Source: Zestosphaera tikiterensis
GTDB lineage: Archaea; Thermoproteota; Thermoprotei_A; Sulfolobales; NBVN01
Reading direction: 5' to 3'
Length of the DNA stretch: 32,000 nt
Assembly (NCBI GenBank): GCA_003056265.1
Contig: NBVN01000002.1
Coordinates: 570,001-602,000, forward strand
Part shown: piece after piece, positions 1 through 32,000 of the stretch
Numbering within the stretch: position 1 is the first letter of the stretch
Layout of the letters: each line of letters starts with the position of its first letter
Made by a program: the position numbers and the translations under genes
The notes under the pieces: generated by a model
The model's input: only the letters and a program-made list of their open reading frames with translations
What the model was told of the DNA's origin: nothing
Databases searched by the model: none

Positions 1-20
1 TTAAGTAGGTTAAGTTTGAA

Positions 21-71
21 GTGATGAGCGTATTTAAAATCTGAGTTCGTGATGTAGTGGCGGCTGTCTGA
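21..71 (+). ncRNA. C/D box sRNA (2'-O-methylation guide RNA), candidate
   Basis: Read directly from the sequence. C box GTGATGA 21-27, 13-nt spacer GCGTATTTAAAAT, D' box CTGA 41-44, 4-nt linker, C' box GTGATGT 49-55, 12-nt spacer AGTGGCGGCTGT, D box CTGA 68-71. Total about 51 nt, which is the canonical archaeal C-N12-D'-linker-C'-N12-D layout. It lies in non-coding DNA beyond the stop of the convergent MBL gene. Confidence 0.75.
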
Positions 72-88
72 GCTTTCCACACCTCCGA

Positions 89-985
89 CTAAGCTTTTTT
101 AATAAGTAGTTTATTGTTAACGACGTCAGCGTTTATTAAGCCTTCATCCATTAACCAAGATATGTATGAACTAACTGCGGATTTAAGAAGTATATAGGAG
201 GGTATGTTCGCTACCTTAACGTTTAAGTTCTTGAATACCTTATCAAGCATCTCCTCGAAAGACACCGGTCCCCAACCAATAACCTCAAGTAACTTACTCC
301 TGACGTTCTCTATAGCTTTCATGTTCTCACTTATCTCGGTTAAAGCTTCAGAAGGTGAGGATACTTTACCATGTGAAGGCACTATAAACCTGTAATTAAG
401 TACTACGTTACTAAGCATGTTTAACGTCTTCCAAGCCCCCTTAACGTCTATGTGATACGGTATTACATACTTCGACAGGATCTCTATAGAGAAGAAAGCG
501 TCAGCCGAAAATAACACGCCGTCTTTAGAGAATCCTAACATACCTAAGGAATGCCCAGATAGGTTTAAAACCTCCAAGCCTAATTCACCCTCAACTTCAC
601 TTATGTCATGAACTTTAACACCTTTAGCTACAAGTAACTTAGACTTTAAACGCTCCGGCGGCATACTGCCGTAGAGATATATAGCTTCAATTAACGGCAG
701 CTCAATGAACGGCTTCTCGTAGGGACTTGCGTATACGTCGACGCCTAACCTCTTAACTAAGATTTCATTACCGCCTATATGGTCGGCGTGTGAATGCGTG
801 TTTATCACAGCCCTTAAGTTAAGTCCTAAACTTCTTAAGATGTTGTGGATCTTCCTACCGTAATCCTCATCTAAGCCGGTGTCGATAACGACACACTCCT
901 TCTGATCTAATTTAATTAAACCTACGTTGGTCCTACCAGGTATGACATAAACGTTTTCTGAAAGTTTTAAAACATTTGAAGACAT
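89..985 (-). CDS. MBL-fold metallo-hydrolase (beta-lactamase-like)
   Basis: 298-aa ORF with the HxHxDH metal motif (THSHADHIGG) and later conserved His/Asp positions (LSGHS, SADAF). Substrate not inferable. Confidence 0.85.
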   Translation of the reverse strand: MSSNVLKLSENVYVIPGRTNVGLIKLDQKECVVIDTGLDEDYGRKIHNILRSLGLNLRAVINTHSHADHIGGNEILVKRLGVDVYASPYEKPFIELPLIEAIYLYGSMPPERLKSKLLVAKGVKVHDISEVEGELGLEVLNLSGHSLGMLGFSKDGVLFSADAFFSIEILSKYVIPYHIDVKGAWKTLNMLSNVVLNYRFIVPSHGKVSSPSEALTEISENMKAIENVRSKLLEVIGWGPVSFEEMLDKVFKNLNVKVANIPSYILLKSAVSSYISWLMDEGLINADVVNNKLLIKKA

Positions 986-1062
986 TCAACTAACGCCTCC
1001 TTACTATAAAAGGTATTTTGAGTTTAATAGCTTAATAAACGTACTAACCGATGGTGTAGTAA

Positions 1063-1377
1063 GTGAGTGTGGATAGGGAGGCATTACTGCGTAGGCTTAA
1101 GGAAGCTGAAGACATACTTAAGAAGGTTGAGGTTCCCGGCTTCGACGTTGACGTAGTAAGTTCTGGAGTCGTTCAGAAATTAAGGATCTCAACAGACGGT
1201 AGGAAGCTAGTTGTATATGTAGACTTCAGAAGCAGCGATCCCAACTGCGGTTTCTGCAAGTTTATAAACCATACGTTATGGACAACCATAGCTAAGGAGA
1301 TAAAAAACGCTTTAATCAATGAAGGATTCACGGAGGTTTTAGTCGTTGATTCAGCTTCCGGAGCATTGCTTGAATAA
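1063..1377 (+). CDS. Small DUF59/MIP18-like protein (possible Fe-S cluster assembly accessory)
   Basis: 104-aa ORF with a GTG start. PGFDVDVVSSGVV...VYVDF...CGFC resembles the DUF59 pattern (pairing-strand motif plus Cys). Assignment is from pattern memory only. Confidence 0.5.
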   Translation: MSVDREALLRRLKEAEDILKKVEVPGFDVDVVSSGVVQKLRISTDGRKLVVYVDFRSSDPNCGFCKFINHTLWTTIAKEIKNALINEGFTEVLVVDSASGALLE

Positions 1378-1403
1378 CGGTAAGTACGCGCGTGTGAGGT
1401 AAG

Positions 1404-2015
1404 GTGGTTGAAATGCTTGACTTCCTACTAAACCTACTCACGATATATGTTAAGGTTTTCGCTATAATAGATCCTTTCGCGGCTATACCTACATACTTAA
1501 CCCTTACTGAAGACTTCGATGAGAGGAGAAGGAATGAAATAATACGTAAGGCTTTCGTAGCTATGACGTTTATGGTCATCGTATTTACTTTAATGGGTGT
1601 TTGGATACTGAATTTCTTCGGCATAACTATAAACTCCTTGCGGGTGGCTGGAGGTTCCATACTTGTGGTTTTAGCTTTTGACATGCTGGGTGAGGCGCCG
1701 AGGTCTAAAAAACTTGAGCCTGGCGAAATAGCTGTAATGCCTATAGCTACACCGCTACTCGTAGGTCCTGGCACGATGACGACTATAATACTTTCAACGC
1801 TTGAGAACCCTTCTATCTCAGGTTACCTAACAGTCTTAACGGCTTCGTTGATGGCTGTAGCGACAGCAACTATCATACTTAAGTACTCTGAATTCCTAGT
1901 TAAGAAGTTAAGTAAGTCCTTCATTAAGGGTTTAGGTAGGTTTATGACTATAATAATAGCTGCTACAGGTTTTGAAATGATTAAAGCCGGTGTTATGGGT
2001 TGGCTCTCCGGGTGA
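1404..2015 (+). CDS. MarC family (UPF0056) integral membrane protein
   Basis: 203 aa with about 6 hydrophobic segments and an N-terminal IIDPFAAIPTYL motif typical of MarC/UPF0056. The start may instead be ATG 1413, after GAGGTAAGGTGG. Confidence 0.75.
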   Translation: MVEMLDFLLNLLTIYVKVFAIIDPFAAIPTYLTLTEDFDERRRNEIIRKAFVAMTFMVIVFTLMGVWILNFFGITINSLRVAGGSILVVLAFDMLGEAPRSKKLEPGEIAVMPIATPLLVGPGTMTTIILSTLENPSISGYLTVLTASLMAVATATIILKYSEFLVKKLSKSFIKGLGRFMTIIIAATGFEMIKAGVMGWLSG

Positions 2016-2119
2016 GAGAACTGCTTTACTCGATTATGAAGGAAGGTTATCACGGTCTTCGTCTTAATTAAAAATTTTAGTAGGTAGAGATACCACACCT
2101 TAATAATGGATTTTAAAGC

Positions 2120-2126
2120 TTATAAA
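2120..2126 (+). promoter_or_regulatory. TATA-like box upstream of the small-membrane-protein/cstA pair
   Basis: TTATAAA is centred about 27-30 nt upstream of GTG 2153. This fits a leaderless or short-leader archaeal promoter. Confidence 0.35.
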
Positions 2127-2152
2127 CGTGCCTAGCAATAATATTACATGAG

Positions 2153-2407
2153 GTGTTCCCTACGAGCGGTAAGGAAGCCCTAGGGTTATTTTTAACGGTT
2201 TTAGCGTTAGCGATATTCGTCTATGAAATACTTTACGTAGGTCTCTTCATAGGGACGATAGGAGTTAAAGGATCCGTAGCTACAGACGCGGTCTTAATAA
2301 GTTTTGGGTGGTTGCTGATTTTAATAGGTCCTGCGCTATGGCTTGGTGAGGTTCCAACGAACGTTAAGAAGCTAATTGAAGCTAAGACAGGTAGGAAGTT
2401 AAGTTGA
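2153..2407 (+). CDS. Small 2-3 TM membrane protein, unknown function, immediately upstream of cstA
   Basis: 84-aa ORF made almost entirely of hydrophobic helices. It ends 8 nt before cstA, whose start is preceded by GAGGTGAGG. Confidence 0.5.
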   Translation: MFPTSGKEALGLFLTVLALAIFVYEILYVGLFIGTIGVKGSVATDAVLISFGWLLILIGPALWLGEVPTNVKKLIEAKTGRKLS

Positions 2408-2415
2408 GGTGAGGT

Positions 2416-4251
2416 ATGATGTACGTGATTGTCATACTGTTAGTCGTTTTAGCTATTTACGGCCTTGCTTACGTATTCTACGGCAAGAAAATACTTGAGC
2501 AGAAGGTAGTTAAGGCATCGCCTGAGAGGTTAACTCCCGCTTACGAACGTTTCGACGGTATAGACTACGTCCCAGCTAATAAATACGTCCTCTTCGGTCA
2601 TCACTTCGCATCTATAGCTGGTGCGGGCCCGATCGTAGGCCCGGCAACAGCGATGGTTTGGGGTTGGGGTCTACCCCTGATTTGGGTTCTCTTCGGCAAT
2701 ATATTCATAGGGGCTGTTCACGATTACCTAGCTATAATGGCTAGCGTTAGGCATGGAGGACTTTCAATAATGAGCATAAGCGAGGGTGTGATGGGTAGGA
2801 AGGCTAAGTACATCTTCCTAGCCTACGTGTGGTTCGCGCTCGTGTTGGTTTTAGCAGCTTTCTTAAGCGTTGCTTCAAGCACGTTCGTAGCTGTGCCTAC
2901 CGCGGCCACGATCTCAGTCCTCTTCATGCCTATAGCTTTACTTTTCGGGATGCTCGTCTATAGAACGGGCGTCAGCGTCAAGACAGGTACTTTAATAGCT
3001 TTAGTTCTTCTAGTGCTGGCGTTCTTCTACTCGCTTAACACGCCGCTCTACTTAACCTATGAGGCTTGGGTTGTTGTATTAACGCTGTATTCCATACTAG
3101 CTGCTGCGCTACCAGTATGGTATCTACTACAGCCTAGAGACTACATAAACGCTTACATGCTGTGGACTTTCGTAGCTCTAGCTATATTAGGTGCTTTAAT
3201 AATCCCTGAACTAATGTTTACAGGACCTATATACACGGGCTTCGCAGCCCCCGGCACCGTAATAGGTGCTTTACCAGGTACTTCAGCAGGTAAGGCTTTA
3301 ACAGCGTATTTCTGGCCTACAGTACCTTTAGTCATAGCTTGCGGCGCTCTCTCAGGCTTCCACTCAGTAGTGGGTTCCGGAACCACTTCAAAGCAGTTAG
3401 CTAACGAGTTAGATGCGTTGCTAGTTGGTTACGGAGGCATGTTAACTGAAGGAGCTGTTTCATCGCTGGCTGTCATAACTCCTATAGCTTTAGCCTGGTC
3501 TTTCGCTTCATTACAAGCCGCTACGGGAGCCCCCATAGCTAGTGCTTTACTGAAGGTCGGCATTAACGCTACGAAAACGCCTGTCATAACGGGATTAGCC
3601 GCTGCCGAAAGATTCTACACAGGTTATGGAATTGAGCAAGCACTTGCTTGGTCGAGGGTATTCGGTGCTACGTATTTCGAAACGTTCTTCGTTACGTTTA
3701 GGACGTTCGCTGCTTGGGCTTTATCAGGTTTCGTATTAACGACGCTCGACACTTCAAATAGGTTGGCTAGGTTTGCTTGGAGGGAATTCTTCGATTGGGT
3801 TAAGCCTAGAAGCGAGTCAGCTTATAAAGCGTTAACGAATAGGTGGGTTGCTTCAATAGTTGCTGTAGTCATAGGTGCTTTAATGGCTTACCCGAAAATA
3901 ACAGTTTACATACCTGAAACAGGGCAGACATTAACTGTCTACGCATATTCCGTCGTGTGGCCAGCCTTCGCAGGAACTAACCAGTTGTTAGCTGCGTTAG
4001 CTCTGTTAACAGGTGCTTTATGGGTTTACGCAATACTTAAAGTGAGGGGCGGGATTTCATGGCTTATTATGGTTCCAGCGATGTTCTTATGGGTTACTGT
4101 AACAGCAGGTTTGATTTGGTGGATGATCGCTGTCGTTCCTGGGTTGCCGACGTTATATCAGATAGGCGCTGGTAGCATCGTAGCTGTTAGCATAGTGTTG
4201 GACTTCCTACTGATAGGTCTTTTCGTAGCGGGTTTAAGAAGAGCTAAGTAG
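2416..4251 (+). CDS. cstA: Carbon starvation protein A family transporter (peptide/pyruvate uptake)
   Basis: 611-aa polytopic protein with the hallmark GHHFASIAGAGPIVGP motif near the N-terminus. Size and topology are typical of CstA. Confidence 0.9.
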   Translation: MMYVIVILLVVLAIYGLAYVFYGKKILEQKVVKASPERLTPAYERFDGIDYVPANKYVLFGHHFASIAGAGPIVGPATAMVWGWGLPLIWVLFGNIFIGAVHDYLAIMASVRHGGLSIMSISEGVMGRKAKYIFLAYVWFALVLVLAAFLSVASSTFVAVPTAATISVLFMPIALLFGMLVYRTGVSVKTGTLIALVLLVLAFFYSLNTPLYLTYEAWVVVLTLYSILAAALPVWYLLQPRDYINAYMLWTFVALAILGALIIPELMFTGPIYTGFAAPGTVIGALPGTSAGKALTAYFWPTVPLVIACGALSGFHSVVGSGTTSKQLANELDALLVGYGGMLTEGAVSSLAVITPIALAWSFASLQAATGAPIASALLKVGINATKTPVITGLAAAERFYTGYGIEQALAWSRVFGATYFETFFVTFRTFAAWALSGFVLTTLDTSNRLARFAWREFFDWVKPRSESAYKALTNRWVASIVAVVIGALMAYPKITVYIPETGQTLTVYAYSVVWPAFAGTNQLLAALALLTGALWVYAILKVRGGISWLIMVPAMFLWVTVTAGLIWWMIAVVPGLPTLYQIGAGSIVAVSIVLDFLLIGLFVAGLRRAK

Positions 4252-4278
4252 TTTTTAATAAGTAAAACTTACTTTTTA
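4252..4278 (+). terminator. Oligo-T tracts after cstA (possible archaeal terminator)
   Basis: T5 directly after the stop (4252-4256) and a second T5 at 4274-4278. Confidence 0.3.
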
Positions 4279-4315
4279 ATTAACTTACGACCTTCTAACT
4301 CGGGTGTATTAGGAA

Positions 4316-4612
4316 GTGGTGTTTAAACGTGTTTATAACGTGTTAAGAGAGTTTGTCAACTTCGTGAGAGGCGTTAATCAAGCCATAATTGAGGAAAGCG
4401 TTGGCGCTTTAGAGCTTGAGCATATGGAGTTAGAAGCAGCTTTTCTAACGTTAGTTATGGGTTCTTTAACAGGGGTTAAGACCATACCTACGTTACTTAG
4501 TTTAGAACTTTTAGAACCTCTTAAAGATGAGTTGAAGGTCTTAACTTCAAGGGCTGTTAAGGGTAAGGACGTCTTAGGGGATTTAATGTCTTCGTTGGGT
4601 GGTGAGTGGTGA
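4316..4612 (+). CDS. Small helical protein, unknown function (first gene of the ArsA-like module)
   Basis: 98-aa ORF with a GTG start. Its stop overlaps the next gene's start by 7 nt (GTGGTGA). I recognise no motif. Confidence 0.5.
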   Translation: MVFKRVYNVLREFVNFVRGVNQAIIEESVGALELEHMELEAAFLTLVMGSLTGVKTIPTLLSLELLEPLKDELKVLTSRAVKGKDVLGDLMSSLGGEW

Positions 4613-5571
4613 TAGACTTCTCATCCTTTCTTCAACCTCTTTCAGGTGAGCCCCACGTAGTTATAGTGTTGGGTAAGGGCGGGGTTGGTAAAACTTCAGT
4701 TTCGCTGACTATAGCTAGTGAGTTAAGCGAGTTAAGCGATACGTTGTTAGTGAGTTTCGACCCAGCTAAACACATTATGGAGTATTTAGATTTGCGGGAA
4801 CCCATGAAAGTAGTTAAGGTGAGGGGGAGGTTACACGCTTGCCAACTGGATATAGACCTTGCGGCTAAGGAAATAACTTCAAAGTACGTAGATCTACTTA
4901 ATGAGATCCTCCCTTCCTTAAGCGTTTTAAATCTGGAGGACGTCGTTAAAACCATGAAGTACGCGCCTGGAGTTGAGGAGGAAGTCTTCCTGAAGAGGTT
5001 GTTAGACATATATAGACGTAGTGAGTTTAAGTACGTAGTTATAGATACACCCCCTACCGGGATATCCCTTAGGACTTTAGCGTTGCCTAAGCTTTACATG
5101 ATCTGGGTTGAGAAACTTATTGAGGTTAGGGAGAGGATCGTATCTCTACGTTACGTGATTGCGAAGACTTTAGGTAGGAAGTATGAAGTTGATGACCCGG
5201 CTTTAAAGAAGTTATATGAGATTAGAGAGGATTATAAGTATTTAAACGAAGTTTTAAAGGATTTCTCAAGAACCTCATATGTTGTGGTGGCTAATCCGGA
5301 ACCCCTACCCGTCCATGAGATGAAGGAAGTGATATCTTTCTTAGAGGGGGAGCTGCGGGTTAAGCCTAAGCTTTTAGTGTTGAATAAAGTCCTCCCTAAG
5401 GAGGTTGCTGTTAAGTTAGGGGTTTATGAACAGCAAATCAAATACGTTAATGAGGTGGGGTCAATGCCATATAAATCCATTATGGTTGGGTACTTAAGCA
5501 ACGCCCCCTCAAAACTCGACGATATAGTTAAGCTTAAGGAGGCCTCAACAGTTTTAAGGGGAGGTGGTTGA
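4606..5571 (+). CDS. ArsA/Get3-family deviant Walker A ATPase
   Basis: GKGGVGKTS P-loop, SFDPAKH (ArsA STDPAH-like), APGVEEE (PGxDE-like) and VIDTPPTGISLRTL (DTAPTGHTLRLL-like, His missing). Single-domain size of 321 aa. No CxxC zinc motif was seen. Confidence 0.8.
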   Translation: MVIDFSSFLQPLSGEPHVVIVLGKGGVGKTSVSLTIASELSELSDTLLVSFDPAKHIMEYLDLREPMKVVKVRGRLHACQLDIDLAAKEITSKYVDLLNEILPSLSVLNLEDVVKTMKYAPGVEEEVFLKRLLDIYRRSEFKYVVIDTPPTGISLRTLALPKLYMIWVEKLIEVRERIVSLRYVIAKTLGRKYEVDDPALKKLYEIREDYKYLNEVLKDFSRTSYVVVANPEPLPVHEMKEVISFLEGELRVKPKLLVLNKVLPKEVAVKLGVYEQQIKYVNEVGSMPYKSIMVGYLSNAPSKLDDIVKLKEASTVLRGGG

Positions 5572-6238
5572 GACGGATTTCCTCGACGTTATAGCCTTAT
5601 CTACCCTAATGATATTAACCGTAGCTATCGTCGTATGGTATTTTAGGATGAGGAAGAAGATGATAAAGTTTCTTAAGGAGTTTACAATTAAGCTTGAAGA
5701 GGTTTTAAAACCTAAGGATAAGGAGTACCGCCTCCTAGGCTATTTAGTGGGTTATAAGGCGTTCTTCACGTTGAGCGATGATAGCAAAGCTTACGTTTTA
5801 CTTACTACAGCACCTAGACTTTCACTTATTTACTACCCAATAGCTAGAGCTTTAGGTCACGAAGATAGAGTTACTATAGCGTTAGAACCCAGTAGAAGAA
5901 GGGTTGTGAGGGAAGCACATGCTGTGAAGGAAGGTGAGTCAAGACTTAAAGCTATATTAAGTAAGGACTTAGGTGAGGAGTTAAGCAGGTTAAGCACGAC
6001 TAAAGTTAACGTTAGGTGGGGCACTTATGAGATATTCTATGAAGATCCTAGGGACGTAGATCTCTTATTAGGGATAATCAACGACGAAACCATACCAATC
6101 TATAAGGTGTCAGCTTATAAAGGCCTGAACCTCACAGAGATAGTTTCTAAAGCTGAGGTAGGTAAGGTGGAATACCTATACGAGAAACTACGTGAATATA
6201 CGAAGAAAGTAACTAAATCAACGCAGCAGCAAGTTTAA
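5564..6238 (+). CDS. N-terminally membrane-anchored protein, unknown function (third gene of the ArsA-like module)
   Basis: 224 aa. One TM helix (LDVIALSTLMILTVAIVVWYF) followed by RMRKK, then a charged soluble domain. The GTG start overlaps the ArsA-like stop by 8 nt and is preceded by GGGGAGGTGG. Confidence 0.6.
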   Translation: MVETDFLDVIALSTLMILTVAIVVWYFRMRKKMIKFLKEFTIKLEEVLKPKDKEYRLLGYLVGYKAFFTLSDDSKAYVLLTTAPRLSLIYYPIARALGHEDRVTIALEPSRRRVVREAHAVKEGESRLKAILSKDLGEELSRLSTTKVNVRWGTYEIFYEDPRDVDLLLGIINDETIPIYKVSAYKGLNLTEIVSKAEVGKVEYLYEKLREYTKKVTKSTQQQV

Positions 6239-6423
6239 TAAAGCATAGTTTTAAAGTTAGGTAGATTCGATGTTTTAAAAGCTCTTTAAATTTCAGAGGG
6301 TTTCGTTAGGTGTGCTGTGGCTGAAGCTATTAACATCTCACGTGTTTGGTTTTTAATTTATGATGTACTTACTTCTCTATGTATGTCATTACTGTAGCGG
6401 TAATTCAAATATAAACTCATGTG

Positions 6424-6431
6424 TTTATACA
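6424..6431 (+). promoter_or_regulatory. TATA-like box upstream of the deoxyhypusine synthase gene
   Basis: TTTATACA is centred about 26 nt upstream of ATG 6454, consistent with a leaderless mRNA starting at that ATG. Confidence 0.35.
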
Positions 6432-6453
6432 TTTAAGAAAGTAGTTAGCTTTA

Positions 6454-7563
6454 ATGTTCATTTACATGAATTTACAAATGCTTAATAGCCCACTACGATT
6501 TAATGCGTGGTCAAGGTCTAAGATGCGTGGAGAGTACCCGTTCATAATGGGCGAGTTGAAAACGCTTGAGGCGTCTCGTAAGAACCTACATGAGCTTCTA
6601 TTGAAGATGGCTGACACAGCTTTTCAAGGAAGAGCTTTAGGTGAAGCATATCAAATATTGTTAGATATGTTTTCAGATAAGGACACTACGATATTCTTAG
6701 GTTTGGCTGGATCCATGAGTACTGCGGGGATGTGGAAGCTAATTAAGTGGTTGGTTGAGGAAAGGTTTGTTGACGTTGTTGTCTCCACCGGAGCTATAAT
6801 AAGTGAGGATATATATGAAGCTATGGGGTTTAAGTATTTTAAAACCTACCCATGCGTTGATGACGAAACCCTACTTAAGCATAAGATGGATAGGTTTTAC
6901 GACACAGTAGCTGACGAGATGAATTACAGGAAGATGGAGGGACTTATAAGGGAGTTTATAGAGACATTACCTCCGGACTCAATCTACTCTACGGCCGAGT
7001 TCCTACACCTTTTCGGCAAGTACCTCAACGAAAGAGGTATAGACTCCATAGTCTCAGCTGCTTACCGTTCTAAAGTGCCTGTGTTTTCACCGGCTTTAGT
7101 GGATAGCGGTTACGGTATGGGTGCGCTGATGGCCTACCGTAAAGGTCATAGGATAGTTTTAGATATGGTTAAAGACTTTCATCAAATCGTGGAGGTTGGC
7201 TACCGCTCGAATAAGCTTTCAGCTATATATATAGGGGGTGGGGTTCCTAAGGATTACGTAAACCTCGTGACGGTAGCTCAAACGTTAATAGCTGAGGAGG
7301 AGGGTAGGCACGACTTCTATAAATCTCTAGAGTATGTAGTGCAGTTCACTACGGACGCCCCTCAATGGGGTGGTTTAAGCGGCGCAACTTTAGAGGAGGC
7401 GGTGAGTTGGGGTAAGGTCTCGCCTAAAGCTAAGAAGAAAGTAGTGTATGTTGACGCAACTATAGCTTTGCCAATAGTTGTGCATGCGTTAATTGACGGC
7501 GGTGTAAAGAGGGTGGGTAGATACGACTCTAGTTGGTTGTTTAAAGGGTTAGGAGGTGAGTGA
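6454..7563 (+). CDS. dys: Deoxyhypusine synthase
   Basis: Conserved DHS blocks: [44 protein letters not shown] (catalytic Lys region) and [10 protein letters not shown]. The start is uncertain. ATG 6454 fits the TATA spacing, but ATG 6523 (MRGEYPF) would give a more typical length. Confidence 0.85.
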
Positions 7564-7564
7564 G

Positions 7565-7939
7565 ATGGCATCTCAAGAAGACTTCATAGTTGGTAAGCAT
7601 TACTACGCCAACCTATACGATATAGACGTTAAAGCCGCTTCCGACGAGGAAGGTCTTCGGAAGGCAGTACTTGAGGCTGTGGACAGGGCTAAAATGCATC
7701 TAGTGGAGATCAAGTCTTGGAAGTTCGGAGGTAAGAAGGGAGGGGTTTCAGTAATAGCTTTAGTTGAGGAATCACATATAGCTGTGCATACATGGCTTGA
7801 GTATAGATACGCTACTGTAGATGTATATACTTGCGGCGAACAAAGCGATCCTTTAAAGGGTATTGAAGTGATTATAGAGTTCTTAAAGCCTAAGAACTAT
7901 AAGTTAATGTATGCGGATAGGTCGCAGATATCCGGTTAA
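7565..7939 (+). CDS. Pyruvoyl-dependent decarboxylase proenzyme of the SpeH/AdoMetDC class (either AdoMetDC or the crenarchaeal arginine decarboxylase paralog)
   Basis: [26 protein letters not shown] matches the self-processing E|S site and the HTWPE...FTCG core of small AdoMetDC proenzymes. ATG 7565 lies 1 nt after the DHS stop and is preceded by GGAGGTGAG. The ORF also opens at GTG 7556. Confidence 0.8.
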
Positions 7940-7946
7940 AACCCGG

Positions 7947-8669
7947 TTAAACGGTTTTTAAAGACTTAACCTTCAAACCTAAAGCTTTTAAGCTTTCGTA
8001 AGCTTCCTTCCTAGAATATAGGGTTAAAACGCCATATACTTGGATTTTAAACCGTTTAAGTACATCAACAACGGCGGCGATCTTGTCTGGAGTGTTAACG
8101 AGCGTCTCTATTATCAAGGCTTGATGCTTGTCGGTTAAGCACGTCCTCGAAGCGATTATAAACTTTACTTCATTGTTTTGAGTGTCGAGGTAATGCGTGG
8201 TTACATACCCTTTACGGTCTGAAAGCGCTTCATCTATGAAGGGGCATATATCGCAGGTTAGCTCCATAGCTACAGGACCGCTTAATAGTAGGGCATGCGT
8301 TGATGTTGGAACGACTAAATCAACTCTAGCGTTTTCAACGAATTCCTCAGTAATCAATGAAAAAAGGTTTAGGAAACCGGGTTTAGTTACGATGTTGACG
8401 AGCCCTTGATCCAACCTACTTAAAGATTCGGCGATTAACCTATCTAAGATTTTAAGCTCCTCCAACTTACTTAATATCCTGTCAACTGTCCTCTCTTCTG
8501 GAACGCTTATTAAGTTAACGTACTTCCAGAGCGTCTGATACGGTAAGTCAAGCAGTTTCTGAATATCTCTTAAGCTGTAGTAATACCTCATAACGTTTAA
8601 AACTTTTAAAGCGTAGACTTTCTTCGTGTCTTTATGCGACCTCACTAGGTTTCTAGGCGAATTTCGCAC
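7947..8669 (-). CDS. Putative transcription regulator: N-terminal HTH plus C-terminal degenerate phosphoribosyltransferase-like domain
   Basis: YSLRDIQKLLDLPYQTLWKYVN looks like an HTH. The C-terminal half has PRTase-like strand-loop patterns (DLVVPTSTHALLLSGPVAMEL; ALIIETLVNTPDKI). The acidic PRPP-loop residues and the TG-T motif are not conserved. Confidence 0.5.
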   Translation of the reverse strand: MRNSPRNLVRSHKDTKKVYALKVLNVMRYYYSLRDIQKLLDLPYQTLWKYVNLISVPEERTVDRILSKLEELKILDRLIAESLSRLDQGLVNIVTKPGFLNLFSLITEEFVENARVDLVVPTSTHALLLSGPVAMELTCDICPFIDEALSDRKGYVTTHYLDTQNNEVKFIIASRTCLTDKHQALIIETLVNTPDKIAAVVDVLKRFKIQVYGVLTLYSRKEAYESLKALGLKVKSLKTV

Positions 8670-8695
8670 TTTTCATCAAGTAATAACTATTTAAG

Positions 8696-8983
8696 TTAAT
8701 ATAAGCTTTGAATTTTAAAAACTCCATACCTTACAGTGGTTTGAGGGTCTTCAGGTTCTATATACTCCTTAAGATCTGACTTAACACCCACTTCCTCCAA
8801 AACATACTTGAAGTCCTCCACCCAATCGTATACTCCACACCACATGCAGAAACTACCTGAGAACTTCACGACGACCTCATCTTCTTTTACTTCAATAACT
8901 TCAGCTACAGCTTCAGGAGCTCTTCTGCTGTTGTAGATCTCAACTGCTTTACTCACCAATTCTTTAAGATTCAAAGCCATCAC
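8696..8983 (-). CDS. Small CxxC protein, unknown function (Nfu/NifU-C-like pattern, weak)
   Basis: 95-aa ORF. VVVKFSGSFCMWCGVYDWVEDFKYVLEE resembles the G-x-C-x-x-C core of Nfu-type domains. Low certainty. Confidence 0.45.
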   Translation of the reverse strand: MMALNLKELVSKAVEIYNSRRAPEAVAEVIEVKEDEVVVKFSGSFCMWCGVYDWVEDFKYVLEEVGVKSDLKEYIEPEDPQTTVRYGVFKIQSLY

Positions 8984-9026
8984 CTACTATAAAATTATTT
9001 AGGAAGGAAATATAGGGGTTTAGTAA

Positions 9027-9899
9027 ATGGCGGTTGGTTTCGTCGGTAAAGAAGGCTTAACCCTCTACGTCATAGCCGCGGTTTTAGCCACGCTTTTGAT
9101 TTATGGATTGATTACAGACTCCACGAATGTTTGGGTGTTCTACACATCTCTTGGAGATGAATATTTCTACGTAGCTGTTTTCCTAATACTTTACATATTT
9201 ATAGATGCTGAGTTCGCGTACTCAACGCTATCGTTAGTTCTTTTCTCAGTAGCTACGAATGCCGTGATCAAGCAAATAGCCGCTGTTGAAAGACCTCCTA
9301 AAGAGTTTTGGAGGATTGAAGCTGAAGGTTATTCTTGGCCTAGCAGACATGCTATGACTTCAGCCACTCTCTGGAGTTACATCGCGTTAAAATTTAAGAA
9401 TATGGCTTTAAGACTCGTAGGGTTGATTTCCGTGTTAGGTATTTCCTATTCTAGGGTAGCTTTAGGAGTTCATTGGTTGAACGACGTTGTCTGGGGAGTT
9501 ATCTTCGGTGTTTTAATATCTTTGATTTTCTACTTGATCCAGAAGTTCTTAGGGGAAGGTTTAAGCATCACGTATTTATTCCTAGCCATAACCGCCGTGA
9601 TGTCTTTAATAGCTGGTTTTAATTATGGTGATATACAGGCTTTAAAAGTATTAGGTATAACTGCAGCCTTAACTAACGCCTCGATTTTAAAACCTAAGTT
9701 CAGATCTTTAAACACGTCTACGTTATCAGCTAAACTAACGGCTTCCTTAACAGCTTTAGCAACGTCGGGTGCTGTAGCAGTGTTCATCAAGTTAGAACAC
9801 CCTATAGCCATCATAGGTAAGTACTACTTAATAACCACTTTATTAACCGCTACGCCGGTAGTAGTTATTCACCTTTTCAAACATTCGTTTAAAAACTAA
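9027..9899 (+). CDS. PAP2-family (type 2 phosphatidic acid / polyprenyl-diphosphate) phosphatase, membrane protein
   Basis: All three PAP2 motifs are present in order: KQIAAVERPP (KxxxxxxRP), WPSRH (PSGH-like) and SRVALGVHWLNDV (SRxxxxxHxxxD). About 8 TM segments. Confidence 0.8.
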   Translation: MAVGFVGKEGLTLYVIAAVLATLLIYGLITDSTNVWVFYTSLGDEYFYVAVFLILYIFIDAEFAYSTLSLVLFSVATNAVIKQIAAVERPPKEFWRIEAEGYSWPSRHAMTSATLWSYIALKFKNMALRLVGLISVLGISYSRVALGVHWLNDVVWGVIFGVLISLIFYLIQKFLGEGLSITYLFLAITAVMSLIAGFNYGDIQALKVLGITAALTNASILKPKFRSLNTSTLSAKLTASLTALATSGAVAVFIKLEHPIAIIGKYYLITTLLTATPVVVIHLFKHSFKN

Positions 9900-10049
9900 C
9901 CCATACCCATCTCAAGCAACTTCTTCTTTTAACAAGGTAATTCTCTAGTTAGGTTCAGGTAAGCATTTAATATTAAGTTTAGCTTATTAGCTTAAGTCGC
10001 ACGCAGTTATTTTTATTTTCGCAGCAGTAAGTATCTTGGTGTTGGTTTG

Positions 10050-11192
10050 ATGGATGAGGGTTTCAACGCGTTAACAACGCAGCCTGCGTTGTTAATACCG
10101 CTGTATTTTACTTGGTCAGTAACGTATTTCCTTATAATAGCTGGTGCTTTCGGATATATAGCTTATAAACCTGGTCGGAAGCCATACAAAGCAGATAACG
10201 TCGAGTTCGTGATCGTTACCGTAGCCAATAATAAAGTTAAAAACACGTTGATGGAGTCTCTAACTAGCTTAAGGAGGAGATTCCGTGATAAGGTGGTTTG
10301 GGTTGTTGTGGATGAGGGTGCTGAGTTAATACCTTTCTTAAACAGCTTAAGCTTTTCAGATCCTTTCTTAAGGCTTGTTGTAGTGCCTAAAGAGTATTTA
10401 GGCGGACGTAGGGGTAAGGTTAGAGCTATGTCCTACTTCGTTAAATACTTCGTTAATGATGATGTATGGTATGTCTTTCTAGATGATGACAACATAGTTT
10501 TAAACGATGACTTCCTATATGAGATACCTTATTACGAGGAGAAAGGTTACGTGGCTTTCAACCCAATCCTTAAGCCTAGGAAGTCTAGGTCTGTTTTAGC
10601 GTATGTAATCGATTGGTTCAGATACTTCAACGACTTAACAATCTACAGGTTTTTCACGGGTTTCTTAGGTATACCGCTTTTAGGTCTTCACGGGGAACTT
10701 TTAGGAGTTAAAGGTAGTGTGTTAAGTGAGTTAGACCTTACATTCAACTCAATAACTGAAGACTTCAGAATAGCTGCGGAGTTGGTTAAGAAAGGCTATA
10801 AAACATGGCAGTCAAGCACTGTAGTCAGTATTAAATCACCTAACAGCATAAAAGATTTCCAGATGCAGAGAGCTAGGTGGTTTAAAGGACTTATTCACGA
10901 TCTTAAATACGCACCACTAGCTATGAAAGTCTTGGTGATGATTAAATCTACTTTATGGGTGGTTAACGTAGTAGCTATAGCAATAGTGCTGTACTACTGG
11001 CCTCAAAACATATACTTTCTAGCTCCCTTCGCCGTAAGCGCGTTGTATCATTGGTCCGCATACATATATGGAGTTGTGAAAAGCAGGAAAATCAAGTACT
11101 TAATGCTAACCCCCTTCGCATGGTTAATCGAGGTTAGTTCACTCGCTAGAGTCTTTCAAATTAAGGACTTCTACGTCATTCAAAAAGATTAA
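10050..11192 (+). CDS. Membrane-embedded family 2 glycosyltransferase with QxxRW motif (processive synthase-like)
   Basis: FVIVTVANN, FLDDDNIV (DxD), TEDFR (ED) and QMQRARWFKG (Q(Q/R)xRW), with TM helices at both termini. ATG 10050 is preferred over TTG 10047. Confidence 0.8.
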   Translation: MDEGFNALTTQPALLIPLYFTWSVTYFLIIAGAFGYIAYKPGRKPYKADNVEFVIVTVANNKVKNTLMESLTSLRRRFRDKVVWVVVDEGAELIPFLNSLSFSDPFLRLVVVPKEYLGGRRGKVRAMSYFVKYFVNDDVWYVFLDDDNIVLNDDFLYEIPYYEEKGYVAFNPILKPRKSRSVLAYVIDWFRYFNDLTIYRFFTGFLGIPLLGLHGELLGVKGSVLSELDLTFNSITEDFRIAAELVKKGYKTWQSSTVVSIKSPNSIKDFQMQRARWFKGLIHDLKYAPLAMKVLVMIKSTLWVVNVVAIAIVLYYWPQNIYFLAPFAVSALYHWSAYIYGVVKSRKIKYLMLTPFAWLIEVSSLARVFQIKDFYVIQKD

Positions 11193-11193
11193 A

Positions 11194-11242
11194 TCAGACG
11201 ATGTCGGTCACATCACACGTCAGGAAGGAGAGCTTTCATCAC
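11194..11242 (-). ncRNA. C/D box sRNA (2'-O-methylation guide RNA), candidate
   Basis: Minus strand reads GTGATGA (C, 11242-11236), AAGCTCTCCTTC (12 nt), CTGA (D', 11223-11220), CGT, GTGATGT (C', 11216-11210), GACCGACATCGT (12 nt), CTGA (D, 11197-11194). The flanking GAA/TTT could close a 3-bp terminal stem. It is intergenic, between the GT2 and osmC genes. Confidence 0.8.
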
Positions 11243-11335
11243 TTCCACATAACCTTAAAACCTACTCCTCCCCCATATTTCTAAGTTTACCTTAAAAGAT
11301 AAAAACAGTTGTTTAAAGATTAGTTGGTGGTATTA

Positions 11336-11776
11336 ATGAGTAGCGTATCTAAAGTTAAAGTCGTTGCTGAAAATAAGGAGAAGTTTAAAACGGTTGTTAA
11401 GGTGGGGTCTTTCGAGCTGGTTTTCGACGTACCGCAAAGCTTAGGAGGCGATAACCAAGGCCCTTCACCAACCGCAGGTCTTCTAGCTTCGTTGGCTGCC
11501 TGCATCGCCGCAGTAACTAGACTACATTCAAACAGACTTGGAATCCCCGTAAATGAGGTTAAGATCGAAGTTGAAGGCACTATAGACGCGAGAGGTCTTG
11601 TAGACGATAAGGTACCTGCTGGTTTCCAAGACATAACCGTTAAGGTCATCATAAACTCGCCAGCAGATCTTAACAAACTTAAAGATTTAATCGCGATCGT
11701 AGAAAAACATTGTCCAGTAGGTTACAACATAAAGTATGAGACACCGTTAAAGGTGGATGTAGTTAAAGCAGGTTAG
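11336..11776 (+). CDS. osmC: OsmC/Ohr family peroxiredoxin-like protein
   Basis: GPSPTAGLLASLAACIAA and EKHCPV are the two conserved Cys blocks of OsmC. ATG 11336 preceded by GGTGG is preferred over TTG 11324. Confidence 0.85.
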   Translation: MSSVSKVKVVAENKEKFKTVVKVGSFELVFDVPQSLGGDNQGPSPTAGLLASLAACIAAVTRLHSNRLGIPVNEVKIEVEGTIDARGLVDDKVPAGFQDITVKVIINSPADLNKLKDLIAIVEKHCPVGYNIKYETPLKVDVVKAG

Positions 11777-11796
11777 AATTTATCACCAAAGCAAAA

Positions 11797-12699
11797 TTAA
11801 ACGCTAAACACTTCGAACTTTTTAAGATCTCTAAACTTAGTGACGTATGAGTTAATCTCATCCTCCGTAAACCACCTACCGTAAGGTTTAGAGACTTTAA
11901 GTGCTGCGGCTATAGAACCTTTTATTGAGGCTGTAAGTGGTGCGTCATTTAATGCTAAGTAGTATGTGCTTACCGCCGTAAACACATCCCCAGCACCAAC
12001 TTCATCAACCGTATCCACTTTAAGCGCTGGAACCTCATAACTTCCATCCCTAGTTATTAAAAACAGTCCTTTACCGTCCATAGTCACGGCTACAGAAGCT
12101 TCGGAAGACTTCATAATGCTTGCCTGAAGCGTGCGTAAAATCGTGGCTGTGTTGTTCGTGAAGCAGAACTCACGCAGGTTTCCATGCGTTAAATTAGCTT
12201 TATTAACTACTTCGAATATTTTCTCCCTCCATAGGCATGATATACCGCTGTTATCGATTTCTCTAACTAACCCCTGAATATCTACTGAAGCTACTTTAAC
12301 ACTCTCCTTAACCACGCTTAGTAAGTAACTTACGTGCTCAACACTTAACTCCTTAAAGACGGGGGCTAGTATGAGGATCTCCGGGTTTAAATGATTAACT
12401 ACGTTAACGACCTCCTTAACGTCTATAACGCATCCCCTACTTTTTAAGCCTGAAGCCCTACCGAAGCGTATCGTGAAAACAGGTAAGGACTCGCATTCCA
12501 GGCTATGTACGTTTATACCCTCCACTTCGAAAGTTCCTAGGATTACCTTCCCGTAAAGCTTATCTATAGGGGTTAACACGTGAACCTCGACGTTAGGTAG
12601 CATGGTTAAGGCTTTACCGCCGTAGTATACCGACCCACCAACTCTAAATGTGTTACCGAAATCATCTATGGTTGCCGACCCTACTATTAAAGCCCGCAT
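11797..12699 (-). CDS. PfkB/ribokinase-family sugar (or sugar-acid/nucleoside) kinase
   Basis: 300 aa with a C-terminal DEVGAGDVFTA (DxxGAGD) motif and an N-terminal GG dipeptide region (VGGSVYYGG). Substrate cannot be assigned. Confidence 0.75.
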   Translation of the reverse strand: MRALIVGSATIDDFGNTFRVGGSVYYGGKALTMLPNVEVHVLTPIDKLYGKVILGTFEVEGINVHSLECESLPVFTIRFGRASGLKSRGCVIDVKEVVNVVNHLNPEILILAPVFKELSVEHVSYLLSVVKESVKVASVDIQGLVREIDNSGISCLWREKIFEVVNKANLTHGNLREFCFTNNTATILRTLQASIMKSSEASVAVTMDGKGLFLITRDGSYEVPALKVDTVDEVGAGDVFTAVSTYYLALNDAPLTASIKGSIAAALKVSKPYGRWFTEDEINSYVTKFRDLKKFEVFSV

Positions 12700-12768
12700 C
12701 GTACCTCAACGTATTATTAGCTAAGCCAGCTTTAAAAACAAGCGCTTCCCTAACTTAAAAACTCATCG

Positions 12769-14736
12769 TTAAGGATTGCTTGAGGGAGGCCATGCGTAGA
12801 CGCGCCCTCTCTCGAAAACGTATGTTAAGAATTGACCGGCTAAAGACCATTTAAACCTAGATAAGGCTCTAGCGTTACCAACTACTATGAGTTTATATTT
12901 AGGTCTTGTTAAAGCTACGTTAAGGCGGTTTGGGTTTGACACGAACTTAAAGTCTTCCATAGCAGTTAAGGAGAAAACGATTACGTCCTTCTCCCTACCT
13001 TGAAACCCGTCAACGGTTTTAATCTCTATATCCCTTACGTTAATTAACTTACGTAGGTAGTTTCTCTGCGCTTTATAAGGTGTTATAACACCAACTTCCT
13101 CGGGCTTCACCCCACACTCAAGTAATTCTTTAAGTATTTCAACCACAACGTGTGCTTCGGCCTCGTTAACTAGCGACCTTCCAACCCTTTCTTCACGTCC
13201 GTCAACATCGATAAACACTACCGGTTTATCAGGGTTGAGGAATTCATACTTAGGTTTCTTAACTAGCTTAAGCCGTAACTCCCTGCAAGTCGGTGATGCT
13301 CTAATATTTCCCTCGTATATGTACTTAGCTGGGAAGTCAATTATTTCGGAGTTGCTTCTATAGTGTATCTTCAACCATAAAGCCCTGTTAGGGTATTTCT
13401 TAAGCAGGTTTACGAAAGCGCTTAAGCTTTCCTGCACCCTTAAGTCTTTAACGGATTTAAAGATAGGTAGTAGTTGTTTATGATCCCCTATGAGAACCCA
13501 CTTCCTCCCCTTAACCATGGCTAAAAGCGCTAAGGTTAAGGATGCTTGACTGCTTTCATCGATTACTACAGTATCGAAGTTAACATTCTCTAAAGGCTTA
13601 AGCTGGGATTTAATTAAAGTGGAGGCTATTATCGGGGTTTTCTCAACTAACTCCATTATCTTTTCGTTTATTAACTCACGCCTCTCCTTAATTAAGTCAG
13701 TTATTAAACTTTTAGTGAGTCTAAGCTCCTCCATAGTTTTTAACTTCATGCCTTCATACCTTAACTGCTTCTCGCTACGTATGCTTAAGTAGTCAAGCCA
13801 TCTAACGAGTTCCGCGTACTTTCTCCTCAACTCTTCAATTCTTCTCTCAATAAGTTCTAATGCTTCACCTAAAGCTGTTTTAGCTTTATAGCTAAGCATA
13901 TATGGGTGTATATGTGGTAGGATCTTCTCCGGCCTCCCAACTCTTAAGCAGGAATCTACGGGCAAACCTTCAACAGCGTTATCAACAGCTATGTTAGCGT
14001 GTGAAGTTATTAAGACCTTCTCCCCACGATTGGAGAGCATGTAGGCAATCTTCCTAACGACTCTGGTCTTACCCGTTCCCGGAGGACCTATCACGAGAAG
14101 TACCTCACCATCACTTAAGGAAAGCGCTGCCTCAACCGCCCTCACTTGATACTCATCTAAAGCTATCTCCTCACCAACTGCTTTAACGTCCTTCAACTCA
14201 AACCTAACTTCAAGGTCCGGCTGACGATAGCTTTCATCAAAGAATAGATCCACTGCCGGGCTCCTCAACTGCCCGCTTTCAATTAAGTCGATTAACCTCA
14301 TCTGAAGATCTATAGATTGAAGGGCTTCAGCATCGAAAACCCTAATTCTAGACCCAACCTCAGGCTTCAACCCCTCAAGCACTTCCTTAGGTGAATATAC
14401 GGAGACGTAATGATCAATAGACTCCAACACATTCCCTAAAACCTGCACTACGTTAAGCCCTTGAACAACACCAACCACATCCCCAACTTCAAAAACGTTA
14501 GGTACAGACAAACGTAAATCAACTACATTCCTAGTCACATCAACTACTTCAGCATCATAAACCGTTAACTCCTCCATCAACTCATTAATTACGTAACGCT
14601 TCTCACGCAGCAATACATCCTTCAAAAAACCTAAGAAATCAGAAGGGTTGCTGTGAGTAGGCTGACCTCCTCCCCGCTCTGAGGGATGGGGTCCCTCTTC
14701 GGGCGGTTCATTGGTTTGGAGGTACATCTTTTTCAT
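12769..14736 (-). CDS. Superfamily 1B helicase, Upf1/DNA2-like (AAA_11/AAA_12 type)
   Basis: Motif I GPPGTGKT, II VVIDESSQ, III LIGDHKQLLP, IV HYRSNSEI, V TVDGFQGREKDVIVFS and VI NVALTRPKYKLIVVG. The N-terminal roughly 200 aa are beta-rich and OB-like. GGAGGTGA sits directly upstream of ATG 14736. Confidence 0.85.
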   Translation of the reverse strand: MKKMYLQTNEPPEEGPHPSERGGGQPTHSNPSDFLGFLKDVLLREKRYVINELMEELTVYDAEVVDVTRNVVDLRLSVPNVFEVGDVVGVVQGLNVVQVLGNVLESIDHYVSVYSPKEVLEGLKPEVGSRIRVFDAEALQSIDLQMRLIDLIESGQLRSPAVDLFFDESYRQPDLEVRFELKDVKAVGEEIALDEYQVRAVEAALSLSDGEVLLVIGPPGTGKTRVVRKIAYMLSNRGEKVLITSHANIAVDNAVEGLPVDSCLRVGRPEKILPHIHPYMLSYKAKTALGEALELIERRIEELRRKYAELVRWLDYLSIRSEKQLRYEGMKLKTMEELRLTKSLITDLIKERRELINEKIMELVEKTPIIASTLIKSQLKPLENVNFDTVVIDESSQASLTLALLAMVKGRKWVLIGDHKQLLPIFKSVKDLRVQESLSAFVNLLKKYPNRALWLKIHYRSNSEIIDFPAKYIYEGNIRASPTCRELRLKLVKKPKYEFLNPDKPVVFIDVDGREERVGRSLVNEAEAHVVVEILKELLECGVKPEEVGVITPYKAQRNYLRKLINVRDIEIKTVDGFQGREKDVIVFSLTAMEDFKFVSNPNRLNVALTRPKYKLIVVGNARALSRFKWSLAGQFLTYVFERGRVYAWPPSSNP

Positions 14737-14744
14737 TCACCTCC

Positions 14745-14762
14745 GGGCCGGGCTTCCGGCCC
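14745..14762 (-). other. All-GC 7-bp hairpin abutting the helicase SD
   Basis: GGGCCGG-GCTT-CCGGCCC on the + strand (loop AAGC on the minus strand), directly 5' of GGAGGTGAATG on the minus strand. Confidence 0.5.
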
Positions 14763-14840
14763 ATTACCCCTATCCCTGAGGGACTTGGGGTTATGGAACG
14801 CCTTCATCTATCATCGACCTTTAGAAGGTCTCAAAACTTC

Positions 14841-14907
14841 GTGTGGGAGGCATTGTATGGGTTGTGTGTATGCTTTGATTGATTTGTTTGAGGTTTGCCT
14901 CCCACAC
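14841..14907. repeat. 12-bp perfect inverted repeat (GTGTGGGAGGCA ... TGCCTCCCACAC) around a 43-nt G/T-rich spacer
   Basis: Arms at 14841-14852 and 14896-14907, read directly. It lies in the 348-nt non-coding gap between the helicase and the tRNA. Confidence 0.6.
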
Positions 14908-15084
14908 ACATTAAACATCATCACCAAAAACAAACTAAAAACAACAACTTATAAACCTTCCCATCCCCGCCCTAAAGAGGCGAGGCTTTCAGTTGTAACG
15001 ACCGAAAACTCTACTCAAATTCTCACCAAGTTAAAACCTAGCTCTCCCAGACTTTCTTACTGCCTCCAATTTACTAAACGGTTA

Positions 15085-15158
15085 AGCCGCCGGCGGGATT
15101 CGAACCCGCGACCCCCGGCTTACGAGGCCGGTGCTCTACCCGGCTGAGCTACGGCGGC
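15085..15158 (-). tRNA. tRNA-Thr: tRNA-Thr (anticodon CGU), no intron, CCA not encoded
   Basis: The reverse complement folds as a 74-nt cloverleaf. Acceptor GCCGCCG/CGGCGGC, D arm GCUC/GAGC, anticodon arm CCGGC-CUCGUAA-GCCGG, variable loop GGGUC, T arm GCGGG-UUCGAAU-CCCGC, discriminator U. Confidence 0.95.
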
Positions 15159-15184
15159 ACCATCAAAATAACATAACACCACAC

Positions 15185-15193
15185 CTTATATTT
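15185..15193 (-). promoter_or_regulatory. TATA-like box for tRNA-Thr
   Basis: The minus strand reads AAATATAAG about 27-35 nt upstream of the tRNA 5' end. Confidence 0.4.
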
Positions 15194-15253
15194 CTTTCTT
15201 CATTTCCCACCTTAGGTTGATATGTTTTTATCTTTAGCGTAGGTTTATGTTAG

Positions 15254-16645
15254 GTGGTGTGGGTGGGTGTTAAGTTTATTGCTTCGTTAGGCCCTGCCTC
15301 AAACACCTACAGCGTTATTAGGGGGTTGGCTGAAGCCGGAGTTTCCGGCTTTAGAGTTAACTTAGCTCATGGTGATGAGGTTTTATGGCGTAAGTTAATA
15401 CGTTTGGTTAGATCTGTTGAGAGGGATTTAAGCGGGTTTTACTCTGTTATCGTTGATTTACGCGGTCCTTCGATTAGGTTGGGCGTGTTTAACGACGTAA
15501 TTAACGTTAAAGCAGGGGATAGAGTAGTTTTTAGTTTGGAGGGGTTTTCTAAAGTTGATAAGAGGGTGCCGCTACCTAACGAGGTTGTTGTGAGGGGTGT
15601 AGCTCCAGACGATTTAATAGTTATGGATGACGGTAGGGTTAGGTTTAGAGTAGTTGCTGTTAAGGACTCGGAGTTTGTAGCTGAGGCTTTAACAGACGGT
15701 GTTTTAAGGTCTGGCAAGAGCTTAGCTTTCCCAGACAGAGACTTCAACCTACCTGTCTTAAGTGAGAAAGACGTTAAGGATTTGAAGGTAGTGTGTAGTG
15801 AGGGTGTAGATTACGTAGGTGTAAGCTTGGTTAAGAATGAACGCGATTTAAAATACGTTCGTGAGGTTTTAGAAGGTATTGAATGCGATGCTCTACTAAT
15901 ATCCAAAATAGAGACTAAGCAAGCCATTAAGAACTTAAGTGAAGTAGTTAAAGCTTCCGACGCTGTTTTAGTTGCTAGAGGTGATTTAGGCATGAACTTC
16001 GGGCTTGAGGAAATACCGATACTTCAGAAGAAGGTTGTTAACGAAGCTTTAAAGCAAGGCAAGCCGGTGATCGTCGCAACGCAGCTGCTTGAGTCAATGA
16101 TAAACAACCCAGTACCGACGAGAGCTGAAGTAGTTGACGTAGCTAACGCCGTTTTAGAAGGTGTAGACGCTTTAATGCTTACTGGGGAGACCGCCGTAGG
16201 TAACTACCCGCTTGAAGCCGTGAGATGGCTTAAGAGAATAGCTGATAAGATAGAAAGCGCTTACGTGATTGAAGCACCGCGCGTCACAGAAACTTTAAAG
16301 AGAAGATACGCTAAAGGAGTTACGGAACTTGCTGAAGACCTCAACGGTAAGCTACTCATATACTCCATGAAAGGCACTACAGCATACGCTATATCATCGC
16401 TAAGGCCTAAGATAGAAACGTACGTAGGCGTACCAACACCTAAAATAGCTAGAAAGCTAGCAATCCTATGGGGTCTTGAAACACGCGTTATAGAAGCGAA
16501 AGATTACTACGAAGGTCTTGAGAAACTCTACGTGGAGCTACTGAATGAAGGAAAGCTTAAAGAAGGTGATATAGCGCTCTTAACCTACGGCTTTAAAGAC
16601 TACGAACAATTAATCAAGATAAGGCAGGTGGTGAGAGGTAAATAG
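15254..16645 (+). CDS. pyk: Pyruvate kinase
   Basis: IASLGPAS, FRVNLAHG, ISKIET, VARGDLG, ATQLLESM and MLTGETAVG motifs occur in canonical order, plus a C-terminal regulatory-type domain. The GTG start is ambiguous (15254, 15257 or 15263). Confidence 0.9.
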   Translation: MVWVGVKFIASLGPASNTYSVIRGLAEAGVSGFRVNLAHGDEVLWRKLIRLVRSVERDLSGFYSVIVDLRGPSIRLGVFNDVINVKAGDRVVFSLEGFSKVDKRVPLPNEVVVRGVAPDDLIVMDDGRVRFRVVAVKDSEFVAEALTDGVLRSGKSLAFPDRDFNLPVLSEKDVKDLKVVCSEGVDYVGVSLVKNERDLKYVREVLEGIECDALLISKIETKQAIKNLSEVVKASDAVLVARGDLGMNFGLEEIPILQKKVVNEALKQGKPVIVATQLLESMINNPVPTRAEVVDVANAVLEGVDALMLTGETAVGNYPLEAVRWLKRIADKIESAYVIEAPRVTETLKRRYAKGVTELAEDLNGKLLIYSMKGTTAYAISSLRPKIETYVGVPTPKIARKLAILWGLETRVIEAKDYYEGLEKLYVELLNEGKLKEGDIALLTYGFKDYEQLIKIRQVVRGK

Positions 16646-16710
16646 GACTTATAAGCTTAAAACACATTTCTTTATAAACATGGCGAATAATTTAATGGAG
16701 TGTGTTAAGT

Positions 16711-17487
16711 ATGTCTAAAAGCAAGAAGGAAACAGGTAAGGTAATTAAGAAGAAAACCCATAGGAGGGTGTCCCTACCTAAGCTCATGCGGTTAGACGTG
16801 ATGATTTTAGGTATTATAGTATTGTTAATCGTTGTTGGGGTGTACCTCATATTCTTTCCATCACCTACTTTAACCGCTACCTCACCCCCGAAACCTCCGC
16901 TACAGCAAATTAGGGAAGGTGTTAAGGCGGTCTTCACAGATAAGAACCTATCGGCTAGCTTAACCCTAACTTATAGGGTTAGGGGGGCATACCCGCTTGA
17001 GAACTCTACGTTATCCGTCTTAGATTACGTATACTTCCTCATGGGCTACGATAACGTAACCGGCAGTAACTACGTTGACTTCAGTTCAGCACCGTACCTG
17101 CAGCCCTTCTTCAGGGGTTTAGGCTTAACTATGGTTGTCGTAGGTAATACCACTAGGTTGCCGTTGATAGATAGCCCTAGAGAAATTCTATTTAACACGA
17201 AGGTGCTGTCCCACCTCAACATTAGCTATCAAAACTACGGTAAGGAAAGAGATGACGTGATAACCCTAAAGATATCTAACATGGATGGATCGGCTTCCGA
17301 AACAATAACACGTGAAGTTGAAATCGTTAAATACGGGTTGACGGTAAACATCGCAAACACTACTTCAAGGGATGTTAAAGCATTTCTATGGGTGGATAAG
17401 GAGTTTCAAATACCTCTTAAGGCTGAATACGTAATAGACGACAAATACGTCTTAACGCTTGTTTTAGAGGCTGTTAGGAAGGCTTAA
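16711..17487 (+). CDS. Membrane-anchored extracellular protein, unknown function, rich in N-glycosylation sequons
   Basis: Basic N-terminus, one TM helix (VMILGIIVLLIVVGVYLIFF), then a domain with 6 N-x-S/T sequons (NLS, NST, NVT, NTT, NIS, NTT). ATG 16711 is preferred over GTG 16702. Confidence 0.55.
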   Translation: MSKSKKETGKVIKKKTHRRVSLPKLMRLDVMILGIIVLLIVVGVYLIFFPSPTLTATSPPKPPLQQIREGVKAVFTDKNLSASLTLTYRVRGAYPLENSTLSVLDYVYFLMGYDNVTGSNYVDFSSAPYLQPFFRGLGLTMVVVGNTTRLPLIDSPREILFNTKVLSHLNISYQNYGKERDDVITLKISNMDGSASETITREVEIVKYGLTVNIANTTSRDVKAFLWVDKEFQIPLKAEYVIDDKYVLTLVLEAVRKA

Positions 17488-17489
17488 CT

Positions 17490-18284
17490 TTAAGGTATTG
17501 GAAAACCTAAACCCTTAAGAACCATCCTAGCCGCTATAAACCATAGAACTACGGCAAACCACCTCCTTAAAGCTTTAGGTCGAGTTTTCTTAGCTGTTCT
17601 AGCACCTAGCTGAGCCCCTAAGATTAAAGTTGGCGTTAAAGCAACGAGCATGTATAAATCCACATTACCTAAGGTGTAATGGGTAGTAGCCGACGTAATT
17701 GAAGTGAACGTTATGGTAAAGCTTGATGTCGCTACCGCGTAATGTATGGGGACATTCAGCGAAACCAGTAGTGGAACGTTAACAACGCCACCGCCAACAC
17801 CTAAAAAACCTGCGAGTAACCCTGCCAACGCACCTCCAGCTATTAAAGCAACGGATTTCCTGAAGCTCAACTCTAACACCTTACTTAAATCACCACCTGA
17901 GGTGGAACCTCCACTGCGCGAGTCGTTTGACTTAACTACTCTAAACCCTACGAAAAACAGTACAAACCCGAAAACTACTCTAATTACGTTTGGATCTACA
18001 ACCTTAGTTAGTTGAGCTCCGTAATACGCCGTAATTAAAGCTGGTGCTGCCAACAGAAAACCGGCCTTATAAAGAACGAACTTATACCTTGAATACGCTA
18101 ATGCCGACGAAAGCATGTTGAAGAATATGGCTGCCGCGGAAGTTCCTACAGCTATGCGCATATCAACACCTAAGATATTCATTAACGGAACCATAATGAA
18201 CCCGCCGCCCAACCCAAACATAGAGCCTAGAAAACCTGCTGTGAACCCTACGAAACATAACGCTATGGTTAACCAGGTAAGCAT
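17490..18284 (-). CDS. TauE/SafE family sulfite/anion exporter-like membrane protein
   Basis: 264 aa. Two homologous halves each carry the GxGGG motif (MFGLGGGFIMVPL and FLGVGGGVVNVPL). About 8 TM segments. Confidence 0.8.
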   Translation of the reverse strand: MLTWLTIALCFVGFTAGFLGSMFGLGGGFIMVPLMNILGVDMRIAVGTSAAAIFFNMLSSALAYSRYKFVLYKAGFLLAAPALITAYYGAQLTKVVDPNVIRVVFGFVLFFVGFRVVKSNDSRSGGSTSGGDLSKVLELSFRKSVALIAGGALAGLLAGFLGVGGGVVNVPLLVSLNVPIHYAVATSSFTITFTSITSATTHYTLGNVDLYMLVALTPTLILGAQLGARTAKKTRPKALRRWFAVVLWFIAARMVLKGLGFPIP

Positions 18285-18377
18285 TCTTTTACCCCCACGT
18301 TAAAGTTACTGCTTATCTTTAAAAGTACATTCCTCAGAAATATGTCGGAAGTAAACTAATAATTAGGTGTTAAGGGA

Positions 18378-19319
18378 TTGGAAGTTGCTGTTAAAATAAG
18401 GAAGCTTGTTAAGAGGTTTGGAAACACCGTAGCTGTAGACTCTCTAGACTTAGACATAAACGAGGGGGAGATCTTCGGTCTTTTAGGTCCTAACGGATCA
18501 GGTAAAACAACGACTTTGTTGATAATCTCAACGGTTTATAAACCAACTTCAGGTGAGGTTTACGTTTACGGACATGACGTAATACGTGAAGGTGATGTTG
18601 TAAGGAAGTACGTTGGGATAGCGTTTCAAGAGCCTAAAGCACTTTGGGTTGATAAGCCTTACGAGCTACTGCTTTGGCATGCTAGAGTCGTTGGCTACTC
18701 AACATCTGAAGCGAGGGAGGTAGTTAAAAACGTTATGGAGGTTTTAGGTCTTTGGGAGCATAGAAATAAATACTTCTATCAACTTAGTGGCGGGACTAGG
18801 AAGAAGGTTGAGATAGCTAAAGTACTTATTCAAAAACCTAAGATAGCTATCTTCGATGAACCAACAGCTCAGGTTGACGTCATATCAAAACATGCTTTAT
18901 GGGACGCTATAAGGGAGTTAAGGACTCAAGGATCTACGGTGATAATCGCCACTAACGACATGTTTGAAGCTGAAAGGATGTGTGAGAGGATAGCTATAAT
19001 ATATAAGGGCAAGCTTAAAGCTTTAGGAACTGTAGAGGAGCTTAAGGACTCCATACCTGAAGGCGACATCGTTGAGTTAATGCTTGATGGGGATGAAAAC
19101 ACTTACTTAAGAGCTGAAGACCTTCTTAAACAGTACGGCAAAACAGTAAGAAGTAACGACTCATTAAAGATTTTCTTAAACAAGGGTGAGGAAAGAGCTA
19201 TTGAAATTCTAGACTTGCTTAAGTCTAGAGGGTTTAAAATACGGAAGATAATGGTTAAAGAACCAAGCTTAGACGACGTCTTCTTCTACATGACCGGAGC
19301 TAAGCTTAAGGAGGGGTGA
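18378..19319 (+). CDS. ABC transporter ATP-binding protein (ABC-2/DrrA-like exporter type)
   Basis: Walker A GPNGSGKTT, Q-loop, signature LSGGTRKK, Walker B IAIFDEPT, plus a C-terminal extra domain. TTG start. Confidence 0.9.
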   Translation: MEVAVKIRKLVKRFGNTVAVDSLDLDINEGEIFGLLGPNGSGKTTTLLIISTVYKPTSGEVYVYGHDVIREGDVVRKYVGIAFQEPKALWVDKPYELLLWHARVVGYSTSEAREVVKNVMEVLGLWEHRNKYFYQLSGGTRKKVEIAKVLIQKPKIAIFDEPTAQVDVISKHALWDAIRELRTQGSTVIIATNDMFEAERMCERIAIIYKGKLKALGTVEELKDSIPEGDIVELMLDGDENTYLRAEDLLKQYGKTVRSNDSLKIFLNKGEERAIEILDLLKSRGFKIRKIMVKEPSLDDVFFYMTGAKLKEG

Positions 19320-19321
19320 GC

Positions 19322-20128
19322 ATGAATCTAAACACGTTAAGAGCGCTATACCTACTCATCCTTTGGGACTTGAATAAAATGCTTAGGAGGGCGGTTTTCG
19401 TAGCTATGCGTGTTATTTGGTTTGTAATTCAAGTCACGGTCTTCGGTTTAGCCCTCACCGCCATGGTTAGGTTAAGAGGTTCTCTTCCGGTGGATGTGAA
19501 CTATTACGAGTTCTACTTACTTGGCATATATACCTCAATGCTTTTCTCGATTAGCGTTTCACGAGCTTACGACATAGCTGAAGAATTTGAGGAAGGTATT
19601 GTAGAGTATCACTTATCACTTCCAATAAGTAGGAGGGTTTTCGCCGTAGGTAGAACTATAGGCGGCGGAATAGCTTCCTTCCTATTTACGCTTCCAATGT
19701 TTGCTGTGGTTTTATGGCTTTTAGAAGACGTTAACGTTGAAGCAGTGATTATATCACTATCTAGTGCTTTATTATTTGCTATGTCCATCACCGGCTTCGT
19801 GCTTTCCATAGTCTTAAGTCTGAAGTCCGGGGACGCTACAGACATAATGTTCGGTGTGTTGGATTCTCTACTTATAAGGCTCTCCACAGTTTTCTACCCG
19901 GCGGTTGTTTTAAGTAGGTACGCCCCCTATCTCTACGTAGCGTTGGTAAACCCTATATCGCATATAGCTGACTTCCTTAGGACACTTTTTCTTTTTGAAG
20001 AATATAGAGCGATAGCTATAGCCTCGCCGATAGCTATGGCGTCATACATACTAGGTCTTGCCGTAGGGTTCTCGAGCTTAGCCATGTATATAGTGGAGAA
20101 AAAGGTTGAAGGGGGTGGTTGGAGATAG
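19322..20128 (+). CDS. ABC-2 type transporter permease
   Basis: About 6 TM segments. The start lies 2 nt after the ATPase stop and is preceded by AAGGAGGGG. The ORF also opens at GTG 19316. Confidence 0.75.
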   Translation: MNLNTLRALYLLILWDLNKMLRRAVFVAMRVIWFVIQVTVFGLALTAMVRLRGSLPVDVNYYEFYLLGIYTSMLFSISVSRAYDIAEEFEEGIVEYHLSLPISRRVFAVGRTIGGGIASFLFTLPMFAVVLWLLEDVNVEAVIISLSSALLFAMSITGFVLSIVLSLKSGDATDIMFGVLDSLLIRLSTVFYPAVVLSRYAPYLYVALVNPISHIADFLRTLFLFEEYRAIAIASPIAMASYILGLAVGFSSLAMYIVEKKVEGGGWR

Positions 20129-20898
20129 TGGGGTATTTAAGCGCTGCTTGGACCGTCGCTTCAAGAGATATATCCAGGTTTTGGAAGTATAGGTTCTGGC
20201 TTGCCGGTCAACTAGCTATGAACTTAGCTGACGTGTTTATATTCGCGTTAGTTTTCAACAACATAGTTAATAAGGCATACATACCTGACTATCTGAAGTT
20301 CATGACGCCCGGCGTAGCAGCAATAGCTACTTTCGCAGCGGCTTTCTCCATAGGTAGGGAGGTAGGCGTTGAGATAAGGAGGGAAGTTACGCAGTATCTA
20401 CTCTCCCTACCTATGTCGAGAAGCGCCTTCGTCTTCGGGAGGATCTTAGGCGGTGCTTTAAGGGGTATGATATACCAGGTTTCGTTTCTGGTTTTAGCTG
20501 CGTTGATAGTTAACGTCCCTACAACAACTAAAGCCCTCTACATAGCCTTAACGACTGTCATGCTCACGTTCTCCATGTCTAGCCTAGCCATAGCTATCTC
20601 CACATCAACTAAAGACTTCAACCTTCAAGCAACCCTTAGGGCTTTAACGTATTACATACTCTTCTTCCTTTCAAACGTGTTCTACCCTAAGGAAGTCCTA
20701 GCCATGAGGTTTCCACCTCAAATACTTCAGATAGTGATCAACACCCCAGTCTCCTTAGCCTCAGACATATATAGATGGGGGTTTGGATACTACGAAAACG
20801 TAGATGCCGTAAGTAAAATCCTCCTCCTACTTATATGGAGCTTAACCCTAACGACGTTAGCTTCGTTAGCGTACTTAAGAAACTTAACTAAGCAATAA
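20119..20898 (+). CDS. ABC-2 type transporter permease (second subunit)
   Basis: About 6 TM segments, paralogous in layout to the preceding permease (LSLPxSR motif in both). The start is TTG 20119, or GTG 20128 overlapping the upstream stop. Confidence 0.75.
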   Translation: MEIVGYLSAAWTVASRDISRFWKYRFWLAGQLAMNLADVFIFALVFNNIVNKAYIPDYLKFMTPGVAAIATFAAAFSIGREVGVEIRREVTQYLLSLPMSRSAFVFGRILGGALRGMIYQVSFLVLAALIVNVPTTTKALYIALTTVMLTFSMSSLAIAISTSTKDFNLQATLRALTYYILFFLSNVFYPKEVLAMRFPPQILQIVINTPVSLASDIYRWGFGYYENVDAVSKILLLLIWSLTLTTLASLAYLRNLTKQ

Positions 20899-21085
20899 GC
20901 ATCCATAGTAAAACCTCCTTACCTACGTTCTAAAGAATGAAGCTCACAACCATGAAAGAGAAAGAAAGCAATGTATCTTCACCGAACTAACGTTTAACAT
21001 AATTTTGAAGTGTTAGACTTGCTGTAAGTCATAGAAGACGATCATAGAGAAAACCCACCAAAACTGTTTAAGCGCTCCGTACACA

Positions 21086-21098
21086 TCATATTTAAAAA
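21086..21098 (+). promoter_or_regulatory. A/T-rich TATA-like element upstream of the membrane operon
   Basis: TCATATTTAAAAA lies 14-26 nt upstream of ATG 21112, implying a leaderless or very short leader transcript. The exact box is uncertain. Confidence 0.3.
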
Positions 21099-21111
21099 TT
21101 TATAAACCTCT

Positions 21112-22029
21112 ATGAACATATCTTTTGAGGTGATTAAAGCGTCACCGCAAGCTAAAAATAAACTTCTAGCGCTAGCTATAATAGTTATACTGTTAGTAAC
21201 GGTAATAGTTGTAGGTGCTTTACTTAAAGTTAAGTTATTCAATCCTAAGGTTCCCGTATCTTCATTCGTTATATTAGCAACTCTGTTAATCGTTGGTTAC
21301 TTATTCATGATTCAAGCTATGGAGGGCGTAACCTTCCCTGTGAGGAAGATAAGCGCTTTTGATGCTATTGAGGAGGGTGTGGCTAGGTCTGTAGAGATGG
21401 GCAGGCCTGTACACGTCACCATAGGTTATGGAACTATATCCTCGTCTATGGCCCCCCAGTACGTAGCTGGTTTAGGTGTTTTAGCCCACGTTGCTAGGTT
21501 GGCTGGTAAGTACGGAGCTAAACTCATAGCTACTTTAGGCGTTCCTGAAGCTATAGCTAGCGTTGAAGAACTGGTTAGAGACGGGTATTACTCGGCTGGA
21601 AGGCCGGAACTCTATAACCCAACATATAACGTTAGATACTTTACAGATCAGCAGTTTGCGTATGCGTCGGCAGTTCAGGCAACTATAGTTAGGGAGAATG
21701 TGGGGGCGAATATTGTAGTGGGTCCGTTCTACGCTGAATCACTGATATTCATGGAGGCAGGCAATATGACTGGAGCGTTTCAAATAGCTGGAACAGCACG
21801 TGAAACCCAAATACCTTTCTTCGTAATCACAGCTGACTATGCTTTCATCGGCGAGGAGATTTTCGCTGCTGGCGCTTTAGCTTCAGGTGATAGAGTGGTT
21901 TTAGCGTCTATTAGAGGTCAAGACTTAGGTAAGTTAATCACGATAGCGCTTGTGGTCTTAGGCATTATATTGTTGGGGTTAGGTCTTAAGCTAAGTGATT
22001 GGCTTAACTGGGTTTGGACTGTGGGGTGA
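21112..22029 (+). CDS. Unknown membrane protein B1: N-terminal TM helices, soluble domain of about 200 aa, C-terminal TM helix
   Basis: 305-aa ORF with hydrophobic segments at both ends and a G/A-rich soluble core (GRPVHVTIGYG...AGKYGAKLIATLG). I recognise no catalytic motif. Confidence 0.6.
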   Translation: MNISFEVIKASPQAKNKLLALAIIVILLVTVIVVGALLKVKLFNPKVPVSSFVILATLLIVGYLFMIQAMEGVTFPVRKISAFDAIEEGVARSVEMGRPVHVTIGYGTISSSMAPQYVAGLGVLAHVARLAGKYGAKLIATLGVPEAIASVEELVRDGYYSAGRPELYNPTYNVRYFTDQQFAYASAVQATIVRENVGANIVVGPFYAESLIFMEAGNMTGAFQIAGTARETQIPFFVITADYAFIGEEIFAAGALASGDRVVLASIRGQDLGKLITIALVVLGIILLGLGLKLSDWLNWVWTVG

Positions 22030-22034
22030 GTTGA

Positions 22035-22724
22035 ATGAGCTTGGTTGTTAGGAGGGTATTACCTCAATTCATCGTGAGCTTAGTGATAATACTTATGCTG
22101 ATCTTCTACTTCTTCTATATAAACGATGACGTAGCTAAGACGTTCTCAGCAGACGATAAAGCTTTAAGTGATTGGGCTGTGATAATATCCTCCTTCGCTT
22201 TAATCGTCGGTGGTGTTGACATATTCAGGTTCCACTTAACGCAGCTTAGGAGGGGTGGCTTAAAGCAAGCGCCTTTCAGCGTAGTTACGTTGATTGCTGA
22301 GCTAACTATGGTTGTTTTCGGCGCTTACGGTCTAGCTTTAAGCTATTTAAACCCCGCTTTAGGCATAACAATAACAACTCAACCTCAGTTTAGGTGGTTA
22401 TACACGTATGTTTACGCACCAAGCGACTCCGCCATGTATTCCATACTAGTGTTTTATATAGCGTCAGCATCATATAGAGCCTTCAGGGTTAGAAATCCTA
22501 TGGCTTTACTACTACTTATAGTGGCGATAATAGTTATGTTAGGTAATACCAGCTTAGGAGCGTTGATATGGCCTGGATTCCTGCCTTTAAGGGATTGGAT
22601 TATGACAATACCTAATACCGCCGCTTTTAGACCTATAACGATAGGTGCTGGGTTAGGCGTCATAATACTAGGGCTTAGGATGCTTGTATGGAGAGAAGTT
22701 AGCTGGATGGGTAGGAGGGAGTAG
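22035..22724 (+). CDS. Unknown polytopic membrane protein B2
   Basis: 229 aa with about 6 hydrophobic segments. ATG lies 5 nt after the B1 stop, with GGGGTGAG upstream. Confidence 0.6.
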   Translation: MSLVVRRVLPQFIVSLVIILMLIFYFFYINDDVAKTFSADDKALSDWAVIISSFALIVGGVDIFRFHLTQLRRGGLKQAPFSVVTLIAELTMVVFGAYGLALSYLNPALGITITTQPQFRWLYTYVYAPSDSAMYSILVFYIASASYRAFRVRNPMALLLLIVAIIVMLGNTSLGALIWPGFLPLRDWIMTIPNTAAFRPITIGAGLGVIILGLRMLVWREVSWMGRRE

Positions 22725-22726
22725 CC

Positions 22727-23578
22727 ATGAGTTTCCTGAGTAAAGTTGAGAAAGTTTTAAGTGCGAGGGAACTTCTATATACGTTACTCTTAGTAGCTGT
22801 TATAGCTCCTATACTCTCACCTATAGGCTTACCCATAGGTATTTCAAGCAGAACTAGGGACGTATATAACTATATAGAGAATAACTTAAAGCCCGGTTGC
22901 CATGTCTACGTGGAGGTCTATTATGAAGTAGCGGCGCGAGGTGAGTTAGAGCCTGCCTTAATGGCTTTAACTAAGCAATTCTTCGATAAAGGATGTAAGA
23001 TCGTGTATGGGTCCTTGATTTCAACAGGCCCTATAGTGTTCTCGCTAATGTTGGCTGGTGCGCCAGACATATTTGCCGGTAAGGAATATGGTAAGGATTA
23101 TGTGTTCTTAGGCTACATCTCCGGTGGTGAGTCAGCAGCAGCTTCATTAGCTAAGAGTATTAAAGGCACTGTAAAAGTAGACAACTACGGCAACCCGCTT
23201 GAGACCTTACCGCTTATGAAGGAGGTCGATTCAGCAACAGACTTCGACTTAGTTGTTATAGTGTCTTCCGGGACGGATACATTTAATTACTACGTAAGGC
23301 AGTGGTACACACCATACCATACGCCGCTGTTGTTCGCAGCTTTAAGCGTTATAGCACCCTCCATAGAACCTTTCGTCGGTGCTAAACAAGCTATCGGCAT
23401 GATAGTAGGTCAAAGAGGTGCTGCTGAGTATGAATTACTAGTCGGTAGGAAGGGTTTAGGGATAGCTTCGATGGACGCTCAAAGCATCTCGCATTTGCTG
23501 ATAATAGTCTTCATAGTTTTAGGTAACGTAGTGTACTGGGGTATGAGGGTTACTTCCCGCGGAGGTGGTAGGAAATGA
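22727..23578 (+). CDS. Unknown membrane protein B3: N-terminal TM, soluble domain, C-terminal TM (architecture like B1)
   Basis: 283 aa. ATG lies 2 nt after the B2 stop, with AGGAGGGAG upstream. The C-terminal segment DAQSISHLLIIVFIVLG parallels RGQDLGKLITIALVVLG of B1. Confidence 0.6.
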   Translation: MSFLSKVEKVLSARELLYTLLLVAVIAPILSPIGLPIGISSRTRDVYNYIENNLKPGCHVYVEVYYEVAARGELEPALMALTKQFFDKGCKIVYGSLISTGPIVFSLMLAGAPDIFAGKEYGKDYVFLGYISGGESAAASLAKSIKGTVKVDNYGNPLETLPLMKEVDSATDFDLVVIVSSGTDTFNYYVRQWYTPYHTPLLFAALSVIAPSIEPFVGAKQAIGMIVGQRGAAEYELLVGRKGLGIASMDAQSISHLLIIVFIVLGNVVYWGMRVTSRGGGRK

Positions 23579-24300
23579 TTAGTTGGGAAGTTTTAGGTGC
23601 TTGGTTAGGCGCTGCTTTAGTGGTTTGGATATACAGCTTTGTCTATAGGGACAACGTGTTCTATAAGTTCGCAGAACATCTCTTTGTAGGTGTTGCGGCA
23701 GGTTATTCGATATCTTTAGCGTTAGATAGCCTTAATAGAGTGGCTATAAAGCCTTTATCGACGAACCCTGCTGTTTCATGGCATTACGTAATAGCGATTA
23801 TCTTAGGTTTACTCATGTTTATGAAATACTCTAAAAAGTATTACTGGTTGGCTAGGTATGGTGTAGGTGTTAACATAGCTGTGGGGACTGCCTTAGCGTT
23901 GAGAACCACGCCTATGGCTAACATAGTTAGACAAATAACGGCTACGATACTACCTCTATGGACGCCAGACCCCGTAACAACCCTTAATAACTGGCTCCTA
24001 GTCTTGATAACTTTAGGCGGTCTTACGTACTTCCTCTTTACGATATTCCCGAAAAAACCTGAAGCTGGTAAGCCCTCACTACCGTACTACGTCTATAGGG
24101 TACTTTACACGATAGGAATCTACGGAATGATGGTAGGTTTCGGTGCGTTATTCGCTAACACCATAATGACTAGAGTAGGGTTCTTAATCAGCATATATCT
24201 GCAGTACCTTCAACCTAACGCTTGGGCTTCTATAACTGCTGCTTTACTTGCGGCGATAGCTATAATAGCGGGTATAGTAATGGGTAGGAGTAGGAAATGA
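23575..24300 (+). CDS. Unknown polytopic membrane protein B4
   Basis: 241 aa with about 6 hydrophobic segments. ATGA start/stop overlap with B3. Confidence 0.6.
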   Translation: MISWEVLGAWLGAALVVWIYSFVYRDNVFYKFAEHLFVGVAAGYSISLALDSLNRVAIKPLSTNPAVSWHYVIAIILGLLMFMKYSKKYYWLARYGVGVNIAVGTALALRTTPMANIVRQITATILPLWTPDPVTTLNNWLLVLITLGGLTYFLFTIFPKKPEAGKPSLPYYVYRVLYTIGIYGMMVGFGALFANTIMTRVGFLISIYLQYLQPNAWASITAALLAAIAIIAGIVMGRSRK

Positions 24301-24554
24301 CTGAGGAAGTACCTGAAGACGTGTTGATAGATAAGATAGCGCGGAAGGTAGTTGAATCAAAACTTGAAACTATAGTTATTTTTTTCTTAGAAACTATAGG
24401 TCCTATGGGTAGACTCTGGTCTCAAATCGCTCGTATCTACTTACAACCACTATTAATACTTTTAGGTTCATATAGCGAAGCTTTTTTAAAGATCCTTCAA
24501 GACCCTGACAAGGTGGAGAAGCTAGTAGCTAAGATAGAACAGTTAAGCAGTTAA
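24297..24554 (+). CDS. Small acidic/amphipathic protein B5, unknown function
   Basis: 85 aa. ATGA start/stop overlap with B4. Confidence 0.5.
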   Translation: MTEEVPEDVLIDKIARKVVESKLETIVIFFLETIGPMGRLWSQIARIYLQPLLILLGSYSEAFLKILQDPDKVEKLVAKIEQLSS

Positions 24555-24579
24555 TAGATGTCAAAAATATTAATTAAGT

Positions 24580-24948
24580 GTGATTATATTGCGTGCGGAG
24601 AAAGAGTTTCGTGCTGTGAAGCTTTCAATCGATAAGGAGAATGTTAAGATAGCGGGGAGGGATGGGGAGTTACTCATAAGTTTGCCTGAGATACGTAGGG
24701 TTGGAGTGGAGAAAAAATTTAATAAAGTGCTTGCTTCCTTAGTTGTGGTTATGGCTATCATATCTTTAGCAACTTCAAACGCTCTATATCTGTTGCTGAC
24801 GTTCATTATGTTAGCAGTAACTGGAATGACAAGGGAGGAGATCTTGATAATAGAGTATGGAAATAACTTAGTTAAGGTAAGAGGCCTTCAAAAAGCGGAG
24901 CTTAATAAAGCTTTAAACTTCTTTAAAGAGTATTTCACTCACTTATAA
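24580..24948 (+). CDS. Small protein with central TM hairpin flanked by beta-rich segments, unknown function
   Basis: 122 aa, GTG start 25 nt after B5. Central segment VLASLVVVMAIISLATSNALYLLLTFIMLAVTG. I chose it over the antisense 78-aa ORF because of its coherent TM hairpin. Confidence 0.45.
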   Translation: MIILRAEKEFRAVKLSIDKENVKIAGRDGELLISLPEIRRVGVEKKFNKVLASLVVVMAIISLATSNALYLLLTFIMLAVTGMTREEILIIEYGNNLVKVRGLQKAELNKALNFFKEYFTHL

Positions 24949-26068
24949 TCTCCACATTAGCTCTTGGAATCGTAACTATTCTACCGTCCTGCAACCTAAC
25001 CTTAACCACCCTAACAGGAGATTCCGTCTCTATCTCCTGAAGCTCCACAGGCAGATCCACAACAGTGCCTACAGCACCGAAGTAGGGATATCTTATTATT
25101 CGAACGACACTCCCGACCTTCATCCTACCCTCCCCTAAAGGCTCCATACCCTCTTCACGTACGCTACCTTTCAAAGGTATTATGACCTCAGGCCTTATGA
25201 CGCCTGCCCTAACTTGAGTTACTCCGCTTAACGCTGCGTCGTTGCCGTCATTCTCTACAAATATTTTGAAAGCCCTTTCAGACATAGGTAGTTTGCCGAA
25301 ACCCTCAGTAAGTATTAAAGTATACCCTAGATTCTCCCTACCCGTGATGGCCACACCTATCCTATACCCTAGGATCTTCTCCACATCCGTTATTTTAGCA
25401 CCGCCCACGATAACTCCCTTAACGCCGACCTTCCTAGCTTTGTTCAATGCTTCATACGTTGCTAAAGAACCTCCTACTATAACCTTACCTGCGTGTGCTT
25501 CAGAAATTTTACTTTCGTCTAGAACTTCATCAGGCCGTGAGACAACTACCTCAAGCGTTCCATGAGTTTCACCGCCGAAACCTATGATGCCTTGAACGTA
25601 AGCTGCTGGAACCCCTATAACTACCGACTCCCCAGGACTTACATCCTCAACAACTCCCTTAATGTAGGCAGAGACATCAATAACTCTAGGAGGTTCTCTA
25701 ATGGTTATGTGGCCGGTAACCTCACTTACGCTTTCCACGACGCCATTTATAGGTGACGTAATAGCTTTTTTAAAGAGGCCGAATAAAGCGCTGTACTTAG
25801 CTATCACGTCACCTTGCTTTACGTTATCACCAACCTTAACGGTAACGTAGTTACTTATCTCTTCAGGGTCTATGCCTAACATCTCAGCTAACTTAACTAC
25901 GTACGGAGCTCCCTCAAGATAACATCTACCGACTATAGTGTCGAAGGAGACCTCCTGACCCTTCTTAACTAAGATCTCACCTTTAACGGGGAGTGATCTG
26001 ACCTTCCTTACGTAAGTTCTAGGAACTACAGCTAAGCCTGGCGTATAAGCGAAGCTTTCCTCACTCAA
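24935..26068 (-). CDS. Unknown protein with N-terminal barrel-sandwich-hybrid (biotinyl/lipoyl-like) fold signature and C-terminal KOW-like segment; partner of the GlmL-like ATPase
   Basis: 377 aa. KVGDNVKQGDVIAKY is a typical hybrid-barrel hairpin with no MKM biotinylation site. There is a repeated GKVIVGG...VKGVIVGG motif. C-terminal GSVVRIIRYPYFGAVGTVVDL is KOW-like. The start lies 3 nt downstream of the upstream gene's stop. Confidence 0.6.
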   Translation of the reverse strand: MSEESFAYTPGLAVVPRTYVRKVRSLPVKGEILVKKGQEVSFDTIVGRCYLEGAPYVVKLAEMLGIDPEEISNYVTVKVGDNVKQGDVIAKYSALFGLFKKAITSPINGVVESVSEVTGHITIREPPRVIDVSAYIKGVVEDVSPGESVVIGVPAAYVQGIIGFGGETHGTLEVVVSRPDEVLDESKISEAHAGKVIVGGSLATYEALNKARKVGVKGVIVGGAKITDVEKILGYRIGVAITGRENLGYTLILTEGFGKLPMSERAFKIFVENDGNDAALSGVTQVRAGVIRPEVIIPLKGSVREEGMEPLGEGRMKVGSVVRIIRYPYFGAVGTVVDLPVELQEIETESPVRVVKVRLQDGRIVTIPRANVEIISE

Positions 26069-26071
26069 TCT

Positions 26072-27922
26072 TCACACCTCCACCCTATTCATTAATTGAT
26101 GCGGGTAAAGATCCATAGACTTAAACCACCCAAGAACTAACTTCCTCCGTTCCTTATCGCTAGCCGGTAAGTAAATAGGTCTGCCCCTCCCATCTAAAAC
26201 CAAGCCTACAACACCTCCACGAACCTTCCTACTAACTGGTTTGCCGGCACCGGCGCCGAAGTCGAAGTTCCTAGAGGGTTTCACAGAAACCTCTACTTCT
26301 ACGTTATAAGGTATTGAGATCCTGACGATTTCACCAAACCTTAACACTACATTCTCCTCCCTACCATCATCGAAGGTAAGTTCTACGTCAGCTACCTTCT
26401 CACCTAACGCGTCGAAACCTTTACCAGCTACTACAGTACCTAAAGGTACTAAACACTCCTTCTCGAAAATTTCGAGAGCTATCTCCTTATACAGTTTAGA
26501 TAAAACACCTAAATGAGGTATCATGAAGACGCTGTCCTGCATTACGTACGTAAAGCCGATGGGTTGGAACGCATCTATTAATATAATCATTGATTGAGCC
26601 CTTCTAGGGGCTCTAGACAGTAACCCTCCAGTACCTATTATGTAGTTAACCCTCATCATATCTATGTAAGTTTCTTCAGCCTTCACTTCTTCGAAAATGT
26701 CTGAGATTGTCCTCTCTTTCTTCACGCCTTTAAGTTCTCTAGCTAAGTACTTGTGGTGGTTAAAAGCCATCCTTATAGACTCCCTCGCTATTGCGTGCTC
26801 CACAACCAAATCCTCAAGGGTCATGGGTATGGTTGTAGGTCTTATCATTTTATTGTAGACAATACTCATGATGTCTTCATCCGTCATATCGAAAGGTATC
26901 CACCTACGTACGTTATCTATCCCAGCTTCTTTAAAGACGTTTCCTATGCTGTAACTCATGCCTAAATTAGCGCTTACAGTCCTTAAGAACCTCCCGTCGA
27001 AAACTGAGTATACGTTAGTAGTCGCTCCACCCATACCAACCCCTAAAACGTTAACGCCCTTCATCTCAGCGAAGGTTCTTATCATTAAACCTTCAGCAGC
27101 CGGTGTGGGCATGATGTCTGTAGAGGTAAGTTTCATAAGTTTCTCATATCCTGGGGCGTGAGCCATGACGTGCTCCATAAAAAGCTCTAGTATAGCGTTT
27201 CTAGCCGGCTCAACTCTCTCAACCTCTATCTGAGGTCTTATGTTATCAACGACTCTAACGTCGAAGAAATCGGATGAGAGAATCCTCTTTATGTCTTCCC
27301 TAGCGTTTTTATTCCCAGCGTATATCACTGGCAACCTGTAGCTTACTCCAAACCTAGGTTTAGGCTTAGCCACAGCTAAGACTTCAGCCATCTCTAAAAC
27401 GTGGGTTTTATCACCGCCGTCGGTACCTCCAGCTAGGAGAACCATGTCAGGCCTTAAGAACCTCACTATATTAACTTTCTCGTGTGTCTCCCTACCGTCG
27501 TCAACAGCTATTACGTCCATCACTATAGCCCCGGCTCCTAAAGCAGCTCTTTGAGCGCTTTCCGCCGTTATACTTTTCACAACACCCATGACCAACATCT
27601 GTAGACCGCCTCCGGCACTACTTGTTGATACGTAGACGTCTATACCTGTTTTATTACCTCTGTAAGGCATTATGAACTTCAGCTCTTCTGTACTATAGTC
27701 TATTATTTTATGACCTGTTAGCTCCTCAACTTCCTTAACAGCATTTCTAACGCCTTTAGTTACGTCTTCAACGGGTTTTTCAACTGTAGTTGGTGCTTCG
27801 CCACTAGCTAGAAACTTCCACTCACCGTTTACCTTACCGAAGAATCTAGCCTTAGTTGTTGTACTTCCGACGTCGGTGGCTAAGATGAACCTAGGTTCTG
27901 AATTTAACCCGCTCATACCCAT
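26072..27922 (-). CDS. GlmL/MutL-family ASKHA (actin-like) ATPase, long form with beta-rich C-terminal extension
   Basis: 616 aa. ILATDVGSTTTKA (phosphate-1 DxGSTxxK), LLAGGTDGGD and IIGTGGLLS motifs match the glutamate mutase accessory protein family (hydantoinase-A branch). Confidence 0.75.
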   Translation of the reverse strand: MGMSGLNSEPRFILATDVGSTTTKARFFGKVNGEWKFLASGEAPTTVEKPVEDVTKGVRNAVKEVEELTGHKIIDYSTEELKFIMPYRGNKTGIDVYVSTSSAGGGLQMLVMGVVKSITAESAQRAALGAGAIVMDVIAVDDGRETHEKVNIVRFLRPDMVLLAGGTDGGDKTHVLEMAEVLAVAKPKPRFGVSYRLPVIYAGNKNAREDIKRILSSDFFDVRVVDNIRPQIEVERVEPARNAILELFMEHVMAHAPGYEKLMKLTSTDIMPTPAAEGLMIRTFAEMKGVNVLGVGMGGATTNVYSVFDGRFLRTVSANLGMSYSIGNVFKEAGIDNVRRWIPFDMTDEDIMSIVYNKMIRPTTIPMTLEDLVVEHAIARESIRMAFNHHKYLARELKGVKKERTISDIFEEVKAEETYIDMMRVNYIIGTGGLLSRAPRRAQSMIILIDAFQPIGFTYVMQDSVFMIPHLGVLSKLYKEIALEIFEKECLVPLGTVVAGKGFDALGEKVADVELTFDDGREENVVLRFGEIVRISIPYNVEVEVSVKPSRNFDFGAGAGKPVSRKVRGGVVGLVLDGRGRPIYLPASDKERRKLVLGWFKSMDLYPHQLMNRVEV

Positions 27923-27981
27923 CCCTAGATACGCTTTTAACTTAATTAAAAAGTGTTTAATAATTTGGTCTTAGTCATTCA

Positions 27982-29583
27982 CTAAAATTGCTTAAACCTT
28001 CTTAGAATCGCGCCGTTCCTAACGTTTTTATCCAGCCTTCCATTAACCACCGTAGGTCTTCCATTCACTATAACGTATCTTATACCTCTTGGGTATGAAT
28101 GCGGGTTTTCATACGTTGCGGTATCCTCTACAACGTAGTAGTTGAATATAGTTATATCTGCTTTGAAGCCAGGCCTTATCAGGCCTCTATCCCATAGCTT
28201 AAGTTTTCTAGCTGGTAGTGAAGTCATCTTTCTAATGGCCTCCGTCAAGGTTAGAGCTTTCCTCTCCCTAACGTATTTAGCGATGATTCTAGGGAAGGTT
28301 CCGTACCTTCTCGGATGTGGTTTACCCTCACCGAATTTCCCAACGGACCCGTCACTACCTATAGCTACGTAGGGGTGTGCAATCACTTTCTCTACGTCTT
28401 CCTCACTCATGCCGAATGAGACCATGCCAGTAGCTAATTCGTCATCTATGAGTAACTTCACCATAGCGTTTACGGGGTCTAAGCCTAAGCGTTCAGCCAC
28501 TTTATCCATTCTCAAGCCTTCAAATTCTTTATGTTTTAAGGAGAATGAAATCATTATATCGCTCCACGATATATACCGTTCTTCGAAAGCCACCCCTCCA
28601 AGCCTTTCAGTAAGTTCCCTTACCACAGCAGGGTCTTTAAGCTTCTTAAGGACTTCTTCCGTGCTTCCCTCCCTTATATCCTGCGGTAGGAGAGCTGAAA
28701 GAGAAGTTGAAGATGCTGTGTATGGGTAAGCATCGGCTGAAACGTCGAAACCTCTGGAGGCATAGTCTGATATGATCCCTAAAGCCGTAGTTACTTTACC
28801 CCAGTTAGGTCGTCCACTAGCTTTAAGGTGGGAGATCTCTACAGTGATCCCTGCCTTAACACCTATCGTTATGGCTTCATTTATTGAATCAAGTAAACCC
28901 ACACCTTCGTTTCTCATGTGGGTTGCGTACATACCACCGTATCTTGAAGCTACCTTAGCCAACTCAATTATCTCATCTGTTGAGGCGAAAGTCCCCGGGA
29001 TATATATTAAACCCGTGCTAAGGCCTAAAGCCCCAGCCTCCATAGCTTCCTTAACTAACTCACGCATCTTTGTTAAATCACTTTCAGACGGTTTAGAGGA
29101 CGTGAAGCCTAATACAGCAGACCTCACAGTGCCGTGACCTACTAAAGGAGCTATATTTACTGAAGGCTTAAGCGACTCTAGAGCATTTAAGTAATCGTTG
29201 AAAGACCTCCAACTCACGACAACCTCCGGATGTTCCTTTTTAATTTCTTTAATTACTTCATCTTTATTAACGTCTGTTAAAGGCGCTGGAGACCAGCCAC
29301 AGTTCCCAACAACTAACGTAGTGACTCCTTGAAGTATGTAGTTATCAGCTGTAGGCACTTCAAAAATGCTTATATCGCTGTGGTTGTGAATATCTATAAA
29401 TCCGGGAGCCACTATAAGGTTTTTAGCGTCTATGACTTCCTCGGATTTAACGCCTGTCAAATCACCTATAGCTTTTATCGTGTCTCCTACAATGCCTACG
29501 TCAGATTTAAACGGGGGTGTTCCAGAACCGTCTACTATTACGCCGTTACGTATGATTAAATCAAACTCCAATTTAAACACCAA
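27982..29583 (-). CDS. N-acyl-D-amino-acid deacylase (D-aminoacylase) family amidohydrolase
   Basis: N-terminal DLIIRNGVIVDGSG, metal motif GFIDIHNHSD, and the family-specific VVGNCG block carrying the Cys zinc ligand. 533 aa. The start is TTG 29583 or GTG 29580. Confidence 0.85.
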   Translation of the reverse strand: MVFKLEFDLIIRNGVIVDGSGTPPFKSDVGIVGDTIKAIGDLTGVKSEEVIDAKNLIVAPGFIDIHNHSDISIFEVPTADNYILQGVTTLVVGNCGWSPAPLTDVNKDEVIKEIKKEHPEVVVSWRSFNDYLNALESLKPSVNIAPLVGHGTVRSAVLGFTSSKPSESDLTKMRELVKEAMEAGALGLSTGLIYIPGTFASTDEIIELAKVASRYGGMYATHMRNEGVGLLDSINEAITIGVKAGITVEISHLKASGRPNWGKVTTALGIISDYASRGFDVSADAYPYTASSTSLSALLPQDIREGSTEEVLKKLKDPAVVRELTERLGGVAFEERYISWSDIMISFSLKHKEFEGLRMDKVAERLGLDPVNAMVKLLIDDELATGMVSFGMSEEDVEKVIAHPYVAIGSDGSVGKFGEGKPHPRRYGTFPRIIAKYVRERKALTLTEAIRKMTSLPARKLKLWDRGLIRPGFKADITIFNYYVVEDTATYENPHSYPRGIRYVIVNGRPTVVNGRLDKNVRNGAILRRFKQF

Positions 29584-29602
29584 GAAAACATGTTATGTAG
29601 TG

Positions 29603-29610
29603 TTTATATC
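29603..29610 (-). promoter_or_regulatory. TATA box for the D-aminoacylase transcript
   Basis: The minus strand reads GATATAAA, centred about 26 nt upstream of GTG 29580 / TTG 29583 (leaderless geometry). Confidence 0.4.
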
Positions 29611-29682
29611 TTTTTCAATGATGACTCCCGCTACTCAGTCGTAAAGCTTTATTAAAGCTGTAAAAAATCAAGCATAAAAACC

Positions 29683-29691
29683 TTTAATTAA
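29683..29691 (+). promoter_or_regulatory. TATA-like box for the M20 peptidase transcript
   Basis: TTTAATTAA is centred about 26 nt upstream of ATG 29713. Confidence 0.35.
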
Positions 29692-29712
29692 ATGAAGTTA
29701 TGGTGTGTAATT

Positions 29713-30942
29713 ATGCTTAAAGAGTCTGAAGTTAGGGAGTATTTAATTAAGAAGCTTACGGATATTCTATCAATACCAACTGTAAACCCTCCAGGTAAGG
29801 ATTACGACGTATGCGCTTCCTACTTAGCTAGTGAGTTAAGAAGTTTAGGGTTAGACGTTCGTGTTGTGAGGATACCTGAGGAGTACCTAGATAAGCACTA
29901 CCCCTACGCCCCCCAGCATAGGGGGTATCCAAGAGATATAGTGTTCGCTAGGTTAGGTGAGGGTGAGCCTATACTGCATTTCAACGGTCACTACGACGTA
30001 GTTCCGCCTGGAACTGGATGGACTAAGGACCCGTTTAAACCCGTTGTTGAAGATAGTAAGATCTACGGTCGTGGAGCTACAGACATGAAAGGCGGTATAG
30101 CGTCTATACTGGGTTTTTTAAAAGTAGTAGCTGAAGAAAACCTTAGGTTTAAAGGTACTTTAGAAGTGGCTTTCGTACCTGATGAAGAATCGGGTGGGGA
30201 CGGCTCCAGATATTTAGTTGAAAGCGGTTTAACAAAACCGCGTTACGTAATAATAGGTGAGCCCTCAACATCTAAGAGAGTTGTGATAGGGCATAAAGGC
30301 TTTATAAGGGGTTTAGTCCGCGTTTTAGGTAAGCAAACACATGGTAGCGTTCCTTGGTATGGAGAGAACGCCTTCTTAAAGGCTTCCCAGCTGGCGTTGA
30401 AGTTTATGGAGCTTTACGAACCTCTATTAAACTCTAGAGCGACTTCAGCCCCTGTGAGAACCCCTCAAGAAGCGCATCCATCAATAAACCTCGGTGGGTA
30501 TGCGGAATCAACTGCAAGGAAGGATAACACAGTACCGGGTGAGTTCCTATTCAGCTTTGACAGAAGGGTTTTACCGGAGGAAAACCTCGATGAAGTCGTG
30601 AATGAATTGAAGGAATATTTTGCTAAAGCAGCTGCTAACGTTAGATATGAGGTAAGTATCTTAAGTGCTGTCCCACCGTCTTTAACGCCTGTAGAATCCG
30701 AGATAGTTAACGTAGCTAGTGTTTGCGCCGAAAAAATCACAGGCTTTAAACCTAGGGCGGAGCTCTCGCCGGGGAGGAACGACGCGGTATATTACGTAAA
30801 CTTTACGAGAAGTCAAGCGATAAACTTCGGTCCTGGCGTTGAATGGACAGCGCATGCTCCAGACGAGTATACAGACGTTGAAGAACTCGTTAAATTCGTG
30901 AATATCTACAGATGCGTAGCTGAGAAAATCCTAATGAAGTAG
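29713..30942 (+). CDS. M20-family metallopeptidase/deacylase (ArgE/DapE/acetylornithine deacetylase-like)
   Basis: HFNGHYDVVP, GRGATDMKGG, VPDEESGG, IGEPS and a C-terminal AHAPDEY provide the M20 metal and catalytic residues. ATG 29713 (MLKESEV) is preferred over 29692 on TATA spacing and family N-termini. Confidence 0.85.
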   Translation: MLKESEVREYLIKKLTDILSIPTVNPPGKDYDVCASYLASELRSLGLDVRVVRIPEEYLDKHYPYAPQHRGYPRDIVFARLGEGEPILHFNGHYDVVPPGTGWTKDPFKPVVEDSKIYGRGATDMKGGIASILGFLKVVAEENLRFKGTLEVAFVPDEESGGDGSRYLVESGLTKPRYVIIGEPSTSKRVVIGHKGFIRGLVRVLGKQTHGSVPWYGENAFLKASQLALKFMELYEPLLNSRATSAPVRTPQEAHPSINLGGYAESTARKDNTVPGEFLFSFDRRVLPEENLDEVVNELKEYFAKAAANVRYEVSILSAVPPSLTPVESEIVNVASVCAEKITGFKPRAELSPGRNDAVYYVNFTRSQAINFGPGVEWTAHAPDEYTDVEELVKFVNIYRCVAEKILMK

Positions 30943-31028
30943 CTTTAATATCTCGATGTTTTTAGATAACGCTATTGAACAGCGGATATATTACGGATTT
31001 TAAAGATGGAGGTTTAGCATAGGTTCAA

Positions 31029-31046
31029 TGTTCAACCCTTTGAACA
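31029..31046. promoter_or_regulatory. Perfect palindrome TGTTCAA-N4-TTGAACA, candidate operator
   Basis: Read directly. Further TTGAAC/GTTCAA hexamers occur at 30975-30982 (TTGAACAG) and 31023-31028, all within the intergenic region upstream of ATG 31111. Confidence 0.45.
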
Positions 31047-31110
31047 GGTATGTTCCAGCACTAAGTTTTTCAAATATGTAATCGAGATTAAATAACGAGG
31101 TGTAAAATCT

Positions 31111-31983
31111 ATGAAGCGCTCTCACATAGCCCTTCTAATCATCGGTGTTGGCCTGCTTTCAGGCCTTATAGTCTTTAGCGAGTTAAATCCGTTGAAGCTT
31201 TTCGAAGTTAACGTTAGCGTTCAAGTACCAAGCGAGGAAAACGTTATAGAGTTGAAACTCGACGTTAGAAACTCTTCAGGCTCCGTAACATACTCTAACG
31301 TATCTTCGCTATACCTAGATAGAGACGTTAACGTCATGTTTAAGTTGTTATCTGCTGAGGTTAATGGAGACGTTAAAATAACGTTAAGTGGGCAGGTAAC
31401 GTTAGTTAGCGATGATGGAATTAAGTACGTAGTGCCTATGCCCTGCTTATTCGCAAACAACGGATGCTTCAGAGTGCTTATGCTCATACCCGGTTATGAT
31501 ACTCCAATGTCGTTGCCTAGGGGTAAGTACTCAATATCTTTAACGTTAACATGGTATGGAGCTTCAGGTGAGGGGATTATTAAGTTAAGAGTAGGCCTAG
31601 TGGAAGAAACTGTTGAGGTGGTTAAAATTGGTTCAAGACCTGAGAACACTACAGGTTGGGTAACTGTTGAAGGATCCACTAAAAGTTATGCTGTGTTGGT
31701 AGATCCTAAAGCAGTTAAGGTTGGGGGATGTCTTTACGCGACGCACGTATGGGTTTGGATTTTCACGCCGTCAAACACTACAGACGTAAAGAACGTTAAA
31801 GTAGTTGTTGAGGATTTATACAGTGGTAAACAACTTTATAACGCCGACGTAGACCTAGATAAATCAGGTATTTATAGGGAAGCTTTAATGAAGGTTATAT
31901 TACCGCAGGGCAAGTACATATTGAAAATCTTCATAACCCCGGAAACAGCCTTACAGACTACCTTATCTGTTGAAACATGTTAA
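31111..31983 (+). CDS. Secreted/membrane-anchored protein, unknown function, beta-rich with N-glycosylation sequons
   Basis: N-terminal MKRSH plus a hydrophobic helix. GAGGTG lies 8 nt upstream. Sequons are NVS, NSS, NVS, NTT and NTT. Confidence 0.6.
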   Translation: MKRSHIALLIIGVGLLSGLIVFSELNPLKLFEVNVSVQVPSEENVIELKLDVRNSSGSVTYSNVSSLYLDRDVNVMFKLLSAEVNGDVKITLSGQVTLVSDDGIKYVVPMPCLFANNGCFRVLMLIPGYDTPMSLPRGKYSISLTLTWYGASGEGIIKLRVGLVEETVEVVKIGSRPENTTGWVTVEGSTKSYAVLVDPKAVKVGGCLYATHVWVWIFTPSNTTDVKNVKVVVEDLYSGKQLYNADVDLDKSGIYREALMKVILPQGKYILKIFITPETALQTTLSVETC

Positions 31984-32000
31984 CTAGAACCTTAAGGAAA

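Follow-up and report, generated by a model that had tools for sequence, protein, structure and literature searches.

The question raised by this locus is whether six genes lying head to tail at positions 21112 to 24948 of the window (the whole stretch of 32,000 nucleotides of Zestosphaera tikiterensis DNA that was analysed) encode a membrane machine of a new kind, and what such a machine would do. A sequence-only reading had proposed a tightly coupled operon of five or six genes belonging to no recognised family. All six ORFs are indeed found in the ORF list, on the forward strand: p1 (21112-22029, 305 aa), p2 (22035-22724, 229 aa), p3 (22727-23578, 283 aa), p4 (23575-24300, 241 aa), p5 (24297-24554, 85 aa) and p6 (24580-24948, 122 aa). 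The junctions described were confirmed by direct reading. The gap between p1 and p2 is 5 nt, with GGGGTGAG across the p1 stop, and p2 is followed by p3 after AGGAGGGAG and a 2-nt gap; ATGA stop/start overlaps join p3 to p4 (23575-23578) and p4 to p5 (24297-24300), and 25 nt separate p5 from p6. The gap 5' of p1 (213 nt) contains an A/T-rich TATA-like block, TTTAAAAATTTATAAA (21091-21106, forward strand), which is a candidate promoter element. It stands merely 6-21 nt from the ATG at 21112, a spacing that fits better with a leaderless transcript from near GTG 21130, and p1 may start at this GTG instead.

The universal core of this operon comprises four genes, p5 and p6 being accessory. On co-conservation, the point on which the sequence-only reading had offered itself to refutation, the order p1-p2-p3-p4 proved essentially invariant across 86 loci, which come from Thermoproteota on the archaeal side and from Bacillota and FCB-group phyla on the bacterial side, and this conservation of p1-p4 together supports the proposed stoichiometrically coupled set of membrane proteins. 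p2 is present in 81 of the 86 loci, invariably preceded by p1. Tight or overlapping spacing is kept in all phyla, with median gaps of 21, 4 and -1 nt for p1/p2, p2/p3 and p3/p4, and natural p3-p4 fusions are found. Each of the four proteins has hundreds to thousands of homologs (808 clusters for p1, 443 for p3 and 2,902, at 50% identity, for the p4 family); p3 is carried by at least 530 species genomes, whose hosts are mostly anaerobic fermenters. Entire cassettes also occur in tandem, in two to three copies, at no fewer than 17 loci. Such copies share 43-51% identity in each of the four subunits, and differ most in the predicted outside domain of p3.

The claim that no family could be recognised stands for three of the four proteins. 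No match was obtained for p2, p3 or p4 in Pfam, NCBIfam, PADLOC or PDB sequence searches, the Pfam searches covering 21-23 members of each family (21 for p2, also in the PDB search). The claim fails for p1, which is a full-length member of Pfam DUF6754 (PF20539), scoring 226.8 bits where the cut-off is 27, with E = 3e-67 and 237 of the 257 profile positions covered. This entry, however, denotes a domain of unknown function and spans one subunit of four; DUF6754 was mentioned in no paper found by a literature search. In the p1-p4 core, neither an ATPase nor a redox-cofactor motif nor a defence signature emerged from searches of Pfam, NCBIfam and PADLOC or from the alignments, and the core alignments contain no invariant Cys/His and no FMN or Fe-S motifs.

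The alternation of a bitopic and a polytopic protein, repeated once, is real, and charge bias, signal peptides and fusions further indicate that the two halves would be oppositely oriented in the membrane, forming two inverted modules: p1 and p2 with a cytoplasmic domain, p3 and p4 with an outside domain. In p1, a core TM helix, preceded in archaea by an extra N-terminal one, leads into an alpha/beta domain some 195 aa long, and a further TM helix closes the protein. p1 is predicted to be N-out with its domain inside, because the TM helix is followed by a K/R-rich stretch and diderm homologs have signal peptides. p2 has six predicted TM helices and, from its computed charge bias, a predicted N-in, C-in topology, with a conserved SAxYRAFRxR motif at the cytoplasmic end of TM4. 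p3 is made of an N-in TM helix, a domain some 210 aa long and, at the C-terminus, a long TM helix that bears the motif MDAQSxxH...LGN and is followed by a K/R-rich tail; both its N and C tails are K/R-rich, and its domain is predicted to be extracytoplasmic. p4 has six TM helices, and a seventh in archaea, as well as conserved cytoplasmic motifs (YKDNPFYKxAEH and FFSxEHKG) and an outer loop that tolerates large insertions. The N-out orientation predicted for p4 is based on signal-anchor extensions and on naturally occurring fusions of the form p3-TM-p4. The whole complex would contain about 16 TM helices. Conservation is highest on the cytoplasmic face, above all in the p1 domain, and lowest on the outer face, and few polar residues are conserved mid-membrane.

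AF2 models of high confidence (pLDDT 91 for p1 and 92 for p3) give each of these two proteins one alpha/beta domain of a generic kind. The p1 domain contains about 30 invariant residues, largely charged; that of p3 is a single Rossmann-like lobe with six strands, and G122, D124, D152, Q221, E236 and N267 are invariant in p3. Foldseek, run against the PDB for p3, returned generic alpha/beta matches for both, with no specific solved relative. The models have their order of secondary-structure elements in common, and a calibrated profile comparison (29.3, against 15.4 +/- 2.5 for decoys, none of 40 scoring as high) gives a weak signal linking the two domains. No mutual similarity could be detected between p2 and p4.

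The partner found most consistently with the cassette, a GlmL-like/BSH gene pair on the reverse strand (24935-27922), falls just outside the operon limits first drawn. In the BSH protein (24935-26068, 377 aa), a barrel-sandwich-hybrid domain at the N-terminus is followed by a Rossmann-like region and then by a KOW-like C-terminal part; the protein matches RnfC_N weakly (23-24.9 bits against a cut-off of 25.6). In archaea, in Bacillota and in Latescibacteria its gene adjoins the cassette, as it does at 37 of the 80 metagenome loci, and the BSH protein is a putative cytoplasmic partner of the cassette. The GlmL/MutL-like putative ATPase (26072-27922, 616 aa) is of the ASKHA type and belongs to a long subfamily of the hydantoinase branch; its gene is paired with BSH throughout the loci examined, immediately upstream of it in 48 of 59. 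Like GlmL/MutL of B12-dependent glutamate mutase and Or-4 of ornithine degradation, it matches PF13941 (404 bits) and occurs in amino-acid catabolic contexts. Unlike them, it is about 150 aa longer and scores under the NCBIfam cut-offs for GlmL, Or-4 and TIGR01319. It also differs from GlmL/MutL in being always accompanied by BSH, and frequently by the membrane cassette, and in that none of the neighbourhoods examined holds a mutase or B12-domain gene.

p5, a small helical protein with no Pfam match and a Bathyarchaeia homolog of 51% identity, had been taken for the last gene of the operon. It is ATGA-coupled to p4 here, but elsewhere it heads or joins the GlmL-like/BSH pair: at many loci, including L170 from Bacillota, a p5-like gene lies ahead of GlmL-BSH or ahead of p1. 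p5 is probably a link or adapter between the cassette and the GlmL-BSH module. p6, in which a TM hairpin separates a soluble N-terminal part from a C-terminal part, is convergent with BSH, overlapping it by 14 nt at the 3' end. Proteins like p6 (118-122 aa) occupy the same place beside BSH at nine other loci; it is a lineage-specific gene of Thermoproteota, kept convergent with BSH.

As for the wider neighbourhood, the ABC-2 exporter genes upstream do not accompany the cassette in related loci. The downstream amino-acid/peptide context fared better, since its amidohydrolase and peptidase genes are conserved in archaea, though it may only suggest solute or peptide handling. The Amidohydro_3-type amidohydrolase (27982-29583, reverse strand), so labelled by Pfam, is conserved archaeal context and not a subunit, and Amidohydro_1/3 genes stand beside the system at seven other loci; the M20/M28 peptidase (29692-30942, forward strand), likewise labelled by Pfam, is recurrent in archaea, with M20 genes again at three loci. 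In five archaeal lineages the cassette neighbours amidohydrolases, M20, S66, asparaginase-type enzymes and D-Ser-dehydratase-like genes, and in Latescibacteria it follows an aminotransferase. Where GlmL-BSH occurs without a cassette, the loci have genes for S58 and C26 peptidases and for a PLP enzyme in place of the cassette. Flanking genes in the FCB group are housekeeping, not catabolic (PGI, transketolase, NTP-transferase, MetK). Genes of DUF4388/PATAN type, for cNMP-binding proteins and for histidine kinases occasionally lie nearby.

We tentatively favour, at somewhat short of an even chance, a solute transporter of a new kind, which would depend on a binding domain and feed the catabolism of amino acids or peptides. 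In this view p1-p4 would assemble into a single hetero-oligomeric complex of the inner membrane, with one two-gene design present in two copies inverted relative to each other, p1 pairing with the N-in p2 and p3 with the N-out p4. The variable external domain of p3 would be a tethered substrate-binding element and the antiparallel p2/p4 pair the translocation path, while the p1 domain would dock onto the conserved cytoplasmic loops of p2/p4 and gate or couple the inner side. As the core has no ATPase, the driving force would be an ion gradient. In Thermoproteota, some Bacillota and Latescibacteria, p5 would join this complex to the cytoplasmic GlmL-like/BSH enzyme pair, which would process the imported compound, possibly an amino acid, a peptide or a cyclic amide in view of the gene neighbours of GlmL/BSH. 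Inverted pseudo-symmetry is a typical feature of transporters, so that the opposite orientation predicted for p2 and p4 argues for transport, as does the tandem expansion of cassettes, typical of transporters differing in specificity. The co-occurrence of the four genes in a fixed order, the weak link between the p1 and p3 domains, a pattern of conservation that runs from a variable outer face (with divergent p3 domains in tandem copies and insertions in the p4 outer loop) to a conserved cytoplasmic one, the archaeal catabolic context and the lack of ATPase, redox or defence features in the core also count in favour of this reading.

Several observations run against a transporter: the absence of homology to any transporter family, the scarcity of conserved polar residues mid-membrane, the lack of detectable p2/p4 similarity, the housekeeping flanks in FCB-group bacteria and a negative riboswitch search upstream of the cassette at 24 bacterial loci. 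In addition, the invariant charged residues of p1 resemble an enzyme as much as a gate, and p3 has one lobe where classical binding proteins have two. A comparison with the TRAP (DctPQM) and TTT (TctABC) systems is instructive. They also combine an extracytoplasmic alpha/beta binding element with two different integral membrane components, have a core without ATPase, occur as multiple paralogs per genome and are associated with catabolic operons, as we infer for p1-p4. On the other hand, there is no sequence homology (Pfam being negative for p2-p4), the p3 domain is single-lobed and TM-anchored at both ends where theirs is soluble or lipid-anchored, p2 and p4 are equal-sized and antiparallel, and p1-p4 has four subunits, including a conserved one with a cytoplasmic domain.

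It is unlikely that the GlmL-like protein, BSH and p5 would instead constitute a cytoplasmic motor that docks on the p1 domain and powers p2/p4, as a new class of ATP-driven translocase. Linkage of p5/GlmL/BSH with the cassette takes no fewer than six arrangements across archaea, Bacillota and Latescibacteria; the seven genes lie on one strand in Bacillota, as p5-GlmL-BSH-p1-p2-p3-p4, and also at many metagenome loci, in several gene orders. Supporting this idea, p5 shows translational coupling to p4 in this operon and, in L170, runs over the start of p1; within the membrane complex, conservation peaks on the cytoplasmic surface; and BSH is 46-48% identical between archaea and Latescibacteria. 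However, GlmL/BSH is absent within 6 kb of most FCB-group cassettes, and half of the well-flanked GlmL-BSH loci have no cassette within 10 kb. That each occurs separately fits a transporter plus a catabolic enzyme better than obligate subunits. Moreover, we know of no ASKHA-powered transporter, and the ATPase activity of this GlmL subfamily is itself putative.

Next in probability, and likewise improbable, would be a membrane enzyme or ion-translocating energy converter, in which catalysis by the p1 domain, possibly with GlmL-BSH, would be coupled to ion movement through p2/p4. The enzyme-like charge conservation in p1, the housekeeping neighbourhoods in FCB-group phyla and the prevalence of anaerobic fermenters among the hosts are consistent with it, as are an analogy of layout with Na+-translocating decarboxylases and the parallel with Rnf/Na+-NQR. 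The latter have an antiparallel six-TM pair of about 200 aa each (RnfA/E = NqrE/D), a bitopic subunit with an outside domain (RnfG = NqrC), a TM-anchored subunit with a cytoplasmic domain (RnfB/NqrF) and a soluble partner with an N-terminal barrel-sandwich-hybrid (RnfC/NqrA), to whose RnfC_N/NQRA_N domains BSH shows its weak matches. Yet none of the E. coli Rsx subunits showed profile similarity in a comparison whose positive control (RsxA-RsxE) scored 98.8%, and the Rnf-Nqr Pfam match is absent in p2 and p4. The cassette has neither an RnfD/NqrB-like subunit nor conserved Cys/His, FMN-attachment or Fe-S motifs, its partner is a GlmL-like putative ATPase and not a flavoprotein, the BSH sequence has no biotinylation-type motif, and tandem multi-copy cassettes would be unusual for such systems.

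Less probable again, and quite doubtful, is an envelope-biogenesis machine, a flippase or exporter of a lipid-linked or glycan precursor whose two alpha/beta domains would act on the substrate, one at either face of the membrane. The top Foldseek matches of p3 include halves of GT-B glycosyltransferases, but these are generic, with TM-scores of about 0.3. NTP-transferase, PGM/PMM, PGI and NAD-epimerase genes are neighbours in Zixibacteria, Delongbacteria and Bacillota, with a lipoprotein as fifth gene in Zixibacteria; the archaeal context, however, is catabolic, the diderm, monoderm and archaeal hosts have no common envelope precursor, and the GlmL/BSH linkage would be left unexplained. Finally, a transmembrane sensor in which p3 would sense a ligand outside and p1 relay it inside is very improbable: it would suit the predicted domains on either side of the membrane and the signalling-type genes sometimes nearby, but those genes are sporadic, no signalling output domain is recognisable and twelve polytopic TM helices are too many for a sensor.

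Altogether, the p1-p4 operon probably marks a membrane machine not described before, with a nutrient transporter as its likeliest identity.

The six ORFs p1 to p6 were found on the plus strand exactly where the sequence-only reading had placed them: p1 at 21112-22029, p2 at 22035-22724, p3 at 22727-23578, p4 at 23575-24300, p5 at 24297-24554 and p6 at 24580-24948. The junctions are also as it had described them. p1 and p2 are spaced by 5 nt, with GGGGTGAG spanning the p1 stop, and the 2-nt spacing of p2 and p3 is preceded by AGGAGGGAG; ATGA overlaps join p3 to p4 (23575-23578) and p4 to p5 (24297-24300), and p6 is separated from p5 by 25 nt. The 213-nt gap upstream of p1 does contain an A/T block, at 21091-21106. 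This TATA-like block lies only 6-21 nt upstream of ATG 21112, too short for a typical archaeal promoter-to-start distance, and the equivalent of GTG 21130 is the start codon of P0242, a 90%-identical p1 homolog of 299 aa. On this basis, the p1 start codon is ambiguous and may be 21130 instead of 21112. At the other end, the 3' ends of p6 (+) and of a barrel-sandwich-hybrid gene (BSH, -) overlap by 14 nt (24935-24948), and this convergent pair is kept in other Thermoproteota loci (L087, L088 and L090-L095). The window also carries a tRNA-Thr gene, anticodon CGU, at 15085-15158 (-); the mechanically called 153-aa ORF that overlaps it (14686-15147, +) is probably no gene.

We then considered how far these genes are kept together elsewhere. 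The p1 family comprises 808 homolog clusters, p3 443 and p4 447, and an exhaustive p4 profile search returned 2,902 clusters at 50% identity, 2,226 of them with E <= 1e-10. A scan of species-representative genomes found p3 in at least 530 genomes; the matches listed come from Zixibacteria, WOR-3, Eisenbacteria, Ignavibacteria, Latescibacteria and Stahlbacteria as well as from Bacillota (Fermentithermobacillaceae, Eubacteriales) and Thermoproteota. In 86 fetched loci, whose ORFs were called and then subjected to iterative HMM searches, p1 is present in 74, p2 in 81, p3 in all 86 and p4 in 85, the missing genes being explained by contig ends, and the four match sets share no members. The order p1-p2-p3-p4 is constant in these loci with one exception, so that gene order, proposed as a check by the sequence-only reading, is kept across archaea and bacteria. 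Median intergenic gaps across phyla are 21 nt for p1/p2, 4 nt for p2/p3 and -1 nt for p3/p4. At 17 loci or more, the whole cassette (p1-p4) occurs in two or three tandem copies, with median identities of 51% for p1, 46% for p2, 43% for p3 and 51% for p4. The tandem cassettes are old paralogs, and these identities of 43-51% indicate that each cassette is a cognate set. In addition, p3 and p4 are naturally fused in P0448 and P0493 (598 aa), their halves being joined through one additional TM helix and an acidic stretch. Taken together, co-conservation, fixed order, tight gaps, cognate paralogs and p3-p4 fusions provide strong comparative evidence that p1-p4 form a four-subunit complex. What had been proposed as a novel membrane complex of five or six genes is conserved and matches none of the known kinds tested; its core consists of four genes, and its partner module, made of p5 and the GlmL-like and BSH genes, extends outside the 21086-24948 region originally considered. 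Within this first set of 86 loci, p5 and p6 are confined to archaeal-type loci.

Besides tandem copies, some genomes carry the cassette at two distant chromosomal sites, such as L013 and L020 (CP062796.1), or L030 and L082 in a single Zixibacteriota MAG. The gene directly after p4 in Zixibacteria (L002:9513-10169, L036:7516-8625) encodes a conserved helical lipoprotein of 219-370 aa, with a signal peptide followed by a Cys and no Pfam match, which may be a lineage-specific fifth component. The bacterial p1 ORFs L082:74-1066 and L083:21-953 extend upstream into fibronectin-III-like sequence (YYYxVxAxD...SxxS); this could be a genuine N-terminal domain in the periplasm or could result from the calling of the longest ORF.

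Contrary to the statement that no family could be recognised, p1 is a member of Pfam DUF6754 (PF20539): it aligns to positions 12-248 of the 257-position profile and scores 226.8 bits (cut-off 27), and PF20539 is present in all listed p1 homologs. Our literature search found no paper naming DUF6754. This is the sole family match among p1-p6: in the profile-HMM searches, which had also been suggested as a check, neither Pfam nor NCBIfam matched p2, p3 or p4, and Pfam scans of single diverse members (21 of p2, 23 of p3 and 20 of p4) yielded nothing beyond scattered TM noise below threshold. Searches of the PDB by sequence and by profile with p1, p2, p3, p4, BSH and the GlmL-like protein returned nothing significant, with no match at E < 0.1 for the p2 and p4 profiles against PDB sequences, and neither Cys nor His is invariant anywhere in the p1-p4 alignments. 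The p4 homologs P0191, P0201, P0202 and P0231 bear the JGI product labels "nitrate reductase gamma subunit" or "lipoprotein signal peptidase". Pfam lends these labels no support, and they seem to be errors of annotation.

Confident AF2 models of p1 (pLDDT 91, pTM 0.84) and p3 (pLDDT 92, pTM 0.86) each display TM helices flanking one alpha/beta domain, in a common order of a helix, six beta-alpha units and a long C-terminal TM helix. When both models were compared with the PDB by Foldseek, all matches were generic Rossmann-like folds at TM-scores of about 0.2 to 0.4, namely GT-B halves, TtuA, dehydrogenases, a SIS-like protein and MTH777 (TMt 0.54), and by this comparison neither domain has a specific solved relative. 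The profiles of the two soluble domains align co-linearly over alpha1-beta1-alpha2-beta2-alpha3 in hhalign (P 8e-4; score 29.3 versus 15.4 +/- 2.5, maximum 19.9, for 40 block-shuffled decoys), a weak but decoy-calibrated signal suggestive of an ancient duplication. A recent duplication of the gene pair can be rejected, as no similarity between p2 and p4 is detectable by BLASTP or hhalign and the p1-p3 signal is weak.

Charged residues, signal peptides and the p3-p4 fusions allowed us to propose an orientation for each subunit. The stretch of p1 that follows its core TM helix contains about 4.9 K/R per 15 residues, diderm homologs begin with a signal-peptide-like segment followed by a TM helix, and the window protein has one extra N-terminal TM helix; all three features suggest that the conserved domain lies in the cytoplasm. 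The N and C tails of p3 are K/R-rich (3.7 and 4.0) and its domain starts with acidic residues, which points to an outside domain. In the p3-p4 fusions, one added TM helix and an acidic segment are found between the cytoplasmic p3 tail and p4, and in other p4 members a signal anchor and an outside domain precede p4. Both layouts would place the p4 N-terminus outside, which agrees with two further features, a loop rich in K/R that follows TM3 and a seventh TM helix with an RK tail in archaeal p4. Finally, K/R-rich loops after TM2 and TM4 suggest that the p2 N-terminus is inside. With these orientations, (p1+p2) and (p3+p4) would be inverted copies of the same two-gene design.

Conservation is likewise side-specific. 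The cytoplasmic face is the most conserved, with 3.16 bits for the p1 domain, 3.5-3.7 for p4 loops 1 and 3 and about 3.4 for p2 TM4-TM5, against 1.2-2.4 bits for the outer loops and 2.5 for the p3 domain. The p4 outer loop after TM4 tolerates insertions of 100-390 aa in many family members; others bear instead an N-terminal signal anchor and an outside domain of 130-220 aa. Apart from an EF-hand in P0388, the segments added outside in P0391, P0407, P0465, P0485, P0492, P0388, P0445, P0471 and P0396 have no Pfam match.

In the window, the cassette is followed on the minus strand by the BSH gene (24935..26068, 377 aa) and a GlmL-like gene (26072..27922, 616 aa). In five archaeal lineages, represented by the window, L087 (Desulfurococcaceae) and L006, L088 and L089 (Bathyarchaeia), the same four genes lie near the cassette, no more than a few kb away. 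They encode a GlmL/MutL-like protein (610-626 aa), BSH (377 aa), a p6-like protein (~120 aa) and an Amidohydro_1/3 protein, and their order and orientation vary between lineages. The association extends to bacteria: in Latescibacteria, p1 is immediately preceded, on its own strand, by a BSH homolog 46-48% identical to that of Thermoproteota, and a Bacillota genome has p5-like (94 aa)-p1-p2-p3-p4-GlmL-BSH on one strand. In a BSH-seeded set of 80 metagenome loci, 48 of the 59 with room for GlmL have it immediately upstream of BSH. The cassette adjoins GlmL/BSH in 37 of the 80 loci, and it is complete in 9 of the 18 loci whose flanks both reach 6 kb or more. At least six arrangements were observed (p1-p4-p5-GlmL-BSH, GlmL-BSH-p1-p4, p5-GlmL-BSH-p1-p4, GlmL-BSH-p5-p1-p4, a divergent one and that of the window, convergent with p6), p5 thus "floating" between the cassette and the GlmL-BSH module. 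Most cassettes of FCB-group phyla have no GlmL/BSH within 6 kb. This absence and the 9 of 18 loci show that the two modules are strongly linked but separable.

Neither partner could be assigned to a known protein. The GlmL-like protein passes the Pfam MutL threshold (404 bits) but stays below all NCBIfam GlmL-family cut-offs (230.8 versus 475, 225.3 versus 600 and 164.7 versus 204), as does its Bacillota homolog, and is about 150 aa longer than the GlmL family. Since, moreover, no B12-dependent mutase gene was found in any neighbourhood examined, it cannot be regarded as GlmL, the methylaspartate mutase accessory protein. A literature search on GlmL and related terms gave nothing relevant, "MutL" being confusable with the mismatch-repair protein. 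BSH scores 23.0-24.9 bits against RnfC_N (cut-off 25.6) and aligns to RsxC by hhalign with P = 0.008 over 36 columns, and its profile matches neither NqrA nor RnfC in the PDB; support for an identity as NqrA or RnfC does not extend beyond the N-terminal hairpin.

The archaeal neighbourhoods further contain an M20/M28 peptidase, an asparaginase, an S66 LD-carboxypeptidase, a D-Ser-dehydratase-like gene and DUF1028 with a PG-binding domain. S58 (DmpA-type) and C26 peptidases and a PLP enzyme stand alongside GlmL-BSH at loci devoid of the cassette, and an aminotransferase lies upstream of BSH in Latescibacteria. FCB-group contexts correspond to lineage-specific housekeeping synteny: HPr-EI-PGI-cassette-lipoprotein-NTP transferase-MetK in Zixibacteria, transketolase-cassette-Zincin_1 in Eisenbacteria and a DUF4388 neighbour in WOR-3. 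No riboswitch that could hint at a ligand was found in 24 bacterial loci. Upstream in the window, an ABC ATPase and two ABC-2 type permeases (18378-20898, +, start/stop overlaps at 19316-19319 and 20119-20128) apparently form an independent exporter operon. These genes are absent next to the cassette at L006, L087, L088, L089 and most bacterial loci, and a link of the cassette to this exporter is therefore rejected.

The best-supported reading, which we hold tentatively and at somewhat less than even odds, is that p1-p4 are a solute uptake system of a new kind. In this system, the substrate would be bound by the variable p3 domain outside the membrane, the antiparallel p2/p4 pair would provide the translocation pathway, and the conserved cytoplasmic p1 domain would gate or couple at the conserved inner loops. 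As the core is devoid of an ATPase, the energy source could be an ion gradient. In some lineages, p5 might join the complex to the GlmL-like/BSH pair, putative ATP-dependent enzymes that would act on an imported amino-acid, peptide or amide compound. Supporting this idea are the inverted architecture, the expansion of whole-cassette paralogs, the most divergent outer face, the archaeal catabolic context and the separability from GlmL-BSH. On the other hand, it is weakened by the absence of homology to any transporter, the enzyme-like conservation of p1 and the housekeeping neighbours in FCB-group phyla.

The recurrent linkage to the GlmL-like gene is what a translocase powered by an ATPase of the ASKHA (actin/Hsp70-fold) type would be built on; we consider it unlikely, the separability of the two modules speaking rather for uptake. 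A broader and slightly less likely proposal is that p5, the GlmL-like ATPase, BSH and p1-p4 make up a membrane machine of a class not recognised before. Its core would be a hetero-tetramer of inverted topology that bears an alpha/beta domain on either side of the membrane, and the machine would be driven or serviced by an ASKHA rather than a P-loop ATPase. If true, such a machine would represent a new energy-coupling principle for prokaryotic membrane transport and would predate or cross the archaea-bacteria divide.

About as unlikely as that machine is a membrane enzyme or ion pump of Rnf-like layout. Rnf/Nqr is the closest known system to the cassette in layout, and the enzyme-like conservation of p1 would suit it. 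However, hhalign of the p1-p4 profiles with E. coli RsxA-G gave P > 0.02 throughout (P >= 0.22 for p2 and p4 with RsxA/RsxE), the RsxA-RsxE control reaching 98.8%, and none of 41 p2/p4 members has an Rnf-Nqr Pfam match. The Rnf/Nqr cofactor ligands (6-TM-pair Cys, FMN-attachment Thr motif, Fe-S Cys clusters) are missing from p1-p4, an SGT stretch of p3 not being conserved, and the only likeness in sequence is the borderline RnfC_N signal at the BSH N-terminus. Homology to Rnf/Nqr is thus rejected. A flippase for an envelope precursor, to which the housekeeping neighbours of FCB-group cassettes leave some room, is improbable beside the catabolic context in archaea, and a sensor is very improbable.

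As for the proposed uptake function, TRAP/TTT systems come closest, but they share no homology with p1-p4 and differ in subunit design; member-by-member Pfam scans of p2 and p4 gave no significant match to TRAP, TTT, MFS or other Pfam transporter families. Classical periplasmic substrate-binding proteins have two hinged alpha/beta lobes, whereas the p3 model has a single six-stranded alpha/beta domain, and none appears in the Foldseek top 50 for p3. No ABC domain (Walker-A/ABC-signature ATPase) is found in p1-p6. A mannose-type PTS (EIIA/B/C/D) is rejected, since p1 has no invariant His or Cys and there are no EII Pfam matches; HPr and EI adjoin the cassette in Zixibacteria only. None of the eight proteins searched matches a PADLOC model of an anti-phage defence system. 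The cassette therefore fails the defining features of ABC, PTS, MFS and defence systems. It falls outside every kind of membrane system compared, with the main caveat that p2 and p4 were compared by sequence alone and could have a known transporter fold.

A literature search found no description of this gene set. The four-subunit complex would span thousands of archaeal and bacterial lineages, including abundant sediment and hot-spring groups such as Bathyarchaeia, Zixibacteria, WOR-3, Eisenbacteria and Ignavibacteria. It lacks both a characterised relative and a solved structure, and its architecture has no counterpart among the transporter and bioenergetic families tested. With its genes delimited this precisely, the set is ready for cloning and testing. 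If the GlmL-like ATPase proves to be its motor or partner, this would be the first role for the widespread GlmL/MutL family outside B12-mutase operons, and a new mode of energy coupling could emerge. Should the complex prove to be a transporter, a new transporter family would be established, and a gap would be closed in how the metabolism of uncultured organic-matter degraders is reconstructed.

Follow-up and report, generated by a model that had tools for sequence, protein, structure and literature searches.

A GlmL/MutL-family ASKHA ATPase and its three-domain partner protein belong to a conserved seven-gene module with four membrane proteins in Archaea and Bacteria

Introduction

In its Pfam entry the GlmL/MutL family of ASKHA ATPases is likened to one branch of the hydantoinase/oxoprolinase family, that of the hydantoinases. 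For its named members GlmL and Or-4, accessory or reactivase-like roles alone have been proposed, as expressed in their NCBIfam names. Two-subunit ATP-dependent lactamases are established (PMC8453981). Some members of the ASKHA superfamily, for example PilM, GspL and FtsA (listed in PMC5597319), are cytoplasmic parts of membrane machines. Here we analyze a long member of the GlmL/MutL family, termed L, and the partner protein encoded directly downstream, termed P, in a window of 32,000 nucleotides from Zestosphaera tikiterensis.

Layout of the locus

In the window the genes of interest form two convergent transcription units, 21112-24554 on the plus strand and 24935-27922 on the minus strand (Table 1). 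The plus-strand operon encodes four membrane proteins (M1 to M4) and the small protein S5. The preliminary description of this locus overlooked this operon and took the D-aminoacylase and M20 genes as the key context; the convergent operon is the real conserved partner of L and P. The start of S5 overlaps the stop of M4, and S6, encoded on the strand opposite to P, shares 14 nt with the 3' end of that gene. The amidohydrolase is encoded on the same strand 59 nt upstream of L. As first described, this gap is A/T-rich and a candidate promoter region: the TATA-like TTTTTAATTAA in it lies about 27 nt 5' of the ATG of L, and the gap is probably the L-P pair's own promoter. The M20 gene is indeed divergent from the amidohydrolase, with a gap of 108 nt.

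Table 1. Features of the locus (positions in the window)
Feature	Position	Strand	Basis
M1: DUF6754 membrane protein, 305 aa	21112-22029	plus	PF20539, 226.8 bits
M2: polytopic membrane protein, 229 aa, ~5-6 TM	22035-22724	plus	alignment A4
M3: membrane protein, 283 aa	22727-23578	plus	AF2 model, positive-inside rule
M4: polytopic membrane protein, 241 aa, ~5 TM	23575-24300	plus	alignment A5
S5: small protein, 85 aa (~130 aa elsewhere)	24297-24554	plus	alignment A9
S6: 122-aa protein, one TM helix, lineage-specific	24580-24948	plus	homologs in Sulfolobales-order relatives
P: 377-aa partner (barrel-sandwich-hybrid/Rossmann-like/KOW)	24935-26068	minus	AF2 model and Foldseek domain matches
L: GlmL/MutL-family ASKHA ATPase, long form, 616 aa	26072-27922	minus	PF13941
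A/T-rich spacer, 59 nt, 5' of L	27923-27981	minus	read from sequence
D-aminoacylase-family amidohydrolase, 533 aa	27982-29583	minus	1M7J match, GNCG block
M20 ArgE/DapE-type deacylase, 416 aa	29692-30942	plus	NF006400

No B12 mutase is encoded beside L

The assignment of L as a long family member holds: in a Pfam scan residues 13-490 match PF13941 (MutL) with 404 bits. L extends about 125 aa past this match and ends in a subfamily-specific domain (residues ~495-616) with the motif GGVVGxxxDxRGRP. Its scores miss the NCBIfam equivalog cut-offs for GlmL (231 vs 475) and Or-4 (225 vs 600), and with 165 against 204 bits it also misses that of the glmL_fam subfamily. An alignment of 30 diverse orthologs (mean column identity 69%) shows no change in any of the nucleotide-binding motifs ATDVGSTTTKAR, LLAGGTDGG, GVGLGGATTNVYS and GTGGLLS. 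With the ASKHA phosphate and adenosine motifs all invariant, L is likely to be an active ATPase. A search for solved structures, including a profile search, found none for any relative of L.

Orthologs of L are named "glutamate mutase L" or "methylaspartate mutase" in public annotation. Together with the clear membership in PF13941 these names could point to a conventional GlmL-type accessory or reactivase protein serving a coenzyme-B12-dependent mutase encoded elsewhere. However, L lies far below the GlmL and Or-4 cut-offs and carries the additional C-terminal domain, and it is P and membrane proteins that accompany it as conserved partners. Pfam scans of the other sizeable ORFs in the window gave no B12-binding or mutase domain. 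The signature DxHxxG...SxL...GG, for which a control sequence matched, was absent from the window and from 93 related loci (1.52 Mb), and no mutase family is among the 25 most frequent families (each with at least two genes) of 150 flanking genes. As regards B12 mutases, L is an orphan in the window and in the 93 related loci, which agrees with the earlier statement that no mutase subunit or DxHxxG protein is encoded nearby. The absence of the signature also supports the view, already expressed there, that L is unlikely to be a mutase chaperone, and we consider service to a mutase encoded elsewhere very improbable.

Domain architecture of P

The AF2 model of P (pLDDT 85.5) comprises an N-terminal barrel-sandwich-hybrid/beta domain (residues ~1-175), a small Rossmann-like alpha/beta domain with Gly-rich loops (~180-300) and a KOW/SH3-like barrel (~320-377). 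The KOW-like C-terminus predicted before was recovered by Foldseek as a match to Spt5 KOW5 (probability 1.0, TM 0.84 relative to the target). We likewise found the biotinyl/lipoyl-like hairpin KVGDNVKQGDVIAKY without MKM and the repeated G-x-VIVGG motif, present as GKVIVGGS and KGVIVGGA. Foldseek yielded matches for individual domains only (KOW, biotinyl domain, NusG DII) and no whole-chain structural analogue. In the ortholog alignment the blocks AYTPGL, QGIxGxGGE, IGVAITGxE, TEGFG, TQxRAGVxRPE and PRANVEII are invariant.

Two resemblances were followed further. The lysine at the tip of the hairpin varies between K, G, R, H, E and F (alignment A1), and we therefore rejected P as a swinging-arm (biotinyl/lipoyl) carrier. 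Matches to RnfC_N (23 bits) and NqrA_N are weak and do not reach the gathering cut-offs, neither NqrA nor RnfC appears in the top 50 Foldseek matches, and P contains no FeS or flavin motifs. Pfam, NCBIfam, Foldseek and other searches assigned P to no characterised family. For P, M1 to M4 and S5 alike we found no characterised relative, solved structure or literature.

Coupling of L and P

L ends with ...GGAGGTG TGA, followed by "aga" and the TTG start of P, which gives the spacer of 3 nt reported previously. The Shine-Dalgarno-like GGAGGTG is situated within the 3' end of L, and P is translationally coupled to L. We surveyed 66 P loci from different species for adjacency of L, and 43 loci with full flanks for all other neighbors. 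In 50 of the 66 loci the gene for L is on the same strand as P and stops no more than 400 nt upstream of it, a frequency that excludes chance by far, and a median of 27 nt separates the L stop from the conserved Ala7 codon of P. The conserved linkage is reinforced by two independent natural L-P fusions (P0382 and P0478), both located in canonical operons. L and P are a conserved, tightly coupled unit that has become one chain in two lineages, and the 3-nt spacer, the 27-nt median junction and the fusions all suggest that the two proteins form a physical complex.

L is not directly upstream of P in 16 of the 66 loci, which have enough upstream DNA. Among these are eight full-flank loci (Armatimonadota, WOR-3, Stahlbacteria and unclassified bacteria) in which P is located among unrelated genes. 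L069 contains P-M1-M2-M3-M4 without L, and L059 contains P with S5 and M1 to M4, also without L. Judged from these gene arrangements P may be tied to the membrane part.

The membrane proteins and small proteins

M1 is always the first gene in the order M1-M2-M3-M4 and has TM helices on either side of a domain of about 205 aa, which is predicted to be cytoplasmic (positive-inside rule, 28 orthologs). M3 has one TM helix at its N-terminus and a long one at its C-terminus; the Rossmann-like domain between them (about 200 aa) is predicted to be extracytoplasmic (positive-inside rule, 38 orthologs). The module would thus span the membrane, with one predicted domain on each side. For the AF2 model of M3 (pLDDT 88.8) Foldseek returned generic Rossmann matches only (E > 2e-3, TM relative to the query <= 0.34), with weak likeness to half of a GT-B glycosyltransferase or to other nucleotide-binding Rossmann folds. 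A solute-binding-protein fold was not among the Foldseek results, an observation that speaks against a transporter.

M2 and M4 each occupy a fixed position in the cluster. M2 contains the conserved motif SAAYRAFRxR and has no match in Pfam, NCBIfam or PDB; M4 contains the motif KFAEHxFVG with an invariant Glu and matches no family or PDB entry. That neither matches a transporter family is a second observation against transport. S5 is composed of a hydrophobic hairpin, the LE..KP turn of which is invariant, and a subsequent NVEKLI helix. It is located directly upstream of L in most bacterial loci, and next to L even where M1 to M4 are not nearby (L022, L054, L080 and L001). Homologs of S6 occur only in relatives from the order Sulfolobales, and in L091 and L092 S6 is still at the 3' end of P despite rearrangement of the remaining operon.

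Distribution and conservation of the module

The L-P unit is part of a seven-gene module of M1, M2, M3, M4, S5, L and P, which in the resources searched matches no studied machine and has no assigned function. P is carried by at least 599 species-level genomes, and its homologs form 3575 clusters at 50% identity. Canonical operons, S5-L-P-M1-M2-M3-M4 or M1-M2-M3-M4-S5-L-P, occur in Archaea and more than 15 bacterial phyla, including monoderm and diderm bacteria, and in most bacteria the module is a single operon. M1 to M4 are located within 10 kb of L-P in 25 of the 43 full-flank loci (co-directional in 21 of the 25), and their internal order is invariant. They are not within 10 kb in 18 of the 43; since L is also not adjacent in 16 of the 66 loci, the parts are separable in the genome, which is again to be noted against a transporter. 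L070 and L081 contain two or three divergent M1-M4 sets for a single L-P pair.

Sequence identity decreases from L (54%) over P (48%) and M1 (41%) to M2, M3 and M4 (32-34%). L is the most conserved component and M1 the most conserved membrane subunit, and paralogs within one genome show the same order (L > P > M1 > M2/M3/M4). This gradient and the several M1-M4 sets per L-P pair are suggestive of a transporter-like modularity.

Archaeal and bacterial copies are 50-60% identical and the distribution is wide and patchy, which suggests horizontal transfer. This would be in line with an anti-phage defence system or the cargo of a mobile element. However, none of the eight proteins had a PADLOC match, the GC content of the region is unremarkable, the loci showed no consistent placement in defence islands, and the module is accompanied by housekeeping and catabolic genes and not by integrases, transposases or repeats, which makes such a role extremely improbable.

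Genes neighboring the module

The amidohydrolase belongs to the D-aminoacylase family and has the GNCG block, as proposed (1M7J, E = 2.5e-87), and with 421 bits the M20 protein exceeds the cut-off of 374 bits for the DapE-type equivalog in NCBIfam (NF006400). The D-aminoacylase is not a broadly conserved neighbor: it is near P in only 2 of the 43 full-flank loci, and M20 in one. Its gene is linked to the module in L088 and is found at the opposite end in L089 and L090; L088 and L089 contain the D-aminoacylase and M20 pair, and in Zestosphaera the pair remains attached to the module after rearrangement. The D-aminoacylase is a neighbor in this lineage only, retained among close archaeal relatives.

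Further recurrent neighbors are other amidohydrolases, MlrC and an Opp system. Peptidases (TldD/PmbA, M42, M19, M24, S58, M55), glycine-cleavage GcvT/H/P, class-III aminotransferase and Orn/DAP decarboxylases also recur. The amino-acid and amide-hydrolase theme around the genes is real but loose: in raw counts no family occurs in more than about 10% of the loci. Such a diffuse theme, too, counts against a transporter.

Could L and P be a soluble two-subunit ATP-dependent enzyme acting on an amino-acid derivative, with M1 to M4 and S5 as a separate, dedicated substrate permease? The ASKHA subunit would use ATP to activate an amide or lactam, and its partner would complete the reaction, as in hydantoinase, 5-oxoprolinase and caprolactamase. 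This is essentially the earlier idea with the membrane genes added. It can draw on the similarity of the GlmL/MutL family to the hydantoinase branch, on the recurrence of amidohydrolases and M20 next to the archaeal module and on the distance of M1 to M4 from L-P in 18 of 43 loci. The conservation of P is enzyme-like: acidic and basic residues are invariant, the Rossmann-like domain has Gly-rich loops, and there is a weak, non-significant similarity to the phosphate-binding loops of NanE and GGGP synthase. The two-subunit lactamases (PMC8453981) provide a precedent. In contrast, the Pfam scan detected no Hydantoinase_A in L and no Hydantoinase_B in P at E <= 0.01, the fold of P (barrel-sandwich hybrid, Rossmann-like, KOW) is unlike any known enzyme, and the membrane-hairpin-like S5 lies directly upstream of L in most operons. 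P is kept with M1 to M4 where L is missing (L069, L059), which would be unexpected if P were merely the catalytic partner of L. We regard such an enzyme as rather unlikely. The undescribed ATP-dependent, hydantoinase-like step suggested before may still apply, but L and P show no hydantoinase signal, and the membrane context favors a transmembrane machine over a soluble pathway enzyme.

A possible ATP-driven transmembrane machine

From the gene context we tentatively propose that L and P make up the cytoplasmic, ATP-driven part of a transmembrane machine of a new kind, probably for transport of amino-acid- or peptide-derived solutes; we hold this to be a real possibility, somewhat short of probable. 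The machine would be powered by ATP hydrolysis on L. P would be the connection between L and the membrane subunits, its probable docking site being the predicted cytoplasmic domain of M1. M2 and M4 would form the path through the membrane, M3 would display its folded domain outside, and S5 may be a small membrane-hairpin adaptor. The most likely job would be ATP-dependent uptake, export being less likely. In this archaeal lineage the cargo might be passed to the adjacent D-aminoacylase and M20 deacylase, which would fit N-acylated or peptidic amino acids. By analogy, the module would resemble a modular ATP-driven importer in which an actin-fold ATPase replaces the P-loop ATPase. To our knowledge no ASKHA-energised transporter has been described.

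Alternatively, L could be a chaperone-type ASKHA ATPase, comparable to Hsp70 or to DdrA, the reactivase of diol dehydratase, that together with P assembles, gates, repairs or regulates an M1-M4 complex, whose own activity (channel, sensor, envelope or lipid enzyme) would not be ATP-driven transport. Such a function would agree with the accessory or reactivase-like roles proposed for GlmL and Or-4 and with the weak likeness of the M3 domain to half of a GT-B glycosyltransferase or other nucleotide-binding folds, and the occurrence of P and M1 to M4 without an adjacent L in some genomes is consistent with L as a dispensable accessory factor. PilM, GspL and FtsA (PMC5597319 for the superfamily) are examples of ASKHA proteins within membrane machines. 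However, no component is more conserved than L, and two lineages carry it as a fusion with P, which suggests a stoichiometric core subunit and not a transient chaperone. The occurrence in archaea, monoderm and diderm bacteria argues against a function bound to a single envelope type, and the neighborhood is one of amino-acid and peptide catabolism rather than envelope biogenesis. A chaperone is in our opinion unlikely.

Comparison with known systems

Over residues 13-490 L is like GlmL/MutL and Or-4 in its Pfam family (PF13941), its ASKHA fold and its nucleotide-binding motifs. It differs in falling below both equivalog cut-offs, in its conserved C-terminal domain of about 125 aa, in having no adjacent B12-binding protein (window and 93 related loci) and in its pairing with P and usually also with S5 and M1 to M4. 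In the two-subunit hydantoinases, 5-oxoprolinases and caprolactamases (HyuA-HyuB, CapA-CapB) an ASKHA ATPase encoded beside a second subunit works together with it, as L would with P, and these systems, too, are associated with amide or amino-acid metabolism (PMC8453981). They are soluble and not known to have a dedicated set of four membrane proteins. L and P show no Hydantoinase_A/B signal, and the architecture of P is unrelated.

The barrel-sandwich-hybrid hairpin of P is common to the N-terminal domain of NqrA/RnfC and to biotinyl/lipoyl carriers, whereas the NqrA/RnfC matches remain below the gathering cut-offs and P lacks FeS and flavin motifs. In PilM, GspL, FtsA, Hsp70 and DdrA-DdrB an actin-fold protein is likewise combined with a small partner and/or bitopic membrane proteins (superfamily membership in PMC5597319). 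L is related to these ATPases at the superfamily level only, and P, S5 and M1 to M4 are unrelated to PilN/O, GspM and DdrB.

From ABC and ECF importers the module differs in its predicted ATPase, an actin-fold ASKHA protein where they have a P-loop/Walker protein; none of its subunits has a match among ABC or ECF families, and the predicted outward domain has no known solute-binding fold. In its organization the module is similar to them: a cytoplasmic ATPase and several membrane subunits are encoded in one operon, the ATPase is most conserved and the membrane and external parts are most divergent, and just as several ECF S-components share one ATPase module, several M1-M4 sets occur with one L-P pair.

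The ATPase L

L (616 aa) is, as recognised in the preliminary description, a member of the GlmL/MutL family of ASKHA ATPases: its Pfam match to PF13941 scored 404.2 bits (gathering threshold 27), covered residues 13–490 and spanned the whole 450-position model. The phosphate-1, phosphate-2 and adenosine motifs are intact (ATDVGSTTTKAR, LLAGGTDGG, GVGLGGATTNVYS, GTGGLLS) and invariant in 30 orthologs, and the mean column identity of L was 69% (30 orthologs, both domains of life). Beyond residue 490, where the PF13941 model stops, L carries a C-terminal domain of about 125 aa with the motif GGVVGxxxDxRGRP, which is missing from this model and likewise from the GlmL and Or-4 models (448–459 positions). 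L missed the cut-offs of the GlmL equivalog NF040745 (methylaspartate mutase accessory protein; 230.8 vs 475 bits), of the Or-4 equivalog NF040744 (GlmL-related ornithine degradation protein; 225.3 vs 600 bits) and of the NCBIfam subfamily glmL_fam (165 vs 204). Since it remains under all three cut-offs, L is classed on its profile scores as a distinct long-form subfamily within PF13941. The public names “glutamate mutase L” and “methylaspartate mutase” given to L orthologs are misleading in this subfamily.

The earlier statement that no B12 mutase is encoded nearby was confirmed by Pfam scans of the remaining sizeable ORFs of the 32-kb window, which revealed no B12-binding or mutase domain. 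A regular expression for the DxHxxG...SxL...GG signature, which did recognise its positive-control sequence, matched nothing either in the window or among 93 related loci with 10-kb flanks. GlmL sensu stricto was rejected as an identity for L, which in the window is located beside neither GlmS (B12-binding) nor GlmE and for which the equivalog score is also too low. That L is a classical accessory protein of a B12 mutase, as the public names would have it, is very improbable in view of its scores under the GlmL and Or-4 cut-offs. Sequence and profile searches against PDB sequences gave no significant match for L, P or M1–M4, nor did they yield a solved structure for any relative of L.

Coordinates and assignment of features in the window
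Feature	Position	Strand	Length	Assignment
CstA	2416-4251	+	611 aa	carbon-starvation (peptide/pyruvate) transporter
Polyamine/hypusine pair	6454-7939	+		deoxyhypusine synthase, then directly pyruvoyl-type S-adenosylmethionine decarboxylase
153-aa ORF	14686-15147	+	153 aa	mechanically listed
tRNA-Thr	15085-15158	-		anticodon CGT
261-aa ORF	16702-17487	+	261 aa	no Pfam match
ABC-2-type exporter operon	18378-20898	+		ABC ATPase with DrrA C-terminal domain, two ABC-2 permeases
M1	21112-22029	+	305 aa	DUF6754 (PF20539), 226.8 bits vs gathering 27
M2	22035-22724	+	229 aa	
M3	22727-23578	+	283 aa	
M4	23575-24300	+	241 aa	
S5	24297-24554	+	85 aa	
S6	24580-24948	+	122 aa	one TM helix
P	24935-26068	-	377 aa	
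L	26072-27922	-	616 aa	GlmL/MutL family (PF13941)
Amidohydrolase	27982-29583	-		D-aminoacylase family
M20 deacylase	29692-30942	+		passes DapE-type equivalog cut-off
290-aa ORF	31111-31983	+	290 aa	no Pfam match

The partner protein P

P carries the KVGDNVKQGDVIAKY hairpin without MKM and two G-x-VIVGG motifs, as had been noticed earlier. In the AlphaFold2 model (pLDDT 85.5) it consists of an N-terminal barrel-sandwich-hybrid/beta region, a small Rossmann-like region with Gly-rich strand ends and a KOW barrel. The KOW-like C-terminus suggested previously is thus recovered in the model, and Foldseek matched it to Spt5 KOW5 with probability 1.0 (entries 8p4e_Z and 7okx_Z; target-relative TM 0.82–0.84, rmsd 1.3–1.4 A over about 60 residues). 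As modelled, the C-terminal barrel has the fold of a KOW/SH3-like domain. No whole-chain analogue of P was returned by Foldseek, all matches being at domain level with a query-relative TM ≤ 0.17.

Two candidate identities were rejected. The residue following the conserved “IA” at the hairpin tip varies between K, G, R, H, E and F in an alignment of 32 sequences; as MKM and a conserved modifiable lysine at the tip are lacking, P is not considered a biotin or lipoate carrier. For an NqrA/RnfC-like subunit, membership of which also required a NuoF-like/SLBB architecture, the matches to RnfC_N (23.0 vs 25.6) and NqrA_N (16.5 vs 25) were both under the cut-off. Evidence against this membership also came from the top 50 Foldseek matches of P, which contained no Nqr or Rnf chain, and from its profile, which found only non-significant phosphate-loop matches among PDB sequences. 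P, like M2, M3, M4 and S5, is a member of no named family.

These searches also bear on a reading in which L·P, the proposed complex of L and P, is a soluble enzyme that uses ATP in the manner of hydantoinases and is served by a permease of its own. At Pfam E ≤ 0.01, MutL was the sole match for L, with no Hydantoinase_A, and P showed no Hydantoinase_B and only weak matches to RnfC_N and NqrA_N. Both proteins thus failed the test for hydantoinase A/B membership, and we consider this reading doubtful.

Linkage of L and P

The 3-nt spacing between L and P described before was recovered (junction ...GGAGGTG TGA aga TTG...), with a Shine-Dalgarno-like motif lying within the end of L. Scanning one genome per species we found P in at least 599 species; the loci analysed comprised the best 80 of these at least 599, plus loci fetched earlier. 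A profile search of 1.84 billion cluster representatives gave 3575 P-family clusters, of which 1110 reached E ≤ 1e-30. L and P are about 50–60% identical between Archaea and Bacteria. Their linkage is conserved: L ended less than 400 nt upstream of P on the same strand in 50 of the 66 loci with sufficient DNA upstream of P, and the stop of L and the conserved Ala7 codon of P were a median of 27 nt apart (60 pairs).

In addition, the exhaustive profile search revealed two P-family clusters of about 1000 aa that are complete L-P fusions, each made up of a full-length L (47–50% identical to L of the window), a linker of 15–35 aa and a full-length P. We count them as independent events because they form separate clusters in a 50%-identity library. 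The operons of both fusion loci are canonical, with the order S5-[L-P]-M1-M2-M3 in one (L094) and M4-S5-[L-P] in the other (L095).

A conserved seven-gene module

In the window the ORFs of M1–M4 and S5 converge on P, and they match one-to-one the genes that adjoin L-P in distant organisms. In the genomic contexts of distant P homologs examined first, L-P always had as neighbors a DUF6754 protein (about 260 aa) and, after it, three proteins of about 225, 284 and 241 aa; this M1–M4-like set was often joined by a further protein of about 130 aa. At least three of M1–M4 were found within 10 kb of P in 25 of the 43 loci with full flanks and were co-directional with L-P in 21 of the 25 loci where they were present. 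An HMM-based map showed two canonical forms, S5-L-P-M1-M2-M3-M4 (for example in eight loci) and M1-M2-M3-M4-S5-L-P (for example in seven). The internal order M1-M2-M3-M4 was constant in the mapped loci, and S5 is located directly upstream of L even where M1–M4 are not nearby. The convergent layout of the window recurs in six relatives. The module is present in Thermoproteota, Bathyarchaeia, Methanomethylicia, Bacillota, Armatimonadota, Nitrospirota, WOR-3, Marinimicrobia and Zixibacteria as well as in many other, largely uncultivated lineages. L and P form one unit of a widespread and conserved seven-gene module (M1–M4, S5, L and P), for which no link to B12 was seen in the loci scanned.

Copy numbers vary between loci. 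We observed two or three divergent tandem M1–M4 sets with a single L-P pair (L070 and L081), two sets with two pairs (L004 and L043), and one set with two tandem pairs in Bacillota and Clostridiales genomes. In six of the latter loci the second P of the tandem (as in protein P0400) measures about 450 aa, with about 75 aa N-terminally inserted or duplicated in its barrel-sandwich-hybrid region; in the representative search this variant makes up a separate set of clusters.

P also occurs with M1–M4 without an adjacent L (L069 and L059), or alone among unrelated genes with neither L nor M1–M4 within 10 kb (Armatimonadota, WOR-3 and Stahlbacteria). In seven lone-P loci P was 46–49% identical and positioned at about 10000 in each. 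Large proteins beside P in loci lacking L were considered as alternative ATPases and turned out to be unrelated (topoisomerase, TPR proteins, T9SS cargo, Met-zincin). In WOR-3/Stahlbacteria the gene after the lone P encodes a conserved beta-barrel-like protein of 277–298 aa, the copy in L051 being a weak match to PorV.

A role of the module in defence or as a mobile element is hardly conceivable; PADLOC gave no match for eight proteins at E ≤ 0.01.

Membrane proteins and S5

By its sequence M1 is assigned only to a family of unknown function, DUF6754. Beyond this assignment M1–M4 showed no Pfam, NCBIfam or PDB-sequence match, and no ABC_tran, BPD_transp or ECF family was detected in any of the seven module proteins. 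Applying the positive-inside rule to 28–38 orthologs each, we found K+R values of 5.2 on the side of the M1 domain (about 203 aa) versus 2.1 on the termini, which predicts a cytoplasmic domain; the values for the M3 domain (about 220 aa) were 2.4 versus 6.3, predicting a location outside. The two domains are therefore predicted to face opposite sides of the membrane. In the AF2 model of M3 (pLDDT 88.8) a Rossmann-like sandwich lies between a TM helix and a long C-terminal TM helix. M2 and M4, both polytopic, have about 5–6 TM helices and charged conserved motifs (SAAYRAFRxR in M2, KFAEHxFVG in M4). In S5 an amphipathic helix and a K/E-rich tail come after a hydrophobic hairpin whose LE..KP turn is invariant.

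Two further ideas on this set did not hold. The outward-facing M3 domain as a solute-binding protein was unsupported, with Foldseek returning generic Rossmann folds only, and M1/M3 and M2/M4 as paralogous pairs of a pseudo-symmetric transporter were rejected with hhalign probabilities ≤ 1.7%.

Median identity to the proteins of the window was 54% for L, 48% for P, 41% for M1 and 32–34% for M2, M3 and M4; within-genome paralogs gave 70%, 57%, 52% and 44–46% in the same order. Going by the predicted topology, conservation drops from the cytoplasm outward. This gradient, the shared L-P pairs and the separable P resemble a conserved cytoplasmic motor combined with a diversified membrane or external specificity part. 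Alternatively L·P might chaperone or regulate a membrane complex with a different activity, which we regard as unlikely.

Neighboring genes

The protein encoded upstream of L had been described as a D-aminoacylase with a GNCG metal-ligand block. This block is present, and the protein matches the solved structures 1M7J (E = 2.5e-87) and 3GIP (N-acyl-D-glutamate deacylase; 1.5e-84); the PRK09061 subfamily cut-off of NCBIfam was missed (214 vs 340). The 59-nt A/T-rich gap between this gene and L, for which a promoter had been suspected, contains the TATA-like TTTTTAATTAA, located about 27 nt upstream of the L start codon (ATG). The M20 deacylase gene is indeed divergent. Both genes adjoin the module here, but as general neighbors they did not stand up: among the 43 full-flank loci a homolog within 10 kb of P was found in only 2 for the D-aminoacylase and within 10 kb in 1 for M20.

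The pair is kept among close relatives of the window, with an identical layout in L088 (P 91% identical). In Zestosphaera loci L089 and L090 the order is M20, amidohydrolase, M1-M4-S5-S6; these genes all share one direction, and the pair lies at the opposite end of the module. In other archaea the genes next to the module code for a 410-aa Amidohydro_1 protein, an Opp peptide ABC system or an MlrC peptidase. Because of the retained pair and these other archaeal hydrolases, the proposed theme of amide and amino-acid metabolism has support at the level of lineages, but no single hydrolase is a universal partner.

Among 150 flanking genes, the families with the highest raw counts across loci were those of the glycine-cleavage P protein (6), Orn/DAP decarboxylase (4) and amidohydrolases (4), followed by M55 D-aminopeptidase (3), TldD/PmbA (3) and S58 (2). 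Clustering of the neighbors also showed a class-III aminotransferase near the module in 7 loci, recurrent PALP enzymes, and a complete GcvT/H/PA/PB set recurring in 5–7 loci. In seven loci, from MAGs of Eisenbacteria, Fermentibacteria and related bacteria, the glycine-cleavage set directly precedes S5-L-P-M1-M2-M3-M4 (GcvT and GcvP in 7/7, GcvH in 5/7), a hint that the substrate in these lineages is glycine or yields glycine.

Three additional neighbor genes, all uncharacterised, are absent from the window. One encodes a 215-aa membrane protein without Pfam/NCBIfam match and immediately precedes S5 in 12 loci from several phyla (L001:6842-7489). The second, immediately after P in 10 loci, encodes a DUF483-like protein (about 316 aa) that has a Cys-rich motif (L054:11281-12231). 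The third encodes a DUF3792-like membrane protein (about 140 aa) and is transcribed divergently from L in 9 archaeal loci (L013:546-965).

S6 and P, encoded on opposite strands, share 14 nt at their 3’ ends, and homologs of S6 were found only in Sulfolobales-order relatives. In two loci (L091 and L092) S6 is still convergent and overlaps the 3’ end of P, though M1-M4-S5-L-P are all on one strand; there it is located downstream of the 410-aa Amidohydro_1 gene.

Other features of the window

The ABC-2 operon is separate, ending 213 nt upstream of M1, and is not conserved beside the module in other genomes. CstA is unlinked, about 17 kb from the module, and fits a peptide-utilising lifestyle. The genes for deoxyhypusine synthase and S-adenosylmethionine decarboxylase form a compact polyamine/hypusine synthesis pair. 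The 261-aa ORF lies beside pyruvate kinase, and the order TauE, 261-aa ORF, pyruvate kinase is also present in L088. The 290-aa ORF has an N-terminal hydrophobic segment and its product is probably secreted or surface-bound. The 153-aa ORF is probably spurious because the tRNA-Thr gene lies inside it.

Proposed function

We suggest, with less than even confidence, that the module serves the ATP-dependent uptake of solutes derived from amino acids or peptides, which in this lineage would be passed on to the D-aminoacylase and the M20 deacylase. L would hydrolyse ATP and P would couple it to the membrane part, plausibly via the cytoplasmic domain of M1; M2 and M4 would form the membrane path, M3 would face outward and S5 would act as adaptor. 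It is further possible, although we hold it at rather low confidence, that the module represents the first membrane transport or translocation machine run by an actin-fold (ASKHA) ATPase and not by a P-loop ATPase, a rotary ATPase or an ion gradient, with L·P as a universal motor for interchangeable M1–M4 sets, widespread in peptide- and amino-acid-degrading Archaea and Bacteria.

Once found, the function of the module would correct a widespread mis-annotation and give a role to DUF6754 and five unnamed families. If the transport reading is true, membrane biology would gain a new principle of energy coupling, and a gap would be closed in models of the nutrition of uncultivated microbes that degrade proteins and amino acids. 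The system lends itself directly to testing, as the genes are compact, co-operonic and from thermophiles with proteins suited to structural work.

Comparison with known systems

In the literature searched we found no mention of DUF6754, PF13941, TIGR01319 or DUF2118 and nothing on this seven-gene system; for six of the seven module proteins no characterised relative, solved structure or literature was found. ABC and ECF transporters are built from a P-loop ATPase and recognised permease or T/S-component families, whereas the module contains none of them. As the composition of the system matches nothing described, we rate the module as new at this level and infer its mechanism.
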